A stretch of DNA of 64,000 nt, taken from an uncultured bacterium. GTDB lineage: Bacteria; Patescibacteriota; Minisyncoccia; UBA6257; GWB1-50-10. The notes beneath the pieces were generated by a model. The model was not told where the DNA came from. It saw only the letters and a list, made by a program, of their open reading frames with translations, and made no database searches. Location of the stretch: contig CAVRNT010000002.1 of assembly GCA_963722655.1 (NCBI GenBank), positions 138,520 through 202,519 on the forward strand. The letters are read 5' to 3'. The position numbers and the translations under genes are program-made. Shown one piece after another: positions 1-64,000 of this stretch; within the stretch, counting starts at the first letter, position 1, and the number at the start of each line of letters is the position of its first letter.

Positions 1-102
1 GACCCTGGACCTGATGTCATCGGTCCTCGGCCGCGGCGGACCGAAATACACCGCCCTGTCCAAAATTGCCTTTTAACCCGGGTTCCAGGTAAAATCATAT
101 AA

Positions 103-1380
103 ATGCCTCCGTTCAACAAGAAGATACAGAAAATAATCACCGTCGTCGTCATCGTCCTCGTGCTCGGAGGCGCCGTTTTCTACGGCGGCTTCGCCTTCGG
201 CGTCCAGAAAACGACCGAACGCGACGCGTTGACCATTGCCTCGTCCGGCGGCGGTTCGCCCCTCAAAGACGCCGACGCCTCCGTCCTTTGGAACACCATC
301 GACCTTTTGAAGCAGAATTACTACGCCATCAGTGGCGTCTCCGACCAGGACCTCATTTACGGCGCGGCGGCCGGAGCGACGGCGGCCGTGGGCGATCCCT
401 ACACCGTCTTCTTCAAGCCGACCGACGCCCAAAAGTTCAGTCAGGACCTGAACGGCAACTTCGGCGGCATCGGGGCCGAGATCGGGATGCAGCAGGACCA
501 GATCGTCATCATCGCGCCCCTCAAGGACAATCCGGCCGAGAAGGCGGGCCTCAAGGCCGGCGACCAGATCCTGAAGATCGACGCGACCTCCACAGCCAAT
601 ATCACGACCGACGAGGCGGTCCAGCTCATCCGCGGGCCGATCGGCTCGACGGTGGACCTCCTCATAATGCGACAGGGCTGGAAGGCGCCCAAGGATTTCA
701 TTATCACGCGGGACAACGTCGTCGTGCCGACGCTCGACTGGAAGATGCTGCCGGGCAACATCGCCGATTTCCAGCTCTACAATTTCAACGCGAACGCAGC
801 GCTGCTTTTCTACAACGATACCCTTTCGGCCCTCCTCCAAGGGGCGAAGGGCATGGTTTTGGACCTCCGGGACAACCCTGGGGGGTACCTTGACGTCGCG
901 ACCCAAATCGCCGGCTGGTTCGTGGACCGCGGGCAACCCGTCGTGCAGGAAAGAATGCGCGACAACCCAAAACCCGACGTTACTCTCGCAAACGGCAATC
1001 AAGCTCTCGCCACGATGCCGATGGTCGTTATCGTGAATGGCGGCTCGGCGTCGGCGGCGGAGATTTTGGCCGGCGCTTTGCGGGACGACCGGGGCATCAA
1101 ACTCGTGGGCGAACAGACCTTCGGGAAGGGGAGTGTCCAGGAACTGGAGGACCTGCCGGACGGCTCCGAGCTCAAGGTCTCGATCGCCGAATGGCTCACC
1201 CCCAAGGGTTACACCATCAACAAAGTGGGTTTGAAACCGGACTACGTCGTTCCGATCACGGACGCGGATGCCGCCGCCAGCAAGGACCCGCAACTAGACA
1301 AGGCGCTTCAGGTGCTCAAAGCGGAGATGAGCGGCGATGGCGTCGCCGCGCCGATCCAGGTCCAGGTGCAGGCCAACTGA
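103..1380 (+). CDS. Carboxyl-terminal processing protease (S41 family, PDZ domain)
   Basis: 425-aa ORF. N-terminal TM/signal segment, PDZ-like region (GIGAEIGMQ...IAPLKDNPAEKAGLKAGDQIL) and S41 catalytic block (VVIVNGGSASAAEILAGAL...GEQTFGKGSVQ). ATG at 103, TGA at 1378-1380. Confidence 0.85.
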   Translation: MPPFNKKIQKIITVVVIVLVLGGAVFYGGFAFGVQKTTERDALTIASSGGGSPLKDADASVLWNTIDLLKQNYYAISGVSDQDLIYGAAAGATAAVGDPYTVFFKPTDAQKFSQDLNGNFGGIGAEIGMQQDQIVIIAPLKDNPAEKAGLKAGDQILKIDATSTANITTDEAVQLIRGPIGSTVDLLIMRQGWKAPKDFIITRDNVVVPTLDWKMLPGNIADFQLYNFNANAALLFYNDTLSALLQGAKGMVLDLRDNPGGYLDVATQIAGWFVDRGQPVVQERMRDNPKPDVTLANGNQALATMPMVVIVNGGSASAAEILAGALRDDRGIKLVGEQTFGKGSVQELEDLPDGSELKVSIAEWLTPKGYTINKVGLKPDYVVPITDADAAASKDPQLDKALQVLKAEMSGDGVAAPIQVQVQAN

Positions 1381-1817
1381 TGAAGGTCATATTGCTCCAA
1401 GACGTCAAAGGCGTCGGGAAGAGGTACGACGTTAAAGAGGTCTCGGACGGCTACGCCCGGAACTTCCTTTTGCCGAAGAGGGTCGCCGAGGTCGCGACGA
1501 AGGAAAATCTCGATCGTTTGGAAAGACAAAAGGCCGCCTGGGCGGCCGAAAGAGAAGTGCGGGTCGCTAAGTTCAAGGAAGAGGCGAAGAAGCTCGAGGC
1601 GCTCGTTTTGAACTTCACGCTCAAAGCGGGGGAGAAGGGCGAGGCCTTCGGTTCCGTTACGGAAAGCGACATCAAGAGGGAGCTCGCTCAGAGCGGCTTT
1701 CCGGACGTGAAATTAGAACTTCCAAAGCACATTAAAACTTTCGGCGAGCATCTGGTGCCCGCCGATCTCGGAGAAGGAGTGAAAGCGAATCTGAAAGTTA
1801 TCGTATCCAGCGCTTAA
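1380..1817 (+). CDS. rplI: 50S ribosomal protein L9
   Basis: [33 protein letters not shown]... is the typical L9 N-terminus. The ATG overlaps the ctp stop by 1 nt (ATGA). The longer ORF-track start at 1191 is a GC-driven upstream extension. Confidence 0.85.
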
Positions 1818-2086
1818 ACGACGTTCACGACTTTCACCACTTTGCGCTTGCCGTCAAAATGGGTCTTGCGCTTGTCCGTGAACTTCACGACGCCGGTCTT
1901 CACGGCGTAGATCGTGTCGTCGCTCCCGATCCGGACGTTCAAGCCCGGGTGATACTTCGTGCCGCGCTGGCGGATGATGATGGCGCCCGGCTGCGCTTTT
2001 TCGCCCGCGAAAAGTTTGACGCCTAAGCGCTTGGATTCCGATTCCCGTCCTAATTTTGTTGAGCCCTTGGCCTTTGTATGTGCCAT
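1814..2086 (-). CDS. rpmA: 50S ribosomal protein L27
   Basis: 90 aa. [24 protein letters not shown]...[20 protein letters not shown] matches the L27 family. Convergent with rplI. No rplU (L21) immediately upstream. Confidence 0.9.
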
Positions 2087-2129
2087 ACCCTAGAAATTTG
2101 TTGTATAATCCTAATCAAAAGGGAGAGGG

Positions 2130-2279
2130 ATGTCAAATTTCATTAGCCGGTTCAAGAATTGGCGCCGGGAAAAGTGGCCGCAGGTCGTCTTAGCGGCCGG
2201 CTTGCTCGTCGTCGCCGCGCTTGGCTTCGGCATCGGCTATACATCGCGGCGGACCGGGCGAACCGCGCGCCTATCATAA
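2130..2279 (+). CDS. Small hypothetical single-pass membrane protein (49 aa)
   Basis: ATG preceded by AAGGGAGAGGG (Shine-Dalgarno-like) and an upstream TATAAT. Predicted MSNFISRFKNWRREKWPQVVLAAGLLVVAALGFGIGYTSRRTGRTARLS. Below the ORF-track size cutoff. GC matches the genome. Confidence 0.3.
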   Translation: MSNFISRFKNWRREKWPQVVLAAGLLVVAALGFGIGYTSRRTGRTARLS

Positions 2280-2308
2280 TCGAGCAGGGGAATTGTGGGC
2301 AAAATTGA

Positions 2309-2338
2309 TTGACATTCGGACGACGACCGTTTTATAAT
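2309..2338 (+). promoter_or_regulatory. Near-consensus sigma70-type promoter (TTGACA-N18-TATAAT) upstream of the 2426 gene
   Basis: Exact TTGACA and TATAAT hexamers with an 18-nt spacer, about 85 nt upstream of the AAGGAGG RBS of ORF 2426..2926. Confidence 0.45.
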
Positions 2339-2425
2339 CTCATAAAGTGAAACAAGGGCCTGGTAGACCCTTCGTATTTTTCACTGGTACCGGTACTCTT
2401 ACAACTTAACAAAAGGAGGTAAGTC

Positions 2426-2926
2426 ATGGTTGAGGCCCCCGTCTCAATAGTTTCTTCTCAATCGAAGGCCGTCGACACGACGAAGAAAGACGTGCGCGCC
2501 ATCGTTGTCGTCTGTAAATGCTGCAGCCCGTCATCTCAAGGGATCAGAGAAAGGATGGCTTTCTTGAGCCGTCTCAATCTCGATAGCGACCACACTCTGA
2601 TCTTTCCGGTTAAGGGCGGGCCTGTCGCAGTAATGGCTGATGATGTCGCTAACAGCTTAAAGCTGCTAGCCGGCGAATACCCATCAGTATCCAAGGTGGT
2701 AATGCTTGCGAACACGAAATGCGCGTGTGAAGCGGGGATGCAATCCGCACCGTCGCACGGACCGAAGAGCATTAATCAGCAAACCTCGGATCTACTGGCA
2801 TCGCACGTTAAGTTAACCAACGTTCTCCAGGAGGTTAACAATCGACGCGACAGCGGTCATCGGATCGGGATAGAAATGCACCATGACACGGGCGGACCGG
2901 TTCCTCATAAGATCCATTTCGCCTAA
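2426..2926 (+). CDS. Hypothetical Cys-rich protein (166 aa), lower-GC orphan
   Basis: Strong RBS AAGGAGG 7 nt before the ATG. Contains a CKCC motif and a second CAC pair. No recognisable family. GC clearly below the surrounding genes. Followed by an intrinsic terminator. Confidence 0.5.
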   Translation: MVEAPVSIVSSQSKAVDTTKKDVRAIVVVCKCCSPSSQGIRERMAFLSRLNLDSDHTLIFPVKGGPVAVMADDVANSLKLLAGEYPSVSKVVMLANTKCACEAGMQSAPSHGPKSINQQTSDLLASHVKLTNVLQEVNNRRDSGHRIGIEMHHDTGGPVPHKIHFA

Positions 2927-2944
2927 AACTACCAATTAATTTTT

Positions 2945-2990
2945 CAAAAGGCCGCCCTCTTAGGATAAAGGGCGGCTAAAATTTTATTTG
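2945..2990. terminator. Bidirectional intrinsic terminator between convergent genes
   Basis: GCCGCCCT / AGGGCGGC 8-bp stem with a 10-nt loop, flanked by an A-run upstream and ATTTTATTT downstream. Lies between the stops of ORF 2426..2926 (+) and ORF 3037..3795 (-). Confidence 0.5.
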
Positions 2991-3036
2991 CTAGCGAAGA
3001 TCCCCAAACTAGACTGCTGCCGGGCTTGGATTCGAA

Positions 3037-3795
3037 CTAATTGTATCCTACCTTCTTTAACCAATAATCATTCTCCCACTCCCATAACTTTTTCGCGCCC
3101 AGGAAGGCCTGGAAGTCCTCGTGCCAGTAGGGGAACTCCTGAAGTTCCACCCGCCCTTCCATCGGCCCCCATTCGTGCACGCAGGTCTTAGATTTGAGGT
3201 TCTTCGCCAGGCGGATCTTCTCGGTACCGCCCTTCGTCCGCCGCGTTGATTTGCATTTCTTACAGACCTGGTCCTGGTCGATGCGGAGTATCCAGCGCGT
3301 CTCCAAACCCTCAACGCGGTCTTTCATCGCCGCGAGATAGGCGGAGGTCTGGAGGGCATAGTCCCGATAGATGGCCTGGGAGGTCTTGATGTCCAAGATG
3401 CCGACCCGGCCGTCGATCATCCCAATCGCATCCAATGTGCCGGCATATCTTTCTTCGTAGTTCACCAAACGTTTTTCCACGTAATCTTTGTCCACGTGAA
3501 TGCCACGCTTTTCCGAAAATTCCATGAAGGCGTGGACGGCCGGGGCGATCTGAGAGGGGATTTGGACCGGCTCGCCGACCATGATCTTTTCCACCGTTTC
3601 GTGGAGGAGCGTCCCTTCGGCCGCGGACTGCTGTTTGATCTTCTCGCCGGCCTCGAAGTTGTCCAAATTGCCGTAGAAGCGGTAGAGGGCGGGTTTGGCC
3701 TTGATCTCGACGATCTTCGTGACCCGGGGGTACCAAAAGCCGTCGATCTCGTATCCGCAGAGCGCCTTGAACTGGTCCGGGTCGGAGTAGTACAT
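3037..3795 (-). CDS. PD-(D/E)XK nuclease of the RecB/Cas4-like family with a 4-Cys cluster
   Basis: Ordered motifs GTLLHE, AGTLDAIG (motif II Asp), GILDIKTS (D-x-K) and QTSAY (QxxxY, the RecB-family hallmark). One N-terminal Cys (ALCGYE) plus C-terminal CKKC...C, as in Cas4/AddB-type Fe-S nucleases. No cas genes or repeats nearby. Confidence 0.6.
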   Translation of the reverse strand: MYYSDPDQFKALCGYEIDGFWYPRVTKIVEIKAKPALYRFYGNLDNFEAGEKIKQQSAAEGTLLHETVEKIMVGEPVQIPSQIAPAVHAFMEFSEKRGIHVDKDYVEKRLVNYEERYAGTLDAIGMIDGRVGILDIKTSQAIYRDYALQTSAYLAAMKDRVEGLETRWILRIDQDQVCKKCKSTRRTKGGTEKIRLAKNLKSKTCVHEWGPMEGRVELQEFPYWHEDFQAFLGAKKLWEWENDYWLKKVGYN

Positions 3796-3991
3796 TAGGT
3801 AAATTCTAACACCGGAAACGGCCGAAATAAACCCCGAAAACCGGCCCTAAAATCGCTTATACGGGGCTTTAATAGCGTCCGAGAGACATTGCAGGGGAGA
3901 AGGGCAAAAGGGCCTATTTCCTCAATTCAATACTGTCGCACATTATACCTTTTGTGACGGATATATCCATCGTAAAAGGTAGCGGCCATTA

Positions 3992-4444
3992 TTATAGATG
4001 CGCCACTAGGACCTGCAGGAGCTTGATGATGATCTCCCAGATGTAGATCATGAAATTCACCACGGTCTTCACGACGTCGGCCAAACTCGTGCCGACGTTC
4101 TGTGAGAACCAATTATTGATATTGTTCCAAAGGTTAACGAGGCCCGAGACGTCGTAGTTGGACCCGCCGGGTGCCGCATTTTGGGTCGTGACGGTCTGGG
4201 TCTGGCCGGTCGCACTCCCGGCGAGGTTCTGAAGGGCCTGGCCGCCCTGGACCACCTTGGTCGTTATCTGGTTTATCAGGTTCACGACGTCCGTGATGGG
4301 CAAGGTCTGACCGTTGATCCCGCTCAAGGGCTGGGCCGGTTGGGAGGGAAAGTTCGCTGTCTGGGCCTCCCCTACCAAAGGCGAAATTATGAGGGCCGCA
4401 ACGATCATCGCTCCCCAAAATCCTTTCTTCGTCATCTTAGACAT
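3992..4444 (-). CDS. Hypothetical secreted protein (150 aa)
   Basis: N-terminal signal peptide (MSKMTKKGFWGAMIVAALIISPLVGEAQT), Q/T/N-rich middle and a hydrophobic C-terminus. No family recognised. Confidence 0.45.
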   Translation of the reverse strand: MSKMTKKGFWGAMIVAALIISPLVGEAQTANFPSQPAQPLSGINGQTLPITDVVNLINQITTKVVQGGQALQNLAGSATGQTQTVTTQNAAPGGSNYDVSGLVNLWNNINNWFSQNVGTSLADVVKTVVNFMIYIWEIIIKLLQVLVAHL

Positions 4445-4460
4445 TATACCACGCCGCTCG

Positions 4461-5783
4461 TCAATATGCTCCGCGCTGGATGGTCGCGACGTCGCGCATC
4501 AGATAGCTCATCGGATCGATCGTAACCCCGACGGGCACGAGGCCGGCCGCCGGCGCGATGGCCTTGAGCTCGATGCTCGGCGTCCAGTAGAGGCCGAAGT
4601 GGACGTGCCCTCCCTCGGCATAACCGGTCTCCCCCGAATAGCCGATGAGTTGGCCCTTTTTGACCGTATCCCCCGCTTTGACGACCTGGCGTGAAAGGTG
4701 CGCGTAGAGTGTCGTCAGATTGTCCGCGTGGTCGATCATGATGTACTTGCCGTACTGGTACTTTTTCCAGCGCGAAGTGCCGCGGTCGTTGTTGTCCACC
4801 CGGAAGACCGTGCCGTCGGCGGCGGCATAGACGGGCGTCCCGATCGGGACGCCGATATCCACCCCGTTGTGGAAATGATTGCTGTAGGCCGTCTTGGCGT
4901 ATTGGGTGTAGCCGTAAAGCTGGGTTATGATCGGCTCATCGACCGGGAAGGCCAAAAGCCCGGGTAGTTTGGACGGCAGGAGGTTCGGATTGAAGGAGGC
5001 GCGCAATTGGTCTTCGATGCTGCCGATCTCCTGGTCGATGGCGGCTTCTTGGGCGTTGAGCTGGACGATCTGCTGCTGATAGATCTGCTCCTCGCCCTGC
5101 GTCTGGTTCAAAAGGGTCTGTTTGGCCGATTGCTGGTCGCTCAAGATGGACTGCTGATTGGTCAAATTCACCTGCTGTTCCTGTTTCTGTGCCTTGAGCG
5201 AGCTCGCGTCCTGGATGCTCTGCGAGAGCGACGTTTGGAGGTCCTGCAGGTCGGAGATGTTCTGATTGAAGGCCTGGTTCAAAAGCTCCGAGTTCTGGGC
5301 CTCGGCGACGGCATCCGAGAGCTTGCCGCTCTTCAAGATGACGGAGATCGCGTTCGGGCTCTCCTGCTGCTGGATCTCGACCATCAGCTGCGCGAGGGCG
5401 GCGTAGTGGTCTTTGACCTCCTGATTGATCGTCGTGATATTCTGCGAATCTGACTGCATTTGGAGCGTGAGCTTCTGGACCGTGATCTGATTGGACTGAA
5501 TTTGGAGGTTCAGTTGATCGATGTTGTTCGTGAGCGTCTGAACATCATTGCTAAGCGAGGTTTTGGACTGGCTGATCTGGTTCAGCTGGGTTTGGAGGGC
5601 GTCGCGCTGGGCCTGGATCTGCTGGAGTTCCGTGTTCTTGGCGTTGATCTGGTTCTGGAGGGCGTCCGCGGTCGTCGAGGTGGCCGTTTGGGCCGAGACC
5701 GAGCCCGCGGGACCGGCGATCAGAAAAACCGCCGCCCCAGCGACCAAAATAACCGCGAACGCTTTGAAGACCTTCTGGGACAT
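4461..5783 (-). CDS. M23 family metallopeptidase with N-terminal coiled coil (EnvC-like murein hydrolase activator/peptidase)
   Basis: Signal peptide after MSQKV, then a long Q/L-rich coiled-coil region. C-terminal LytM domain with HFHNGVDIG...D...HVHFG (HxxxD / HxH). Start placed at MSQKVFK because the upstream ORF part is Arg/Gly-rich GC noise and GGAAGG lies about 10 nt upstream. About 2 nt downstream of the gltX stop. Confidence 0.8.
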   Translation of the reverse strand: MSQKVFKAFAVILVAGAAVFLIAGPAGSVSAQTATSTTADALQNQINAKNTELQQIQAQRDALQTQLNQISQSKTSLSNDVQTLTNNIDQLNLQIQSNQITVQKLTLQMQSDSQNITTINQEVKDHYAALAQLMVEIQQQESPNAISVILKSGKLSDAVAEAQNSELLNQAFNQNISDLQDLQTSLSQSIQDASSLKAQKQEQQVNLTNQQSILSDQQSAKQTLLNQTQGEEQIYQQQIVQLNAQEAAIDQEIGSIEDQLRASFNPNLLPSKLPGLLAFPVDEPIITQLYGYTQYAKTAYSNHFHNGVDIGVPIGTPVYAAADGTVFRVDNNDRGTSRWKKYQYGKYIMIDHADNLTTLYAHLSRQVVKAGDTVKKGQLIGYSGETGYAEGGHVHFGLYWTPSIELKAIAPAAGLVPVGVTIDPMSYLMRDVATIQRGAY

Positions 5784-5785
5784 TT

Positions 5786-7201
5786 TTATTTGACCTTCCT
5801 TCCCAGTTTCTCGATGGCGACGTTTATCCGCCGGGTAGATTCCTCCGGCCCGAGGACCGCGATGATCTCGGCCGGCCCCGGCGAGGCGTCCAGCCCCGAA
5901 AGGGCGACCCGCAAAGGCCATAGGACCTCTCCCCGGCCGCGCTTCTCGGCAACCGTCATCAGATAATTCTCGATGACGTCCTTGCCGTCCCCCGGCGGGA
6001 CCTTGGCCAGCACGTCCAAAACGAAACGCAAGTTGTCCAAGATGGCGGCGGCCGGCGTATCGCGCCAGATGAGCTTCTGCGCCTCGTATTCAGGGAGTTC
6101 GAAGAAGAATCCAGCGAGGTTCTTGAAGTCCGTGAGAAGTCTCGCCCGCTCCTTCTCCACCCCTAAGACCTTGGCGAGGAAGACCTTGTCTTGCCGCCAC
6201 TTCTCCGGCAAAAAGGGCGCGGCTGCCTCGGCCAGCGTTTCGGGCGAGAGCTTCTTCAAATATTCGGCGTTCAACCATTCGAGTTTCGTCGGGTTGAAGA
6301 CCGCGCCGGCCTTCGATACCCGTTTGAAACTGAACTCATTGATCATCTCCTCGACGCTCACCACCTCGCGGTCCTCCTCCGGGTGCCAGCCCATCAACGC
6401 CATGAAGTTCAAAAAGGCCTCCTTGAGATATCCCTGGTCGCGGTAATCCAGGAGCGACGTCTCCAAAAATCTTTTGGAAAGCTTTTTGTGGTCTGGCCCC
6501 AAGATGAGCGGTAGGTGGGCGTAGTGCGGCGGTTCGATGCCCAAGGCCTCCGCGATCGCGATCTGCTTCGGGGTGTTCGAAAGATGGTCCTCGCCGCGGA
6601 TCACGTGGGTGATCGCCATCTCGTAGTCGTCCACGACGACGGCGAAGTTGTAGAGCGGCGAATTGAGGTCCTTCGCGATGACGACGTCGCCGATGAGGCC
6701 CAGATCGAATGAGACGCGGCCGCGGACGAGGTCGGTGAAGGCCGCCTCCTTCTCCGGCATCTTGAAACGGATGACGGCCGGCTGCTTTTTCATCCTCTCT
6801 TTCGCTTCGGCGGGCGGGATCGTCCGGCACCGGCCGCCGTATTTGGGCGGGAGCCCCTGGCTAAGGAGCGCTTGGCGCTCGGCCTCCAGTTCTTCGGGCG
6901 TGCAGAAACAATAATAGGCCTGACCGTTCTCCAAGAGCTTTCCCAGGTATTTCTTGTAGACCGCGAGGCGCTCGCTTTGGCGCCACGGCTCCTCGTCCCA
7001 GTCCAAGCCGAGCCACTTGAGGCCGTCCAGCAAGATCTTCTCGTATTCCTTCTTGGAACGCTCCTTATCCGTGTCCTCGATGCGCAAAAGGAACTGACCG
7101 CCATCGTGGCGGGCGAAGAGCCAATTAAAAAGCGCCGTTCGGGCGTTTCCCAAGCTGAACGGGCCCGTCGGCGAAGGCGCGAACCGGACTCTGACTGCCA
7201 T
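5786..7201 (-). CDS. gltX: Glutamyl-tRNA synthetase
   Basis: 471 aa. Class I aaRS catalytic core RFAPSPTGP..., KLSKR (KMSKS-like) and an anticodon-binding C-terminal domain. The HIGH position reads FSLGNA rather than HVGG. Confidence 0.85.
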   Translation of the reverse strand: MAVRVRFAPSPTGPFSLGNARTALFNWLFARHDGGQFLLRIEDTDKERSKKEYEKILLDGLKWLGLDWDEEPWRQSERLAVYKKYLGKLLENGQAYYCFCTPEELEAERQALLSQGLPPKYGGRCRTIPPAEAKERMKKQPAVIRFKMPEKEAAFTDLVRGRVSFDLGLIGDVVIAKDLNSPLYNFAVVVDDYEMAITHVIRGEDHLSNTPKQIAIAEALGIEPPHYAHLPLILGPDHKKLSKRFLETSLLDYRDQGYLKEAFLNFMALMGWHPEEDREVVSVEEMINEFSFKRVSKAGAVFNPTKLEWLNAEYLKKLSPETLAEAAAPFLPEKWRQDKVFLAKVLGVEKERARLLTDFKNLAGFFFELPEYEAQKLIWRDTPAAAILDNLRFVLDVLAKVPPGDGKDVIENYLMTVAEKRGRGEVLWPLRVALSGLDASPGPAEIIAVLGPEESTRRINVAIEKLGRKVK

Positions 7202-7242
7202 AGGCAGATTATAGCTTAAAACCTAGATTCTGTCACGAAAAA

Positions 7243-8328
7243 TCAGGTATTCAGCACCTCCCGGGCGATAAGCTCGGCAGCGTTGGGCTTGGCGAATCCC
7301 CTGGCCGCAGCGGACATTTTGTTCCGCAGATCTTCGTCTCCCAAAATTTTCATTATCTCCGTGAGCAACGCATTCGGCGTAAGGTCCGTTTCTTCCATCA
7401 CGATGGCCGCGCCGGTCTTGGCGTACTCATGGGCGTTCACGATCTGGTGCTCCCCCACCACGTCCGCCGGGAGCGGGACCAAAATGGCCGGTTTGCCGAA
7501 AGCCGCGATCTCGGCGACGGAGTTCGCTCCGGCGCGGGAGACGACGATGTTGGAGGCGGCGTAGGCATTCTTCATCTGCTCAAGGTCCATGAAACCGAAC
7601 GGCTTATATCCCTCTCTCCCCCCCGGCAGCTCCTTAAGATTCGCCGCGCCCGCCTGATGGACGACCTGGAACTTTTCCAAAAATTCCTGGAGGTTATCCC
7701 AAAAGAACTGATTGATGCGTTGGGCGCCCTGCGAACCGCCCATCACGAAGACGACCGGCCGGTCTGCATCCAAGCCCAAGATCGACCTGGCGGCTCTGCC
7801 TTCCGGTACCCTTTCCAAAAGCGCCAGGCGGACCGGATTACCGGCGACGACCACGTTCTTGTTCTTGAAATAGTTTGCGGCTGAAGCGAAACCGAGAATG
7901 ACCTTCCGGGCGAAACCGCCGGAGACCCGGTTCGTGAGGCCGGGAATGGTATCGGACTCGTGGACGACGATGGGGACGAAACAGATCCGGGCGGCGAGAA
8001 GTACCGCGAGGCCCCCCGGCCCGCCTTTCGAGAAGACGACGTCCGGCCGGAGAACGAAGACGAGTTTAAAGAACGCCTCCAGGAAACCCAAGATGAGCTG
8101 CGGAAAAGCGACGAGGTTCGCGATCGAAAAATACCTCCGCAACTTGCTTTGGATCACGGTGTGCGTCTTTATTCCTCTCGCCTCGAAATCGCCGAAGAAA
8201 CCGCTCCTCGGACCAATGTAGTCCAGGCGGACCGCCCCGCCGCCGAGCTTCTGGAGCGCGTCCGCGACGGCGAGGAGAGGCATAATGTGCCCGCCCGTTC
8301 CCCCGCCGACCAAAAGTATCCGTTTCAT
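7243..8328 (-). CDS. murG: UDP-N-acetylglucosamine--N-acetylmuramyl-(pentapeptide)-PP-undecaprenol GlcNAc transferase
   Basis: MKRILLVGGGTGGHIMPLLAVADAL... GT28 N-terminus, and a C-terminal MGGSQGA motif. Confidence 0.85.
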   Translation of the reverse strand: MKRILLVGGGTGGHIMPLLAVADALQKLGGGAVRLDYIGPRSGFFGDFEARGIKTHTVIQSKLRRYFSIANLVAFPQLILGFLEAFFKLVFVLRPDVVFSKGGPGGLAVLLAARICFVPIVVHESDTIPGLTNRVSGGFARKVILGFASAANYFKNKNVVVAGNPVRLALLERVPEGRAARSILGLDADRPVVFVMGGSQGAQRINQFFWDNLQEFLEKFQVVHQAGAANLKELPGGREGYKPFGFMDLEQMKNAYAASNIVVSRAGANSVAEIAAFGKPAILVPLPADVVGEHQIVNAHEYAKTGAAIVMEETDLTPNALLTEIMKILGDEDLRNKMSAAARGFAKPNAAELIAREVLNT

Positions 8329-8329
8329 A

Positions 8330-9427
8330 TCAGGATCTCCTCATGGCGACCTGGGTCGTGATGCCGCCCATCGTGAGCAAGATCGCGAGGGCCGTGCCGC
8401 CGTAACTGATGAAGGGTAAGGGCACGCCCGTGAGCGGAATGACGCCCGAGATGGCGCCGATGTTCACGAAGGCCTGGAGCCCGATGATGGTCATAAAACC
8501 GGTGACCATCAATCTACCAAAGGCGTCCGGCGCCCGTTTCGCGATCCGGAGCCCCCGCCAGATGAAGAGCAGGAAAAGGAGAACTAGCGCCCCCGCCCCC
8601 ACGAACCCCAGTTCCTCGCCGATCACGGCGAAGATGGAGTCGCCGATGGGCTCGGGCAGGAAGTGGAGCTTGGTCGTGGAGCGCCCGTAGCCCACGCCCC
8701 AAAGCCCGCCGGAGCCGATGGCGATGAGCGATTGGTTGATCTGGTAATTGGTACTCAAGGTGTTGCTCTGCTTGTTCAAAAATCCGGTCACCCGCTGCAG
8801 CCGGTAAGGGGTGGCGAGGAGGAGGACGGCGAAGGCCAACGCCCCGACGAGGATGACGAGGAGGATGTAGCGCCACTTCGCCCCGGCGGCGAAATACATC
8901 GCGAGGGCCCCGGCGGCGACGAGGGCCGCCGTCGTCGTCGCGGGCTGGAGGATAAGGGGTAAAAGGACGCTCGCGAGGAGCAAACCGAAGGGCAGAAGCC
9001 CCGCCCCGAAGCTTTGGGCCCGAGCCTTGCCTTTGGCAAGCCAAGCCGCGGCGTAGACTATGAAGGTGAACTTCACGACCTCACCGGGCTGAAAGGTGAA
9101 GCTCCCGAACTGGAGCCAGCGGTCGGCGCCGAGGGCATGGAAACCGAGGGGCGTGAAGACGAGGAGCAGGAGGCCGATGCTCAGGACGAGGAGCGGCACG
9201 CTGAACTTCGCCCAGAAGTGGTAATCCACGAAGAGGCCGACGAAGAAACCGACGATGCCGGGCAGGAGGCCGTAGAGGATCTGGTGCTCCAGATAATAGA
9301 AGCTCGAGCCGAACTGCGAACGGGCGAGGTCGGAAGAGGCGCTCGCGAGCATCACGAGGCCGAAGACCGTGAGGATGAAAAGGAAGGTGATGAAGGCGTA
9401 GTCGATGTTGCCCGCCAGGCGTTTCAT
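8330..9427 (-). CDS. ftsW: Peptidoglycan glycosyltransferase FtsW (SEDS family)
   Basis: 365-aa polytopic protein from MKRLAGNIDYAFITFL. C-terminal SEDS block LPEPIGDSIFAVIGEELGFVG...PLPFISYGGTA. The ATG overlaps the upstream gene's stop (ATGA). The longer ORF-track version (to 10291) is a GC artifact. Confidence 0.85.
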   Translation of the reverse strand: MKRLAGNIDYAFITFLFILTVFGLVMLASASSDLARSQFGSSFYYLEHQILYGLLPGIVGFFVGLFVDYHFWAKFSVPLLVLSIGLLLLVFTPLGFHALGADRWLQFGSFTFQPGEVVKFTFIVYAAAWLAKGKARAQSFGAGLLPFGLLLASVLLPLILQPATTTAALVAAGALAMYFAAGAKWRYILLVILVGALAFAVLLLATPYRLQRVTGFLNKQSNTLSTNYQINQSLIAIGSGGLWGVGYGRSTTKLHFLPEPIGDSIFAVIGEELGFVGAGALVLLFLLFIWRGLRIAKRAPDAFGRLMVTGFMTIIGLQAFVNIGAISGVIPLTGVPLPFISYGGTALAILLTMGGITTQVAMRRS

Positions 9428-10845
9428 AGGACCAAGCCGTTCCTTGCGACGGAAAAGACGCCGTCCGCGAAGACCTCGACGCCGCCGACGAAGACCGACT
9501 GGACCTTGTCGTCCCGGAGGATCACGATGTCGGCGAAATGGTCGGGGGCGATGAGGCCGCGTTTCTGGAGCCCCAGTTTTTTGGCCGGCGCGCCGGTGAG
9601 CTTGGCGATGATCTGTTCCTGGGGAAGCTTGCCACCCGAGGAAGCCGCCGCGAAGATCTCCTTGAAATCCCCTTCCGCTTCGTGAAAGCTCAAAGTGAGG
9701 ATGGTGCGGGCATTGCCGACGATTTCCTCGAGCACGGGTCCGTCGATCCCGGGGTCGGCGATGTGGCACTTGAGGCCGGTCGTGAGCGCAAGCTTGAGGA
9801 AGGCCCGTTCGGGGCGCGTTCCCCAACTCGCGGCGAGGTCGCCGATCCGCTTGCCTTTGAGGAACTTGAGATGTCGCGGCGCCTCGGCGACCCGCATTTC
9901 GGCGAGCGGCAACTTTTTGAAATGTTCCAGGACGCGGTCCTTGGCGTGGGCCGACTTGAGGTCGGCGAGCGTCGCCTCGAGCGTGCCGCTCCGGAACCAA
10001 TGTGGGAGGAACGAAGCGATGCCGAAATGGGCGTAAGGGAGTGGGAAGACGTCGAAGCCGACGTGCGCCCGGGCGGCCTGCTTTTCGATCGTTCCCAATG
10101 CGGTCTTCACCGCGGCCGCCTCCGCCGCCCGCGGTTCGAAGTGGGTGAACTCGATGCTCGCGCCGCTCTTCTTTCCCACGGCGAGAACCCGCCCGAGGCG
10201 TTCGCCAAGCTCCCCTGCCCCGCCGCTCAGATGGAGCGCGAGGACCTTCTTCGCTCGGCTCGCCTCGAGGGCGAGAGCGAGAAGCTCCCAATCCGGCAGG
10301 CGGAGGGCTTCAAGATCGCCCAAACCGATGCCCAGAGCGCCTTCTTTGAGGGCGGCCCTCACAACGAGAGCGAGCTGTTCCATCTCGCGGGGGTCCAGAT
10401 CGCGCCCTTCCCCGCCGGTGAAGGCGGCGCGGAGGCCCGCGTAGCCGACGAGCGTGCCGAAGTTTAAGGCCGGCTTCATCCTTTCGAACGTCCTCCGGAA
10501 TTCGCCGAGCGTCCGCCAAGAGTGGCTCGCGTGACGCAGGGGCAAAAGGAGCGGCGCGAGGGAGTTGCCGTCCGTGCCGTCCACGACGGTCGTGATGCCT
10601 CGGCGCAGGAGATAATGCTGGGCCTCGGCCGAAAAAATCTCGTCTTCGGATTCCGGTTCGAAATCCATCTCGACGACGCCCGGTATCACCGTCGCGCCCG
10701 TCGCGTCGATGACCCGCTCCGCTTCCCGCCGACCGATGTCACCCAAGCGTGCGACGCGCGCCCGTTGGACCAAGACGTCCGTCTTTTTGGGCGGTACGCC
10801 CGTGCCGTCGTAAACCAAACCGTTTTTAATGAGGACTGCGCTCAT
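9424..10845 (-). CDS. Amidohydrolase-superfamily protein (D-aminoacylase-like fold) lacking the HxH metal-binding motif
   Basis: N-terminus MSAVLIKNGLVYDGTGVPP...RLGDIG...VIDATGATVIPG is the typical small beta-sandwich lead-in of D-aminoacylase/dihydroorotase-type amidohydrolases. Where HTH(Y)D is expected it reads EMDFEP. It sits where murD normally lies, between mraY and ftsW. Confidence 0.55.
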   Translation of the reverse strand: MSAVLIKNGLVYDGTGVPPKKTDVLVQRARVARLGDIGRREAERVIDATGATVIPGVVEMDFEPESEDEIFSAEAQHYLLRRGITTVVDGTDGNSLAPLLLPLRHASHSWRTLGEFRRTFERMKPALNFGTLVGYAGLRAAFTGGEGRDLDPREMEQLALVVRAALKEGALGIGLGDLEALRLPDWELLALALEASRAKKVLALHLSGGAGELGERLGRVLAVGKKSGASIEFTHFEPRAAEAAAVKTALGTIEKQAARAHVGFDVFPLPYAHFGIASFLPHWFRSGTLEATLADLKSAHAKDRVLEHFKKLPLAEMRVAEAPRHLKFLKGKRIGDLAASWGTRPERAFLKLALTTGLKCHIADPGIDGPVLEEIVGNARTILTLSFHEAEGDFKEIFAAASSGGKLPQEQIIAKLTGAPAKKLGLQKRGLIAPDHFADIVILRDDKVQSVFVGGVEVFADGVFSVARNGLVL

Positions 10846-10860
10846 GTTTGCCGAGGTTTT

Positions 10861-11907
10861 TTAAATGAAGTGGGCCAAGAAGAAGAGGACCAGGCCGAAG
10901 ATCGTCACGACCGCCCCCACGATCCAGAAGCGCATCGTCACTTGGCTCTCGGGCCAGCCCAAGGCCTCGAAGTGGTGGTGGACCGGCGTCGAAAGGAAAA
11001 TCTTCCGCTTGAAGAACTTCTTGCTGATGAGCTGGATGATGACCGTGACCGATTCGGCCATCAAGACGAAGCCGAAGAACGGCAGGAAGAGCGCCGTGTC
11101 GGTCTGCATCGCCATCACGCCCAAGGCAACGCCCAAGGCCATCGAGCCCGTGTCACCCATGAAGAACTTGGCGGGATAGATGTTGAACCAAAGGAAGGCG
11201 AGGAGTGCTCCCAAGATCGCCGCGTTCATCGTCGCGAGATCGTAGTAGCCGAGGGTAAAAGCGACGACGGCGAAGGCGCCGAAGGCGAAAAGGAGGATGC
11301 CGCCCGCTAGGCCGTCCAAACCGTCCGTTTCGTTGGTGGAGAAGGCCGTCGCGACGATGACGAAGATGAAGAACGGGATGTACCACCAGCCGATGTCGAA
11401 GGTCCCGATGAAAGGCACGGCGAGCAGGTGCCGGCCGAGCCGGAAGTAGAACCACCAAGCGCCCAAGATGGCGACCAAGGTGTAGAGGGCAATCTTGTGC
11501 TTCATCTTGAGGCCGCCGCCGTGGGGCCCGATCTTCAAGATCCCCATGATGTCGTCCGCCATGCCGACCAAGGCCGCGAGGAGGAGGGCGGCGAGGGGCA
11601 GATAGGTCTCCTGCCGGCTCACGAAGTTGAAGTAATTGGCGAAACCGTCGAGGAAGTTCCCGGCGACGAGGAAGACGACGGCCAGGCCGATCACCGTCGC
11701 CCAGATGATGATGCCGCCCATCGTCGGGGTGTTCCCCTTGTGCTTATGGAACTGGTAGAAAACGGGGGCGCTCTTTTCGTCCCGGATGTTCACCTTCCGC
11801 AGATTGAACTTCTCGAGAGCGCGGAAAACGAACGGCGTGAGGATGAGCGCCACGACGAAGGAGAGGGCGAACATTATAAGGACCCGGGTTGCGGCAAATA
11901 CGGCCAT
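10861..11907 (-). CDS. mraY: Phospho-N-acetylmuramoyl-pentapeptide transferase
   Basis: Polytopic membrane protein with MADDIMG...STNETDGLDGLAGG...FFMGDTGSMALG motifs. Confidence 0.9.
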   Translation of the reverse strand: MAVFAATRVLIMFALSFVVALILTPFVFRALEKFNLRKVNIRDEKSAPVFYQFHKHKGNTPTMGGIIIWATVIGLAVVFLVAGNFLDGFANYFNFVSRQETYLPLAALLLAALVGMADDIMGILKIGPHGGGLKMKHKIALYTLVAILGAWWFYFRLGRHLLAVPFIGTFDIGWWYIPFFIFVIVATAFSTNETDGLDGLAGGILLFAFGAFAVVAFTLGYYDLATMNAAILGALLAFLWFNIYPAKFFMGDTGSMALGVALGVMAMQTDTALFLPFFGFVLMAESVTVIIQLISKKFFKRKIFLSTPVHHHFEALGWPESQVTMRFWIVGAVVTIFGLVLFFLAHFI

Positions 11908-11909
11908 TA

Positions 11910-12848
11910 TTAATCAGTATAGAACTTGTAGGCCTTTTGTACCCAATTCAAAATGTCATCCACTTCGCTCAGCCGGTCCCCGCTCCCCAAGATGACGACG
12001 GCCAAATGCTCGTTCCGGAAGGAGAGGATGGCCGCCAGGTTCTCCCCCGCCTTGGGCGAGGTGCCGGTCTTCCCGCCGAGGAAGTCGCCCCTCGTCGAAA
12101 GCGGGTCGATGTTCGCGACGATATTGGTGCGGTCGGAGTTCAAGGGCTGGGCGAGGAAGCTCGTGAGGCGGGTCCACCCCAAGATCTCCGGATGCCTCGC
12201 CAGGATGTAGTTCAAAAGCGCGAAGACGTCGCTCGCGGTCGTCGCGTCGTTGTCGTCCCACCCCGACGCGTCGTAGAGGACGGTGTTCCGCATCCCGATC
12301 GCCTGGGCCTTCGCCATGAGCATCGGGACGAACTGGTCGCGGCCGACGTAATCCGAAAAGGCCTCGGCGGCGCCGTTCGACGAAGCGAGGAGCATGATCC
12401 TCAAAAGGTCGCCGGAGTTGTAGATCTCGCCGCCCTTCAAATTCCCCGCCGTCCCTTCGGCAGTCGCGGTCGAGGTCGAAATCGGAATCTGCTTGTCGGT
12501 CCCGACATTTTCCAAGACGACCACCGCCGTGAGAAGCTTCGTGAGGGAGGCCATCGGCCAAGGACGTTCGGTGTTCACGCGCAGGTACGGGAAGTTGGTG
12601 TCCAAGGATTCCACGAGGACGGCCGAGGAGCTCACGTTCGGGTCCAACACGCTCCAATCGCGGACGGGGAGGTTGGCGTTCGTCCCCGCGCCCGCGCTCG
12701 CCGTGCCGCCGTAAGCGTCGGATGAGGTCGCCGCGTTCCCCGGCCGGTTCACGGTCGAGGCGGCGGGCGAACCCAAAAGCGAGCCGGCTTGCCACACGAG
12801 GACCGCCGCGAAGATGAGTAGCAGGACGATGATGAGCTGCCACTTCAT
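11910..12848 (-). CDS. D-alanyl-D-alanine carboxypeptidase (S11/PBP5-like, serine beta-lactamase fold)
   Basis: Signal/TM N-terminus, SxxK (ASLTK), SxN (ASSNGAAEA) and KTG (GGKTGTS) motifs in the right order. Confidence 0.7.
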   Translation of the reverse strand: MKWQLIIVLLLIFAAVLVWQAGSLLGSPAASTVNRPGNAATSSDAYGGTASAGAGTNANLPVRDWSVLDPNVSSSAVLVESLDTNFPYLRVNTERPWPMASLTKLLTAVVVLENVGTDKQIPISTSTATAEGTAGNLKGGEIYNSGDLLRIMLLASSNGAAEAFSDYVGRDQFVPMLMAKAQAIGMRNTVLYDASGWDDNDATTASDVFALLNYILARHPEILGWTRLTSFLAQPLNSDRTNIVANIDPLSTRGDFLGGKTGTSPKAGENLAAILSFRNEHLAVVILGSGDRLSEVDDILNWVQKAYKFYTD

Positions 12849-13432
12849 TGGACGGGCGGCACTTCCTTTTGCTCGGCCGTTTCTATGGCGCTTTCCGACT
12901 CGAACTGTTTCAAGATACCCTGGTATTTTTCGTACTCCGGCAGGTTCCGGATGCTCTTAACCCCCATATGTTTCAAAAAATCGAAACTGACGCTGTATTC
13001 GTAGACGTTCTTCTTGCCGGCTTCGAGCTCGCGGGTCACGAGACCGCGGATCAAAAGGTGCCGCAGCATGAAGGTGGAGTTCACGCCACGGATGTAATCG
13101 ATCGTGGAGCGCGGCACGGGGCCGAGGTACGCGATGAGCGATAGCGTCTCGAGGGCCGCGGGCGTGAGCTCCTCCTTGAACTCGCTCTCCAAGAGCTTCT
13201 TCGTGAGCCAAGCGAGATTCGGCTTCGTCGCGAGCTGGACCGACTTCCCCTCCTCGAGGAGCATCAAGCCGCGCTTCGGGTCGGCCGCGAGGTTCTGGGC
13301 AAGGACCTCTAAAAGCTCGCCGCATTCCTTTTCGGGAAAACCGGTGATCTTCGCGATCTTCGCCACCCCGATGGGCTCGCCGTAAAAGAAAAGAAGGGCT
13401 TCGATGGCCGCGAGTTTTTCGGATTCGTTCAT
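12845..13432 (-). CDS. scpB: Segregation and condensation protein B
   Basis: ScpB winged-helix signature EALLFFYGEPIGVAKIAKITGF...LETLSLIAYLGPVPRSTIDYIRGVNSTFMLRHL. ATG (MNESEK) at 13432 preferred. The ORF-track start at 13480 is a TTG. Confidence 0.75.
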   Translation of the reverse strand: MNESEKLAAIEALLFFYGEPIGVAKIAKITGFPEKECGELLEVLAQNLAADPKRGLMLLEEGKSVQLATKPNLAWLTKKLLESEFKEELTPAALETLSLIAYLGPVPRSTIDYIRGVNSTFMLRHLLIRGLVTRELEAGKKNVYEYSVSFDFLKHMGVKSIRNLPEYEKYQGILKQFESESAIETAEQKEVPPVQ

Positions 13433-13454
13433 AAGGTCGCTATGCTTGGATATT

Positions 13455-14168
13455 CTAGGCGGGACCGCCGTTTTTGACAATCGTTATCTCCCCGAACTGC
13501 CCCGGCTGGTCAACGGAGATCAACTGGTCGCGGATCATATGCAATATGGCGAGGAAGAGCACGACGATCTCGCTCCGCGCTTTGCCGTTCTTGAGCTTGC
13601 CGAAGCCCATCGGCTTTTCCGTGAGACGGGCGAAGATCTCTTCGATCTTGGCCTTCAAGTTGATGATCTCGCTTTTGATCCGCACGACGGGCTTCAGGAA
13701 CTTTTCGATCTCCCCGAGAAGGTTTTGGAGGCCGGCTTTGATGTCTTTGGGCTCGATCTTGGAGGGCGGGTAGAAGGCCGGCGCCCGGGCCATCAAGAAT
13801 TCGCGCGTCATCAAGACCGGAACCGGATGCCAGTTGGACTTGATGTGTACCTGGGCCTTCTTTAACTCTTGATATAGCCGCAAACGCGCCTCTAAATTCT
13901 TGATATCGCTCTCCTCCTCTTCGGTCAAGGGTAGCGTCGGCAGGAGGACCTTGGATTTGATGAGGAGAAGCTTGGAGGCGACGACCAAAAAATCGGCCAC
14001 GAGCGAGTGGTCTTTGTGCTCGGCCTCAAGCTTCTTCAAATATTCAAAAAAACTGCCGGTCACTTCGGCCAGGTTCACGAGCGTTATCTCCATCTTTTTC
14101 TCCTCGATGAGCTCCAGTAATTTGCCGATCGGACCTTGGTAGCTCTCTAAGCTGAGTTCATAGGGCAC
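13455..14168 (-). CDS. scpA: Segregation and condensation protein A
   Basis: YELSLESYQGPIGKLLELIEEKKMEITLVNLAEVTGSFFEYLKKLE matches the ScpA N-terminus. Apparent GTG start at 14168. Confidence 0.75.
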   Translation of the reverse strand: MPYELSLESYQGPIGKLLELIEEKKMEITLVNLAEVTGSFFEYLKKLEAEHKDHSLVADFLVVASKLLLIKSKVLLPTLPLTEEEESDIKNLEARLRLYQELKKAQVHIKSNWHPVPVLMTREFLMARAPAFYPPSKIEPKDIKAGLQNLLGEIEKFLKPVVRIKSEIINLKAKIEEIFARLTEKPMGFGKLKNGKARSEIVVLFLAILHMIRDQLISVDQPGQFGEITIVKNGGPA

Positions 14169-14190
14169 CTTTGAATGATATAATAATTCC

Positions 14191-14556
14191 GTGGATTCTG
14201 CATCCGATCACAACAAACTTTCTCCCGTTCTTCTCCTGCGCATCGGCCTCGGCTTGGTCTTCATCTATGCCGGCGCCCACGCAATCGCCGACCCTGGGAG
14301 CTGGACCGGTTTCGTCCCCGGCTGGCTCGGCAATATCATGAACCCCGTGACCTTCGTCTACATCCACGGCGCCTTTGAGCTCCTTCTCGGACTTGGCATC
14401 GTCATCGGCCTTTTCCTTCCCATTCTTTCCCTTCTCGCCTTCCTGGACTTTCTCGCCATCCTCGTCTTTTTCGGCGTGGACGACGTCACCTTCCGCGATT
14501 TCGGGCTTTTGATGTCCACGCTCGCCCTTTTTCTTCTAATAAGAAAGGAAAAATAA
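14191..14556 (+). CDS. DoxX-family small membrane protein
   Basis: 121 aa, three to four TM helices. LRIGLGLVFIYAGAHAIADP...GWLG pattern typical of DoxX. Apparent GTG start. Confidence 0.45.
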   Translation: MDSASDHNKLSPVLLLRIGLGLVFIYAGAHAIADPGSWTGFVPGWLGNIMNPVTFVYIHGAFELLLGLGIVIGLFLPILSLLAFLDFLAILVFFGVDDVTFRDFGLLMSTLALFLLIRKEK

Positions 14557-14590
14557 AAAATGGCCACCGCGGGGTGACCATTTCATTAAA
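14551..14590. terminator. Bidirectional hairpin terminator between doxX-like and ychF
   Basis: ATGGCCACC-GCGG-GGTGACCAT imperfect palindrome, flanked by AAAAATAAAAA on one side and TTTCATTAAA on the other. Confidence 0.4.
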
Positions 14591-14604
14591 CCGCTTGTTC
14601 GGCA

Positions 14605-15624
14605 TCATCCGTGCCTCACTTCAATCACGTCGCCGTCTTGGACAGCATACTCCTTCCCCTCCAACCTTAGCCATCCTTTTTGCTTGGCCGCGGCCCAACC
14701 GCCGGCTTCGATCAGCTTCTGCCAATTCACGACCTCGGCCCGAATGAACTTGTGCTCGAAGTCGGTGTGGATGACGCCCGCCGCCTGCGGCGCCTTCGTC
14801 CCCTTTTCTATCGTCCAAGCCCGCGTTTCGTCCTCGCCGGTAGTGAAGAAGCTGATGAGGTTTAAGATGGCGTAGGCCGCTCGAATCAGGTCCGGCACGG
14901 CGGTCTCGTCCGCGAGGTCCGCGACGACGTATTCAAATCCCATTCCCTTTATCTTCTGCTTCACCGCGTCCGTCGCCTCCTCCGGCGCACCGTTCAAAAG
15001 GAAGAGCTGGGGCTTGGCCGTGAGGAATTGCAATTCGGCTATCCTCGCGTTCTTGAGAATTTCGGAATGTTGCTTGAAGACCAAAAGCTCGCCGCTCTCG
15101 AGCGCCGTTTTGGCCCTTTTGAGCGCCTCCAAATTGGCGAGGGCCGTCTTGTCGCCGCTCCGCGCCTCGCCCTCAACTTTGGAAAGCGCTTTTCCGAGCG
15201 TGTCCAAGTCCTTGAAGATGAGCTCCATCTCGATCGTCTCAACGTCCCGGATCGGATTCACATCACCCTCCACGTGGACGATGTCGCCCTGATTGAACGT
15301 CCGCACGATGTGGACGATGGCTTGGACGTTGCGGATGTTCGCCAGGAACTGATTGCCGAGACCTTCGCCCTTGTTCGCTCCCTTCACTAACCCTGCGATG
15401 TCGTAGAACTCGACGACGGCGGGAATTTTCTTCTTCGAATGGGTCAGGTCTGCAAGCTTGTCGACGCGCTCGTCCGGCACCGCGACGATCCCAACGTTCG
15501 GGTCGATCGTGGCGAATGGATAATTTGCAATATGCACCTCCTGCTTCGTAATCAGCTTAAAAAGAGTGCTTTTCCCTACATTGGGTAACCCAACTATTCC
15601 CATTGCTAGAACATAATGCGACAT
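14605..15624 (-). CDS. ychF: Ribosome-binding ATPase YchF (Obg-family GTPase)
   Basis: GIVGLPNVGKSTLF P-loop, DIAGLVKGA, TGS-like C-terminus. Start at 15624 (MSHYVLAM) or at the internal ATG at 15603 (MGIVG). Confidence 0.85.
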   Translation of the reverse strand: MSHYVLAMGIVGLPNVGKSTLFKLITKQEVHIANYPFATIDPNVGIVAVPDERVDKLADLTHSKKKIPAVVEFYDIAGLVKGANKGEGLGNQFLANIRNVQAIVHIVRTFNQGDIVHVEGDVNPIRDVETIEMELIFKDLDTLGKALSKVEGEARSGDKTALANLEALKRAKTALESGELLVFKQHSEILKNARIAELQFLTAKPQLFLLNGAPEEATDAVKQKIKGMGFEYVVADLADETAVPDLIRAAYAILNLISFFTTGEDETRAWTIEKGTKAPQAAGVIHTDFEHKFIRAEVVNWQKLIEAGGWAAAKQKGWLRLEGKEYAVQDGDVIEVRHG

Positions 15625-15867
15625 TATTTGTAACGCCTACTGGTATGCGACCGTAGACACGTAATTGGATTGGCGACCCGATTATTCTTTCTACTACGTC
15701 CCTAACTATTGCCCTTTTCGTCACAAAGTTCAAGTCCTGAAGCATTTCAGCAGACTCTTTAGCAAATACCTCAATCTGATCTTGAGAAGGCAGAGTTACT
15801 TCATTCATCTCATTCCTTTGCGCTACTGCTTTTGCAAGCTGACTCGTTAGTGAGGTAACTCTATCCC

Positions 15868-16374
15868 TTAACGGATTAACATACTCAGGACCGGGAGGAA
15901 ATCCCCGTCCCCGGAAAGAACGATCGCCCGGTCAAAACTGTCCCTCTCCTTCATGAGATGGAACGTCATGTCGACATCGCAGTTCGCTTTCCGTTTCGTT
16001 GTACCATCATTCTGGTCATAGAGCTTCACAGGTTTGAGGAAGAGGTTATACCCGAACCCACTGAGCTTCTCGTAAAACCGCACGCGCTGGAGATGCCGGC
16101 CGATTAAGAGAAGTTCGGCTTCATTTAACTCCTGTCCCTCGTTCTTGAGGAGAGACACAAGATATTCCTCAAGACGGTTCAGGGGGACGGTTTCATCCTT
16201 CTGGTAATCGAAGGGGAAATCATGAATCTCCACGCCACCGAAATAGAGTACCTGACTTACGTCGTACTTATTCTTTAAGTATTTGAGAAATCTCTTGTAA
16301 TCGATCTTCCATCCCAAGCTTTTTTCTCCTCCGTAAAACAGGTTGGAAGCATCGATGAATGCGTAGGTACGCAT
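15868..16374 (-). CDS. NYN-domain (LabA/PIN-like) protein
   Basis: MRTYAFIDASNLFYG N-terminus and AIVLSGDGDFLPVL near the C-terminus, the two acidic clusters of the NYN/DUF88 fold. Markedly lower GC than flanking ychF/mpg. Confidence 0.6.
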   Translation of the reverse strand: MRTYAFIDASNLFYGGEKSLGWKIDYKRFLKYLKNKYDVSQVLYFGGVEIHDFPFDYQKDETVPLNRLEEYLVSLLKNEGQELNEAELLLIGRHLQRVRFYEKLSGFGYNLFLKPVKLYDQNDGTTKRKANCDVDMTFHLMKERDSFDRAIVLSGDGDFLPVLSMLIR

Positions 16375-16681
16375 GCCCTCATTGTATCGCTATCAGCCCG
16401 CGAAGTGAATGCTGATGCTGTCATGCGGCCATCCTCAGCTCACATCTGGCAGAATTGCCGCTTGCGAGAATTTTACCTCTCTTAAGCTTTGGAATCGGGA
16501 TGTTAAACTCAAACGGTATGGTAGAAATCATCGGAGAATTTTCATATCGTGTTGTGTCCCAACCAAGCCAATGGATAGTTTCATCCCGTTCAGGATAACA
16601 CCGGGTGGTAGATTTGACAAAATGAATTTTATCTGTTAACATTCAAAAAATTCGAGCCATTTAAAATTAAAAGGAGGGTGT

Positions 16682-16942
16682 ATGTTCGAACTCTTGTATT
16701 CGATCAAGATCCCGCTGGCGATAATGTACCTGGCCATAGGCGCGTTAACAGCCCATTGGTATGCAACCAGGGTTTCCGACAACCTGTATTATTGGAAGTA
16801 TCACCAACTTCAGAATGGATCGCGGAAATCCGGTAGGGCGATCGGTCATGTTCACGTGGTTAGTGGCAACGCCGGTAATAGCCGTACGCTGGCATCAATA
16901 CCAGGAGGAATTGCGCCATCCACACCGGCGCCATCATCATGA
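16682..16942 (+). CDS. Small hypothetical membrane protein (86 aa)
   Basis: AAAAGGAGGG RBS 5 nt before the ATG. TTGACA-N17-TAACAT promoter-like element upstream. N-terminal TM helix. An alternative overlapping frame (16761..16967) ends in a His-rich tail. Followed by an intrinsic terminator. Confidence 0.35.
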   Translation: MFELLYSIKIPLAIMYLAIGALTAHWYATRVSDNLYYWKYHQLQNGSRKSGRAIGHVHVVSGNAGNSRTLASIPGGIAPSTPAPSS

Positions 16943-16954
16943 GTTGCGTCATCA

Positions 16955-16995
16955 GGCGGTCCATTGACCGCCCTTTTATTTTATTATTTTGAAAT
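16955..16995 (+). terminator. Intrinsic terminator after the small 16682 ORF
   Basis: GGCGGTC-CATT-GACCGCC hairpin followed by TTTTATTTTATTATTTT. Confidence 0.5.
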
Positions 16996-17500
16996 TGTAC
17001 CTCTTCTTTGACCAAACCGGTCCCGCGTAGTCGATACCGACTCGCGGGCCCTTTCTTATCCCCTTTTTCCCGATCTTCACCCCCCGGTCCTCGAACCAAA
17101 GACCAGTCTTTTTCGAGACCGGTTTTCCGTAAACGCTCCCGTCTATTTTGAAGAATTTGGTCACGCGAGCGGGGCCTTTCACGCCCTCCACGGCGCGTAT
17201 CAGGACGGCCGCCGGGTATCCTTCCTCCCGCGTCACGACGTTCACGAGCCAGTGCATGCCGTAGGTAAAGTACGGATACCAGACGCCCGACTCGCCGAAC
17301 ATCACTTGGTTGCGCGCCGTCTTCCCGCGCGAGGCATGCGAGCCTTTGTCGTGCGGCCCGTCATAGGCTTCCACCTCGGTGATCATCGCCGCGAGCGTCT
17401 TCCCGCGATACCGGCGGACTAGATATTTGCCCAAAAGCCCCTCGGCCACCTTAAGCGTCGGCCGAGCGAAAAATCTTTCAGATAAGTTCCTTGATTTCAT
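16976..17500 (-). CDS. mpg: DNA-3-methyladenine glycosylase (Mpg/AAG family)
   Basis: FFARPTLKVAEGLLGKYLV...TEVEAYDGPHDKGSHASRGKTARNQVMFGESGVWYPYFTYGMHWLVNVV matches the AAG family signature. Confidence 0.8.
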   Translation of the reverse strand: MKSRNLSERFFARPTLKVAEGLLGKYLVRRYRGKTLAAMITEVEAYDGPHDKGSHASRGKTARNQVMFGESGVWYPYFTYGMHWLVNVVTREEGYPAAVLIRAVEGVKGPARVTKFFKIDGSVYGKPVSKKTGLWFEDRGVKIGKKGIRKGPRVGIDYAGPVWSKKRYNFKIIK

Positions 17501-17852
17501 CTAATACCTCCTTGGGTATCGGGTCGCGCTTTGGGCTCAAGCCCGGATAGCGCCAAGCCGTGATTATTTTCACCTTCTTGCCGACGAGCTTGTACATCGC
17601 CCAAATCTCCGAGTATCTCTTCGTGCCGGCGGGCTGCATCACGGCGACAGTGTGCGGTACTATTCCTTCCTCGTACCTCACGGGGAACCGGATGATCCTT
17701 TTCACCCGGCTTTCGGAAAGCCCGTATTGTCGCATCTTGACCTGCGAGTGCGCCGTCCAAAGGTACTTCTCATTCGCGGAACGAAAAGAAAAATCTCCGA
17801 ACCTCTTGAATCCGGAGGGCTTGTTTCGGAACGGAGCTCTGCGCGCGAGCAT
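17478..17852 (-). CDS. Hypothetical protein (124 aa)
   Basis: Intact ORF between the PEBP-like gene and mpg, with 4-nt and 23-nt junctions. Weak resemblance of the C-terminal 85 aa to small RelE/BrnT-fold proteins. No confident family. Confidence 0.4.
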   Translation of the reverse strand: MLARRAPFRNKPSGFKRFGDFSFRSANEKYLWTAHSQVKMRQYGLSESRVKRIIRFPVRYEEGIVPHTVAVMQPAGTKRYSEIWAMYKLVGKKVKIITAWRYPGLSPKRDPIPKEVLDEIKELI

Positions 17853-17856
17853 GGCT

Positions 17857-18390
17857 TTACTTCCTCCCGTAGAGGCCGATTAGCGTCCCCTGCGCGAGAA
17901 TATGCCCCTGCATCGCGGAGGCGAGGGCCGCTTCGTCCACGCCCGCTTGGAGATCGAGCATCGTATCGAGCGCGTAAACGTTGAAGCGGTAACGGTGCGG
18001 CGAATTGCCGCGCGGCGGGCAGGGACCGTCGTAACGGGCGCGGCCGCCGCTCCCCGTCCCCTGGACGGCGCCGAACGGTATCGTGTCCTCGTCGATGTAT
18101 TGCGTCTTGGGGTCGATGTTCCAAACGAGCCAGTGATACCACGTCTGCCCCCTGGTCGCGTCGGGGTCATCCAAAATCAAGGTCAAGCTCTTCGTCCCCT
18201 CGGGGGCGCCGCGCACTTCGAGGAGCGGGTTGACGTTGCTGCCGTCGCAGGTGAACTTGACTGGAATGTCACCGCCTTCCTTGAAGGCGGAACTTTTGAC
18301 GAGAATGGCGTCGGTCGCTTTAGGCATTAAGAAATAGGCTGTGAGTAACAGGATACCAAAGATGAGAGACAAGACCAAACCATGCCTCAC
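17857..18390 (-). CDS. YbhB/YbcL-family PEBP (phosphatidylethanolamine-binding protein-like)
   Basis: N-terminal TM/signal, SSAFKEGGDIPVKFTCDGSNVNP...LTLILDDPDA...WYHWLVWNI motifs of bacterial PEBPs. Apparent GTG start. Confidence 0.7.
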   Translation of the reverse strand: MRHGLVLSLIFGILLLTAYFLMPKATDAILVKSSAFKEGGDIPVKFTCDGSNVNPLLEVRGAPEGTKSLTLILDDPDATRGQTWYHWLVWNIDPKTQYIDEDTIPFGAVQGTGSGGRARYDGPCPPRGNSPHRYRFNVYALDTMLDLQAGVDEAALASAMQGHILAQGTLIGLYGRK

Positions 18391-18441
18391 GCCTCCATTA
18401 TATACTTGATACTTGCTGCCTGATACCCGATACTAAAGGCG

Positions 18442-19584
18442 ATGCCTCAGCTCGCTATTTACCGTAAGTATAGGCCGGCCGTCTTCGATGACCTTTTGGG
18501 CCAAGAGATGGTCGTGAAGATACTCAAAGCCGCCGCAAAAAGCGAGCGGCTCGCCCATGCCTACCTCCTGGCCGGACCCCGCGGCACGGGCAAGACCACG
18601 ACCGCGCGGCTCATCGCGAAGATCGCGAACTGCGAGAAGCGCGCTTTAGACGCCAAGTTCCGCGCGCAGGGCGAACCTTGCAACGAATGCGGTGCCTGCC
18701 GGGCGATCGACGACGGTTCCACCTTGGACGTCGTAGAGATCGACGCCGCCTCAAACCGCGGCATCGACGAGATCCGGGACCTCAAGGAGAGCGTCCGGGT
18801 CGCGCCGTCCTCCAGCCGCTACAAAGTCTTCATCGTGGACGAGGCCCACATGCTGACGAAGGACGCCTGGAACGCGCTACTCAAGACCTTGGAGGAGCCG
18901 CCCCAATACGTCATCATCATCCTCGCGACGACCGAGATCGAGAAGGTACCCCTCACCATCAGCTCGCGCACCCAGAAGTTCTTCTTCAAGCGGGCGACGC
19001 GTGAGGAGATCGTTGGCAAATTGAAGAAGATAATCAAAGCCGAAGACATCAAGATAATATCCGAGGCCTTGGACCTCATCGCCTCATCGGCCGAAGGGAG
19101 CTTCCGCGACGCTGAATCGCTCTTGGACCAGCTCGTCACCTTCGGCGACAAGAACATCACCTTGAAGGAAGTGGAAGATATGATCGGCAAGGTCGGCTTC
19201 GACAAGCTTTCGGATTTCGCCGGGTTCCTGCTTAAAGGAGAGGCCGGCAAGGCCTTGGAAGCGCTCGCCGCGATCCAGGACGGCGGCTTCAACCTCGTCC
19301 AATTCACCAAAGACCTCATTGAGTACATCCGCCGCGTCGCGGTCCTCAATTTGAACCCGGAGATGCGGGCGGCCTTTGAGTCCGAACTGATGGCGGAGCA
19401 TCTGGTGAAGATCTTGAACCACGCGAAGGTCTTTGAGCCGCGCCATTTGGAGCTTTTGAAGGGCCTCATCGCGGCCTACGGCCAGATGCGCTACAGCCAG
19501 TTCCCCATTATCCCCTTGGAAGTCGCGATCGCGGAAAATCAGGAGGTTGAACCTCCTAAGGGAGGTTCAACCTCCAAACTTTAG
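18442..19584 (+). CDS. dnaX: DNA polymerase III subunit gamma/tau (short form)
   Basis: YRPAVFDDLLGQEMVVKILK...LLAGPRGTGKTTTARLIAK...CNECGACRAIDDGSTLDVVEIDAAS...FIVDEAHML. Only 380 aa, so gamma-length without a tau C-terminal extension. TTGATA-N17-GATACT promoter-like element at about 18400-18435. Confidence 0.85.
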   Translation: MPQLAIYRKYRPAVFDDLLGQEMVVKILKAAAKSERLAHAYLLAGPRGTGKTTTARLIAKIANCEKRALDAKFRAQGEPCNECGACRAIDDGSTLDVVEIDAASNRGIDEIRDLKESVRVAPSSSRYKVFIVDEAHMLTKDAWNALLKTLEEPPQYVIIILATTEIEKVPLTISSRTQKFFFKRATREEIVGKLKKIIKAEDIKIISEALDLIASSAEGSFRDAESLLDQLVTFGDKNITLKEVEDMIGKVGFDKLSDFAGFLLKGEAGKALEALAAIQDGGFNLVQFTKDLIEYIRRVAVLNLNPEMRAAFESELMAEHLVKILNHAKVFEPRHLELLKGLIAAYGQMRYSQFPIIPLEVAIAENQEVEPPKGGSTSKL

Positions 19585-20240
19585 TAAATCCTCCAAGAAT
19601 TGAGGCCGATCGCGGCCGAGAAGAAGTGACTTGCGATGAGCGTCAGGATGACCGCGAGGAGGAGCGGCCAGCCGAGCGTCGTGTAGCTCTCTTTAAGGAA
19701 AATAAGACGATAGAGGGAAACAAGAATGACGCCCACAAAAACGAGCGGCACGAAAATGAGCATGTCCGGCCAGCCGACGATGAGTGCGGCGATGAGGCCA
19801 ATCTCCGTTTCGCCCGGATGGAAGAACCTCTCCTGGTGCTTTTGGAGCGATTTCAATATTAGCCAGAAGACGAACGCGAGGATGACGGACCAGATGGCAT
19901 CCAGCCAGAAATGGCTCCAGGAATAAAAGAGGAAGTAACCAAGCTGGCCATTGAAGGCCGCCACGCCGCCCGTCACATCCGCCGGTAGACCGCTCAATGA
20001 GCCGTGCAAAAGAAGGTGACCAAAGGGATCGGCTCGCCAAACGAAATATTGGCCGACGGTGAGAAGCAAGGCGTAGAAGAACTTGAAGACGACCGAGGCG
20101 ATGACGAGCCCCCGGAGGGTGAATTTTTTGAACTCGCTCCCCTTTCTTATCTTCCAGTAGATCAGGCAAGTAAGGATGAAAACGATGCCGAAGAAGACTC
20201 TCGGCAGCCAGATCGCGATGAAGTTAAATGCGTCGTACAT
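19581..20240 (-). CDS. Hypothetical polytopic membrane protein (219 aa)
   Basis: Six or more TM helices. The segment HPGETEIGLIAALIVGWPDM loosely resembles the GGGDVKLLAALGAWLG block of A24 prepilin peptidases. Not confident. Confidence 0.45.
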   Translation of the reverse strand: MYDAFNFIAIWLPRVFFGIVFILTCLIYWKIRKGSEFKKFTLRGLVIASVVFKFFYALLLTVGQYFVWRADPFGHLLLHGSLSGLPADVTGGVAAFNGQLGYFLFYSWSHFWLDAIWSVILAFVFWLILKSLQKHQERFFHPGETEIGLIAALIVGWPDMLIFVPLVFVGVILVSLYRLIFLKESYTTLGWPLLLAVILTLIASHFFSAAIGLNSWRIY

Positions 20241-20293
20241 ACGTTCGTTTGCCCGCGAGCTTAATGTATATTATAAATGATACACGAACCAAT

Positions 20294-20364
20294 TGGGGGT
20301 TCGTCTAACGGTAGGACACATCCCTTTGGAGGATGGTATCGGGGTCCGAATCCCTGACCCCCAG
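20294..20364 (+). tRNA. tRNA-Gln (anticodon UUG)
   Basis: Manual fold. Acceptor TGGGGGT/ACCCCCA, D-arm GTCT-AACGGTA-GGAC, anticodon stem CATCC/GGATG with loop CTTTGGA (UUG), T-arm CGGGG-TCCGAAT-CCCTG. Discriminator G. CCA not encoded. Confidence 0.8.
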
Positions 20365-20398
20365 CAATGGATAAAGAATTACAAAAGATTCTCGTCTT

Positions 20399-20650
20399 AT
20401 GAGCAAAAAAGGGATTTCTGATGGCGTAGTGCATAAAGTGCCGCCGGATTTACTGAAGGCTCTCGTATCTGACCGAGCGGCGCGAACAGCGTGGCAGGAC
20501 ATTACGCCGCTCGCGCGCAATGAATGGGTCTGCTGGACCATCTCCGTCAAAAAACCGGGGACCAGAAAGCAGCACGTTCATAGGGTATGCACCGAGCTCA
20601 AGGAGGGAATGCGCCGTCCTTGTTGTTGGGCCGGTTGTCCCCATCGTTGA
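20399..20650 (+). CDS. YdeI/OmpD-associated family protein (DUF1801-like)
   Basis: 83 aa. VPPDLLKALVSDRAARTAWQDITPLARNEWVCWTISVKKPGTRKQ fits the YdeI C-terminal domain pattern. Lower GC. Immediately downstream of tRNA-Gln. Confidence 0.5.
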   Translation: MSKKGISDGVVHKVPPDLLKALVSDRAARTAWQDITPLARNEWVCWTISVKKPGTRKQHVHRVCTELKEGMRRPCCWAGCPHR

Positions 20651-20671
20651 AACTATTGAATACTCCTTATT

Positions 20672-20702
20672 AAAACAATCTCGTGCGAGGTTGTTTTATT
20701 GA
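20672..20702 (+). terminator. Intrinsic terminator after the YdeI-like gene
   Basis: AACAATCTCG-TGC-GAGGTTGTT stem (9 bp, one G-U) followed by TTATTGATTG. Confidence 0.4.
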
Positions 20703-20750
20703 TTGAATATTGAGTGACATTTATATTTTCTTCTTTTGGGGCAGTGATTT

Positions 20751-21764
20751 TTAGTGCGGGGAAATCAAACCTTGGATGTAATTGAATATACCTTGAATTT
20801 GCCCTCCGATGTTTTGAGGCACCGACAGTGAAGATGAAGAGGATCCGGCCACCTGACGTGGAGGGGACTGAATATTTTTTGGCGTTATTTTGAATAAATT
20901 TCCAATAAAAGAAAGCATCTTTTTAACTCCCGAAATAACAGTGTTCCCTACCGCAATGGCAGCAGTTTTAACCCCGCTGATGATAATACCAAATCCCGTT
21001 TTCCCGCTCTGGACTACATTGTTTGCGGATGGCGCAGCGACTGTCAGGAGAGGCCCGTTTATATTGTTAGGTGACCCCGGCGGCACAAAACGAGGTGGTG
21101 ATGAGGCGGGCGACGCCGTGTGCGGCACCGCAGTTTGAGGGGCACGTGCCGTCGGCGTTTTCGTAGACGGTGGGCTTGGGCTCTGGGATGGGGCTGCCGG
21201 CAGGGCCGCGGGCACACCAATCACCGTTCCGGTTTGTTGGACCGCTGTCGCAGCGCTCGCCAGCGCGACTTCGTAGCTCACCGTCCCGCACGAACTTGTA
21301 TTCGTGCAATTGAAGCTAACCCATCCGATGTTCTCGCCATACGCAAATCCGGAAAAATTGCCGGACCCGTCGATAGTCACGCCGTAACTCACTGTAAGGC
21401 ATGAGGAAGTGTTTGCGCAGCTGAAACTTATCCAGCCGACGTTTTCGCCCCACGCGTAGCCGGAAAGGTTTCCGGAGCCATCGTTCGTAACCCCGTAAGG
21501 CACGGTCAGGCATGAAGAGGTGTTCGAGCAATTCAAACTTATCCAGCCGACGTTCTCCCCCCAAGCGTAGCCAGTAAGCGCGCTTGTGCCTACGTTGACA
21601 TTCCCTTGTGAGGTTCCGAAATTAAGCCAGCCGACGTTCTCCCCCCACGCGTAGGCGTTCGTCGCGTCAATGCCGGCGGCAAGCACATTCGTCCAGGTAA
21701 ATAAAAAAATTAAGAGCCCCATGAGGAGCAGATAGTAATACCTATTTTCACCCAGCTTGCTCAT
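20751..21764 (-). CDS. Secreted repeat protein with four AWGENVGW-type repeats
   Basis: Signal/TM N-terminus, then four roughly 37-aa repeats (GYAWGENVGWISxxCxNTSSCLTVxYGVTxDGSGNxSG), each with a Cys pair. Pro/Ser-rich linker and a hydrophobic C-terminal segment. ATG at 21764 preferred over the GTG at 21785. Confidence 0.6.
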   Translation of the reverse strand: MSKLGENRYYYLLLMGLLIFLFTWTNVLAAGIDATNAYAWGENVGWLNFGTSQGNVNVGTSALTGYAWGENVGWISLNCSNTSSCLTVPYGVTNDGSGNLSGYAWGENVGWISFSCANTSSCLTVSYGVTIDGSGNFSGFAYGENIGWVSFNCTNTSSCGTVSYEVALASAATAVQQTGTVIGVPAALPAAPSQSPSPPSTKTPTARAPQTAVPHTASPASSPPRFVPPGSPNNINGPLLTVAAPSANNVVQSGKTGFGIIISGVKTAAIAVGNTVISGVKKMLSFIGNLFKITPKNIQSPPRQVAGSSSSSLSVPQNIGGQIQGIFNYIQGLISPH

Positions 21765-21768
21765 AGGA

Positions 21769-22032
21769 TCACTGACAGACGCCACCGGTCAGCTTAGTTA
21801 TGATGCAACGCGAGACCGCAACCGCGCTTCCGGTCGAGCTCGCGCTCACGCCGGATGAATTGAAAGTCCCAGCCAGCGCATTATATATATCTCCCAACGT
21901 GTTCATGGTAGCCGCAGGAATGGCCAGCGGCGTGAAAGTTCCAGCTTGAGCGACCCTGATGAGCGATGTAACAACTACGACGGATGCTATGATGATCGCC
22001 GTTTCAAGGATGGCTCGCCATATTTTCCTCAT
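21769..22032 (-). CDS. Small secreted protein sharing the N-terminal module of the downstream giant surface protein
   Basis: MRKIWRAILETAIIIASVVVVTSLIRVAQA signal peptide. Mature N-terminus GTFTPLAIPAATMNTLGDIYNALAGTFNS aligns almost residue-for-residue with GSLTPSTSPASTMNSLSDVYNAIAGTFDS of ORF 22037..24355. Two C-terminal Cys. Confidence 0.5.
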   Translation of the reverse strand: MRKIWRAILETAIIIASVVVVTSLIRVAQAGTFTPLAIPAATMNTLGDIYNALAGTFNSSGVSASSTGSAVAVSRCIITKLTGGVCQ

Positions 22033-22036
22033 TTGA

Positions 22037-24355
22037 TTATTGCGTTGAAGATGATGCGTCGGAAGATACGCTCGGCGTAGATGTCGCGTCATTTGCCAAC
22101 GGTGTTACGGTTACATCGGTTGACGTTGCCGCGGTCGAAGTCGTCGATGCATCAGGCGATGTCGTCGTGGAAACATCCGTAGGCGTTGGCGTGTTTGCGC
22201 CTACATTTGCCTCGACGTTTTGGTCTGGTGCGGAAAGCAATGGGGCGCTACAGGAACCGGGTGTTTTTACAAAATCGCCGTTTTCAATGACTACGCAGTA
22301 AATTTGCCCGGTCAACCTATCCGTCATTTCAATTTGATCGGTGACCACCTTCCCAGCCGTCAGCACGCCCACCACGAGATTTTTCAATGTCAGCAAACCT
22401 TGCTGAATAGTGGCCCCGATCTGCGTAAAGAACGAAGTGACGGAACCGACGATATCGGTGCTTGCAACGGCCGCCGTCGAGCTCTGCTCCACCTGATAGC
22501 CCGGGGCTAAGAAGAACCCGATATTGATGAAAACCGGAATTTCCCCCGGCGTTGGATCGGAAAAGTTTTCAAGCGCGTAACCCACAATGTCGCCCGAGAG
22601 CGTGGCCTTCATCCCAATGCCAGCTACGGACGAAACCGTAATTGGATCGCCGATGCTTATTTCGCCGTTTTCCGTGGATACTTTGACCGGCACGCGTCCC
22701 TTGAGCGCGACCGGCCGAGTGTCAGCACCGCTCATCCCAAGCGTCACACCAGGTGCGGTGGAAACAACGCCGATCAACCTGCCCCCGTAAGATTGGGCTT
22801 TCACGATGTGTTCAGAAGCAAGGAGGTCGGCCGCAACGAGATCGCCCGCCTCAAGTGTGGGATCGTTCGTTGGGTAGTTTTCGGCGACGTCGATGCCGGT
22901 CACCAAAGTGGACGAGGCATAAATAGTGCCAGCGACCGGTGCAGCGGGACAATTGGTCCCGGTTGCGGCGCCATTGTCGACACACAGACCCCCGTTCGCG
23001 ATGTCCATGTTCTTCTGCGCCGTCCCATTACCCAAAACAAAATCGTAGGCGGGTGTAGTGGTGCCGATACCGATGTTGCCAGCCGATGTAATGTAGAGCA
23101 GTGGCGTTGAGACCGATGAGGAAGTGTAGATAGCCAACAACGGGTTGGTAGAAGTACCTTGGATTGTTAGCTCGGCTGCCATGGTCGTGGTTCCGATACT
23201 TACTAAGGTGTGGAAGGCGTTCGTCGAATAGATACTAGTCCCTGTCGCATTGGTGAACCAGAGGCCAGTGGTTGTGGCGGTTGTGAATGTCCCTGTGGCG
23301 AAGACAAGGGAACTGCCGAAGAGATTGGTGCCGGTGGCATTGGTGAACCAGAGGTTAGTGGTTGTGGCATTGATATGGAAGGCATTGGTCGATGAGGCGA
23401 TGCCTGAAAGGGTGATGTTGGTCCCTGTCGCATTGGTGAACCAGAGGCCAGTGGTTGTGGCGGTTGTGAATGTCCCTGTGGCGAAGACAAGGGAACTGCC
23501 GAAGAGATTGGTGCCGGTGGCATTGGTGAAACTGAAGGTGGTGCTGGTAGCAGAGAGGAAGAAGGCCTTTGCCGAAGAGGCTATGCCGGAGAGGGTGATA
23601 TTGGTCCCTGTCGCATTGGTGAACCAGAGACCTGTCGTTGTGGCGGTTGTGAAGGTACCGGTTGCAAAGACCAATCCAGATCCGAAGAGGCTAGTGCCGG
23701 TGGCGTTAGTGAACCAGAGGTTAGTGGTTGTGGCATTGATATGGAAGGCATTGGTCGATGAGGCGATGCCTGAAAGGGTGATGTTGGTCCCTGTCGCATT
23801 GGTGAACCAGAGGCCAGTGGTTGTGGCGGTTGTGAATGTCCCTGTGGCGAAGACAAGGGAACTGCCGAAGAGATTGGTGCCGGTGGCGTTATTATATGTG
23901 AGAAGATTAGAGAAGGTAGAGGTGCCGGAGACGGAGAGCGAAGTGATGGTGGAAGTGGTGAGAGTTGCCTGACCTGTGTTGCTGATGCGCGTGGTGGTTG
24001 CAATCTCGAGGCCCCCCGTGACAATATTGATGTCCATGTTGGTGAGGGTCGCGTTTCCGGACGAAGAAGCGAACAGGATATTGTTCACAATGTATTTTAG
24101 ATTTTGAATGAGCGTACCGGTCGCGCTCGGCGCAATCGCGGTCGAATCGAAAGTGCCGGCTATCGCGTTATAGACGTCCGAAAGAGAGTTCATCGTGGAG
24201 GCGGGTGAGGTGGATGGCGTTAAACTACCAGCGTGCGCCAAAGAGACCGTGGCAATCAAAGAAAGGCAGACAACTAAAAACAGTTTGGCTAGAACCTTTC
24301 TGCCGTTGCTTCGGGAATATCCTCCCTTAGGTTTTTTACGAGAAACCTGTTTCAA
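22037..24355 (-). CDS. Large secreted T/N/G-rich repeat protein (adhesin- or fibre-like), 772 aa
   Basis: Signal peptide (LSLIATVSLAHA), the conserved N-terminal module, then about 3.6 near-identical 60-aa repeats (NATGTNLFGSSLVFATGTFTTATTTGLWFT / NATGTNITLSGIASSTNAFHINATTTNLWFT). A Cys-pair segment (CVDNGAATGTNC), a beta-rich C-terminal domain and an S/T-rich tail. Promoter-like TATAAT plus AGGGGG RBS upstream at 24356-24420. Confidence 0.7.
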   Translation of the reverse strand: MKQVSRKKPKGGYSRSNGRKVLAKLFLVVCLSLIATVSLAHAGSLTPSTSPASTMNSLSDVYNAIAGTFDSTAIAPSATGTLIQNLKYIVNNILFASSSGNATLTNMDINIVTGGLEIATTTRISNTGQATLTTSTITSLSVSGTSTFSNLLTYNNATGTNLFGSSLVFATGTFTTATTTGLWFTNATGTNITLSGIASSTNAFHINATTTNLWFTNATGTSLFGSGLVFATGTFTTATTTGLWFTNATGTNITLSGIASSAKAFFLSATSTTFSFTNATGTNLFGSSLVFATGTFTTATTTGLWFTNATGTNITLSGIASSTNAFHINATTTNLWFTNATGTNLFGSSLVFATGTFTTATTTGLWFTNATGTSIYSTNAFHTLVSIGTTTMAAELTIQGTSTNPLLAIYTSSSVSTPLLYITSAGNIGIGTTTPAYDFVLGNGTAQKNMDIANGGLCVDNGAATGTNCPAAPVAGTIYASSTLVTGIDVAENYPTNDPTLEAGDLVAADLLASEHIVKAQSYGGRLIGVVSTAPGVTLGMSGADTRPVALKGRVPVKVSTENGEISIGDPITVSSVAGIGMKATLSGDIVGYALENFSDPTPGEIPVFINIGFFLAPGYQVEQSSTAAVASTDIVGSVTSFFTQIGATIQQGLLTLKNLVVGVLTAGKVVTDQIEMTDRLTGQIYCVVIENGDFVKTPGSCSAPLLSAPDQNVEANVGANTPTPTDVSTTTSPDASTTSTAATSTDVTVTPLANDATSTPSVSSDASSSTQ
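23239..23890. repeat. Tandem DNA repeats (about 180-nt unit, about 3.6 copies) inside the giant surface-protein gene
   Basis: Near-identical units begin near 23239, 23420, 23600 and 23780. They are in frame with the 60-aa protein repeats and create a spurious 240-aa antisense ORF (23250..23972). Confidence 0.8.
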
Positions 24356-24590
24356 TGTATTACCCCCTATGTGAATATTATAGCAGACCCGCTTATAATA
24401 ATGTCGCTATGAAGGCAATTAGAAACATCGTGCTAATCGGAGATGTGCTCTATATCCTTTGGATAGTTTACAACGGCATCGATGAGGGGTTCCGAAACAT
24501 CGGGAGCGTCCAGGCGATCGCCCTCATCGGCCTCATCATCTTATTGGCACTGAATATCACGCTTTTGTCAAAGTCGCGATAGTCCCGATA

Positions 24591-25880
24591 TTAACGGCTG
24601 GTTCGAAAAGACCTCCTCCGCGGCGGGCCGGAACGACGGCCGCTCGGACGGAATGGCCGGCGGCCGGAGAAACCGGAGTGGCCGGCGCGGGGACGGGAAT
24701 GGAAACGGCGCAAAGTGTCCAGCTCGTAGCGGACGCCACGCGGAACGGGCCGGAGGGGCGGGAGTTCCGGCAAACGCGAGAGCGGGAGCGTGACCCGCAT
24801 CAGCCGCTCGATATCGCGCACGTCGCCGCGCTGGTCGGGCGTGGCGAAAGAGATGGCCCGGCCGGCGGCCCCGGCGCGGGCGGTGCGTCCGATGCGATGG
24901 ACGTAGTCCTCGGGATTGGAGGGTAGGTCGTAGTTCAGGACCAATTCGATCCCCTTCACGTCAATGCCGCGCGCGGCGATGTCCGTCGCGACGAGGATGC
25001 GGTACCGGCCGTTCTTGAATCCATCCAGGGCCTCGCGCCGCTGGTTCAATGAGCGGTTGGAGTGGATCTCCGCCGCGGTATGCCCCAAAGCGCGGATCGA
25101 GGCGGCGATCCTTTTGGCGCCGAACTTCGTCCGCGAGAAGACGAGGACCGGCCCCTGATAGTCATAAAGCACTTTTTCCAAAAGTCGGGGTTTGTCCCCC
25201 TTCGCGACGAAAAAAAGTTCCTGGGTGACCTTCTCGACCGTCGTGCCAGAGGGCGCCATTTCTATCCGCAAGGGCAGGCGCATATAGGAGTTCGCGATCT
25301 TCACGATCGCCTCGGGCATCGTCGCCGAAAAGAGCATCGTCTGCCTTTCGCGCGGCACCTCGTTCATTATCTGTTTGAGTTGGGGCGCGAAGCCCATATC
25401 GAGCATCCGGTCCGCCTCGTCCAAGACGAGCACAGAAACGTCCCGGAAGGAGACGGTCCTCTGGCGGAGATGGTCCAGGATGCGGCCGGGCGTGCCGATG
25501 ACGATCGCCGGATTCCGGCGCAGGGCCCGCATCTGATCGTTCATCGAGCCGCCGCCGATGAGGAGTGCCGTCCGGACGCCGAGCGGGCCGCCGATCTTCT
25601 TGAGCTCCTCCTCCACTTGGAGGGCCAATTCGCGCGTCGGGAGGACCACGAGGCCCCGCTTGCCGCCCAAGGCCGCTTGGACCATTGGAACGCCGAAAGC
25701 GAGGGTTTTGCCAGTACCGGTCTGGGCGAGGCCGATCAGATCCTTACCTTCGATCGCGGGCTGGATGGAACGCGCTTGGATGGGCGTCGGCGTCTTAAAA
25801 CCGAGCTTATCAATGATGGAGAGGATGTTCGGCGCGATGCCGAGACCGTAAAAATCGGGATGGTCGTTCATTCCTTCCAT
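24591..25880 (-). CDS. DEAD-box ATP-dependent RNA helicase
   Basis: Q-motif (FKTPTPIQ), AQTGTGKT, PTRELA, DEAD, SAT, HRIGRTAR motifs. Arg/Gly/Pro-rich C-terminal tail. Start placed at MEGMND (25880). The upstream part of the ORF-track version lacks helicase similarity. Confidence 0.85.
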   Translation of the reverse strand: MEGMNDHPDFYGLGIAPNILSIIDKLGFKTPTPIQARSIQPAIEGKDLIGLAQTGTGKTLAFGVPMVQAALGGKRGLVVLPTRELALQVEEELKKIGGPLGVRTALLIGGGSMNDQMRALRRNPAIVIGTPGRILDHLRQRTVSFRDVSVLVLDEADRMLDMGFAPQLKQIMNEVPRERQTMLFSATMPEAIVKIANSYMRLPLRIEMAPSGTTVEKVTQELFFVAKGDKPRLLEKVLYDYQGPVLVFSRTKFGAKRIAASIRALGHTAAEIHSNRSLNQRREALDGFKNGRYRILVATDIAARGIDVKGIELVLNYDLPSNPEDYVHRIGRTARAGAAGRAISFATPDQRGDVRDIERLMRVTLPLSRLPELPPLRPVPRGVRYELDTLRRFHSRPRAGHSGFSGRRPFRPSGRRSGPPRRRSFRTSR

Positions 25881-25971
25881 TAAACCCCATTCCCCGCTTT
25901 TTAGCGAATTTCCCCCGGCACTCACTGAACAAAATTGAAATCGGCGCAATCGTGCGGTATGCTGGTTCAAG

Positions 25972-27015
25972 ATGAGCAAGAAAGCCTCCATTCTCGCCGC
26001 CTTCATAATCTTCCTTGGAACGGCCGCCGTCGCGGCCTTTTTCATTTACCGGCCGACATTCGTCGTGAGCGAGGGCGACGGCTATCCCCCGCTCGACACG
26101 GTCGCTTATAACCAGGCCGTCATCGCGTTGGCGAACAACCCCAAGCTCACCCTTGCCACGTCCACGGCGACGTCAACGGTTTCCGGAGAGAATTACGCTT
26201 GGCCAGTTAAAACCGTCTATCCTTTGGGCGGCGCAATTTTGCCTTTTAACCGCATAGTCGCCTACTACGGAAATTTCTACTCCACGGCAATGGGGGTGCT
26301 CGGTGAGTATCCGCCCGACCAAATGCTCCAGATGCTCCAGAGCGCGGCGGGCGACTGGCAAGCGGCGGCCACGGGCACGCCGGTCATCCCCGCCTTGGAC
26401 TACATCGCCGTCGCCGCCCAAGACGATCCCGGACCGGACGGGATGTACCGCCTCCGGATGCCCGGCGACCAGATCCAAAAGGCCATCGACCTCGCGGACC
26501 AAGTGAAAGGCATCGTGATACTCGACGTCCAAATAGGACTGAGCACCGTGGAACAAGAGGTACCGCTCCTTGCCCAATACTTGAAACTGCCTCAGGTGAA
26601 TTTGGCGCTCGACTCGGAATTTTCGATGCGGGACGGCGGAACGCCGGGCGGGAAGATCGGCACGATGGACGCCAAAGAGATAAATTTCGCCGCCGAATAC
26701 CTGGCGAAGATCGTGCAGCAATATCACCTGCCGCCGAAGGTCCTCGTTGTCCATCTCTTCACCGACAAGATGGTAACGAACTGGCAGGAGATAGAACCGC
26801 TGCCGGAGGTGCAGGTCGTGATGGACATGGACGGCTTCGGCCTGCCGGCCCAGAAGATAAAGGTTTACAAGGACATCGTCGCGAGCGAGCCCGTCCAGTT
26901 CACCGGCATAAAACTTTTTTACAAGAACGACATCCTGCAGCCCGGGAGCCACTTGATGACGCCCGCCGAGGTCCTGAAGTTCTCGCCCCAGCCGATCTTC
27001 ATCCAGTACCAGTAA
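25972..27015 (+). CDS. Hypothetical membrane-anchored/secreted protein (347 aa)
   Basis: N-terminal TM anchor (ILAAFIIFLGTAAVAAFFIY), then a globular domain. No confident family. Followed by a terminator. Confidence 0.5.
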   Translation: MSKKASILAAFIIFLGTAAVAAFFIYRPTFVVSEGDGYPPLDTVAYNQAVIALANNPKLTLATSTATSTVSGENYAWPVKTVYPLGGAILPFNRIVAYYGNFYSTAMGVLGEYPPDQMLQMLQSAAGDWQAAATGTPVIPALDYIAVAAQDDPGPDGMYRLRMPGDQIQKAIDLADQVKGIVILDVQIGLSTVEQEVPLLAQYLKLPQVNLALDSEFSMRDGGTPGGKIGTMDAKEINFAAEYLAKIVQQYHLPPKVLVVHLFTDKMVTNWQEIEPLPEVQVVMDMDGFGLPAQKIKVYKDIVASEPVQFTGIKLFYKNDILQPGSHLMTPAEVLKFSPQPIFIQYQ

Positions 27016-27033
27016 CGGCCGAACGCAAAACAA

Positions 27034-27068
27034 AAAGCGACGCCTCACGCGCCGCTTTTGGTTTTGAA
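27034..27068. terminator. Hairpin terminator shared by convergent genes 25972 (+) and P-type ATPase (-)
   Basis: GCGACGC-CTCAC-GCGCCGC stem with one mismatch, then TTTTGGTTTT. Confidence 0.4.
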
Positions 27069-27081
27069 TGGTACACCGAAC

Positions 27082-28923
27082 CTATTTCAGTTTCAAATGG
27101 AGGTTGAAGAGGCGGAGCGAGTTCAAAAGCGGGAAGAAATCGGTCACGAAGTTGAAGGCGGCCGCGCCCTCCGGCCCGATGAACCGGGCGAGGACGAGGA
27201 AAAGGCCGAAGGCGTTAACGATCCCCCAGATCCAGAAGTCCTGCCGGGCGACCTGGCCCGTGTAGCGGCCGAGGATCATCGTCTCGGGGAGCTCCTCGAG
27301 ATCATCCCGCATTAGGGCGATGTCGGCAGCCTCGATCGCCGCGTCCGAACCGATTGCCCCCATCGCGACGCCCACATCGGCCAAGGCGAGGGCGGCCGCG
27401 TCGTTCACGCCATCCCCCACCATCACGAGTTTGCCCTTCGTTCCCAGGTCCTTTTCAATGTAGGTTAATTTGTCCTCCGGCAGGAGCGAGGCGTGGTATT
27501 CCGTCGCACCCACTGCCGCCGCGACGGTCTTCGCCACTCGGTCGTTGTCGCCCGTGAGCATTATGACCTTCCGGACGCCGAGCGCCTTGAGTCGGGCGAT
27601 CGCTAATCTCGCCCGCGGCCGGACCTCGTCCGAGGTGGCAACGAAGCCGGCGAATCGACCGTCTACGGCGATCAGGGTCACGGTATCGCCCGCCTCCTCC
27701 GCTTGATGGACAGGGGCGAGGTCCTTTCCCGAAAGCGGGATCTTTCTCTCCCGCAAAAATTCCTCCTTCCCGGCGAAGGCCTTTCGGCCGGCGAGCTCGA
27801 TCGCGACGCCTTTCCCGGGCGTTTCGGAGAATCTTTCCGGTTCCTTGAAGCTCACTTTCGCCTCGGTCACGTACTTGACGATGGACCGCGCGACCGGATG
27901 TTCCGAAACGCTCTCGGCGGCGCCCGCGAAGCGCAAAAGCTCTTCGCGCGATGACCCGCTCGCGGGAACGGCTTCGCGGACCGCGAGCTTGCCGCGGGTG
28001 ATGGTGCCGGTCTTATCCATCACGAACGTTTCGGCCTTGGCGATGTTTTCGAGATAGGAGCTCCCTTTCACGATGACGCCGCGTCGCGCGGCGTAACCGA
28101 TCGCGGCGAGGAAGGCCAGGGGGACGGCAATCGCGATGTCGTCGGCGCAGGCAACGAGAAGGAGCGAAAGAAGCAGGTTCAAATCGCGGAAAACGACGAA
28201 GACCGCGACCGCACCGATGAGCGTGAGGCCGATGTACCACGCGGCGAACTTATCAGCCACGGCGCGGACGCTCGCCTTGTCGCCTTGGGCGCTCTCAACC
28301 AAGCCGACTATTTTCTGGAGGGTCGTATCCGCGCCAACCTTAGTCGCTCTAACGATGAGCGAACCGGAGACCGCGAGCGTTGAGGAGAGGACCTCATCTC
28401 CGACCTTCTTCTCGACCGGGAGGGATTCGCCCGTGAGGGACGATTGGTCGATGCTTGCCGTGCCTTCCGTGACGACGCCGTCCACCGCCAGACGATCGCC
28501 GGATTCAACGACGACCAGGTCGCCCGCCGCGACCTTCCTTTCCGGGATCTGGACGATCTTCCCGTCGCGCTTCACCTTCACGGTCTCGGGCCGGAGCTTC
28601 AAGAGGCTCTTGATGGCGGCGCTAGCCTTGTCCGCGGTGTAATAGCCGAAGAGCCGGGCCGAGGTGAGCATCAGGTTGATGAAGACGGCCGAGGCCCACT
28701 CGCCCGTCGCGAGCGAGGCGACCAAGGCGATGCTCGCGAGGAGGTCGACGGAGATCTTCCGATTCTTCAAAGAATTGAAAGCACTCCAGACGACCGGCAA
28801 GGTCCCGACGAGGGCGAGCACGAGGAGGGCGTCCCCGTCGGCCGCCGCCGGCAAGAGGTGCGCGTAATGGAGGATGAGAACCAGGACGAGGAGCGCCAAG
28901 AGATATTTGTCCAACCTCTTCAT
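27082..28923 (-). CDS. P-type cation-transporting ATPase
   Basis: Eight TM segments, DKTGTIT phosphorylation motif, MLTGDN, GDGVNDAAALALADVGVAMG hinge. No N-terminal metal-binding domain. Canonical CPC absent (ACADD in TM6), so ion specificity is unclear. Confidence 0.85.
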   Translation of the reverse strand: MKRLDKYLLALLVLVLILHYAHLLPAAADGDALLVLALVGTLPVVWSAFNSLKNRKISVDLLASIALVASLATGEWASAVFINLMLTSARLFGYYTADKASAAIKSLLKLRPETVKVKRDGKIVQIPERKVAAGDLVVVESGDRLAVDGVVTEGTASIDQSSLTGESLPVEKKVGDEVLSSTLAVSGSLIVRATKVGADTTLQKIVGLVESAQGDKASVRAVADKFAAWYIGLTLIGAVAVFVVFRDLNLLLSLLLVACADDIAIAVPLAFLAAIGYAARRGVIVKGSSYLENIAKAETFVMDKTGTITRGKLAVREAVPASGSSREELLRFAGAAESVSEHPVARSIVKYVTEAKVSFKEPERFSETPGKGVAIELAGRKAFAGKEEFLRERKIPLSGKDLAPVHQAEEAGDTVTLIAVDGRFAGFVATSDEVRPRARLAIARLKALGVRKVIMLTGDNDRVAKTVAAAVGATEYHASLLPEDKLTYIEKDLGTKGKLVMVGDGVNDAAALALADVGVAMGAIGSDAAIEAADIALMRDDLEELPETMILGRYTGQVARQDFWIWGIVNAFGLFLVLARFIGPEGAAAFNFVTDFFPLLNSLRLFNLHLKLK

Positions 28924-28984
28924 ACATTCATTCTACAAAAACGGCGGAGGTAAAAAGAAAAGCCCCCCACTGGGAGCTTAAAAA

Positions 28985-29085
28985 AACATTGAGACGGCTG
29001 CGCAAGGCCAGGCAAAACCGATGCATCTTTGGGTCCTAATTTCAATTAAGGGGTCCTTTTGGCACACAAGCCAGCCGTCTCAAAA
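28985..29085. repeat. Long inverted repeat (12-bp perfect arms TTGAGACGGCTG/CAGCCGTCTCAA, about 70-nt spacer) upstream of the ATPase gene
   Basis: Perfect 12-bp arms with an internal GGGTCCT direct repeat pair. A-run on one side and T-run on the other. A second GC hairpin plus T-run lies between it and the ATPase start codon on the minus strand. Confidence 0.6.
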
Positions 29086-29242
29086 CTTTTATTTAGAGGC
29101 GGTCCTCGGAACGGCGATCGGATTTTAGAGCCGATCTGGCTGGGTTTGGTTTGAAGTAGAGTACGTTCTTCCGGGCCGCCTGCAGGAGAGCTGTTCTAGA
29201 GCTGACTAAAAAGTACACCCGGCTGGCCGGAGCGTCAAATCC

Positions 29243-29638
29243 TCACTCCGTCGTCCGGCCGTCGAAGTGCTCTTCTTGCGCGTCCGCCTCCGCCTTGGTC
29301 CTGTGGACCGTGCCGTCCTTGTGGTTCGGCGGCGCATAGACCGTGTAAAGCTGAAGCGGCTCGGTCGCGCTCGTGTTCACGAAATTGTGGCGGGTGCCGG
29401 CGGGGACGACGATCGCGAAACCGTCCGCGATGTCATGTTCCACGCCGTCCAAGATCGCCTTGCCGCTCCCCTTTTCTATCCGCAGGAACTGGTCCAAGCC
29501 GTGAACCTCCTCGCCGATCTCGCCATGGGGCGGGATGGACATCACGACCAGCTGGCTATAACGGGCGGTGTAGAGCACCGTCCGAAAATTTCCGTTCTCC
29601 TCGGTCGCTTTCTCGATGTTAATGATGAATCCTTTCAT
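29243..29638 (-). CDS. Cupin-domain protein
   Basis: 131 aa. G(x)5HxH...E / G(x)5PxG...H-type two-motif cupin pattern (PPHGEIGEEVHGLDQFLRIEKG ... VVPAGTRHNFVN). Extended -10 (TGaTATAAT) upstream. Confidence 0.65.
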   Translation of the reverse strand: MKGFIINIEKATEENGNFRTVLYTARYSQLVVMSIPPHGEIGEEVHGLDQFLRIEKGSGKAILDGVEHDIADGFAIVVPAGTRHNFVNTSATEPLQLYTVYAPPNHKDGTVHRTKAEADAQEEHFDGRTTE

Positions 29639-29687
29639 AAGAATTAAATTTAAATTCCTCCCGACCTTTCAAGGATTATATCATGGA

Positions 29688-29717
29688 ATAAAAAAGCCGT
29701 TCTCAATTGAGAACGGC
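29688..29717 (-). terminator. Perfect 22-nt palindrome GCCGTTCTCAATTGAGAACGGC followed (minus strand) by a T-run
   Basis: Perfect palindrome, A6 on the plus side, giving a minus-strand hairpin plus U-tract about 170 nt downstream of the GT2 terminator. Confidence 0.4.
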
Positions 29718-29880
29718 CCATGATGACCATCAAAAAAACCTAAGCCCGTTGCGGTCGCCAAGTGTTCACCGCCGTGTAACCTATCATATCTTTTTTACTG
29801 GGGCTTCAGCAAGGAAGGGGCGGCGCTTGCGAAGAATGTTTCGCAAGAGCTCAAGCTACCATTGCTCAAAAAACCGGAAC

Positions 29881-29912
29881 GAAAAAAATCCCCGCTCAAT
29901 CAATAAGCGGGG
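29881..29912 (-). terminator. Intrinsic terminator overlapping the 3' end of the GT2 gene
   Basis: Minus-strand CCCCGCT-TATTGATTG-AGCGGGG hairpin including the TGA stop, followed by ATTTTTTT. Confidence 0.5.
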
Positions 29913-30702
29913 AGGCATGACTGTCGCTGGTCTTTTCCCTTTCTTTAAAGACCCTGTAAAGTATCTCCGACATATCCTCGAGTTGCGGATGTTTCGGCAC
30001 TCGCCGCCAGACCTTGAGGAACGCCCAGGCATACGTGCCTGCCAAGGTCACGAACCCTTCGCGATCAAACCGATCGTGTGCGCTTTTGACCCGCAAGTCC
30101 AGCACGAAGAGGACCTTGCCGACCATTCTTTCTATGAGTATGGCCATCAGCGCATCGTCACCTAAGTATTTAGCCGGAGGAACCCCGCCGATCTTATCAA
30201 GAGCCGTTTTGCGCACGCCGTAATTCCCGCCGATGATGATCGCCGTTCCCTTGAAAATTCCCAAAAAGCCGATGACGAATGGAAATACTTTCTGGGTGTA
30301 GACGTCGTCGGCCCAAGCCTTTCTTCCGGTGAAACCGTAGTCATACGGCCCGGAAACCGCCTGAATTTTCTCGTCCTTGAATATTTCCAGGATGCGATAG
30401 ATCCAGTCCTCCGGAGCTTCGGAATCGGCGTCCAGGCCGAGAACGTATTTGGAATTTTTGTCCGCCGCTCTTGCGCCGGCTCGGCGAGCGATGCCAGTCC
30501 CCCTTTCCGGTTCGCGGATTACCTTATCGGCACCCGCCGCGCGCGCCTGCACTCGCGTCTCCTCGTCCGCCGGACCATTGATTACGACGATCACTTCGTA
30601 CCGATCCCGAGCAATGCCTTTTTGACGCTGCAAACTTGCGACCGTATCGCCGATGGTCGCCGCGGCGTTGTAAGCCGGAATGACGACGCTGACTTCAATC
30701 AT
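29896..30702 (-). CDS. Family 2 glycosyltransferase
   Basis: VVIPAYNAAATIGDTVASL...LGLDADSEAPEDW (GT-A fold, DxD-like DAD). Confidence 0.75.
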   Translation of the reverse strand: MIEVSVVIPAYNAAATIGDTVASLQRQKGIARDRYEVIVVINGPADEETRVQARAAGADKVIREPERGTGIARRAGARAADKNSKYVLGLDADSEAPEDWIYRILEIFKDEKIQAVSGPYDYGFTGRKAWADDVYTQKVFPFVIGFLGIFKGTAIIIGGNYGVRKTALDKIGGVPPAKYLGDDALMAILIERMVGKVLFVLDLRVKSAHDRFDREGFVTLAGTYAWAFLKVWRRVPKHPQLEDMSEILYRVFKEREKTSDSHASPLID

Positions 30703-31321
30703 GGTTCTCTACCTCCTTCTTTTTATGCTTGTACCGCACAACGTAACGCACTCCATACACGACTATCAATAAAGCTATGACAAGGAACAAAATGCTCTCA
30801 TATCCCCCCAATTGACCGGCGAACTCCTGCCAGTACTTGCCCATCAACCTTCCGACCAAGGCGTAAGAGCCGCTCCAAGTTATAGCCGAGATGAGGACCG
30901 CGGTCAAGAAGACCCGCGGCCGGATCTTCAAAAGCCCCGCCGCGACCGAGGTGTAGCCCCGGAGGTAGGGAACGAGCCGGCCGACGTAGATCCCCCACTG
31001 TTCGCGCCGGGAGATCTTCTCGCTCAATCTCATTATCTTTTCCTTGGAGATCGGCAGCCACTTAGGCTTGTGGTCCATCACGTAATCGCCGAAGAGATAG
31101 AAGAACGCGTAGAGAAGCGAAGTGCCGATGAAGTCGGCCGAGATGACCGTGAGGAAAACGAGCGTCAGGTCCAAAACGCCCGCCGAGGCCAGATAGCCGG
31201 CGAAAAGGAGAACGAGCTCGTTCGGCACCGGATTCGGAATGCCGATCTCCTGCAAAAAGACGAGGGAGAAGATCGCGGCATAACCGTACTTTGTGATGTA
31301 AAGCGCAAGCTCCGGTGGCAT
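30695..31321 (-). CDS. DedA/TVP38-family membrane protein
   Basis: KYGYAAIFSLVFLQEIGIPNPVPNELVLLFAGYL is the DedA signature. Overlaps the GT2 gene by 8 nt. Confidence 0.75.
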   Translation of the reverse strand: MPPELALYITKYGYAAIFSLVFLQEIGIPNPVPNELVLLFAGYLASAGVLDLTLVFLTVISADFIGTSLLYAFFYLFGDYVMDHKPKWLPISKEKIMRLSEKISRREQWGIYVGRLVPYLRGYTSVAAGLLKIRPRVFLTAVLISAITWSGSYALVGRLMGKYWQEFAGQLGGYESILFLVIALLIVVYGVRYVVRYKHKKKEVENHD

Positions 31322-31439
31322 TAGGTTAAATCTTACCCCGTTAGAAGCTTTATGCCTAGTGCGGATTTCGATGATGGATAATTACCCTGCTGTTTCCCAT
31401 GCGCACCCAGAATAATACCGTTTTGGCTTCTAACGGGGT

Positions 31440-32084
31440 TTAGCTGCGTTCCGCCTTTTCGGCAAAGCGCTTGGCAAGCCAACGGTAAACGAAATAGATC
31501 GCGATGACGGCGGCGCCGAGGAAGAAAGTCGCGTTCCGGGCGCTCACGATCGTTCCGCTCATATACTCGTAGGCGCGGCCGGAAAAGAAACCGAGGAGCG
31601 AGAAGAAGAGGGCCTTGGGGATGGTGATCGCGACGAGCATCCAGATGAACCGGCGGAAGCGCACCCGGGTGGAACCGACGAGGATCACGCCGGGGATCGG
31701 GATGACGGGGGAAAGTTTCACGAAAAGGAGCACTTTGCCGACGTGGCGGTGCAGAAAGGCGTCGAACTTCTTGAAATGCTCGTCGCTCAAACCGAAAAAG
31801 CGGCCGTATTTTTCGGCGAGCGGCCGACCGCCGAAATAGCCGATGTAATAGAGCATACTGTCCGGGATGAGATCGCCGAAGATGGAGATGAGGATGACGA
31901 TCGGCAAACTGAAATACCCGAGCGCGGAGGCGACGCCCGCGGCGGAGGTGACGATCGGCCCCTCAAGGAGAGCGGTGAGAAAAAAGAGAAGATAGCCGTG
32001 AGCGATGATCCACTGGACGAGCGCGACGAAGGTAGTGTCCACACTTGAATGGTAACGCGCTTGGGGCGGTGCATCAAACATCAA
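31440..32084 (-). CDS. DedA/TVP38-family membrane protein (second paralog)
   Basis: HGYLLFFLTALLEGPIVTSAAGVASALGY...FGDLIPDSMLYYIGYFGG matches the DedA core. Confidence 0.7.
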   Translation of the reverse strand: MMFDAPPQARYHSSVDTTFVALVQWIIAHGYLLFFLTALLEGPIVTSAAGVASALGYFSLPIVILISIFGDLIPDSMLYYIGYFGGRPLAEKYGRFFGLSDEHFKKFDAFLHRHVGKVLLFVKLSPVIPIPGVILVGSTRVRFRRFIWMLVAITIPKALFFSLLGFFSGRAYEYMSGTIVSARNATFFLGAAVIAIYFVYRWLAKRFAEKAERS

Positions 32085-32112
32085 ATAAAAGCGCCCGTTA
32101 AAGACGGGCGCG
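32082..32112 (-). terminator. Intrinsic terminator after the 84-aa gene
   Basis: Minus-strand GCGCCCG-TCTTTAA-CGGGCGC hairpin followed by TTTTATTTG. Confidence 0.4.
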
Positions 32113-32132
32113 GATTAAAACCGACAGCAGGA

Positions 32133-32387
32133 TCACGCTTGAGCGTCGATCTTCTGCAGTATGGTGTGCAGGTCGTCCACACTGAACGACCGTCCTTTCA
32201 GGACGACGTATTCCAGGACCAGTTCACCTTCGAGCAATTCCCCTTGCGTTCCGGCGAATTTAATGAACGTTGCCGGATTTTCGCCCTTCTCTTGGAAGCT
32301 ATGGGCTTTTAGCAAATCGAGAGGTTTGCTGGGTCTAGTGACCAGGATCGCGCCATCGTTCTTAAAGACGTGAGAAATCTTTTCCAT
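32133..32387 (-). CDS. Hypothetical soluble protein (84 aa)
   Basis: GGGGAG RBS 4 nt before the ATG, TATAAAT-like -10 upstream, own terminator downstream. No family recognised. Confidence 0.45.
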   Translation of the reverse strand: MEKISHVFKNDGAILVTRPSKPLDLLKAHSFQEKGENPATFIKFAGTQGELLEGELVLEYVVLKGRSFSVDDLHTILQKIDAQA

Positions 32388-32509
32388 AATAACTCCCCGT
32401 TTATTGTTTTAAAAGAAAACGCGATTTATAGAGTAATATCGAATAACCTCAACGTCAACCGCCGAGCTGGGCCATCGCCCAGGGGTGCTCGGTGTGGAGC
32501 CGCTCGCGT

Positions 32510-33415
32510 TTAGACGTTCAAATAGCGCCGCGTGGCGATGACGCTCGAGACGATCCCCAAGACCACGCCGAAGAGGGCTTGGTAGAGGAAGAGGGCGAGG
32601 AAATTGGAGTTGAAATAGCCCTGGAGGTTGACCTCCGGCACGAAGTTCGAGATCGCGGGCGAGAGTGCGGCGATGATGGGGATGAAGATGAGGAAGGAGA
32701 CGACGGCGGCGATCACGCCGTAGAGGATGCCTTCGATGACGTACGGGCCGCGGATGAAATTATTGGAGGCGCCGACGAGGCGCATGATGCCGATCTGCTC
32801 GCGGTTCGAGAAGATGCCGAGGCGGATGGTGTTGAAGGTGACCGAGGCGGCCAGGAAGGCCAGGAAAAGGGTCAAGATGAAGCCGCCGCGGCTCATATTG
32901 TCCACGAAGGACGAGAGCCGATCGATGACGACCTGGTTCTGGGCGTAAGTGACCTTCTGAATGATGCCGGAGAAATCGGGCTTGTCGAGATAGGCCGCGA
33001 TCGTGTCGTAATGGTGGATGTCCTTCGCCTTGATGTTCAACGAGGCGAGGAGCGGGTTCGTGTCGAGCTCGGATAGCGTCTGGGTGATCGTCGTGTCGCT
33101 CGCGTGGGCCAGCTTGAAGTTGGCGAGAGCTTGGTCCTGCGAGACGTATTCCACGTACTTCACCTCGTCGAGACCTTCGAGCGATTTCTTGAGGTTCAAG
33201 ATGGTGTCCTCCGGCACGTTGCTCTGGAAGTAGACGGTGATGTCCACCTTGTCCTGGATCGCCTGCACCGCCCCTTGGCTCACGACGTTGAAGACGACGA
33301 GGCCTTCGAAGACGAGGAGGGCGAGGATCATGATGCCGATCGTGGAGATCGAAAGCCAGCCGTTCCGGAAAAAGCTTTGGAGACCGTATTTGATTATCCT
33401 GAAAAGAGTGACCAT
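32510..33415 (-). CDS. ftsX: Cell-division permease FtsX
   Basis: Four-TM ABC-permease-like protein with a large first periplasmic loop. Immediately downstream of ftsE, with a 3-nt gap. Confidence 0.8.
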   Translation of the reverse strand: MVTLFRIIKYGLQSFFRNGWLSISTIGIMILALLVFEGLVVFNVVSQGAVQAIQDKVDITVYFQSNVPEDTILNLKKSLEGLDEVKYVEYVSQDQALANFKLAHASDTTITQTLSELDTNPLLASLNIKAKDIHHYDTIAAYLDKPDFSGIIQKVTYAQNQVVIDRLSSFVDNMSRGGFILTLFLAFLAASVTFNTIRLGIFSNREQIGIMRLVGASNNFIRGPYVIEGILYGVIAAVVSFLIFIPIIAALSPAISNFVPEVNLQGYFNSNFLALFLYQALFGVVLGIVSSVIATRRYLNV

Positions 33416-33418
33416 TGG

Positions 33419-34102
33419 TTAGTCGATGAGAAATCTTCCGTGGGCCTCGTCGCGGACGACCTGGCCGCCTTCGAGCGTGATGACCCGCTCCCCGAGTGTG
33501 TTCACGATCTCCTTGTCGTGGGTGGCGAGGATGACAGTGCTCCCGAGCTCGTTGATCTTCTTCAATAATTTTATCACTTCCCAAGTGTTGAAGGGGTCCA
33601 AGTTCCCGGTCGGCTCGTCGGCGATCAGGACGTCCGGCTGGTTGATCATCGCCCGGGCGATCGCGACGCGTTGTTTCTCCCCGCCCGAAAGCTCGGAGGG
33701 GAAGTTCTGCATCTTATCCTTGAGCCCCACCATGTCGAGGACCTGGGGAACGAGCTCGTTGATCTCCTTTTGGAGGCGGCCCTCCACCTCGAGGGCGAAG
33801 GCGACGTTCTCAAAGGCGGTCTTCTTGGGCAGGAGCCGGAAGTCCTGGAAGATGACGCCGATGTGGCGCCGGAACTCCGGGAGTTCGGCGGGCTTCAACT
33901 TCTGCACCTCGTAGGAACCGAAGAAGATCTGGCCCTTGGTCGGCTTCTCCTCACCGATCAGGAGCTTCACCACCGTGGATTTGCCGGCGCCGGAGCGGCC
34001 GACGATCGTCACGAACTCGTTCGGCTGGATCTTGAAGTTCACCTTGTCCAGCGCTACGGAGTTGTGGTTGTAGATCTTGGAAACGTTTTGGAAAACTATC
34101 AT
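33419..34102 (-). CDS. ftsE: Cell-division ATP-binding protein FtsE
   Basis: Walker A GRSGAGKST, ABC signature LSGGEKQRVAIARA, Walker B VLIADEPTGNLD. Confidence 0.9.
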   Translation of the reverse strand: MIVFQNVSKIYNHNSVALDKVNFKIQPNEFVTIVGRSGAGKSTVVKLLIGEEKPTKGQIFFGSYEVQKLKPAELPEFRRHIGVIFQDFRLLPKKTAFENVAFALEVEGRLQKEINELVPQVLDMVGLKDKMQNFPSELSGGEKQRVAIARAMINQPDVLIADEPTGNLDPFNTWEVIKLLKKINELGSTVILATHDKEIVNTLGERVITLEGGQVVRDEAHGRFLID

Positions 34103-34155
34103 AAGAAAAGGCCTAAAATGGCGGCCTTCAGCTCTATAATCACATTATAACTCCC

Positions 34156-34842
34156 CTATTTCAATAAATCCAAGTTGCCCTCGAGCACCTCTTCGACCTT
34201 GGAGATCTTCTCTCCCGTCCGGTGGTCCTTCACCTGCTTATAGGGATGCAGGACGTACGAGCGGATCTCGTGGCCCCACTCCGGTTCCACCTTGGTCTTG
34301 AGGTTTTCGATAGCGCTTTCGTGCTTTTCCTGCATCACCGTGATGAGCTTGGCCTTGAGGAGCATCAGGGCCTTTTCGCGGTTCGCGGCCTGGGAGCGCT
34401 CGGCCCGCGAGGCGGCCACTAGCCCGGTCGGCAAATGGATGACGCGCACGGCCGTTTCCACCTTGTTCACGTTCTGGCCGCCGGGTCCGCCCGCCCGGGA
34501 AAACTCCACCTTGAGGTCTTTTTCAGGGATACTGATGTGCGCCGCCTCCATCGCCGGGATCTCCGGCAGGACGTCGACGAGCGCGAAAGAGGTGTGGCGC
34601 AGCTTCTTGGCGTCGAAAGGCGAGATGCGCACGAGCCGATGAACGCCGGCTTCTTCCTTCAAGCGTTCGTAGGCCCCTTGGCCGCGGATCTCGATGGCGT
34701 TATCGGCGACCTCCTGCCGCTTCCACGCCTTGCGGTCGGCGTACTTCTCGTACATCCGCATGAGCATCCGGGCCCAATCCTTGGCGTCGTCTCCCCCCGC
34801 GCCGGCGAAAACGGAAACATAAGTGATGTTCGGATTATGCAT
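34156..34842 (-). CDS. prfB: Peptide chain release factor 2 homolog lacking N-terminal domain 1
   Basis: 228 aa. Aligns from E. coli RF2 about residue 122 onward ([21 protein letters not shown]). RF2-specific SPF motif (RISPFDAKK) and GGQ ([13 protein letters not shown]) are present. The in-frame upstream sequence hits a stop inside the adjacent tRNA gene, so there is no room for domain 1 or the +1 frameshift cassette. Confidence 0.75.
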
Positions 34843-34846
34843 CTTG

Positions 34847-34918
34847 AGCCACCTCCGAGATTTGAACTCGGGACCTTCACTTTACGAAAGTGCTGCTCTA
34901 CCGCTGAGCTAAGGTGGC
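34847..34918 (-). tRNA. tRNA-Thr (anticodon CGU)
   Basis: Manual fold of the reverse complement. Acceptor GCCACCT/AGGTGGC, D-arm GCTC-AGCGGTA-GAGC, anticodon arm GCACT-TTCGTAA-AGTGA (CGU), T-arm CCGAG-TTCAAAT-CTCGG, discriminator U. Ends 4 nt upstream of the prfB-like start. Confidence 0.8.
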
Positions 34919-34949
34919 AACCTTAATAATGTAATAAAACATTGGTCAT

Positions 34950-34978
34950 TTGTAAAATTGCCGTTCTTGTGGTATAAG
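34950..34978 (+). promoter_or_regulatory. Promoter-like element for rnpB (TTGTAA-N17-TGgTATAAG)
   Basis: -35-like TTGTAA and extended -10 TGgTATAAG with a 17-nt spacer, 5-8 nt upstream of the predicted RNase P RNA 5' end. Confidence 0.4.
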
Positions 34979-34983
34979 GAATC

Positions 34984-35322
34984 CGGTAATTCAAATGACA
35001 GCTCCGGCGTAAGCCGGGGAGGAAAGTCGGGACACTCTCTGCCGATGAGGCAGATAAAAATGTAGCGGTTAACGGCCGCCGAGGGGAACCTTAGAGGTGC
35101 GAGCAGAAACGTCCTGAAGCGAAAGCCGAAGGAGGACCCGATCCCAAGCTAGTTGGTCCAGCTCCGCGATAGGGATAAAAACGTGGAGATGAAACGGCTA
35201 AATCCTTACAGAGTGCAAGGCCGCGCTCCGGAGAGATCCGGAGAGTGCCGCTCGAGCCCGAGAGCGATCGAGGGCCCAGATGAATTGTCATTTAAACAGA
35301 ATCCCGCTTATGAATTACCGAA
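34984..35322 (+). ncRNA. rnpB: RNase P RNA (bacterial type A, compact)
   Basis: P1 pairing CCGGTAATTC...GAATTACCG, P4 5' strand GGGGAGGAAAGTCGGGAC, P4 3' strand ACAGAATCCCGCTTA, conserved GGTTAACGG and AGTGCAAGGCC blocks. Followed by a strong terminator. Spurious ORFs 35091..35291 and 35153..35362 lie inside it. Confidence 0.75.
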
Positions 35323-35356
35323 AGACCGCGAAGCAATTCGCGGTCTTTTATTTTTC
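35323..35356. terminator. Intrinsic terminator after rnpB, shared with the convergent rnhB
   Basis: GACCGCGAA-GCAA-TTCGCGGTC perfect 9-bp stem followed by TTTTATTTTT. The rnhB stop lies 3 nt beyond it. Confidence 0.6.
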
Positions 35357-35358
35357 CG

Positions 35359-35970
35359 TTAAACGAACTTGCAGAACGTCTTGCGGTGCATTTCGGAGAG
35401 GCCGTGCTTTTTGACGAGCCGGATGTGCGCCCGCGTGCCATAGCCCTTGTGGCGGGCGAAATCGTAACGCGGGAACTTTTCGTGGCGAGCGACCATCAAC
35501 CGGTCGCGGTGGACCTTGGCGACGATGGAGGCGAGAGCGATCGCCTTGATCTTCTCGTCGCCTTTGATGACCGTCCTAACGTTCGCGAATTTTACCGTAC
35601 CTTCGGGTAAGTACAATCCCCCGTCCAAGAATATCTTCGTCTTCTTGAGGTCGAGTCGGTGCTTTTCGGAGAGCTTTTTGAGCGCCGCCCCGGCCGCGAG
35701 ATTCGCCGCCCGCGTGACATTCATCCTGTCTATCCGCTTGGAGGAAATGCTCACGACGGCATAAGGGATATCTCCTCTTTTTTTGACGTGTTTCACCCAC
35801 GTCTCCCTCTGGAGCGCCGAAAGCTTCTTCGAGTCCTTGAGGACCAATCCGCCGGAGCCGGCCTCCGGCCGCCTCCCCCGCCTCAAAGCCACTGCTCCGA
35901 CGGTCACGGGGCCGGCCAAAGCGCCTCTTCCCACCTCGTCCAGACCGATGATATAGGCCGCCCTTGGCAT
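35359..35970 (-). CDS. rnhB: Ribonuclease HII
   Basis: YIIGLDEVGRGALAGPVTVGAV (DEVGRG catalytic motif) and later DSK, D. Start at MPRAAYII (35970). The upstream extension in the ORF track is not RNase H-like. Confidence 0.8.
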   Translation of the reverse strand: MPRAAYIIGLDEVGRGALAGPVTVGAVALRRGRRPEAGSGGLVLKDSKKLSALQRETWVKHVKKRGDIPYAVVSISSKRIDRMNVTRAANLAAGAALKKLSEKHRLDLKKTKIFLDGGLYLPEGTVKFANVRTVIKGDEKIKAIALASIVAKVHRDRLMVARHEKFPRYDFARHKGYGTRAHIRLVKKHGLSEMHRKTFCKFV

Positions 35971-36120
35971 TACTTCGATAATATAGTCCTTTAGGACCTT
36001 ATGAACAATTGCGTCCGGGGCCCCGGACGAATAAAATGGAGGGGTGTCACGGGATGAGCGCACTCCGTCCTCCGGGAGACCGGGAAAAGGCGGACGGCGC
36101 GAGCTCCCACATCATTCATC

Positions 36121-39100
36121 ATGAAATTCGTTCATCTTCACGTTCACTCGCACTTCTCTCTCCTGGATGGGCTCGCGAAAATAGATCAGCTGATCGCTAA
36201 GACGAAGGAGTACGGAATGGACGCCATCGCTCTGACCGACCACGGCAACCTCTACGGCGCCGTGGAGTTTTATAAGAAGGCGACGAAGGCGGGCGTGAAG
36301 CCCATCATCGGCGTCGAGACCTACATCGCCCCCTACGGCCATTTGAATAAACGGCCGAAGATCGACGAAAAAAGATTCCACCAAGTCCTCATCGTCAAGA
36401 ACGACGTCGGCTGGAAGAATTTAATCCAACTTGTCACGGCCTCCTATCTCCAGGGATTTTATTACAAGCCGCGCATCGATAAGGAACTTTTAGAAAAATA
36501 TCACGAAGGACTCATCTGCCTCTCCGGCTGCTTCTCGGGAGAAATTCCGAAGCTCCTCGCCGCGAAGAACCTCGCAGAAGCCGAGAAGGTCGCGGCGTGG
36601 TACAAAGACCTCTTCGGCGACGACTATTACATCGAGCTCCAGCCGCACGACCCCGAACTTCACGAGTCGCTCATCGCCCTCGCGAAGAAGCTCGGCATCG
36701 CGGTCGTCGCGACCCAAGACGTCCACTACGTCGAGAAGGACGACAAGACCGCTCACGAGATCCTCCTCGCGGTCCAGACCCAGAGCAAATTGGACGATGA
36801 GGACCGGCTCTCGCTCAAAAAGTTCGACGTCTCGCTCCTCTCGCCAGAGGAGATGGCGGAGAAGTTCCAGCACGTCCCCGAAGCCATTGAAAACACCGTG
36901 AAGATCGCCGAGAAGTGCGATTGGAAATTGGAACTGGGGAAGCTCCATTTGCCGAAGTTCCAAGTGCCGGGCGGCGTGACCGCCAAGGCCTATTTGAAGG
37001 AGCTCGTCGACGAGCGGGTCGCGAACCGCTACCCCAAGGTCTCACCCGAAATCCAAGCGCGCTTGGATATGGAGCTCGGCGTCATCGAGAAGACCGGCTT
37101 CGCCGATTACTTCCTCATCGTCCAGGACTACGTGAACTGGGCGAAGACCCACGGCATCGTCGTGGGACCGGGCCGCGGCTCGGCCGCCGGGAGCATCGTC
37201 TCTTACGTCTTGGGCATCACTTCTTTGGACCCCCTAAAATATGACCTCCTCTTCGAGAGGTTCCTGAACCCCGACCGCGTCCAGGCACCGGATATCGACA
37301 TCGACTTCGCCGACACCCGCCGGGACGAGGTCTTGGCCTACGTCCGCGAAAAGTACGGCGAGGATAAGGTGGCCCAGATCATCACCTTCGGGACGATGAT
37401 GGCCCGGGCCGCCGTCCGCGACACGGCGCGGGCCATGGGTTTCCCTTATGGCACGGGCGACCGCATCGCCAAGCTCATCCCCTTCAACATGAATTTGAAG
37501 CAGTCCTTGGAGAACATCCCGGAGCTCAAGGACCTCTACCGGCGGGACGAGGAGACGAAGAAGGTGATTGACACGGCGATCAAGCTCGAGGGCACCGCCC
37601 GCCACGCCTCGGTCCACGCCTGCGGCGTCGTGATCGCCCCGGAACCCCTGGTCCACTTCATGCCTCTCCAGCGCGCCCCCCAGGGCGAGAACATCACTCT
37701 CACCCAGTTCGAGATGCACAGCGTGGAGGACATCGGGATACTCAAGATGGACTTCTTGGGGCTCAAGAACCTCACCATCATCGAAAAGACCCTGCGCCTC
37801 ATCCAAGAGGACAAGGGCGAGCGGATCGACATCGAGAAGGTCCCCTTGGATGACAAGGAGACCTTCAAACTCTTCCAATCCGGTGAGATGACCGGCGTCT
37901 TCCAGTTCGAATCGGCCGGCATGCGTCACTATCTCAAGGACCTTAAACCCACTGAGCTAGAAGACCTGATCGTTATGGGATCACTTTACCGCCCGGGCCC
38001 GATTGAGCTGATCCCACAATACATCCGGCGCAAGTTCGGCCGCGAGAAGGTGGAATACCTGCACCCGAAACTTGAGCCGATACTCAAAAGCACTTACGGC
38101 GTCGGCGTCTATCAGGAGCAGATGATGCGCATCGCGCGCGACCTCGCGGGTTTCACCCTCGCCGAGGCCGATACCTTGCGCAAGGCGATCGGCAAGAAGA
38201 TTAAAGCGCTCCTCGATGAACAGCAAGAGAAACTCATCAAGGGGATGGTCAAGAACGGCATCAGCCAAAGGACGGCCGAGGCGATCTGGGAGCTCTTCCC
38301 GCCCTTCGCCCGCTACGGCTTCAATCGCTCGCACGCCGCCTGCTACGCGATGATCAGCTACGAGACGGCCTACCTCAAGGCCCACTATCCGGTGGAGTTC
38401 ATGACGAGTTTGCTGAACGTCTCCGGCACCGAGATCGAGCGTATCAACTTCCTCGTCGGCGAAGCAAAGCGGATGGGCATCAAGGTGTTGCCGCCGGACA
38501 TCAACCAGAGTTTCCAAGGATTCGCGGTGGACGGCAAGAACATCCGCTTCGGACTCTTGGCCATCAAGAACATCGGAGGGAACATAGTGGACGTCATCAT
38601 CGCCGAGCGCGCCAAGGGTGGCCCTTTCACCGACCTGACCAACTTCCTCACCCGCGTCCAGCACCGCGATCTGAACAAGAAATCTATCGAGAGCCTAATC
38701 AAGGCCGGCGCCTTCGATTCCTTCGGCACCGAGCGCGGGCAGCTTCTGGAGAACATCGAGGAGATCATCAAGTTCAATCAGGCGGCCAGAAAGAGCGCAT
38801 CCACCAATCAGGATTCGCTCTTCGGTTCCACGGCTACCTTCACCTCGCTCCGCCTCCGGTCGGCCGCGCCCGTGGCGAAGAACGTGATGCTCTCCTGGGA
38901 AAAGGACCTCTTGGGGCTTTATCTCACAGACCACCCTTTGAACGGCCGAAGCGGGCAGATTGGCGACCGGGTGAAGACGATCCACTATGCCTTAACGCTC
39001 CCCAAAAACGGCGAGCGGTCGCTCAAGTTCTCCATTGCCGGCGTCGTGAGCGCGGTGAAGAAGATAATCACCAAAAAGGGCCAGCCGATGCTCTTCGTGA

Positions 39101-39264
39101 CCTTGGAGGACAAGGAGGACAGCATGGAGGTGCTGGTCTTTAACGACGTGCTTTCTAAGAGCCGGAATGCCTGGGTGGAGAACAACGCCGTTCTCATCGA
39201 CGGCTTCGTCTCTTGGAAGAACGACGACGCCAAGTTCATCGCCGACTCGGTAAAGGTGCTTTAG
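36121..39264 (+). CDS. dnaE: DNA polymerase III alpha subunit
   Basis: PHP domain MKFVHLHVHSHFSLLDGL, palm/fingers (GPGRGSAAGS, QFESAGM), OB-fold C-terminus. 1047 aa. Confidence 0.9.
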   Translation: MKFVHLHVHSHFSLLDGLAKIDQLIAKTKEYGMDAIALTDHGNLYGAVEFYKKATKAGVKPIIGVETYIAPYGHLNKRPKIDEKRFHQVLIVKNDVGWKNLIQLVTASYLQGFYYKPRIDKELLEKYHEGLICLSGCFSGEIPKLLAAKNLAEAEKVAAWYKDLFGDDYYIELQPHDPELHESLIALAKKLGIAVVATQDVHYVEKDDKTAHEILLAVQTQSKLDDEDRLSLKKFDVSLLSPEEMAEKFQHVPEAIENTVKIAEKCDWKLELGKLHLPKFQVPGGVTAKAYLKELVDERVANRYPKVSPEIQARLDMELGVIEKTGFADYFLIVQDYVNWAKTHGIVVGPGRGSAAGSIVSYVLGITSLDPLKYDLLFERFLNPDRVQAPDIDIDFADTRRDEVLAYVREKYGEDKVAQIITFGTMMARAAVRDTARAMGFPYGTGDRIAKLIPFNMNLKQSLENIPELKDLYRRDEETKKVIDTAIKLEGTARHASVHACGVVIAPEPLVHFMPLQRAPQGENITLTQFEMHSVEDIGILKMDFLGLKNLTIIEKTLRLIQEDKGERIDIEKVPLDDKETFKLFQSGEMTGVFQFESAGMRHYLKDLKPTELEDLIVMGSLYRPGPIELIPQYIRRKFGREKVEYLHPKLEPILKSTYGVGVYQEQMMRIARDLAGFTLAEADTLRKAIGKKIKALLDEQQEKLIKGMVKNGISQRTAEAIWELFPPFARYGFNRSHAACYAMISYETAYLKAHYPVEFMTSLLNVSGTEIERINFLVGEAKRMGIKVLPPDINQSFQGFAVDGKNIRFGLLAIKNIGGNIVDVIIAERAKGGPFTDLTNFLTRVQHRDLNKKSIESLIKAGAFDSFGTERGQLLENIEEIIKFNQAARKSASTNQDSLFGSTATFTSLRLRSAAPVAKNVMLSWEKDLLGLYLTDHPLNGRSGQIGDRVKTIHYALTLPKNGERSLKFSIAGVVSAVKKIITKKGQPMLFVTLEDKEDSMEVLVFNDVLSKSRNAWVENNAVLIDGFVSWKNDDAKFIADSVKVL

Positions 39265-39321
39265 GGTGGGGGCATTAAAACGTAAATTGCGGCCGCCGGC
39301 CGCCTGCTTTATAATTCATAA

Positions 39322-41073
39322 ATGGCAAAAGTTGAAAAGATAGACGGCATTCGGCACTCGCTGGCGCACCTCCTCGCCGCTGCGGTTTTGAAGAAGTTCC
39401 CAAAGGCGAAGCTAGGCGTTGGGCCGGTCATCGAGAACGGCTTTTATTACGACTTCAAACTCCCCCGCCCCCTCACGCCCGACGACCTCAAGGAGTTCGA
39501 GCAGACAATGCGCGACATCATTTCCCAAAAACTCCCCTTCAAAGGCGAGAAGATTACGCCCGCGCAGGCGAAAAAAATATTCAAAGACCAACCCTTCAAG
39601 CTAGAACTCATCAAGGATTTCACGAAAGCAAAGAGCCCGCTGACCGTCTACCATACCGGCAAGGTCTTTTTCGACCTCTGCCGCGGCGGCCACGTCAAAA
39701 ACACCTCGGAGATAAATCCCTCGGCCTTCAAGTTGGACAGGATCGCCGGCGCCTATTGGAGGGGCAACGAGAAGAACCCGCAGCTCCAGCGCATCTACGG
39801 TCTGGCCTTCGAGACCAAGAAGGAGCTGGACGACCATCTCGCGATGATGGAAGAGGCCAAGCGCCGCGATCACCGCGAGATCGGCAAGAAGCAAGAGCTA
39901 TTTGCCTTCGACGACCTTCTCGGCCCCGGCCTGCCGCTCTGGCTCCCCAAAGGCACCATCATCAAGGACGAGATAGAAAAGTTCGCCAAGGAGATGGAGG
40001 AAAAGTACGGCTACGTGAGGGTCTCGACGCCCCATATCGCGAAGCAGAAGCTTTTTGAGACCTCCGGCCACCTGCCGCACTATGCCGACTCGATGTTCCC
40101 GGCGATGAAGCTTGATGACGGCAACTACTACTTGAAGGCGATGAACTGCCCCATTCACCACCTCATTTACAGATCCTCCCCCCGGAGCTACCGCGAACTC
40201 CCCTTGCGCCTGGCCGAATACGGCACCGTCTACCGCAACGAGCTTTCCGGCACGCTCGCCGGGCTATTGCGCGTCCGGATGCTCTCGATGAACGACGCCC
40301 ATATTTACTGCCGGGCCGACCAAGTCGAGGAAGAGTTCAAGAAAGTGGTCGAGCTCACGCTCCACTACTTCAAGATCTTTGGGTTGAAGAACTATTCCTT
40401 CCGCCTCTCGCTCTGGGACCCGAATAACAAGGAAAAGTACATCAACGAGCCGAAGAATTGGAAAATGGCTGAAGACATCCTGCGAAAGATCCTCACTAAC
40501 TTGGGCGTGAGCTTCGTGGAGGCCAAAAACGAGGCGGCCTTTTACGGCCCGAAGGTGGATATCCAGTACCGCTCCGTCTCCGGCCGGGAAGAGACGATGT
40601 CCACGATTCAGCTCGACTTCGCGGCCAAGAAGCGCTTCGGCCTCGTCTATCACGACCGGGACGGCAAGGAAAACGGCGAGGTCTTTGTTATCCACCGCGC
40701 TCCGCTCTCGACCCACGAGCGGTTCATCGCCTATCTCATCGAGCACTACGCCGGCGAGTGGCCCGTGTGGCTTTCTCCCGTCCAGGCGCGCGTCATCCCA
40801 ATCGCCGATCGGCACACTGAATATGCCAAGCGAGCGGTGGAGGAACTGAAAAAGAACGGCTTGCGCGCCGACATCGCTTCTTCCGGCGAGACCCTTGGCA
40901 AGAACATCCGCGAGGCCGAGCTTCAGAAGATTCCTTATATCCTCGTCGTCGGCGATAAGGAGGTGGAAAGTAAGCTCATTAACGTCCGCGAAAGGCACAA
41001 AAAGGAGACGGTCACGATGAGTGCGATGAAGTTCATTGAGAAGGTCAAGCAGGAAGTAGAGGAGAAAAAATAA
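39322..41073 (+). CDS. thrS: Threonyl-tRNA synthetase (lacking the N-terminal TGS domain)
   Basis: Second-additional/editing domain HSLAHLLAAAV, class II motifs, C-terminal anticodon-binding domain. 583 aa. Confidence 0.9.
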   Translation: MAKVEKIDGIRHSLAHLLAAAVLKKFPKAKLGVGPVIENGFYYDFKLPRPLTPDDLKEFEQTMRDIISQKLPFKGEKITPAQAKKIFKDQPFKLELIKDFTKAKSPLTVYHTGKVFFDLCRGGHVKNTSEINPSAFKLDRIAGAYWRGNEKNPQLQRIYGLAFETKKELDDHLAMMEEAKRRDHREIGKKQELFAFDDLLGPGLPLWLPKGTIIKDEIEKFAKEMEEKYGYVRVSTPHIAKQKLFETSGHLPHYADSMFPAMKLDDGNYYLKAMNCPIHHLIYRSSPRSYRELPLRLAEYGTVYRNELSGTLAGLLRVRMLSMNDAHIYCRADQVEEEFKKVVELTLHYFKIFGLKNYSFRLSLWDPNNKEKYINEPKNWKMAEDILRKILTNLGVSFVEAKNEAAFYGPKVDIQYRSVSGREETMSTIQLDFAAKKRFGLVYHDRDGKENGEVFVIHRAPLSTHERFIAYLIEHYAGEWPVWLSPVQARVIPIADRHTEYAKRAVEELKKNGLRADIASSGETLGKNIREAELQKIPYILVVGDKEVESKLINVRERHKKETVTMSAMKFIEKVKQEVEEKK

Positions 41074-41098
41074 AAGGTGGTTCAGAGAACCACCTGGG
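41060..41098 (-). terminator. Intrinsic terminator for the small minus-strand ORF
   Basis: Perfect 8-bp GGTGGTTC-AGAG-GAACCACC hairpin. On the minus strand it is followed by TTTTATTTTTT, which overlaps the last thrS codons. Confidence 0.45.
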
Positions 41099-41115
41099 CG
41101 TTAGATAGATTACAT

Positions 41116-41241
41116 TCAGATGAAGAGGGCCGTACCGTCTTCTTCAACATCAACGGCGGGACCATTGTTCCGTCGGGCGATGTAAGCGATCGCTCCGGTC
41201 AAAACGACGACCGTTACCAAAGTAAACAGCCACTTTTTCAA
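41116..41241 (-). CDS. Small hypothetical single-TM protein (41 aa, TTG start)
   Basis: AAAGGGAGG RBS 7 nt before a TTG. Predicted MKKWLFTLVTVVVLTGAIAYIARRNNGPAVDVEEDGTALFI, followed by the terminator above. Antisense to the ORF-track GTG-start ORF 41077..41271. Confidence 0.35.
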   Translation of the reverse strand: MKKWLFTLVTVVVLTGAIAYIARRNNGPAVDVEEDGTALFI

Positions 41242-41279
41242 GGTACTACCTCCCTTTTATTTCCGGTATAATACCATAA

Positions 41280-42143
41280 ATGCTTAAAAAGTCAACAATG
41301 CAGAAACTCCTCGTTATCGTGGGGCCGACCGCCTCGGGCAAGAGCGCCTTGGCGGTCAAGCTCGCCAGGCAATTCAACGGTGAGGTAATTTCCGCCGATT
41401 CCCGCCAGGTCTATAAGGGTCTCGATATCGGCACGGGCAAAATCACCAACAAGGAGATGGGCGGCATTCCCCACCACCTCCTGGACGTCGCAAGTCCCCG
41501 GCGCGTCTTTACGGTCACCGATTTCAAGCGCCTGGCGGAAAAAAAGATAAAAGAGATATCCTGCCGAGGTAAGCTGCCCATCGTTTGCGGCGGAGCGGGA
41601 TTTTACGTTCAAGCCGTCACGGATGGCCTGGTTTTACCGAACGTCCCGCCGAATCCGAAGTTCCGAGCGCGCCTCGCCAAGAGATCGGCCGCAGAGCTCG
41701 CGGCCATGTTGAAGAAAATGGACCCGGCGCGATTCAAGACGATAGACGTCAAAAATCCGGTGCGCCTCATCCGGGCCATAGAAATTGTCAAGGCGCTCGG
41801 GAAGGTGCCTAAAATGGAAACGGGGCCCACTAACACTGGCGCGATGATCATCGGCCTGAATCCTGGAACCGAAAAACTAAAAAAATCTGTTTTAACTCGC
41901 GTCAAGAAAATGATCAATCTTGGTTTGATCGATGAAACCAAGCGGCTTCTAAAAACCGGGGTCGGAAAGAAAAGGATGTACGAATTCGGCTTCGAATACC
42001 GGGACGTCCTGAGGTATCTCGATGGCGGGATGCAAACGAAGAAGGAGCTGATCGATGCGATCGTGAGCGACACGCTGAAGTACGCCAAGCACCAGATGAC
42101 GTGGTTTAAGAGAGATAAGAGGATCCATTGGGTCAAAAACTAA
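41280..42143 (+). CDS. miaA: tRNA dimethylallyltransferase
   Basis: LVIVGPTASGKSALAVKLARQFNGEVISADSRQVYKGLDIGTGK matches the MiaA P-loop N-terminus. Confidence 0.85.
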   Translation: MLKKSTMQKLLVIVGPTASGKSALAVKLARQFNGEVISADSRQVYKGLDIGTGKITNKEMGGIPHHLLDVASPRRVFTVTDFKRLAEKKIKEISCRGKLPIVCGGAGFYVQAVTDGLVLPNVPPNPKFRARLAKRSAAELAAMLKKMDPARFKTIDVKNPVRLIRAIEIVKALGKVPKMETGPTNTGAMIIGLNPGTEKLKKSVLTRVKKMINLGLIDETKRLLKTGVGKKRMYEFGFEYRDVLRYLDGGMQTKKELIDAIVSDTLKYAKHQMTWFKRDKRIHWVKN

Positions 42144-42194
42144 AGAGAAGCCGAGTTTGACGTAAAAAAATTTCTATCCTAACATAAAAGCATT

Positions 42195-42389
42195 ATGGGT
42201 GGCGTACCTACAAAACATCATTCTAAATCAAAGGTGGGCCGGCGGCGGTCCCAGCTCGCGCTGAGGAAAGTCAACTTGGTGGTCTGCCCGAACTGCAAAG
42301 GCCCGACCCTGCCGCACCGGATTTGCCCGAACTGCGGCACGTATGTAAAGACCGGTTTAAAACCGAAAACGACGCAAAAAGCCTCTTAG
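42195..42389 (+). CDS. rpmF: 50S ribosomal protein L32 (zinc-ribbon type)
   Basis: 64 aa. [15 protein letters not shown]...[20 protein letters not shown] matches the CxxC...CxxC L32 family. Confidence 0.7.
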
Positions 42390-42402
42390 CTCTTTACCAT
42401 CC

Positions 42403-42885
42403 ATGGCGACCCGCCATTTGGCCCGAACGATAGTCCTCCAGTCGCTCTACGAGTGGGATTTTTACAACCGCGAGACCGATCTCACGACCATCATCGAACG
42501 GAACTTGAACGAATTCGGCCCCGGCATCGACGAGCCGGATTTTGTTTGGCGCATCGCGAAAGGCGTCATTGAACATCTCAAGGATTTAGATGCCACGATT
42601 GTCCGCGTTGCCCCCGAGTGGCCGCTCCACCAGATCGCCATCATCGACCGGAACGTCCTCCGGATCGGCCTATACGAGCTAATGTACGCCGACCAAAGCG
42701 AGGTCCCGCCCAAGGTCGCCATCAACGAGGCGATCGAGATCGCCAAGAACTATGGCGGCCAGAACTCGCCAAAGTTCGTGAACGGGGTCTTAGGCACCGT
42801 CTACCGCGAAATGGAAGCGGCCGGCAAGATACCGAAACAAGAGGAAAAAAAAGAGAAGGATAAAAAAGACGCCCCGGAAAAATAA
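42403..42885 (+). CDS. nusB: Transcription antitermination factor NusB
   Basis: [16 protein letters not shown]...[51 protein letters not shown]. Confidence 0.8.
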
Positions 42886-42907
42886 CGGGGCGTTGAATTT
42901 ACGATGA

Positions 42908-43699
42908 TCACAAGAGCGAGTTCTCTTTTTGTTTCTTAAAATATTTCCTAAGAATATCAATGATGTCTTCGGCGACTTCTTTCTCCGGCTTATCGCCGTC
43001 AACCGATCGAAATATTCCCTCTCCGTCATCGCGATCCATACCTCTTTCGTAGACGTTATTCCAATAGCGCAACACCGGAAGGTCTTCACCATTCAAAGAC
43101 TTACTGGACTCAAAAGAACGCGCCACGGCTGCTTTTGGGTCGGAACGAATGAATATGTTCACATCAGGGTAATAGTATCGATCGAGAGCCGTTTTTTCTT
43201 CCTTGAACATCCTTTCGGCCACGCAACTGCCAAAACCGAAGTTCTCCGTCGAGTAGATCGCGCGCGATCTGCTCCTGAAGACAAAGAAGTTTTCATTGAC
43301 CTTCGGTATGACGTTGAACTTCAGGTCGCAAAGCTCGTCGCAAACGATGAGCAATCCAAGGTCGAAAGCATCCGGCCTATCGCCCATTTGCAGGGATTTC
43401 GATATCTGCTCGATTCGCAATGGAATGTCGGAAAAGCTTTTTTCGAAGTACTCGCCGAAGTCGTTCAGAAACCGACGAACGGCGGGTGCGAATTCTATAA
43501 TGGCGAGCTCTGATGTCGCCGCCGGTTCAGACTTTTTGTCGACCGCCAATTTAAACATCCGCATGAAGGTGGAATTTGTCCTTTCCTTATAGCCGGCTAC
43601 TTTGATCCCTCGATCTTTGGCGTAAGCTGCCACTTTCCCGAAGACCTTCGATCTCCCAGAGAAAGGAATCCCGAAAAAAACAACGAAAATGCCGTTCAT
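42908..43699 (-). CDS. P-loop kinase-like protein (thymidylate/dNMP kinase-like) with Arg-substituted Walker A
   Basis: VVFFGIPFSGRSKV resembles GxxGSGKST of Tmk/dNK but has R in place of the Walker Lys. ...YAKDRGIKVAGYKERTNSTFMRMFK resembles the Tmk lid/REPGGT region. Lower GC. Adjacent to thymidylate genes. Confidence 0.4.
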   Translation of the reverse strand: MNGIFVVFFGIPFSGRSKVFGKVAAYAKDRGIKVAGYKERTNSTFMRMFKLAVDKKSEPAATSELAIIEFAPAVRRFLNDFGEYFEKSFSDIPLRIEQISKSLQMGDRPDAFDLGLLIVCDELCDLKFNVIPKVNENFFVFRSRSRAIYSTENFGFGSCVAERMFKEEKTALDRYYYPDVNIFIRSDPKAAVARSFESSKSLNGEDLPVLRYWNNVYERGMDRDDGEGIFRSVDGDKPEKEVAEDIIDILRKYFKKQKENSLL

Positions 43700-43829
43700 T
43701 ATTTTCTCCTTTTCAAAAAACCAACTTTAGAGTACCAGCCGCAACGGGGGTTGTAAACCGTTGACACCGCACCCGGTTTTGCCTAAGGTAAGCGTGGTAA
43801 CTATACAACTATAAACAAGGAGAATTGCG

Positions 43830-44477
43830 ATGAATGACCTGTTCGGTCCCGGCAGTAATTTCGACAATCGTTTTGTCGCCGATCACGCAGAACTCAAAGA
43901 AAGAGTGGGTGCCTGTCGCAAACTGAGCAAGAAGATAGTCCTGACTTCAGGCGCTTGGGACATACTCCATATCGGCCATTGCGGCTATCTGGAAGCGGCT
44001 AAAAAGTCGACGGGTTCCAACGGCGAAAATACCGTTCTGATAGTCGGTGTGGATAGCGACGAAAAGATACGCGCCAAGAAGGGTAAGAGCCGTCCCATCG
44101 TCCCAGAAAAAGAACGGATGGGAATCCTCTGCCACATTCGGCACGTCGACCTGGTGGTCTTGAAAAACCAAGGCGAAGAAAAATGGGCGTTGATCAAGGC
44201 GGTCAAGCCCGACATTCTCGTCATTTCGGAAAGGACGGAATATTCCGAAGATGAGCGGAACCAGCTCAAAGAGTGGTGTGGAGAGATAGTCGTCCTGGAA
44301 TCACAAGCCACCACATCGACAACCGCTAAGATCAGATTGCTTATAGTGGGCGTGGCTCGAGAGGCCAGGGAAAGCTTCAATAAGCTCGAGAAGGATATTT
44401 TGGACATTTTGAGCGAGTTCAAGAACTTCCTGGACCAGCTGCCAAGCGGCGTGGAGAAAAGCGAGGATAAGAGATGA
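43830..44477 (+). CDS. Cytidylyltransferase-like nucleotidyltransferase (HxGH class)
   Basis: VLTSGAWDILHIGHCGYLEAAKK, the (T/H)xGH motif of TagD/RfaE-II/PPAT-type nucleotidyltransferases. AAGGAGA RBS. The stop overlaps the next gene's ATG. Confidence 0.55.
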   Translation: MNDLFGPGSNFDNRFVADHAELKERVGACRKLSKKIVLTSGAWDILHIGHCGYLEAAKKSTGSNGENTVLIVGVDSDEKIRAKKGKSRPIVPEKERMGILCHIRHVDLVVLKNQGEEKWALIKAVKPDILVISERTEYSEDERNQLKEWCGEIVVLESQATTSTTAKIRLLIVGVAREARESFNKLEKDILDILSEFKNFLDQLPSGVEKSEDKR

Positions 44478-45334
44478 AGACCGTTCTTGCTTACGTTCCC
44501 GTACTGCACCGCGGCTACGTCGATTTCTTCAAGCGTCATGGCGGGCCGAAAAGCGCTTTGTATATTTTCGGACGAGAATTGATAGAGAGATTCGATTTCT
44601 TCCGAAAGGACATCAGAGCGCTTGACCCGCACGAAGCCGCCAAGACGATCAAGGCCCTCGACCTGTTCGGTAGCGTGATGATCACCGATGATTCTTCTCT
44701 TGAACTTCTATCTATGACGAAACGCAGCTTGATCATGCCAGACGAGGATGTTTCCCGAGCCATCGCGCAGGAAAGCCTCGCCGGATGCGGTGTTACTTTC
44801 GACGCCGTTTTCCTCCGATGGGACTCAAAAAGTTCCGTCCGGAAATGCGACGTGAAAGCGGACCGGACCGTCTCGCGGGAGGCCTGTGCAACAATGATGA
44901 TGCGGGCCGCTCAAAAAGAAGGCGAGAAAAGTTCGGATTGGTGGCGGCATGTCGGCGCAATCGTGGCACGCGGCGAAGAAACGATATTGGTCGCTTATAA
45001 CCACCACGTTCCATCCCCCCACATGCCCTACGCTTTCGGCGACCCGCGGAGCTACTTCAAAAAAAGTATCAACATCGAGATATCGACGGCTTTCCACGCA
45101 GAAGCTTCAGCTATCGCCTCCGCCGCCGCAAACGGCATCAATTTATCCTCGGCCGACATTTACACCACGACGTTCCCCTGTCCGCCTTGCGCCAAGCTCA
45201 TCGCCTACAGCGGCATCAAGCGATTGCTCTTTAAAGACGGCTATTCCATGCTGGATGCCCAAGATATTCTGCGTTCCAAGGGTATTGAGATCGTTCGCGT
45301 CACGGATTTAGAAAAAAACGCCCCGCTTCCATAA
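44474..45334 (+). CDS. dCMP/cytidine deaminase-family protein with a roughly 130-aa N-terminal extension
   Basis: The C-terminal half carries the zinc-binding HAE (FHAEASAI) and PCxxC (PCPPCAKLI) motifs. The N-terminal domain has no recognised family. Confidence 0.65.
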   Translation: MKTVLAYVPVLHRGYVDFFKRHGGPKSALYIFGRELIERFDFFRKDIRALDPHEAAKTIKALDLFGSVMITDDSSLELLSMTKRSLIMPDEDVSRAIAQESLAGCGVTFDAVFLRWDSKSSVRKCDVKADRTVSREACATMMMRAAQKEGEKSSDWWRHVGAIVARGEETILVAYNHHVPSPHMPYAFGDPRSYFKKSINIEISTAFHAEASAIASAAANGINLSSADIYTTTFPCPPCAKLIAYSGIKRLLFKDGYSMLDAQDILRSKGIEIVRVTDLEKNAPLP

Positions 45335-45354
45335 TACCGGAAACGGGGCTTTTA

Positions 45355-46323
45355 TTAACCTATTTTTTCTTCTTTTTTCTTCGCGCTCATCCTGAATTTT
45401 AGGTCAGCGAACTCCAGATCGTTTGGATTGTACGGCACTAGAACGTGAACATGCAGGTGAGAAACGGTGCCGCCGTTAAATTTTGCGTCACCGAAACGGA
45501 TTCCGACGCCCCCGCTCTCAATGTTGTATTCTTTTTCTAGCCAGCCTACCATCTCGATCATTTCAGCTCCAGCGAGAGGATTTAATTCTGACATTCGTTC
45601 GGCATGATCCAAAGAAATCAAGAGAAAGCTGCGTTTAGCATTCTCATACCTCCATTGGTTCTCTGTCACAATCCAGAATTTTCCTTCTTTCAGTATCGGC
45701 TTTGAATGCTCTTTCAACAGATTTTCTTTACAGAATGGACACTCCCCGCGAGCTTGAATACGTTCCAAGGCTTCACGCTGTTCATCAGAACGAGCATTTC
45801 TCAAGACCACGAAAGATTTTCTCTTAAGGTCTTGGAACACGAAAGCATGGTCGTCCACCCCTGGATTAGCGGAGTACCTAGCATCACCGTCTCCCAACCA
45901 TTCTGATTCATCAATTGTCGGAAAGAAAACATCTCCTTCCGGCGCGCATTCAACCAAAGTCTGGTACATTTTATGCGCGTACGGTAGAAATAATGCGTAG
46001 ATTTCTGCTCCACCAATCACAAAAACCTCTGTCTCATTCTGCACGAGATCAATGGCCTCCTGCACAGAGTGGGCAATTTCAAAACCAGGAAGCGAAAGAT
46101 CATGATTGCGTGTCAGGACGATGTTACGCCTTTTCGGCAATGGTTTACCGGTCCGCCGCAAAATCGCTTCCGCGGTCTTCCGCCCCATAATCACAGCATG
46201 GCCTTCAGTTATGGCCTTAAATCGCCTTAAATCGCTCTTCAGATGCCATGGCAGATCTCCGTTTTTACCTATGACCCGGTTTTGGGCCATAGCGACGATG
46301 ATGGATATCATACCGGTGTCCAT
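45355..46323 (-). CDS. folA: Dihydrofolate reductase fused to a C-terminal HIT (histidine triad) domain
   Basis: The N-terminal roughly 160 aa carry the DHFR motifs ISIIVAMAQNRVIGKNGDLPWHLKSDLRRFK...VIMGRKT. The C-terminus carries CPFCKE and the triad GGTVSHLHVHVLVP (HxHxHxx). The ATG overlaps the thyA-like gene by 16 nt. Confidence 0.7.
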   Translation of the reverse strand: MDTGMISIIVAMAQNRVIGKNGDLPWHLKSDLRRFKAITEGHAVIMGRKTAEAILRRTGKPLPKRRNIVLTRNHDLSLPGFEIAHSVQEAIDLVQNETEVFVIGGAEIYALFLPYAHKMYQTLVECAPEGDVFFPTIDESEWLGDGDARYSANPGVDDHAFVFQDLKRKSFVVLRNARSDEQREALERIQARGECPFCKENLLKEHSKPILKEGKFWIVTENQWRYENAKRSFLLISLDHAERMSELNPLAGAEMIEMVGWLEKEYNIESGGVGIRFGDAKFNGGTVSHLHVHVLVPYNPNDLEFADLKFRMSAKKKEEKIG

Positions 46324-47225
46324 ATTCTCCTCCTTTCAAGCTGGGGGTGGTAATCCTTGACCGTGAAATGCTCTGGCCGAAAAGAGAAAATATCGGTGAC
46401 AGACTGATCCAGTTCGACCGTGGAGAATCTCTGTGGCTCGGTTTGGAGCATATCCTTCACATCCTGGACCTGCTTAACGTAGATGTGGGCGTCGATAATG
46501 GCATAGACTAGTTCTTTCGCCCGGTAGCCTGTTACTTGGGCTAGCATCAACGTCAGGGCCGCATATTGAATAATATTGCAAACCAACCCGACCGGTACGT
46601 CAGCACTCCGCTGAAGATGGAATAGGCTGAACTCTTTCTTGTCCGGTATGAGTTCGACATCGAACCAACCATGGCAGGGAGCTACTACAACCTTTTGTTG
46701 TTTACCCTTACCGCGGAAGGTATACTGCGGCACCCAAGGGCTCACGAAGTGGGTCCGCAGGTGAGGCAATTCTTTCATCTGTTCGATCAAATTGGTTATC
46801 TGATCAAATGGTTTCCCTTCCGCAGTCGGAAACCTTCGCCAGGCGGCTCCGTAAGAACCGGGACCGAGGTCGCCGGCCGCAAGGCCGCGCTTAGCGCACT
46901 TTTCCGGCGTCACCCATCTATCCCACCAACTGCAGCCGAATTTAACTAGCTCTTCTTGGGTTTGGGCGCCGTTCAAAAAAGCGGTGATTTCCCCCAATGA
47001 TTGGTTGAATATGGACGACGTCTTCTTGCCGGGCGCGACCAAATCCCTTTCAGTAATGATCGGGAACCCGTTCTCCATGTCGAACCTTATGAGATGACCG
47101 AAGACCTTAAAAGCATCTTCTCCCTGCTGAGGGTGCACGAGCTTTGGGCTTCTCAAGATCCTGCTCAACAGATCACGATACTGGTGGTCTGGGTACCTCA
47201 AATTGAAATCCCTGTAATGTATCAT
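46308..47225 (-). CDS. thyA: Thymidylate synthase (ThyA family, divergent)
   Basis: GDLGPGSYGAAWR, APCHGWF (catalytic Cys), LQRSADVPVGLVCNIIQYAALTLMLAQVTG, DAHIYV. Asn retained in the NIxxY block, consistent with dUMP specificity. AGGAGGT RBS. Confidence 0.7.
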   Translation of the reverse strand: MIHYRDFNLRYPDHQYRDLLSRILRSPKLVHPQQGEDAFKVFGHLIRFDMENGFPIITERDLVAPGKKTSSIFNQSLGEITAFLNGAQTQEELVKFGCSWWDRWVTPEKCAKRGLAAGDLGPGSYGAAWRRFPTAEGKPFDQITNLIEQMKELPHLRTHFVSPWVPQYTFRGKGKQQKVVVAPCHGWFDVELIPDKKEFSLFHLQRSADVPVGLVCNIIQYAALTLMLAQVTGYRAKELVYAIIDAHIYVKQVQDVKDMLQTEPQRFSTVELDQSVTDIFSFRPEHFTVKDYHPQLERRRIWTPV

Positions 47226-47291
47226 TAACTACCTCCTATTTAGTTATGTATTAGCTGGCCTTAATATGCCTCAATGGTGGCATCGGCGTCA

Positions 47292-47319
47292 ATAGAAAAC
47301 CCCGCCGAGAGGCGGGGTT
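47292..47319 (-). terminator. Intrinsic terminator after rplK
   Basis: Minus-strand AACCCCGCC-TCTC-GGCGGGGTT hairpin followed by TTTTCTATT. Confidence 0.55.
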
Positions 47320-47334
47320 CCATTTCCGGATCGG

Positions 47335-47760
47335 TTAATCGACGACCTTTATGCCCATATTGTGAGCCGTGCCTTCGATTATCTTCATCGCGGATTCAAC
47401 GTCGTTCGCGTTCAAATCCACCATCTTCTTCTCGGCGATGGCTTTGAGATCGGCCTTCGTAATCTGGCCGACCACTTTCTTACCGGACTCGCCCGAACCC
47501 TTCTCGACGCCGGCGGCCTTCTTGATAAGGGCCGAGGCGGGCGGGGTTTTGAGCTTGAACTCGAAGGAACGGTCCTCGTAGATCGTGATCTCGGCTGGGA
47601 TCACGTCCCCCTTCATCTCCTTCGTCGCCTCGTTGAACTGCTGGACGAAAGCGCCGATGTTCACGCCGTGCTGGCCCAGAGCCGGGCCGATGGGAGGAGC
47701 CGGGGTCGCCTCGCCAGCTTTGATCTGCAATTTAATAGTCGTTTTTATCGGTTTGGCCAT
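47335..47760 (-). CDS. rplK: 50S ribosomal protein L11
   Basis: [43 protein letters not shown]... Start at the internal ATG (47760). The ORF-track start at 47850 overlaps nusG. Confidence 0.9.
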
Positions 47761-47767
47761 GATGTTT

Positions 47768-48328
47768 TTATATCTTTCTGACTTGCAATGAATCCAGCTC
47801 GACGAGCGTGTCCCGGCCGAAGATGGGAACGAGCACTTTGACCTTGCCATGCTCTTCGTCCACCTCGGAGACTTTGCCTTCTTGGTCCTTGAACGGACCG
47901 TCCGTTATTTTTACCACCTCGCCTTCCTTCAAGTCAACCTTGAACTTCGGTTCCGCCCCGCCCAGCCGCGCCAAAAGGTCGTCCACCTCAGTCTTCGAAA
48001 GCGGCGTCGGCGTCGCGCTATCCGCCCCGACGAAACCGGTCACCCGCGGGGTGTTCCGGACGACGTACCACGAGTCGTTGTCGAGGATCATCTCCACGAG
48101 GACATAACCCGGGTAGATTTTCTCCTCGGTCTTCAACCGCTTGCCGTTCTTGATCTTGATCTTCGTCTCTTTGGGGACGACGACGCTGAAGATCTTGTCG
48201 GTCATCGAAAGTGATTCCACCCGCTGCTTCAAATAGCGGGCCACCGCGTCCTCGTAGCCCACGTAGGTGTGGATGGCGTACCAGGCGCGGTTCTCGTTCG
48301 TTTTTTTCGCTTCCGATTTTATGAGCAT
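47768..48328 (-). CDS. nusG: Transcription termination/antitermination factor NusG
   Basis: NGN domain ([18 protein letters not shown]) and KOW C-terminus ([22 protein letters not shown]). Start at MLIKSE (48328), 2 nt after the secE stop. Confidence 0.85.
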
Positions 48329-48329
48329 T

Positions 48330-48515
48330 TTACAAAACCGTCCTCTGGAGGATCTGGACGAAGATGAAGTCCAGTAGGCCAAGGAAAAGCGAGAGGCCGA
48401 CCGAAAAGATGATCACGAAAACCGTGTAGCGCACCGTCTCTTCGCGGCGCGGCCAGTTGACCCGCTTCAATTCCTCGCGGGACTCCCGGAAAAAGCTCTT
48501 GATCTTTTCGGTCAT
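48330..48515 (-). CDS. secE: Preprotein translocase subunit SecE
   Basis: 61 aa. Single C-terminal TM (RYTVFVIIFSVGLSLFLGLLDFIF) preceded by an amphipathic segment. Canonical position upstream of nusG. Confidence 0.8.
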   Translation of the reverse strand: MTEKIKSFFRESREELKRVNWPRREETVRYTVFVIIFSVGLSLFLGLLDFIFVQILQRTVL

Positions 48516-48594
48516 TGGATTCGGCTAAATTAAAAAGCCCTGAAGGCCTTTAGACCAATCTATCATACTCTGGGGATCTAAGCAACCCTCCGGC

Positions 48595-49200
48595 TTAAAG
48601 TTGGGCATCTTCGCTCGGAGCGGGCTCCGCGCTTTTGATCTCTGGGGGTTGTGGCGCCGGGACGGCGCTGAACTTTTCCGGCTTCACGAGCGCGACCGCA
48701 ATGAGGTAGGAAACGAAGCCGATGACGATACCGCCCAAGATGTCCATCGGATAATGGACGCCCACGAAGATTCGGGCGACGCCGACCAGAGTTGAAAGGA
48801 CGAGGAACCACGTCCCCCACTTTCGATCCAAGGCAAAAAAGAGCGTGAAAGCGATGGCGAAGAAGAAGGTGACGTGACCCGAAGGGAAAGAGGCGCCACT
48901 CTCGCCGATCAAAGGCGTGAAGCCCAGCGTGACGAACGGGCGGGCGATTGGGTAGAGAAAACGGACGGCCTCCGTGATGATGCCGCGCGAAATGAGCGCC
49001 GCGAGAGCGAGTATGAGGAATACGCCGAACTTCCGCTTGGCCGTCTTTTGTTTGAAAATGAAGACCAGAAGCGCCAAGCCGAGAAGGTAAGGCAAATAGA
49101 GCGCGAGGAAGACGCCGAGCGCATCCAGCAGGGGCGCTACCCCTGAAAGACCGTGGATCGCCTTGAAAACGGCGACGTCGAGCGGAAAGGTGTCCAGCAT
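48595..49200 (-). CDS. PAP2-family membrane phosphatase (undecaprenyl-diphosphatase-like)
   Basis: KxxxxxxRP-like (YPIARPF), PSGH (ASFPSGH) and SRxxxxxHxxxD (ARIFVGVHYPMD) acid-phosphatase motifs. Six TMs. Confidence 0.7.
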   Translation of the reverse strand: MLDTFPLDVAVFKAIHGLSGVAPLLDALGVFLALYLPYLLGLALLVFIFKQKTAKRKFGVFLILALAALISRGIITEAVRFLYPIARPFVTLGFTPLIGESGASFPSGHVTFFFAIAFTLFFALDRKWGTWFLVLSTLVGVARIFVGVHYPMDILGGIVIGFVSYLIAVALVKPEKFSAVPAPQPPEIKSAEPAPSEDAQL

Positions 49201-49201
49201 T

Positions 49202-49420
49202 TTAGCGGCGCGTGAAAGGCAAAAGGCCCATCATCCGGGCGCGCTTGATCGCCTTCGCGATCTGGCGCTGGTGTTTAGCACAAAGTCCGGTATGACGCGG
49301 GTCGATAATTTTCCCTTGGCTCGAAACGAACCGTTTCAGGTTTTCGGTCTCCCGGAAATCGATGATCTGGGTGTTTTGCGAGCAGAAAAAGCATTGCTTG
49401 GCTATCTTCATTATTGGCAT
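49202..49420 (-). CDS. rpsR: 30S ribosomal protein S18
   Basis: KQCFFCSQNTQIIDFRETENLKRFVSSQGKIIDPRHTGLCAKHQRQIAKAIKRARMMGLLPF. Confidence 0.8.
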   Translation of the reverse strand: MPIMKIAKQCFFCSQNTQIIDFRETENLKRFVSSQGKIIDPRHTGLCAKHQRQIAKAIKRARMMGLLPFTRR

Positions 49421-49426
49421 TGGTTT

Positions 49427-49873
49427 TTAGAACGGTATCTCTTCCGGTTTGATGTCGTTTTGTTCTTCGAGGTTGATCTCGGGCAATTCTTCCTTGGGTG
49501 CTTCGTCCACGGCCGGTGCGCCGCCCGGACTCGCGCTGCCCCCGGTCGGCCGGGGTCCCAATTGCATCCTTTCGCAGATGATCTCGGTCGTTTTGCGGGT
49601 CTGGCCCTGCTTATCCTGCCAAGAACGCGTCTGGAGCCGACCTTCGACGAAGACGCTGCTGCCCTTCTTGAGGAACTGGTTCGCGATCTCCGCCTGCCGT
49701 CCCCAAACGACGACGTTGTGGAACTCGGCCCGCTTCTGCCTTTGGCCGCTCCGATCGGTGAAGAACGTGTTCGTCGCCACCCCGAACGAGGCGACCGCCT
49801 GCCCCGTGGGCGTCTGCCGCAGTTCCGGATCGCGGGTCAAATTCCCTAAAATGAATACTTTATTGACGTTCAT
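49427..49873 (-). CDS. ssb: Single-stranded DNA-binding protein
   Basis: MNVNKVFILGNLTRDPELRQTPTGQAVASFGVATN OB-fold N-terminus. Disordered Gly/Pro tail ending in an acidic ...EEIPF tip. Confidence 0.85.
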   Translation of the reverse strand: MNVNKVFILGNLTRDPELRQTPTGQAVASFGVATNTFFTDRSGQRQKRAEFHNVVVWGRQAEIANQFLKKGSSVFVEGRLQTRSWQDKQGQTRKTTEIICERMQLGPRPTGGSASPGGAPAVDEAPKEELPEINLEEQNDIKPEEIPF

Positions 49874-49893
49874 CTCCCCTTTATCTTACCACA

Positions 49894-50343
49894 CTACTTG
49901 GAGATTTCTTCGATCTTCTTCTCCAAGGCCTCGTTCGTGAGGACGTCCGGCGCGGGCTTGCTTTCTGTCCGCAGGCGGCGGAAAAATCCCCCCCTTTCGC
50001 GCGCGGCTCCCGCCGCGACGCCACCACCCATATCCGGCGAGATCGCGACCGCAGAGGCCGACCTCTCTTCAGCCAAGGTGACGATGAAACGCAGAACGCC
50101 AAGAGCGAGGTTCAGATCGCCCGTCAGGGCCGAGACGAGCGCGGGATCGAGCGCGAAGACGATCGAACCCATGAAAGCGTTGCTTTCCTTTTTGATCGGA
50201 TAGCTCAAACGGAACTTGGCAAGGTCCCTTTCGGCGATGACCTCCACCCCGTGCTTGCCGAGGACTTTTTTGACGGGCGAGGCGTTCTCGTCCTTGAGCC
50301 AAAAGGTCAGTTCGTATTTTTTCTTCGTTGTTTCTTCGGTCAT
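49894..50343 (-). CDS. rpsF: 30S ribosomal protein S6 (with C-terminal extension)
   Basis: KKYELTFWL...FRLSYPIKKESNAFMGSIVFALDP aligns with S6 (YEIVFMV...QLAYPINK...YVLMNV). Canonical rpsF-ssb-rpsR order. Confidence 0.7.
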   Translation of the reverse strand: MTEETTKKKYELTFWLKDENASPVKKVLGKHGVEVIAERDLAKFRLSYPIKKESNAFMGSIVFALDPALVSALTGDLNLALGVLRFIVTLAEERSASAVAISPDMGGGVAAGAARERGGFFRRLRTESKPAPDVLTNEALEKKIEEISK

Positions 50344-50345
50344 TC

Positions 50346-54086
<3,741 letters not shown>

Positions 54087-57000
54087 ACTCGTACCCGACG
54101 CTGAGTCCCAAGGATTTGAGCTCCGAGACCAAGACGTTGAACGAGGCCGGGATGTTCGGTTTCCGGATCTCCTCGCCGCGGATGATGGATTCGAAGGCCG
54201 CGGAGCGCCCCATCACGTCATCGGACTTAATGGTCAGCATCTCCTGGAGGGTGTGGGCCGCGCCGTACCCTTCGAGGGCCCAGACCTCCATTTCGCCGAA
54301 GCGCTGGCCGCCGAGCTGGGCCTTGCCGCCCAAGGGCTGCTGGGTGATCAAGGAATAAGGACCGGTCGAGCGCACGTGCATCTTGTCCTCGACCAAGTGG
54401 TTCAGTTTCATCATGTAAATGTAGCCCACGGTCACCGGGTCGCGGAACGCCTTGCCGGTCAAACCGTCGTAGACGGTCATTTTGCCGTCCTCGCGATAAC
54501 CCGCCTTCTTGAGCTCCTCTTTGATCTCGTCCTCGGAGGCGCCGACGAAGTTCGGCACGACCGCCCGGTAGCCCATCTTTTTGGCGGCGAGACCGAGATG
54601 GGTCTCAAGGATCTGACCGAGGTTCATGCGGGAAGCGACGCCCAAGGGGTTCAAGACGATGTCCACCGGCGTGCCGTCCTCGAGGTACGGCATATCTTCC
54701 ACTTTGCGGATCTGGGAGATGACACCTTTGTTGCCGTAGCGGCCGGCGAGCTTGTCGCCCGCCCGGACCTTACGGAGCTGGGCCACTTCGACCTGGATCT
54801 TCTTGATAATGCCCGGGTCGAGTTTGTCACCCTTGTCACGGGAGAAGATCTTGATGCCGATGATGCGCCCTTGCTTGCCGTGGGGCAGGATGAGGGAGGA
54901 GTCCTTTACGTCGCGGGCCTTCTCACCGAAGATGGCGCGAAGTAGCCGCTCCTCGGACGTGAGCTCGGACTCTCCTTTGGGCGATATTTTCCCGACCAGA
55001 ATGTCGTTCGCCCTCACCTCGGCACCGATGCGGACGATGCCATCCGCGTCCAAGTTGCGGAGCTTATCCTCGGCCACGTTCGGGATGTCCATCGTCGTCA
55101 TTTCGGGACCGAGCTTCGTCTCGCGGACGAGGCAGGTGAAGGTCTCGATGTAGATCGAGGTGAAGCGGTCCTCGCGGGCGACCCGCTCGGAAAGGATGAT
55201 GGCATCCTCGAAGTTCAAACCGTGCCACGGCAGAAAGGCCACGAGGAGGTTCTGGCCGAGGGCGAGTACGCCGTCCTTCGTCGCTGGACCGTCGGCCAAG
55301 ACCGTCCCTTTCCTCACCTTATCGCCCACCGCGACCGCCGGCCGCTGGGACATACAGGTCGATTGGTTGGAACGCTTGAATTTGTAAATAGGGTAGGATC
55401 GCGCACCGTCCGCGGTCTTGACCGTCACGCCACGGCCGTCGGCCTCCGTGACGACACCCGAAGCGTCGGCGAGGATGACCTGGCCGGAATCCTGGGCGGC
55501 CCGCTCCTCGAGGCCCGTACCGATCAAGGGCTCCTCGGGATTCACGGTCGGCACCGCCTGCCTTTGCATGTTCGAACCCATGAGGACGCGGTTCGCGTCG
55601 CTGTGTTCCAAAAACGGGATGATGCCGGTCGCGACGCTCGTCATCTGGTCGGGCGAAACGTCCATCAGCTCCACTCCCCCCTTGGGGCAGGTGCTCGGTT
55701 TGCCCTTGACCCGCGCGGGCACGACTTCAGGGGAGATGTTGCCGCTCTCCTCAAGCGGCGTGTCGGCCTGAATGATGTTGTACTTTTGCTCCGTGATAGC
55801 GTCGAGCCAGACGACCTCCTTGGTCACGATGCCATTTTTGACTTTGAAATAAGGGGCTTCGAGGAAGCCGAAGTCGTTCACCCGGACGAAGTTCGAAAGA
55901 TAATGGACCAAACCGATGTTCGCGCCTTCCGGTGTCTGAATGGGGCAAAGTCGCCCGTAATAGGACGGATGGACGTCGCGCACTTCGAAGCCGGCCCGTT
56001 CCCGGGTGAGACCGCCCGGTCCCATCGCCGAGAGCCTCCGCTTGTGCTCCAGCTCCGCCAAGGGGTTCACTTGGTCCATGAACTGGGAAAGCTGGGAGGA
56101 AGCGAAGAAATCGCGCACGACGGAGGTGAGGAGCTTGTAATTGATGAGCTGGGCCGGCTGGAGGCCGTGGCGGTCCAAAGTGGACATTCGGTCCTGGACA
56201 CCGCGCCGGAGGCGGGCAAAACCGATGCGCAAGCGCGATTGGACCAGTTCCCCGACCGAGCGGATCCGGCGGTTACCCAAATGGTCGATGTCGTCCGGTT
56301 CGGCCGCCGGGTCGTTGTTCAAACGGACGATCTCCCGCACGGCGGCGAGGAGGTCCTCCAAGTCCAAAAGCCGACTCTCCTTCTTCTTGATATCGAGACG
56401 CTGGTTGAACTTGTACCGGCCGACCGGGCTCAGGTCGTACCGATCGAAACGCGAGAACATCGGCTCGATAAGGAGCTTGGCATTCTCGACGGTCGCGAGG
56501 TCGCCGGGGCGGAGGCGTTTGTAGATTTCGATGAAGGCCTCGTCGGCGGTCTTCGTGTCATCCTTTTTAAGCGTCGCGGGAAGAAACTTAAAATCGCCGG
56601 CATCGACGGCAGCGAACTCTTTGAGGATCGCGTCGTTCTCGGCCAGGCCGAAGAGACGCAAAAGCTGGGTGATCGGCGCCTTACGGCGGCGGTCGATCTT
56701 CACCCCGATGTAACCGTCGGACTCGGTCTCGATCTCGAGCCAAGCACCGCGGTTCGGGATGATCTTCGCGCCGAAAAGCTTCCGGCCGCGGTAGACGTTG
56801 CCGGTGAAATAGATCCCGGGCGAGCGGATGATCTGGGAGATGACGACGCGCTCCACGCCGTTCACGATGAACGTCCCGCGGTCGGTCATGATCGGGAAAT
56901 CGCCCAAGTAGACCTCCTGGGTCTTGGATTCCTTCGTCTCCCGATTCACGAGCTTCACGTTGACGCGCAAGGGCGCCTCGTAGGTCTGGTCCTTCTCGAT

Positions 57001-57219
57001 GGCCTTCTGCTCCGTATACTTCGGCTGGTCGAACTTATAGTCGAGGAAGGAAAGTTCCAGTTCCTTGCCGGTGTGGTCCTTGATCGGCGAGATCTCCTCG
57101 AAAAGCTCTTTGAGACCGGTTTTGACGAACCAGGCATAGGACTTCGTCTGGATCTCCACCAGGTTGGGGGCGGTGTAGACCGGGCCGTTGTATTTTGAGA
57201 AAACTTTCAGCTTCATAAT

Positions 57220-58239
57220 TTAGAAATACCTCGCTTGGTTCTGATTCTGTTCCGTGAGGGTCTTGGCGAAGATCGTCGCTTTGGTCTTCGGGTCGCTCAA
57301 ATAGTAGAGGTAGGCGCTCTTTTCGGGATTCAAGGCGTCGGTTATCGAGGAAAGACCGGGGTTGCCGATCGGCGTCGGCGTCAAACCGGCGTGGAGATAG
57401 GTGTTGTAAGGCGAGGCGATCTTGAAGTCGGGCTTTTCTAGGGTGAGGTCGCCGCAAGTCTGCCAAGCCCCGGCGCATTTGGCGTAAGAGACGGTCGCAT
57501 CCAGTTGGAGCGGCATGCCGAGGGCGATCCGCTTCAAGAGGATACCCGCGACGAGCCGCCGGTCTTCGTCAGCCGCGACCTCCCGCTCCAAGTAGGAGGC
57601 GAGGATGAGCTTTTGGTACCAAGCCTTGTCCCCGGAGAGAACCGGCCAGGCCTTTTCCTCGAAGTTGTCCAAAAATCTCTTCACGACCGCGTCGGGCGTG
57701 GAATCGATCTCGAACTGGTAGGTGTCGGGGAAGAGGAATCCTTCGAGCGAGGTCGCGCCTTGGAGGAAGGGATAGGTCGCCTTGAAGGCGGCGAAGTCGT
57801 AATGCTCCAGCGTGCTTGAAGCGAGAACGTGGGCCGTAGCGAGGGCCGCGTCAACGTCCTTCAAGGTCGTCCCTTCGACGATCGTCACGCCCGTAACGTT
57901 CGCGCCGCCCGAGGTGAAAGCGCCGACGATCTGGGGAACGCTCATCGCGTCCGTGAGGACGTAGGCCCCCGGCTGGAAGCGACCCGCTTTGCCGGTCAAA
58001 AGTGAATAAAGTTTGAACACGGTGATGGATTTGATTAGACCCTCTTGGGAAAGACGGGCGCCGATTTCCCGGAAGCTCTCGCCTTTCGCGATCTCGAAGA
58101 CCGCTGAACCGCTCTTCGCCGCGCTGGGTTGCAAGCCGTAAAAGAAGTACGCCAAAAAGAGGATCAGGACCAAAATTCCTCCCAAGACAACAAGAATGCG
58201 CAGGCTAAGCAGCCCTCTTTGTTCAACGCGAGGATTCAA
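57220..58239 (-). CDS. mltG: Endolytic murein transglycosylase MltG (YceG-like)
   Basis: N-terminal TM, LysM-like segment, catalytic EGFLFPDTY motif. Apparent TTG start (no in-frame ATG retains the TM helix). Confidence 0.8.
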   Translation of the reverse strand: MNPRVEQRGLLSLRILVVLGGILVLILFLAYFFYGLQPSAAKSGSAVFEIAKGESFREIGARLSQEGLIKSITVFKLYSLLTGKAGRFQPGAYVLTDAMSVPQIVGAFTSGGANVTGVTIVEGTTLKDVDAALATAHVLASSTLEHYDFAAFKATYPFLQGATSLEGFLFPDTYQFEIDSTPDAVVKRFLDNFEEKAWPVLSGDKAWYQKLILASYLEREVAADEDRRLVAGILLKRIALGMPLQLDATVSYAKCAGAWQTCGDLTLEKPDFKIASPYNTYLHAGLTPTPIGNPGLSSITDALNPEKSAYLYYLSDPKTKATIFAKTLTEQNQNQARYF

Positions 58240-59311
58240 GTTTAATATGTTGAATGATACTCACTAGCACGGCGACCGTCAAGAGACTGGAGCCGCCGTA
58301 GCTCACAAAGGGCAAGGTGATGCCCGTGACGGGCACGAGGCCGAGGTTGGAACCGATATTTATCAAAAACTGGAAGAAGATTATCAAAAATGCCCCCAAG
58401 ATCAGGAATTTCCCCTCATTGCTTCCCGTCCTTAGCCCGATATCCATCAATCTATAGAAAAGGAGGAGGAATGTCAAGACGAGGAGAAGCGCTCCGAAAA
58501 GTCCCCACTCCTCGGTGAAGGCGGCAAAAAGGAAGTCGGTTTGGGCCTCGGGCAGGAAATGGAGGTGGGTCTGCGTTCCTTCCCCGAACCCCTTGCCGAA
58601 GAGCCCGGCGGAGCCGATGGCGATCTTCGCCTGAATCACGTTGTAGTTGATGCCCAAGGGGTCGCGGTTCGGCGAAAGGAAGGCGGTCAACCGGTCCTTT
58701 TGATAGGGTTTGAGGAAGGAGAACCAAAGGATGACGATGAGGAGGATCGCGACCAGAAGACCGATGAAGAACCGCTTCTTGTTGATGCCGCTCATCAGGA
58801 TGAAACCGAGCCAGATCGAAAGGACGACGATCGTGGAACCGAGGTCGGGATGGATCGCGATGAGGAACGCCGGCAATCCGGCGTAAAACCCGGAGGTGAA
58901 AAGGTACTTGGTCCGCCAGGCCGCCAAATGGCGGCGCGTGAAGAAACCGGCGAGGAGGATGATGAGCGCGAGCTTGGCGAGCTCCGCCGGTTCGAACTGG
59001 AAGCCGCCGATCAAAATCCAGCTCTTCGCGCCGCGGATGACGTGCGATTGGAGGTTCGAGACGACGAGAAAGAGGACGCTCAAGGCGTAGAGGCCGTACT
59101 GGAAGACCGGGGAGCGGATGAGCCAATCCCAATCGATGAAGACGCCGGCGAAGATGATGGCAAAAGCGATGATGTACCAAACGAGCTGCCTCTCAAAGAA
59201 TGACTGGTCGTAGCTCGCGAGCGTGACGAGCGATACGGCCGCGAGGAAAAAGAGCGCTCCCATGAGGAGCCAATCCATCTTGCGGAACCGGTCGAGGATG
59301 CTGCCGATCAT
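58223..59311 (-). CDS. rodA: SEDS-family peptidoglycan glycosyltransferase RodA
   Basis: Ten-TM protein with FLPEAQTDFLFAAFTEEWGLFG...TLPFVSYGGSSLL. Separate from the dcw-cluster ftsW, hence RodA. Confidence 0.8.
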   Translation of the reverse strand: MIGSILDRFRKMDWLLMGALFFLAAVSLVTLASYDQSFFERQLVWYIIAFAIIFAGVFIDWDWLIRSPVFQYGLYALSVLFLVVSNLQSHVIRGAKSWILIGGFQFEPAELAKLALIILLAGFFTRRHLAAWRTKYLFTSGFYAGLPAFLIAIHPDLGSTIVVLSIWLGFILMSGINKKRFFIGLLVAILLIVILWFSFLKPYQKDRLTAFLSPNRDPLGINYNVIQAKIAIGSAGLFGKGFGEGTQTHLHFLPEAQTDFLFAAFTEEWGLFGALLLVLTFLLLFYRLMDIGLRTGSNEGKFLILGAFLIIFFQFLINIGSNLGLVPVTGITLPFVSYGGSSLLTVAVLVSIIQHIKLESSR

Positions 59312-60039
59312 CGTTTGACGCCCCTCACTATATGCCGGAAATCGGCCGGACGCAAACTGGCGCCGCCGACGAGGATGCCATCGACCTCCGGCCGACCGAG
59401 AAAGCCGGCGGCACTCCGGGCGGTGACCGACCCGCCGTAGAGGACCTTGGCAGCTTGTAGTGAGTAGTGAGTAGTGAGTAGTCCTTTGATGAAAAATGCC
59501 ATTTCGGCGGCGTCTTTCGAATCGTCGTTCTTCCCGGTGCCGATCGCCCAGATCGGCTCGTAGGCCACGATCAAATTCGAAACTCGGGACTTGGAACTTT
59601 TAACGCCTGACAGGTCCTTGATCAATTGTTTCTTCACGAAATCGTACGCCGCCCGCTTCCCCTTTTTACGGACCGCCCAGCCTTCGCCGACGCAGAGGAT
59701 GACCTTCAAGCCGTGTTTTAAAGCGGCCGCGACCTTCTGCCCGACGATCTCGTCGGTCTCCCCCAGCTTGCGCCTTTCCGAGTGACCGACGATGACGTAC
59801 CCCACCTTCAAATCCTTGAGCTGCCGCAAAGATATCTCGCCGGTCCACGGACCGTCATTCTTGAAGAAAACGTCCTGCGCGCCGAGCGAGGCCTTTTTTA
59901 AAACCTTCCCCACCGCATCCAGAAAAACGAAGGGCGGGGCAATGACGACGTTTTTCTCATCGTAAGATCTGGCCAAGCGTACCGCCCGGCGGGCCGAATC
60001 CGGGTTCATCTTGAAATTGGCCACCACTAATTTGCTCAT
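59308..60039 (-). CDS. tpiA: Triosephosphate isomerase
   Basis: VVANFKMN, VGHSERR, AYEPIWAIGTG, YGGSV. Contains the (TGAGTAG)x3.4 microsatellite at about 59455-59490. Confidence 0.85.
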   Translation of the reverse strand: MSKLVVANFKMNPDSARRAVRLARSYDEKNVVIAPPFVFLDAVGKVLKKASLGAQDVFFKNDGPWTGEISLRQLKDLKVGYVIVGHSERRKLGETDEIVGQKVAAALKHGLKVILCVGEGWAVRKKGKRAAYDFVKKQLIKDLSGVKSSKSRVSNLIVAYEPIWAIGTGKNDDSKDAAEMAFFIKGLLTTHYSLQAAKVLYGGSVTARSAAGFLGRPEVDGILVGGASLRPADFRHIVRGVKR

Positions 60040-60048
60040 AGATCCATT

Positions 60049-61050
60049 TTACTTACTTCGGAGTATCTTCGCCGCATCGTCCGGGTCAACGGTGTTTATC
60101 TCAATGCCGGTGCCGAGCTCGAAGCCGGCGTCGACGTTGAGCTTCGGGATAATCTCGATGTGCCACTTGTAGTGATGGTGGCGCCGCTTGTTCTCCACGG
60201 GTGCGGTGTGGATGAGAAAGTTGTAATCCGGGTCGTGGAGCTTCTTCTCGAGCCGGACGAGGGCCGTTTGGAGAGCGAGGATGACGCCCTGCAGTTCCGT
60301 CTCTTCCGCCTCTTCGAAATAAGGATTGGGGCGTTTAGGATAGACCCGCAGTTCGAACGGTTCGCGGGAGACGTAGGGAGCGAGGACCACCGCCTCGCGG
60401 TTCTCGAAAACGATGCGTTTCTTCTTCTTAAGCTCGTAGTTCATCAGCACGTCGTGGACCGATCGGCCGTGCGCCCGGAAATATCTCTCGGACGTCTCGA
60501 GAGCGCGAGCCACGTACGAAGGGATAATCGGCACGGTGAGAATCTGATAGTGCGGATGGAAAACGGAGGCGCCAGCCGCCACTCCCCAATTGTGGAAGAT
60601 GGAAACGTAGGCCACCTCCTTTTCCTTGGCGAGGTCGCGGTAGCGTTCTCCGAAGGAGTGAAAGACCTCTTGGGCCTCTACCGGGGAGAGATGGGCGAAG
60701 TTCTTGAAATGGTCCCGCGTAATGACCAGCTCGTGATGCCCCGTCCCTTGGACGGGTTCGTAAAAACCGTTGTGCTCCCCTTTGACCGGCCGACCGCCGT
60801 GGACGACCGCCGGATACTTGTTGGTCACGACCGCGAGCCGCCAGTCGCTCTTCGGTCCGCAAAGTAAGATGGGCGACCGGTCCCGGAAGGGGTTCTCGAA
60901 AGGACATCGGCTGATCGGTGTCGGCTTGCGCTTCGGCCGACTTTTGATCTCCTGCGGCCGCGCCCCCCGCCGGGTCGAAAGCAGGACCCAATTGCCGGAA
61001 ACGAGATCGTGGCGGAATTCGGAATGTCTTTCCATGCCCTTAATTTCCAT
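60049..61050 (-). CDS. GalT-family HIT nucleotidyltransferase (galactose-1-phosphate uridylyltransferase-like)
   Basis: C-x-F-E-N N-terminal zinc-site region (CPFENPF), HPHYQIL (HxHxQ catalytic motif) and a second half-barrel. Confidence 0.65.
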   Translation of the reverse strand: MEIKGMERHSEFRHDLVSGNWVLLSTRRGARPQEIKSRPKRKPTPISRCPFENPFRDRSPILLCGPKSDWRLAVVTNKYPAVVHGGRPVKGEHNGFYEPVQGTGHHELVITRDHFKNFAHLSPVEAQEVFHSFGERYRDLAKEKEVAYVSIFHNWGVAAGASVFHPHYQILTVPIIPSYVARALETSERYFRAHGRSVHDVLMNYELKKKKRIVFENREAVVLAPYVSREPFELRVYPKRPNPYFEEAEETELQGVILALQTALVRLEKKLHDPDYNFLIHTAPVENKRRHHHYKWHIEIIPKLNVDAGFELGTGIEINTVDPDDAAKILRSK

Positions 61051-61768
61051 TATACTCGCCGCGCGCGAGCCGAAGGCGAATGTGGAGAACGTCGGCCAGG
61101 GTCGAAAAGTAGGCCTTTAAGCCGACGGTGGAACGGGCATCGTTCACCCACCGGACCGGCACCTCCTTTATCTTGAAGCCCAACCGCTTTGCGAGGACGA
61201 GCGCTTCAACGTCGAACCCCCAACCATCGACGCGCATCAAGCCGAAGATCTTCACCGCCGCCGCCTCGCTGAAGGCTTTGAAACCGCATTGGGTATCCCA
61301 GATGCCCGGCACGGCCAAGGCCTGGATCGCGAGATTGCCGGCCTTGCCGAGGAGCTGTTTCCAAAACGGCTGAGGCGGTTCGAGCCGAGCGCCCTTCGCC
61401 GTGCGCGAACCGATCACGACGTCGTAACCTTCTTTGAGGAACGGCAGCATTTTATCGAACTGGTCGACCGAAGTGGCGTTATCGGCGTCCATAAAAAGGC
61501 GGAAGTTTCCTCGGGCCGCGAGCATCCCCTGCCTCACCGCGTAGCCCTTGCCCAGATTCTCCTTCAATTCGATGAGCCGCAGATACGGCGTTAAGTGCTT
61601 GAAGCGTTCCACGACCGCCACAGTGGCGTCCGTCGACCCGTCGTTCACGACCAAGATCTCGGAAGAGTACTCGGCCCGCGAGAGACGTCGGTCGACGTCC
61701 ACGAGCGTGAGGGGCAAACGCTGGGCCTCGTTATAGACGGGGATGATGACGGAGAGAAAAGGCTTCAT
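61040..61768 (-). CDS. Family 2 glycosyltransferase (dolichyl-/polyprenyl-phosphate hexosyltransferase-like)
   Basis: LSVIIPVYNEAQRL...ILVVNDGSTDAT...FMDADN (DxD). Confidence 0.75.
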   Translation of the reverse strand: MKPFLSVIIPVYNEAQRLPLTLVDVDRRLSRAEYSSEILVVNDGSTDATVAVVERFKHLTPYLRLIELKENLGKGYAVRQGMLAARGNFRLFMDADNATSVDQFDKMLPFLKEGYDVVIGSRTAKGARLEPPQPFWKQLLGKAGNLAIQALAVPGIWDTQCGFKAFSEAAAVKIFGLMRVDGWGFDVEALVLAKRLGFKIKEVPVRWVNDARSTVGLKAYFSTLADVLHIRLRLARGEYNGN

Positions 61769-61870
61769 CCCGTTAGAAATTTACTTCTGTATTTTTACCG
61801 ACCTTAACGCCGGAGCTCCCGCTTGAAACAAGTTGTTTGTTATGCGCAAGTTTTAGATTTCTAACGGGAT

Positions 61871-62479
61871 TCATTTTTGTTTTGGGAAGACGAACTTTTT
61901 GTACGTGAGGAAGTTCCAGATCATATTGGCGAAGATGGCAATGACGGCCGCGACGTTGTCCCAAGCATGGAGCGAAAGAGAGGCGGGCGGGGCGATGTAG
62001 GTCACGACCGCGTAGGCCACCGCGGCGTTCAAGACCGCCCCCGCTGCGGTGAAGGCCGCGAACCGCACCCCTTCCCAGAAGGTGACTGGCAGCCGGCTCC
62101 CGAAGGTCCAAAACTTGTTCCAAAAATAGCTGTTCGTGGCCCCCACGACGAAAGCCCCCCATTTGATGATGGCGAAGAGAAGTCCTGTAGTCGCCCCGGT
62201 CACTAGGATCAAGGCATTCAAGACCGTGAGATCGATGAAGCTGTTCAGCGTGCCGACGGCGGCGAATTTGCCGATCTCAAAAAAGTGGGGCCAAAACCGA
62301 TCGAGCCAGGCCAAAACCAAGAGGGCGAGGACCGCGAAAACCGTGAAGCTGACGACCGAGACCGCTCCCCAAGCCGGCGTGATCTTCAAACCGAAGCTCT
62401 CAGCCGGCAAGATGACAAGCCAGCCAACCAAAAAGCCCACCAGGGCGACGAGGTAAATGTCCTTTTTATTGTGTGGCAT
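61871..62479 (-). CDS. GtrA-family membrane protein
   Basis: Four TM helices. The GtrA signature FAAVGTLNSFIDLTVLNALI...NSYFWNKFWTFG is in the first half, and a second similar pass is in the C-terminal half. Usually paired with a DPM1-like GT2, as here. Confidence 0.55.
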   Translation of the reverse strand: MPHNKKDIYLVALVGFLVGWLVILPAESFGLKITPAWGAVSVVSFTVFAVLALLVLAWLDRFWPHFFEIGKFAAVGTLNSFIDLTVLNALILVTGATTGLLFAIIKWGAFVVGATNSYFWNKFWTFGSRLPVTFWEGVRFAAFTAAGAVLNAAVAYAVVTYIAPPASLSLHAWDNVAAVIAIFANMIWNFLTYKKFVFPKQK

Positions 62480-62492
62480 TAATCACTGTTGA

Positions 62493-64000
62493 TTACTCCC
62501 GCAGGCGTTTGTAAATCTCCGTTTCCACTTCCTCCCGTCTCCGACCGTAACGCTCGGCAGACGCTTGCTTGAGTTCGGCGGCCAAGCGGGCGTCGCCCTT
62601 GGGCGCCCGGCGCGTCCGGACATTGAAGGGCTTGGCCGTTTCCCCGCGGATCAGGAGCTTCACGTAAGCGTTGAAGTTGTCGATGTTCACGAGGTCCTGC
62701 TCGGTGAAGACCGGCTCGAACTGCTTGATGAGGAAATTGGCGTCCGCCGCGCCCACGCGGAACGCGACGATCGAGCCGACGTTACCGAAAACGGCGTCGC
62801 GGATCTTCTCGGAAAGCTGGGCGACGAACTGGTGGGCGACCGTCAGATTCAGCCGGTACTTGCGGGCCTCGGAGAGGATGATGGCGATCGAATCGGTCGT
62901 GAAGTTCTGGAACTCGTCGATGTAGAGGTAGAAGTCGCGGCGCTCCCCCTTCGCGAGGTCGGCTCGGCTGAGGGCCGCCATCAAGATCTTGCCGACGACG
63001 ATCATACCCAAAAGGTTGGCGTTCAGGTCGCCCAAACGGCCCTTGGCGAGGTTTACGAGGAGGATCTTTCCCTCGTCCATCACGCTCCGAAAGTTGAAGG
63101 CCGATCGCGCCTGGCCGATGATGGGCCGGACGTAGTCGTTCGCGGTGAAGTTGTTGAATTTCGACGTCACGTAAGGGGTGATGTTCTGGAGGGATGCCTC
63201 GCCGCCGGCCTTCACCGCCTCCTTCTCCCAAAAGTCCAGGACGACCGGGTTCTTGATCCTCGCGAGCTTTCGGCTCCGGAAGGCAGCGTCGGCGAAGACC
63301 CTTTGTACCTCCATCAAGGTCGCCGGTTCGTTTTGAGCATCCTCCATTAAAAGCAACAGGGCGTTCCGCATATACTGTTCGAACATCGGACCGCCGGTCG
63401 TTTTGAGGTCGTAAAGTTTGTCGAAAATGCTGAGGAGCTCGTTCACGATGGAGGTCTTTTCCTCCGGCCGGGCGAGATCGTACTCGAGCATGTTGAGCCC
63501 CAAGGGCCGGGTGAGGTCCCCGGGTTCGAAGACGATGACGTCCTTAGCGCGCGCGGACGGGATGAGGCCCAAGACGTCGTCCACCAGGTCGCCGTGCGGG
63601 TCGATGACGGCCACTCCTTTGCCGCGGGCGATGTCCTCGGCGGCCATCGTCGAGAGCAGATTAGACTTGCCGGTGCCGGTCTGGCCGATCGCATAAACGT
63701 GCCGACCGCGGTCCTCGTCGGCGATCCGAACCTCGCGGGTCTCACCTTGGAAAGCGCTCTCGCCGATCAAAACCCCGTCCTTGGGCAGGTTCGGCGGAGG
63801 CGGCGCCTCGCGGGACTTCAGATATTTGATCCGGGGGATGGCCGTGAAGGAGGTGGGCAGGTGGAAAACGCTCGCGAGCTCGGTGCTCGTGAAGACGACC
63901 GCTTCTTTCGGATTGAACTCCCGGAAGATGAACTCGTGGAAGAAGTTGCGCTGGTTCCGGGGGGTGGTCACCTTGAGCTCGTTCCGGTTCAGAGCGCCGA
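62493..64000 (-). CDS. FtsK/HerA-superfamily P-loop ATPase resembling type IV coupling proteins (TraD/TraG/VirD4-like); 5' end beyond the window
   Basis: Walker A AIGQTGTGKSNLL, Walker B-like FYLYIDEFQNF, basic C-terminus. The frame is open to the window edge upstream of the annotated GTG (63971). Confidence 0.5.
   Translation of the reverse strand, partial: GALNRNELKVTTPRNQRNFFHEFIFREFNPKEAVVFTSTELASVFHLPTSFTAIPRIKYLKSREAPPPPNLPKDGVLIGESAFQGETREVRIADEDRGRHVYAIGQTGTGKSNLLSTMAAEDIARGKGVAVIDPHGDLVDDVLGLIPSARAKDVIVFEPGDLTRPLGLNMLEYDLARPEEKTSIVNELLSIFDKLYDLKTTGGPMFEQYMRNALLLLMEDAQNEPATLMEVQRVFADAAFRSRKLARIKNPVVLDFWEKEAVKAGGEASLQNITPYVTSKFNNFTANDYVRPIIGQARSAFNFRSVMDEGKILLVNLAKGRLGDLNANLLGMIVVGKILMAALSRADLAKGERRDFYLYIDEFQNFTTDSIAIILSEARKYRLNLTVAHQFVAQLSEKIRDAVFGNVGSIVAFRVGAADANFLIKQFEPVFTEQDLVNIDNFNAYVKLLIRGETAKPFNVRTRRAPKGDARLAAELKQASAERYGRRREEVETEIYKRLRE

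Follow-up and report, generated by a model that had tools for sequence, protein, structure and literature searches.

The five-gene module at positions 42908-47225 of the window (the whole 64-kb stretch of DNA analysed here) is very probably a standard housekeeping thymidylate cluster of Patescibacteria (CPR), located at its ancestral site beside secE-nusG-rplK and not inserted there from a foreign source. The genes encode a Tmk-like protein (KIN), a cytidylyltransferase-like nucleotidyltransferase (NT), a two-domain deaminase (DEAM), a DHFR::HIT fusion protein and ThyA. Because the proteins belong to the respective families and retain intact catalytic residues, we infer a core pathway in which the C-terminal domain of DEAM would deaminate a nucleotide of deoxycytidine, most probably dCMP, to its uracil form, ThyA would convert dUMP and methylene-tetrahydrofolate to dTMP with release of dihydrofolate, and the DHFR domain would return dihydrofolate to tetrahydrofolate.

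Gene organization of the module

An earlier note on this DNA had described five genes arranged as two convergent operons and a divergent kinase gene, and both the ORFs and the layout were confirmed. KIN (42908-43699, minus strand) is divergent from NT (43830-44477, plus strand), which is followed by DEAM (44474-45334, plus strand), and this NT-DEAM operon converges with that of ThyA (46308-47225, minus strand) and DHFR::HIT (45355-46323, minus strand). The NT stop and the DEAM start overlap in the sequence ATGA (44474-44477), and the ThyA gene overlaps folA::HIT by 16 nt. The 130-bp gap between KIN and NT-DEAM (43700..43829, no strand assigned) is bordered on both sides by Shine-Dalgarno sequences preceding the start codons, that of KIN being AAGGAGA before ATG. 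The promoters for KIN and NT-DEAM are presumed to lie in this gap; a consensus scan of it gave no strong sigma-70 match. Between the convergent operons, a strong hairpin terminator followed by a T run lies at 45320..45349 (minus strand). It has a 12-bp stem with 8 G-C pairs and, by RNA folding, a predicted dG of -23.8 kcal/mol (z -4.5), and none of 200 shuffled sequences was equally stable. The region 47226..47334 contains the rplK terminator hairpin (47299-47323, minus strand) and a promoter-like site for thyA (47292-47263, minus strand).

ThyA

ThyA was recognized by PF00303 (E 3.6e-58, 197 bits against a cut-off of 24.3) and by the equivalog model TIGR03284 (157.2 bits against a cut-off of 108.35). 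Its residues are given here in E. coli numbering, except for Q33 and N217, which are those of the window protein. C146, H147, E58, Y94, W80, W83, Q165, R166, S167, D169 and H207 are kept in at least 119 of 120 homologs, and position 209 is Tyr or Phe among the 120, with Tyr209 in the window protein. In the ThyA family, Asn177 specifies the uracil ring, and Asp is found instead in dCMP hydroxymethylase. The aligned residue in the window protein is N217, and Asn is present at this position in all 120 homologs. The substrate-binding site is not a textbook one, as two of the four arginines that canonically clamp the phosphate are replaced clade-wide. Among R21, R166, R126' and R127', only R166 and R126 are kept in the window protein; R21 is replaced by Q33 (Gln in 97/120 homologs) and R127 by Thr (Thr or His in 120/120). 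Judging from this alignment, the loss of the two arginines is shared by the entire clade. Ahead of the PCH motif lies a basic insertion of about 12 residues, which may compensate for the lost arginines. By sequence, ThyA is assigned to the folate-dependent thymidylate synthases as a distinct clade, and we infer dTMP and dihydrofolate as its products from the coupled DHFR and from the presence of SHMT and FolD in the clusters of relatives.

The earlier note had left open a role in modified-pyrimidine synthesis. On such a reading, the ThyA homolog would be a hydroxymethylase of dUMP or dCMP, with its product handled further by NT, HIT and the kinase. The absence of R21 and R127 in the clade and the insertion beside the catalytic loop would fit such an enzyme, and the presence of NT, HIT and a non-canonical kinase beside ThyA is otherwise unexplained. 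Nevertheless, Asn177 is invariant, the NCBI thymidylate-synthase equivalog model TIGR03284 is passed, and DHFR, required only when dihydrofolate is produced, is co-translated with ThyA or fused downstream. Moreover, the clusters of relatives hold SHMT, FolD, Dut and a canonical Tmk, glycosyl- and amino-transferases are absent, and members of the ThyA clade also occur at two loci (L002 and L003) with no NT, DEAM or HIT nearby and include a protein named Dehalococcoidia by its source (P0063). Taking into account the retention of Asn177, the coupling of DHFR to ThyA and the accompanying SHMT, FolD, Dut and Tmk genes in relatives, we consider a modified-pyrimidine role very improbable.

The DHFR::HIT fusion

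The N-terminal half of the fusion protein (45829..46311, minus strand; aa 5-165) is a DHFR domain, matching positions 1-156 of the 159 in PF00186 with an E value of 1.9e-52. The translation displays LPW, the catalytic Asp context KSDLRRF and the GDLPWHLKSDLRRF motif. CPR folA genes have been found to complement an E. coli delta-folA strain (PMC11974145).

The C-terminal half (45358..45756, minus strand; aa ~190-322) corresponds to a HIT domain (PF01230), with 21.8 bits against a cut-off of 21.5; four stand-alone orthologs also score above the cut-off. It shares with the HIT superfamily (Hint/Fhit hydrolases, Ap4A phosphorylase and GalT) the domain model, the triad with its nucleophilic His and a CxxC...H zinc-type motif, which appear here as CPFC, H72 and H-L-H-V-H-V-L. 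In 25 orthologs, the CxxC and the His are retained without exception, as are the first two His residues of the triad. The domain differs from other members as a distinct subfamily in which the third triad residue is His or Gln, and in its placement after thyA or folA with fusion to DHFR at some loci. Against the PDB, the HIT profile gave its best matches with Hint/Fhit-type proteins, none better than E 1.9e-7, followed by Ap4A phosphorylase (1e-3) and GalT (0.02). In most relatives HIT is a gene of its own directly after thyA or folA, and the fusion was found in about 10 of the 62 loci from which a HIT ORF was recovered.

NT and the two-domain deaminase

NT matched PF01467 (E 1.8e-13, 51 bits against a cut-off of 21) and, among PDB entries, HldC (5x9q, E 8.9e-15). 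G41, D44, H47-x-G49-H50, R96 and TTSTTAKIR are invariant across nine orthologs; the HxGH motif is present as LHIGH (H47-I-G-H50), and the C-terminal RTxGISTT-type motif as T-T-S-T-T-A-K-I-R169. With its motifs intact, NT is placed among the nucleotidyltransferases of the cytidylyltransferase family, in the HldC/TagD/CCT type. Identity as HldE domain II or TagD was ruled out, the scores with TIGR02199 (rfaE domain II; E 2.4e-29, 102 bits) and TIGR01518 (40 bits) being far under the equivalog cut-offs of 181.5 and 165, respectively.

The N-terminal domain of DEAM (44474..44878, plus strand; aa 1-135) is a cryptic cytidylyltransferase-like domain with a HUP alpha/beta fold, its closest structural counterparts being TagD, HldC and CCT. 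It differs from the known cytidylyltransferase family (TagD, CCT, ECT, HldC and the Fom1 CyTase; PF01467) in being undetectable by sequence, in having HxGY in place of HxGH and in being fused to a deaminase. There was no match to PF01467 or in PHROGs, and the hhalign probability against the NT profile was 0.4%. Where the family has HxGH, the domain has H12-R-G-Y15, with Y15 invariant. The C-terminal domain (44894..45334, plus strand; aa 141-286) is of the zinc-dependent dCMP-deaminase type, recognized by PF00383 (E 2.6e-14) with the zinc motifs HAE and PCPPC, and its fold is closest to those of dCMP deaminases. A 469-residue protein found on two contigs (P0343) is a fusion of NT, the N-domain and the deaminase, and its neighbours are ThyA and a 315-residue DHFR of the length of DHFR::HIT.

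The deaminase core also matches NF041025, the 'anti-phage dCTP deaminase' model (E 1.5e-17), and the PADLOC dCTPase model (E 1.2e-20), which would suit an anti-phage system that depletes nucleotides in the manner of defensive dCTP deaminases. These matches, however, span only about 75 catalytic-core residues of models with 437-630 positions, and the fold of the DEAM N-domain is that of a cytidylyltransferase, not a kinase. The context is one of housekeeping genes, conserved beside ribosomal genes, and no other meaningful PADLOC match was obtained. A defensive function is hardly conceivable for this locus.

KIN, a diverged Tmk homolog

The earlier note had proposed a route from dCMP through dUMP and dTMP to dTDP. 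The steps to dTMP, with recycling of dihydrofolate, stand as predicted, and the family assignments of ThyA, DHFR, the deaminase and NT were borne out by models and motifs. As for the Tmk-like P-loop kinase, homology was all that could be upheld, the P-loop being degenerate (GIPFSGRS). KIN matched S. aureus Tmk (2ccj) in a phmmer search of the PDB (E 6.9e-5) and TIGR00041 far under its cut-off (E 3.5e-4), and had no Pfam match. Compared with seven cassette-linked CPR Tmks, it aligned over the full length with 17% identity (hhalign probability 94%, E 1e-7). These Tmks have the P-loop GIDGSGK[STAF]; in KIN, the TMP-binding DR is changed to DE and DRY to SRS, and there are two insertions. Among 5.8 billion proteins, no homolog but KIN itself was found.

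KIN is end to end homologous to Tmk (PF02223), and it occupies the position that a Tmk gene occupies in the related loci L009 and L010, the latter with the same five-gene layout as the window and a canonical Tmk. It differs from Tmk in lacking the Walker A lysine, in the replacement of other catalytic residues and in the two insertions. From these comparisons KIN is judged to be a true Tmk homolog, a highly diverged orphan with degenerate catalytic motifs, and it probably represents the Tmk gene found at the same position in relatives, here decayed or repurposed. Since the Walker A lysine and other motifs are replaced, and no other Tmk is encoded within the 64-kb window, the step from dTMP to dTDP is not secured by KIN and has no other candidate gene in the window.

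Conservation of the cassette in Patescibacteria

We compared genome loci (L005-L008), the contexts of ThyA and DEAM homologs (L009-L016) and 80 metagenome loci. A block of NT, deaminase, HIT, in part DHFR, and ThyA is conserved across Patescibacteria, with representatives in Saccharibacteria, Kerfeldbacteria, the Parcubacteria group and further Patescibacteria genomes. In the metagenome census, NT was directly upstream of DEAM in 62 of 63 cases, HIT followed DEAM in 53 of 61, ThyA was within 2.6 kb in 38 of 39 and DHFR was present in 24 of 27. NT, the degenerate DEAM N-domain and HIT are part of the cassette in essentially all relatives. Of the 43 metagenome loci long enough to tell, 24 have secE-nusG-rplK (L11) adjoining the block, and in 7 further loci it lies beside rplK. 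The usual order is SecE, NusG and L11, then NT and DEAM converging with HIT, DHFR and ThyA, then SHMT (with Tmk, Dut and FolD).

The module had been read as foreign DNA that entered as one block between nusB and rplK, with a phage or another phylum as its source. Its lower GC3 in all five genes and the phage counterparts in PHROGs for all five families would be in line with such an origin. On the contrary, the cassette and its rplK-side position are conserved across Patescibacteria classes, and the neighbour of rplK in relatives is the cassette, never nusB. Flanks as in the window, with DnaE-ThrS-MiaA on one side and L11-NusG on the other, were found in L009. The window ThyA shares 60-76% identity with CPR proteins, whereas its best match among 3,584 phage records reaches 34%. 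Relatives of DEAM are encoded on none of the IMG/VR contigs, and the N-domain has no PHROG match. A tree of L11 and NusG and one of ThyA, DEAM and NT gave the same nearest loci to the window, with the marker and cassette distance matrices correlated at r 0.60-0.65. No tRNA, integrase, mobility genes or flanking repeats were found at the borders of the block. The synteny and phylogeny that the earlier note had named as refuting tests thus came out against foreign import: synteny is conserved, the phylogeny nests in the host lineage and there is no phage link, so that import from a phage or another phylum is extremely unlikely. Nor can the module be regarded as the key metabolic gain once proposed, as it is a general CPR trait: of 4,581 CPR genomes, 54.8% carry folA and 81.3% carry glyA (PMC11974145).

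Base composition and recent history

From the reading of a foreign origin, the compositional anomaly alone survives. The lower GC that had been pointed out was confirmed: GC3 is 0.58, 0.625, 0.634, 0.48 and 0.608 in the five genes (average 0.585), while 55 other genes of the window average 0.755 (sd 0.085). The drop amounts to about 0.17 (Mann-Whitney p=2.9e-4; permutation p=0.007 for five low-GC3 genes in a row). The drop is an outlier beside 23 metagenome loci of relatives, in which cassette and flank differ by -0.055 to +0.065 (cassette minus flank). As the dip is not general to the cassette in these 23 loci, strictly vertical descent does not explain it. Together with the inversion of the block and the degenerate orphan Tmk, it distinguishes the window from its close relatives.

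The anomaly argues at most for replacement from another Patescibacterium. We regard it as possible, if somewhat doubtful, that a homologous cassette from a Patescibacterium of lower GC, by now only partly ameliorated, took the place of the ancestral cassette and the adjacent tmk or was re-inserted there in inverted orientation. This would account for the GC3 dip, which includes KIN and lies mainly at third codon positions with much smaller shifts in GC1 and GC2, for the odd kinase, and for the orientation of the four-gene block, which is inverted with respect to both L009 and the usual order. The closest cassette (L012; 76% identity in ThyA and 74% in the DEAM C-terminus) is on a contig of 47% GC, with its own flanking genes at GC3 0.54-0.56, matching the window cassette. 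Occasional cassette exchange is also suggested by loci whose cassettes deviate from their own flanks (L009 by +0.125, L014 by +0.095 and L010 by +0.092) and by others whose position differs between the cassette tree and the marker tree (L038, L044, L066 and L092). Against replacement, the nearest neighbours of the window are identical in both trees, 76% identity is far from that of a recent donor, repeats, integrase and tRNA are absent beside the block, and low-GC3 genes elsewhere in the window offer local compositional heterogeneity as an alternative. Every window protein looked up was a singleton at 90% identity. On function, such a replacement is compatible with a housekeeping thymidylate cluster and differs from it only on recent history.

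Relation to known systems and proposed function

Sets of thymidylate-cycle genes are known as the thyA-folA 'two-enzyme adaptive unit' and as the dCMP deaminase-TS-DHFR set of T4 and eukaryotes. The unit in the window differs in regularly adding NT, the pseudo-cytidylyltransferase domain and HIT, in its anchoring beside secE-nusG-rplK and in a ThyA clade without R21 and R127. With the bifunctional DHFR-TS of protozoa and plants, entries of which are among the PDB matches of ThyA, it has in common the fusion of thymidylate-cycle enzymes; here, however, DHFR is fused to HIT and ThyA is encoded by a separate gene with the 16-nt overlap.

In the housekeeping cluster that we favor, the additional proteins could be tied to the supply of substrate, a proposal made with low confidence from fold, motifs, adjacency and fusions. 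NT may pair with the pseudo-transferase N-domain of DEAM, like the two tandem domains of ethanolamine-phosphate cytidylyltransferase, and through this pairing an enzyme that uses (d)CTP would be docked to the deaminase. HIT, releasing nucleoside monophosphates, would act on the ThyA side. NT, the N-domain and HIT may together supply or gate dCMP/dUMP for thymidylate synthesis, for example by converting dCTP to dCMP/dUMP and pyrophosphate via a nucleotidyl intermediate.

Organization of the thymidylate gene cluster

Five genes were found between nusB (42403-42885, + strand) and rplK (47335-47760, - strand), as the earlier note had proposed. These are KIN, a Tmk-like gene (42908-43699, - strand, 263 aa), NT, encoding a nucleotidyltransferase (43830-44477, + strand, 215 aa), DEAM, encoding a two-domain deaminase (44474-45334, + strand, 286 aa), the fusion gene DHFR::HIT (45355-46323, - strand, 322 aa) and ThyA (46308-47225, - strand, 305 aa). 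The family assignments of ThyA, DHFR, HIT, the deaminase and NT were confirmed with Pfam and NCBIfam. ThyA matched PF00303 (E-value 3.6e-58) and scored 157 bits against the equivalog model TIGR03284, whose cut-off is 108. In the fusion protein, DHFR corresponds to residues 5-165 (PF00186, E-value 1.9e-52) and HIT to residues 233-298 (PF01230, barely over the Pfam cut-off). The dCMP/cytidine deaminase domain match in DEAM was restricted to residues 141-253 in the Pfam and NCBIfam searches, and NT matched PF01467 of Pfam. The layout was also as described, with two convergent operons, thyA-folA::HIT (16-nt overlap) and NT-DEAM (4-nt overlap), meeting at a strong hairpin at 45320-45349, and with KIN divergent from NT.

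rplK itself belongs to a series of genes on the - strand (47335-59311) with the order FtsW/RodA - YceG - rpoB - rpoC - rpsF - ssb - rpsR - PAP2 - secE - nusG - rplK. The classical rplKAJL-rpoBC order is broken, as rplA, rplJ and rplL are present neither after rplK nor before rpoB, and none of the three was recognised among the window ORFs examined.

Conservation of the cluster in Patescibacteria

The nearest ThyA proteins (60-76% identity) derived from uncultured bacteria, with Kerfeldbacteria, Parcubacteria, Colwellbacteria and 'Patescibacteria group' as the named sources. A scan of species-representative genomes identified loci in Saccharibacteria and another Patescibacterium in which ThyA and a stand-alone HIT are accompanied by DEAM and NT on the other strand; two of these loci adjoin rplK-nusG. 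We refer to the cluster of NT, DEAM, HIT, (DHFR) and ThyA as the cassette. When metagenomes were scanned with the DEAM alignment, 524 stretches were matched, and the best 80 of the 524 were subjected to a census by tblastn. Within these 80, NT was located on the same strand directly upstream of DEAM in 62 of 63 loci, HIT was convergent with and directly downstream of DEAM in 53 of 61, and ThyA was at most 2.6 kb away in 38 of 39. DHFR occurred somewhere in the locus in 24/27 cases, and rplK was present upstream within 2 kb in 24/43.

Among individual loci of relatives, designated by L-numbers, L009 displays DnaE-ThrS-MiaA-GatB-Tmk, followed by ThyA-DHFR::HIT convergent with DEAM-NT, and then L11-NusG. 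L010 (Kerfeldbacteria) carries ThyA-DHFR::HIT, DEAM-NT and Tmk; L011 and L014 carry ThyA-(DHFR)-HIT, DEAM-NT and L11-NusG-SecE; and L015 and L016 carry SecE-NusG-L11-NT-DEAM, HIT-DHFR-ThyA and SHMT-(Tmk-Dut). The cassette has the same two flanks in the window and in L009, with DnaE-ThrS-MiaA at one end and L11-NusG-SecE at the opposite end. The block of four genes (NT, DEAM, DHFR::HIT and ThyA), which lies between the Tmk position and rplK, is oriented in the window opposite to that in L009, and rplK is likewise on the ThyA side in L041. As for inverted repeats flanking the inverted block, nothing above chance-level 14-23-mers was found.

The DHFR::HIT fusion occurs in the window and in approximately 10 of the 62 loci in which the HIT ORF was recovered. 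A second, more divergent HIT paralogue is present in or beside the cluster of many relatives, often in tandem with the first (L024, L033, L034, L044-L046, L051, L053, L065, L066, L082, L084, L091 and L092, as well as L015:9566-10051, L005:12904-13455 and L006:176-775); the window harbours only the DHFR-fused copy. A different fusion was found in P0343, a homologous protein of 469 aa with the order NT::N-domain::deaminase, encoded on two contigs (from ERZ1426824 and ERZ1426813). Its gene is convergent with ThyA (304 aa) and a 315-aa DHFR gene, the length of DHFR::HIT, so that this lineage carries the five functions in three polypeptides. Near-perfect adjacency, along with two independent kinds of fusion, thus connects NT, the DEAM N-domain and HIT with ThyA, DHFR and the deaminase. 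We found no description of an association among NT, deaminase and HIT in the literature.

Origin of the cluster and its low GC3

The earlier note had suggested that the module was inserted en bloc, for example from a phage or another phylum, between nusB and rplK. nusB was not near the cassette in any relative examined and the cassette is the usual neighbour of rplK, indicating that nusB is not next to rplK elsewhere. Neighbour-joining trees of L11+NusG and of ThyA+DEAM+NT were constructed for the 33 loci carrying all markers. Both trees grouped the window with L009, L011, L014, L021, L030/31, L036/37 and L088-90, placing the cassette within the host lineage, and the marker and cassette distance matrices were correlated (r 0.60-0.65). 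Phage ThyA proteins were at most 34% identical to that of the window (tblastn against 50,697 phage records, 3,584 matching), and no DEAM relatives were detected on viral contigs in a scan of IMG/VR with the deaminase alignment. We found no tRNA, integrase or meaningful flanking repeats at the block borders. On the grounds of conserved synteny and congruent neighbours, an origin by insertion from a phage or another phylum is rejected; conserved synteny across relatives and a nested phylogeny had both been named beforehand as grounds against a foreign island. The thymidylate genes are native to the lineage. A reading of the module as a defence system was also rejected. Among 4,581 genomes of the candidate phyla radiation (CPR, Patescibacteria), folA is present in 54.8%, glyA in 81.3% and folD in 79.7%, and CPR folA genes complement an E. 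coli delta-folA strain (PMC11974145).

The lower GC content of the module was real, and the drop resided mostly at third codon positions. Third-codon-position GC (GC3) was 0.48-0.63 in the module and averaged 0.755 (sd 0.085) in 55 other genes of the window (Mann-Whitney p 2.9e-4; permutation p 0.007 for five consecutive low-GC3 genes). This is not a property of cassettes in general. Across the 23 metagenome loci that had sufficient flanking genes, cassette-minus-flank GC3 averaged +0.008 (range -0.055 to +0.065), by which a general shift of cassettes toward intermediate GC was rejected; the difference correlated weakly and negatively with flank GC3 (r -0.49). The window, at -0.17, is an outlier. 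Outliers in the opposite direction are L009 (+0.125; 8001-11380), L014 (+0.095; 8001-11462) and L010 (+0.092; 3051-6465), and these upward deviations hint at occasional exchange of the block among Patescibacteria.

Among the sampled relatives, the host lineage itself seems to stand out by its high GC content: the window has 57% GC, and the loci closest to it in the L11+NusG tree (L009, L011, L014, L021, L030, L036 and L088) have 31-44%. The closest cassette, L012 (ThyA 76% and DEAM C-terminus 74% identical), lies on a contig of 47% GC, and its flanking genes have a GC3 of 0.54-0.56, near the value of the window cassette. This similarity, together with a dip atypical for cassettes, would fit a replacement of the resident cassette, in inverted orientation, by a homologous one from a lower-GC Patescibacterium, the adjacent tmk included. 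We consider such a replacement possible, while leaning somewhat against it. All window proteins looked up were singletons at 90% identity.

Other low-GC3 regions are present in the window. A block of genes with GC3 of 0.55-0.62 follows a tRNA-Gln (20294-20365), the whole spanning 20294-24355. The block comprises an OmdA-family gene and three ORFs without a Pfam match. One of these ORFs, of 772 aa, contains 183-nt (61-aa) tandem repeats at 23238-23887 with strong GC skew, and we consider it possible that the block is an island of acquired surface-protein genes. Another pocket at 15868-16942, with the minimum local GC of the window (0.46), comprises an NYN-domain gene (GC3 0.62) and an 86-aa ORF (GC3 0.54).

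Features of the individual proteins

The primary structure of ThyA was examined. The protein retains C146, H147, E58, Y94, W80, W83, Q165, R166, S167, D169, N177, H207 and Y209 (E. coli numbering). On the other hand, R21 is replaced by Gln and R127 by Thr; these are two of the four canonical arginines binding the phosphate of dUMP. In the 120 closest homologues (P0001-P0120), the R21 position is Q in 97 and the R127 position is T or H in all 120. A further feature of the clade is a basic insertion (PQY..R-GKGKQQK), approximately 12 residues long, directly before the catalytic P-C-H. The phosphate-binding site of this clade has been remodelled. ThyA proteins 61-62% identical to that of the window are found in L002 and L003, which have no NT, DEAM or HIT nearby, and in P0063, so this type of ThyA is not tied to these partners. 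P0063, whose source name is Dehalococcoidia, has both substitutions, and the remodelled clade is thus common to CPR and at least one protein given that name. The earlier note had left room for a role in modified-pyrimidine synthesis. Genuine dTMP synthesis, rather than hydroxymethylation, is favoured by Asn177 and by the coupling to DHFR, and also by the occurrence of SHMT, FolD, Dut and Tmk in the clusters of relatives.

NT keeps every motif of its family and most resembles HldC, with scores far under the HldE and TagD equivalog cut-offs. Sequence searches with the N-domain of DEAM (residues 1-135) against Pfam (with 26 members), PHROGs and NCBIfam, and a profile search of the PDB, gave no match. 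The domain is predicted to be a cryptic pseudo-cytidylyltransferase fold, recognised by structure prediction only. Comparison with the NT profile by hhalign was not significant (0.4% probability), with the H-x-G-[HY] motifs in register. Mean-field DCA of 307 N-domain sequences weakly supported a parallel pairing of beta2 with beta3 and was not sufficient to establish the order of the strands; the fold was taken from the AlphaFold model, which superseded DCA. In HIT orthologues, CPFC, one histidine and H-x-H are invariant, and either His or Gln occupies the third position of the triad. Compared with structures, the HIT profile matched the Hint/Fhit type best (E-value 1.9e-7), followed by Ap4A phosphorylase (1e-3) and GalT (0.02). 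A separate GalT-like two-domain HIT protein (DUF4921 / GalP_UDP_transf) is encoded at 60049-61050, with a family-2 glycosyltransferase and triose-phosphate isomerase on either side, and L011 has the same trio, a few kb away from its thymidylate cassette.

KIN had been described as a Tmk-like P-loop kinase. The relationship to Tmk held over the full length (hhalign against cassette-side Tmks of relatives: 94% probability, E-value 1e-7, 17% identity), but the functional motifs are altered. The P-loop is GIPFSGRS versus GIDGSGK[STAF] in the Tmks of relatives, both D-R and D-R-Y have been altered, and two insertions are present. KIN matched TIGR00041 of NCBIfam only weakly and had no Pfam match, and no homologue other than KIN itself was found among 5.8 billion proteins. 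The gene is preceded by a good Shine-Dalgarno sequence. KIN is a decayed or repurposed Tmk, and a second Tmk was not found within the 64-kb window.

Proposed pathway and implications

Gene content, motifs, folds, conserved order and fusions are direct observations. With good confidence, we infer that DEAM would convert a deoxycytidine nucleotide to its uracil form, ThyA would produce dTMP and dihydrofolate, and DHFR would regenerate tetrahydrofolate; in relatives SHMT, FolD, Dut and Tmk would complete the cycle. The core of the cassette is the same as the known thyA-folA-dCMP deaminase pathway. The cassette differs in the addition of NT, a cryptic cytidylyltransferase-like domain, HIT and fusions, in its anchoring to secE-nusG-rplK, and in the remodelled phosphate site of ThyA.

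Our proposals for the additional components are tentative. NT might pair with the pseudo-transferase domain of DEAM in a manner similar to the tandem domains of ECT, which would place a nucleotidyltransferase that uses (d)CTP on the deaminase. HIT, on the ThyA/DHFR side, might free nucleoside monophosphates from NMP-phosphate-X bonds, the type of bond that NT would form. NT and HIT might then jointly supply or gate dCMP/dUMP, for example by converting dCTP to dUMP and pyrophosphate. A purely allosteric function, for instance in the sensing of dCTP, is in our view about as likely.

Taken further, the supply reading raises the possibility, in our estimate an improbable one, that NT, the pseudo-cytidylyltransferase domain and HIT constitute a CPR-specific branch of deoxypyrimidine nucleotidyl transfer that converts dCTP to dUMP or activates dTMP. 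DEAM-docked NT would generate an NMP-pyrophosphate-linked intermediate from (d)CTP, and HIT would cleave the bond beside ThyA; the pair of dCTP deaminase and dUTPase, or the kinase, normally used for these steps would be bypassed. If so, this would also account for the tolerance of a decayed Tmk in this genome. To our knowledge, such a branch has no counterpart in model organisms.

The near-invariant thymidylate supercluster tied to secE-nusG-rplK is a handy synteny marker for CPR. Its conservation indicates that dTMP synthesis is a core capability retained by the reduced CPR genomes, and not an acquired one. The three conserved partners, NT, the N-domain and HIT, provide a testable lead to new enzymology or regulation of deoxypyrimidine supply in CPR, which represent a large share of bacterial diversity, and in oral Saccharibacteria the cassette proteins could serve as selective targets.

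What the first reader, a model, noticed from the sequence alone, without database searches (positions are those of the whole stretch)
45355..46323. DHFR fused in one polypeptide to a histidine-triad (HIT) domain
The N-terminal roughly 160 aa carry DHFR motifs. The C-terminal roughly 150 aa carry CPFCKE...SHLHVHVLVP, a canonical HIT HxHxHxx nucleotide-binding triad. HIT enzymes hydrolyse or transfer nucleotidyl groups. Coupling this to DHFR inside a thyA operon is not a fusion I know as described. It could tie folate recycling to nucleotide (dinucleoside polyphosphate or dNMP-derivative) turnover.
Basis: seen in the sequence. Interest (0 to 1): 0.55.

Follow-up and report, generated by a model that had tools for sequence, protein, structure and literature searches.

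The report
DHFR fused to thymidylate-island HIT enzyme
A candidate-phyla (Patescibacteria) bacterium encodes a real fusion of dihydrofolate reductase to a histidine-triad nucleotide enzyme, and that HIT type sits in thymidylate-synthesis gene clusters across the group, pointing to an uncharacterised step in making DNA's thymine nucleotide.

Summary
Window 45355-46323 (minus strand) is one uninterrupted 322-aa ORF. Residues 5-165 are a canonical DHFR. Residues ~171-312 are a zinc-type HIT domain (CPFC; HLHVHVLVP).

It is not a frameshift artefact. At least 70 full-length homologues at 34-52% identity carry the same architecture.

The HIT belongs to a distinct, unnamed subfamily. In 80 species-level Patescibacteria loci it lies beside:
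- a thymidylate synthase (78/80)
- an HldC/TagD-like nucleotidyltransferase (73/80)
- a long dCMP deaminase (75/80) whose N-terminal domain has a degenerate nucleotidyltransferase fold

DHFR is a dispensable partner. It is a separate gene, absent from the flank, or fused. The same HIT is also found fused to ThyA or duplicated in tandem.

The fusion is therefore a Rosetta-stone link between an uncharacterised HIT and thymidylate synthesis, not folate chemistry as such.

The mechanism is inferred. His291 probably forms a covalent NMP intermediate on a pyrimidine (deoxy)nucleotidyl conjugate or polyphosphate, probably made by the partner nucleotidyltransferase. Whether the NMP then goes to water or to phosphate is unresolved.

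No paper describes this. Only automatic annotations name the two domains.

The parts
45355..46323 (-). Single ORF, 322 aa: the DHFR-HIT fusion protein (stop codon 45355-45357)
   Evidence: ORF list. Identical protein P0001 is in public collections. About 74 full-length homologues. AlphaFold model pLDDT 94, pTM 0.81.
45829..46311 (-). DHFR domain, aa 5-165
45388..45813 (-). HIT domain, aa 171-312. It includes a family-specific N-terminal strand and helix that join the last DHFR strand with essentially no linker.
45730..45741 (-). CPFC (C195, C198), the presumed zinc ligands together with H240 and H289
   Evidence: Cys is present at each of the two positions in 214 of 224 family domains. The best structural match is a zinc-containing HIT. 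The zinc-site assignment is an inference by analogy with GalT and Zn-HIT structures (own knowledge).
45433..45459 (-). Histidine triad HLHVHVLVP (H289, H291 presumed nucleophile, H293)
   Evidence: Sequence. H289 in 218/224, H291 in 219/224, position 293 is H in 168 and Q in 53.
46308..47225 (-). thyA, thymidylate synthase, the upstream gene of the operon. Its stop overlaps the DHFR-HIT start by 16 nt.
   Evidence: Pfam E 3.6e-58. TIGR03284 scores 157 bits, above its cutoff of 108. Coordinates.
45320..45349 (.). 12-bp GC-rich hairpin between the two convergent operons. A T-run follows it on the minus strand. TTTTATT follows on the plus strand, so it is a likely bidirectional terminator.
   Evidence: Terminator scan, minus-strand hit. 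The plus-strand tail was read from the sequence.
44474..45334 (+). Long dCMP deaminase, 286 aa, a conserved module partner. Its N-terminal ~115 aa form a degenerate nucleotidyltransferase-like domain (motif LHRGY). Its C-terminal half is the zinc deaminase.
43830..44477 (+). HldC/TagD-like nucleotidyltransferase, 215 aa, with an intact HIGH motif. A conserved module partner whose stop overlaps the deaminase start by 4 nt.
   Evidence: Pfam CTP_transf_like E 1.8e-13. TIGR02199 rfaE_dom_II 102 bits, below its cutoff. PDB HldC 5x9q E 8.9e-15, then ECT, CCT and TagD. Present in 73/80 loci.

Best explanation
SHOWN. The ORF encodes a genuine two-domain protein. One domain is a canonical NADPH-type dihydrofolate reductase. 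It is joined without a linker to a zinc-type histidine-triad (HIT) nucleotidyl enzyme of a distinct, unnamed subfamily centred on Patescibacteria. The fusion arose by joining two neighbouring genes (folA then hit) of a conserved thymidylate island. The island contains:
- thyA, or an MtrA/ThyA-like/DUF4346 protein in its place
- folA
- this HIT
- an HldC/TagD-like nucleotidyltransferase
- a long dCMP deaminase with a degenerate nucleotidyltransferase-like N-domain
- often glyA, dut and tmk

INFERRED. The DHFR half recycles the dihydrofolate made by ThyA, as in any thyA-folA operon. The HIT half uses His291 to form a covalent (d)NMP-enzyme intermediate on a pyrimidine (deoxy)nucleotide carrying a leaving group on its alpha-phosphate.

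The most likely substrate is an NDP-X conjugate made from (d)CTP by the partner nucleotidyltransferase. A dNTP or a dinucleoside polyphosphate is the alternative. The HIT would release dCMP or dUMP, which the deaminase and ThyA convert to dTMP. The net effect of nucleotidyltransferase plus HIT would be (d)NTP -> (d)NMP + PPi. That is the otherwise unassigned step feeding a dCMP-deaminase route.

Tethering to DHFR or ThyA would hold the enzymes in one complex. HIT enzymes are normally dimers, so the fusion would also dimerise DHFR.
For: Real fusion:
- Uninterrupted ORF.
- About 74 full-length homologues.
- 43 of the top 150 cluster representatives have the HIT C-terminal to a longer N-terminal part. 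All five scanned carry DHFR.
- Identical product on a second assembly.
- Confident two-domain model.

Both halves look functional:
- DHFR catalytic and binding residues are invariant.
- The HIT nucleophile His is present in 219/224 domains and in all 107 N-terminally fused ones.
- The CxxC and His zinc ligands are conserved.

Functional link to thymidylate synthesis:
- In 80 species-level loci the HIT lies within 6 kb of ThyA or the ThyA-like protein in 78, the nucleotidyltransferase in 73 and the deaminase in 75, in at least 5 different gene orders.
- The same HIT is fused to ThyA (P0160/P0388).
- Starting from the deaminase recovers the same cluster, with SHMT, Tmk and Dut added.
- A separate ordinary 122-aa Hint-like HIT lies nearby in the same genome as a DHFR-HIT (L004). 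The island HIT is therefore a specialised paralogue.

Nucleotidyltransferase partnership:
- The CTP_transf gene is translationally coupled to the HIT (L003) or to the deaminase (window).
- The deaminase N-domain has the same fold.
- The closest solved relatives make NDP-X from NTP plus X-phosphate.
Against: - No substrate was tested, and the acceptor 'X' is unknown.
- Variant clusters carry a NUDIX gene between the HIT and the deaminase. A NUDIX enzyme could by itself perform dNTP -> dNMP.
- A canonical dUTPase sits in some clusters, so the HIT is not needed for dUTP -> dUMP.
- The subfamily lacks the Gln/Asn phosphate ligands of the hydrolytic Hint and Fhit branches, and 24% of members have HxHxQ as in the transferase GalT. 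This favours transfer to phosphate over hydrolysis.
- The window's own copy departs from the family consensus at two well-conserved positions, P225->R and H232->S. H232 is the equivalent of FHIT His35, and His is found there in 198/224 domains. Its activity may be altered.
- DHFR is fused in a minority of loci, so physical coupling to DHFR is not essential.
Confidence: 0.5

Rival explanations
1. The HIT is a nucleotidyl transferase or phosphorylase, not a hydrolase. The His291-dNMP intermediate is resolved by phosphate or pyrophosphate, as in Ap4A phosphorylase Rv2613c, ADP-glucose phosphorylase or GalT. This would give dNDP or dNTP. With the nucleotidyltransferase it would interconvert NTP + Pi and NDP + PPi. 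That could act as a PPi-linked bypass of a nucleoside mono- or diphosphate kinase step on the way to dTTP.
For: - The position equivalent to FHIT Q90 / HINT1 Q106 is Gly, Ala or Ser. From memory, Rv2613c has Gly there.
- FHIT Q83 / HINT1 N99 is Gly278 in 220/224 domains.
- The third triad position is Gln in 53/224, the GalT-type HxHxQ.
- The weak NCBIfam hit of a stand-alone member is to actinobacterial ATP adenylyltransferase.
- The window's Tmk-like ORF is highly divergent.
Against: - Canonical Tmk is present in 13 of 80 clusters, so a bypass is not obviously needed.
- The NCBIfam score is 18 bits against a cutoff of 290.
- The significance of the Gly/Ser positions for phosphorolysis rests on my recollection of the Rv2613c mutagenesis study, which I could not retrieve.
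Confidence: 0.22
2. The HIT is a generic housekeeping Hint/Ap4A-type scavenger that clears dinucleoside polyphosphates or adenylylated by-products. It merely travels with the thymidylate genes. The fusion to DHFR would then be a neutral accident of adjacency, or the HIT would only supply dimerisation.
For: - Sequence similarity to Hint, FHIT and aprataxin is of the same weak order for all branches.
- The fusion is the minority state, 3 of 19 adjacent pairs in species-level genomes.
- In a rough NJ tree fused and unfused forms are interleaved, with 44 Fitch changes over 224 leaves. This is compatible with easy gain and loss.
Against: - Synteny with thymidylate genes holds in 78/80 loci across many Patescibacteria lineages and several gene orders.
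- It also holds in a high-GC, WhiB-containing lineage.
- There are independent fusions to ThyA as well as to DHFR.
- A separate ordinary Hint-like gene exists in the same genome as a DHFR-HIT.
- The subfamily has its own signature (RFGD, G-[AGS]-[TS]-V-x-HLH) with 223/224 Arg276.
Confidence: 0.15
3. The HIT and nucleotidyltransferase pair serves the pterin cofactor rather than the nucleotide substrate. For example, it could make or cleave a nucleotide-linked pterin, or salvage an imported folate or methanopterin-like cofactor for either type of thymidylate synthase.
For: - The HIT is always beside a pterin-dependent enzyme: ThyA+DHFR, or the MtrA/ThyA-like/PterinBD-DUF4346 protein.
- In some loci the membrane proteins DUF4430 and DUF6580, possible vitamin-uptake components, lie directly upstream of the nucleotidyltransferase.
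- The HIT is physically fused to the folate enzyme DHFR.
Against: - The nucleotidyltransferase is translationally coupled to the dCMP deaminase, whose N-domain shares its fold.
- I know of no nucleotide-conjugated folate intermediate (own knowledge).
- 18 loci have ThyA and HIT but no DHFR within the flank.
Confidence: 0.08
4. Assembly or sequencing artefact: two separate genes (folA, hit) joined by a missed frameshift or lost stop in this assembly.
For: In many relatives folA and hit are separate, adjacent or overlapping genes. L090 shows a 17-nt overlap. L010, L020, L024 and L025 are further examples.
Against: - The same in-frame architecture occurs in about 74 divergent homologues from many samples.
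- It occurs in three species-level genomes, L006, L011 and L014.
- The identical protein is called on a second assembly.
- The junction aligns residue for residue with the N-termini of stand-alone HITs.
Confidence: 0.02

Closest known systems
Bifunctional DHFR-TS of protozoa and plants (e.g. PDB 2bl9, 8dae, 3qfx)
   Different: The partner here is a HIT nucleotidyl enzyme, not thymidylate synthase. ThyA remains a separate upstream gene. The order is DHFR at the N-terminus with no junction peptide. The organism is a bacterium.
NitFhit Rosetta-stone fusion (C. elegans, PDB 1ems)
   Same: A HIT domain is fused to an unrelated metabolic enzyme. The fusion was used to infer a functional link. The HIT dimer forms the core. 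It appears as a weak sequence and fold match.
   Different: That fusion has a Fhit-branch HIT with the Gln ligands, a nitrilase partner and a eukaryotic host. Here the HIT is of another subfamily and is embedded in an operon context that names the pathway.
Ap4A phosphorylase Rv2613c (PDB 3ano) and actinobacterial ATP adenylyltransferase (NF052622)
   Different: Sequence similarity is marginal (E 0.015 with the profile; 18 bits against a cutoff of 290). This family has its own RFGD motif and an N-terminal helix plus CPFC. Phosphorylase activity was not tested.
Hint / zinc-containing HIT proteins (PDB 3r6f, 4zgl, 3o0m)
   Different: HINT1 Asn99 and Gln106 equivalents are Gly278 and Gly/Ala/Ser285. 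There is an extra N-terminal helix. The genomic context is dedicated.
NadM-Nudix (bifunctional NMN adenylyltransferase / ADP-ribose pyrophosphatase, PDB 2qjt)
   Same: A precedent for pairing a PF01467-type nucleotidyltransferase with an enzyme that cleaves NDP-X pyrophosphate bonds. It appears among the fold matches of the long-deaminase model, which I assign to its N-terminal domain.
   Different: The pyrophosphatase there is a Nudix, not a HIT. The pathway is NAD/ADP-ribose, not thymidylate.

Membership tests
Dihydrofolate reductase (FolA, Pfam PF00186) | Profile match above the curated threshold over the whole domain | tested here: met
   177.6 bits against a cutoff of 25, aa 5-165 covering profile positions 1-156 of 159.
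Dihydrofolate reductase (FolA, Pfam PF00186) | DHFR fold | tested here: met
   [not shown]
Dihydrofolate reductase (FolA, Pfam PF00186) | Catalytic acid and folate/NADPH-binding residues (E. coli D27, W22, F31, R57, T113, G95-G96) | tested here: met
   D31, W26, F35, R65, T122 and G104-G105 are invariant or nearly so in 45 fusion homologues. The residue mapping to E. coli numbering is my own.
Dihydrofolate reductase (FolA, Pfam PF00186) | NADPH-dependent reduction of dihydrofolate | not testable with these tools
   Requires an enzyme assay or folA complementation.
HIT superfamily (Pfam PF01230 / clan) | HxHxHxx motif (x hydrophobic) with the central nucleophilic His | tested here: met
   HLHVHVLVP at aa 289-297. 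H291 is present in 219/224 family domains.
HIT superfamily (Pfam PF01230 / clan) | Profile match above the curated threshold | tested here: met
   Marginal: 21.8 bits against 21.5. Supported by the family profile against PDB at E 2.7e-5 and by hhalign at 94% probability.
HIT superfamily (Pfam PF01230 / clan) | Alpha+beta HIT fold | tested here: met
   [not shown]
HIT superfamily (Pfam PF01230 / clan) | Homodimer forming a continuous sheet | not tested
   Only a monomer was modelled. Tandem HIT-HIT genes and fusions in relatives are compatible with dimer formation.
Fhit branch (ApnA hydrolases) | Conserved Gln83 and Gln90 (human FHIT numbering, counted from the aligned FHIT sequence) near the triad, and His35 | tested here: not met
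   hhalign places Gly278 at Q83, Gly285 at Q90 and Ser232 at H35. Family-wide, G278 is in 220/224, position 285 is A/G/S, and position 232 is His in 198/224 but Ser in the window.
Hint branch (nucleoside phosphoramidases) | HINT1 Asn99 and Gln106 equivalents, and a C-terminal Trp-containing tail | tested here: not met
   Gly278 and Gly285 align with N99 and Q106. The C-terminus is unrelated.
Ap4A phosphorylase / ATP adenylyltransferase (NF052622, Rv2613c type) | NCBIfam equivalog score at or above 290 bits | tested here: not met
   No hit for the window domain. A stand-alone family member scores 18.3 bits.
GalT branch (nucleotidyl transferases) | Two tandem half-barrel HIT-like domains and an HxHxQ motif | tested here: not met
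   [not shown]

The most novel reading that the evidence does not exclude
The HldC/TagD-like nucleotidyltransferase, this HIT and the long dCMP deaminase (nucleotidyltransferase-like N-domain plus zinc deaminase) form an undescribed three-enzyme route of pyrimidine deoxynucleotide metabolism. It would be conserved across Patescibacteria and some high-GC bacteria. A plausible form is dCTP -> dCDP-X -> dCMP/dUMP, or a Pi/PPi-linked nucleotidyl shuttle. The route would be physically docked to the thymidylate cycle through recurrent fusions of the HIT to DHFR or ThyA, forming a thymidylate 'metabolon'.
Probability: 0.3. Interest if true: 0.75.

Novelty: new variant of a known kind. Interest (0 to 1): 0.58.

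Why it matters
Patescibacteria have tiny genomes and depend on salvage. Genes they keep, cluster and repeatedly fuse are therefore likely to matter.

Two conserved enzymes of unknown substrate, a HIT and a nucleotidyltransferase, sit in the middle of an otherwise textbook dTMP pathway (ThyA, DHFR, SHMT, dCMP deaminase, dUTPase, Tmk). That predicts a missing reaction in deoxypyrimidine supply.

One candidate is the step that provides dCMP to dCMP deaminase, which as far as I know is poorly defined in organisms lacking dCTP deaminase.

The DHFR-HIT and HIT-ThyA fusions give a directly testable handle: one recombinant protein, a defined nucleophile and a short substrate panel. They also add a second kind of DHFR fusion beside the classic DHFR-TS.

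Tried and rejected
- **Frameshift artefact.** Rejected on homologue conservation and a second assembly.
- **HIT as a substitute for dUTPase.** Rejected because canonical dUTPase genes sit in the same clusters.
- **HIT tied specifically to folate or DHFR.** Weakened, because the HIT persists where DHFR and ThyA are replaced by an MtrA/ThyA-like/DUF4346 protein, and because 18 ThyA loci show no DHFR within the flank.
- **Assignment to the Fhit, Hint, GalT or Ap4A-phosphorylase branches.** Each failed at least one defining feature.
- **Phage origin.** No PHROG matches the HIT domain.
- **Literature.** Five full-text searches found nothing on the DHFR-HIT fusion, the gene cluster or DUF4346 with thymidylate. 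A sixth, for the Rv2613c mutagenesis paper, did not retrieve it.
- **AFDB fold search.** The library was unavailable.
- **Other genes in the window.** tblastn found no second Hint-like HIT, dut, canonical tmk, glyA or folD within the 64 kb. This says nothing about the rest of the genome.
- **Word-indexed search with the HIT half alone.** It returned only 5 stand-alone proteins. The exhaustive profile search was needed to see the family.
Full report
**1. What is there**

Window 45355-46323 holds a single ATG-initiated ORF of 322 aa on the minus strand.
- Its start codon lies 16 nt inside the 3' end of thyA (46308-47225, minus).
- It is preceded by AAAGGAGGAG.
- A 12-bp GC-rich hairpin with a T-run (45349-45320) follows the stop codon.

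thyA and this ORF therefore form a two-gene operon. It converges on a second operon: nucleotidyltransferase 43830-44477 and long dCMP deaminase 44474-45334, both on the plus strand and overlapping by 4 nt.

**2. Both domains are real**

DHFR:
- Pfam DHFR_1 matches aa 5-165 at E 1.9e-52.
- Residues corresponding to E. coli D27, W22, F31, R57, T113 and G95-G96 are invariant or nearly so in 45 homologues (residue mapping is mine).

HIT:
- The C-terminal half only just passes Pfam HIT (21.8 against 21.5 bits).
- A profile of this domain plus five stand-alone relatives finds Hint-like, FHIT, Hint2, aprataxin and Ap4A-phosphorylase chains at E 2.7e-5 to 1.5e-2.
- hhalign gives about 94% probability to human FHIT and HINT1.
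- The quoted motifs are at aa 195-198 (CPFC) and 289-297 (HLHVHVLVP).

**3. Not a frameshift**

- The word-indexed search returned about 74 proteins of 300-349 aa that cover more than 90% of the query at 34-52% identity. Many carry precomputed DHFR and HIT domains.
- In an exhaustive profile search of 1.84 billion cluster representatives, the HIT family had 181 members at E<=1e-30. Forty-three of the best 150 have the HIT C-terminal to a longer N-terminal part. All five that I scanned carry DHFR.
- The identical 322-aa product is also called on an independent Logan assembly.
- The junction has no linker. Residues 171 onward align from the very N-terminus of stand-alone 147-152 aa HITs.
- In relatives, folA and hit are adjacent or overlapping separate genes. 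L090 shows a 17-nt overlap. L010, L020, L024 and L025 are further examples. The fusion is thus the simple joining of neighbours.
- In a rough NJ tree of 224 HIT domains, fused and unfused forms are interleaved. This suggests repeated fusion or fission, though the tree is low resolution and the sample is biased towards fusions.

**4. The informative part is the neighbourhood**

A scan of one genome per species returned 80 loci. Nearly all are titled as Patescibacteria lineages (Parcubacteria/Paceibacterota, Saccharibacteria, Woesebacteria, WWE3, Abawacabacteria and others). About a dozen carry generic 'bacterium' titles or Pseudomonadales/Gammaproteobacteria labels, which I take to be mislabelled.

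tblastn with the window's proteins, within 6 kb of the HIT, gave these counts:

| Neighbour | Loci (of 80) |
|---|---|
| HldC/TagD-like nucleotidyltransferase | 73 |
| Long dCMP deaminase | 75 |
| Canonical ThyA | 62 |
| ThyA or a ~480-aa MtrA + ThyA-like + PterinBD-DUF4346 protein | 78 |
| DHFR (always together with ThyA) | 44 |
| SHMT | 24 |
| dUTPase | 23 |
| Tmk | 13 |

Further points:
- Gene order varies, with at least five arrangements, yet the set persists.
- DHFR lies directly upstream of the HIT in 19 loci and is fused in 3 of them.
- Stand-alone HITs sit between thyA and the deaminase with no DHFR in the short contigs recovered (L001, L002), or are translationally coupled to the nucleotidyltransferase (L003).
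- The same HIT is fused N-terminally to ThyA (P0160/P0388 = HRH31222.1, annotated only as thymidylate synthase).
- It is also found as tandem HIT-HIT or DHFR-HIT-HIT.
- One locus (L054) appears to fuse the long deaminase to ThyA. My script gave a single 549-aa ORF spanning both tblastn hits.
- Starting from the deaminase family recovers the same island, flanked by SHMT, Tmk and dUTPase.
- A high-GC lineage has thyA, DHFR-HIT, the nucleotidyltransferase and the deaminase together with a DUF4346 protein, ParB-CE and a MazG-like or HAD gene. One of its two contigs carries WhiB.

**5. What kind of HIT**

Over 224 domains the signature is C-P-F-C ... W ... N-x-x-P-Y ... H-x-L ... H ... R-F-G-D ... 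G-[AGS]-[TS]-V-x-H-L-H-x-[HQ].
- Arg276 is present in 223 domains, Gly278 in 220, His289 in 218 and His291 in 219. Position 293 is His in 168 and Gln in 53.
- The Gln/Asn residues that I recall as contacting the nucleotide phosphate in the hydrolytic branches are Gly here. FHIT Q83 and HINT1 N99 align with G278. FHIT Q90 and HINT1 Q106 align with G/A/S285.
- No NCBIfam model covers the family. The nearest are 18-bit hits to actinobacterial ATP adenylyltransferase and to mycoplasma HinT.
- It is therefore a bona fide HIT of its own subfamily. Its features lean towards the transferase/phosphorylase members: a small residue before the triad as in Rv2613c (from memory), and HxHxQ as in GalT in a quarter of members.
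- The window's copy is slightly atypical. It has Arg instead of the consensus Pro at 225. It has Ser instead of His at 232, the FHIT His35 equivalent. The triad and zinc ligands are intact.

**6. The partners**

- The nucleotidyltransferase has an intact HIGH motif. Its closest solved relatives are HldC (heptose-1-phosphate adenylyltransferase, E 8.9e-15), ECT, CCT and TagD. All of these make NDP-X from NTP and a phosphorylated acceptor.
- The long deaminase belongs to a large family, with 1254 hits at E<=1e-10.
- The N-domain motif is a degenerate L-H-x-G-Y, with Y15 invariant and L11, H12 and G14 nearly so.
- Cytidylyltransferases are dimers. The N-domain may therefore dock the stand-alone nucleotidyltransferase onto the deaminase. 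This is an inference.

**7. Mechanism**

Shown:
- a two-domain protein with intact DHFR and HIT catalytic residues
- operon coupling to ThyA
- pervasive synteny and fusions tying the HIT to thymidylate synthesis

Inferred:
- DHFR recycles ThyA's dihydrofolate.
- The HIT forms a His291-(d)NMP intermediate on a pyrimidine nucleotidyl donor, most economically the NDP-X product of the partner nucleotidyltransferase.
- It releases dCMP or dUMP to the deaminase and ThyA. The net effect would be (d)NTP -> (d)NMP + PPi.
- The main rival is that the intermediate is passed to Pi or PPi, making it a phosphorylase.
- A dUTPase-replacement role is excluded by co-occurring dUTPase.
- A purely folate-related role is weakened by the DHFR-free clusters.
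- A generic Hint role is weakened by the synteny and by a separate ordinary Hint-like gene in the same genome as a DHFR-HIT.
- The NUDIX gene in variant clusters is a caveat for the 'dNTP to dNMP' idea.

**8. Novelty**

No paper in the searchable library mentions a DHFR-HIT fusion, this cluster or the DUF4346 thymidylate-synthase-like protein. Automatic annotation (JGI) already names the two domains.

The parts are known folds. What is new is the architecture, the dedicated HIT subfamily and its place in a conserved thymidylate island. I rate it a new variant of a known kind with moderate-to-good interest. The function of the HIT and nucleotidyltransferase pair is the open and testable question.

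Noticed in passing
L034:7781-9223 (+); also L027, L030, L047, L048, L050, L051, L056, L060, L061, L063, L065, L067, L073, L079, L083; 496-499 aa relatives in L091:9178-10668 and on the P0066 contig: A ~480-aa protein combines an MtrA-like N-domain, a methanogen-type ThyA-like core (TIGR03283, 141 bits, below its cutoff of 174) and a C-terminal PterinBD-DUF4346. It replaces ThyA+DHFR in Patescibacteria HIT clusters and is mutually exclusive with them there. In a high-GC lineage it co-occurs with them. No paper was found on DUF4346 with thymidylate.
   Followed up: partly
[not shown]
   Followed up: partly
L087:6001-7395 (+) and L054:6419-8068 (-): Two other fusions occur in the same island. One is HIT-ThyA (464 aa, HRH31222.1, annotated only as thymidylate synthase). 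The other appears to be long deaminase-ThyA in one 549-aa ORF, judged from my ORF script and tblastn positions only.
   Followed up: partly
window 42908-43699 (-): A 263-aa ORF next to the nucleotidyltransferase has only faint thymidylate-kinase similarity (Pfam E 0.012; TIGR00041 E 3.5e-4) and an atypical P-loop-like GIPFSGRSK. tblastn found no counterpart in the 80 related loci.
   Followed up: partly
L087:5286-5864 (+): A DUF1599 gene ('nucleotide modification associated domain 1') lies directly upstream of the HIT-ThyA gene, next to a dUTPase gene. tblastn did not find it in the other loci.
   Followed up: no
L091:7930-8559 (-) and the P0066 contig: In the high-GC lineage, the cluster is flanked by a ParB-CE (PF24392) gene plus a HAD hydrolase or MazG-like pyrophosphatase, and by glutaredoxin. 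This suggests a larger nucleotide-metabolism island.
   Followed up: no
L003:459-1160, L034:4406-5453, L027, L050, L056, L057, L075: The membrane proteins DUF4430 and DUF6580 lie immediately upstream of the nucleotidyltransferase-HIT pair in several loci. They may be vitamin or cofactor uptake components.
   Followed up: no
L006, L023, L028, L029, L035, L037, L039, L040, L064, L089:6900-8051: Many islands carry two tandem HIT paralogues. The second type has CPFCTPD...IRDGD...HLHIHMMVP. In some proteins the two are fused (P0183, P0225, P0241, P0260, P0262). This is compatible with a heterodimeric HIT.
   Followed up: partly
L007-L009, L017-L019, L046, L049, L063, L079 (record titles): MAGs titled 'uncultured Pseudomonadales' or 'Gammaproteobacteria' carry the typical Patescibacteria island. 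The taxon labels look wrong.
   Followed up: no
window 45320-45349: The hairpin between the convergent operons overlaps the last codons and stop of the deaminase gene. It has T-rich tails on both strands, so it is a likely bidirectional terminator.
   Followed up: partly
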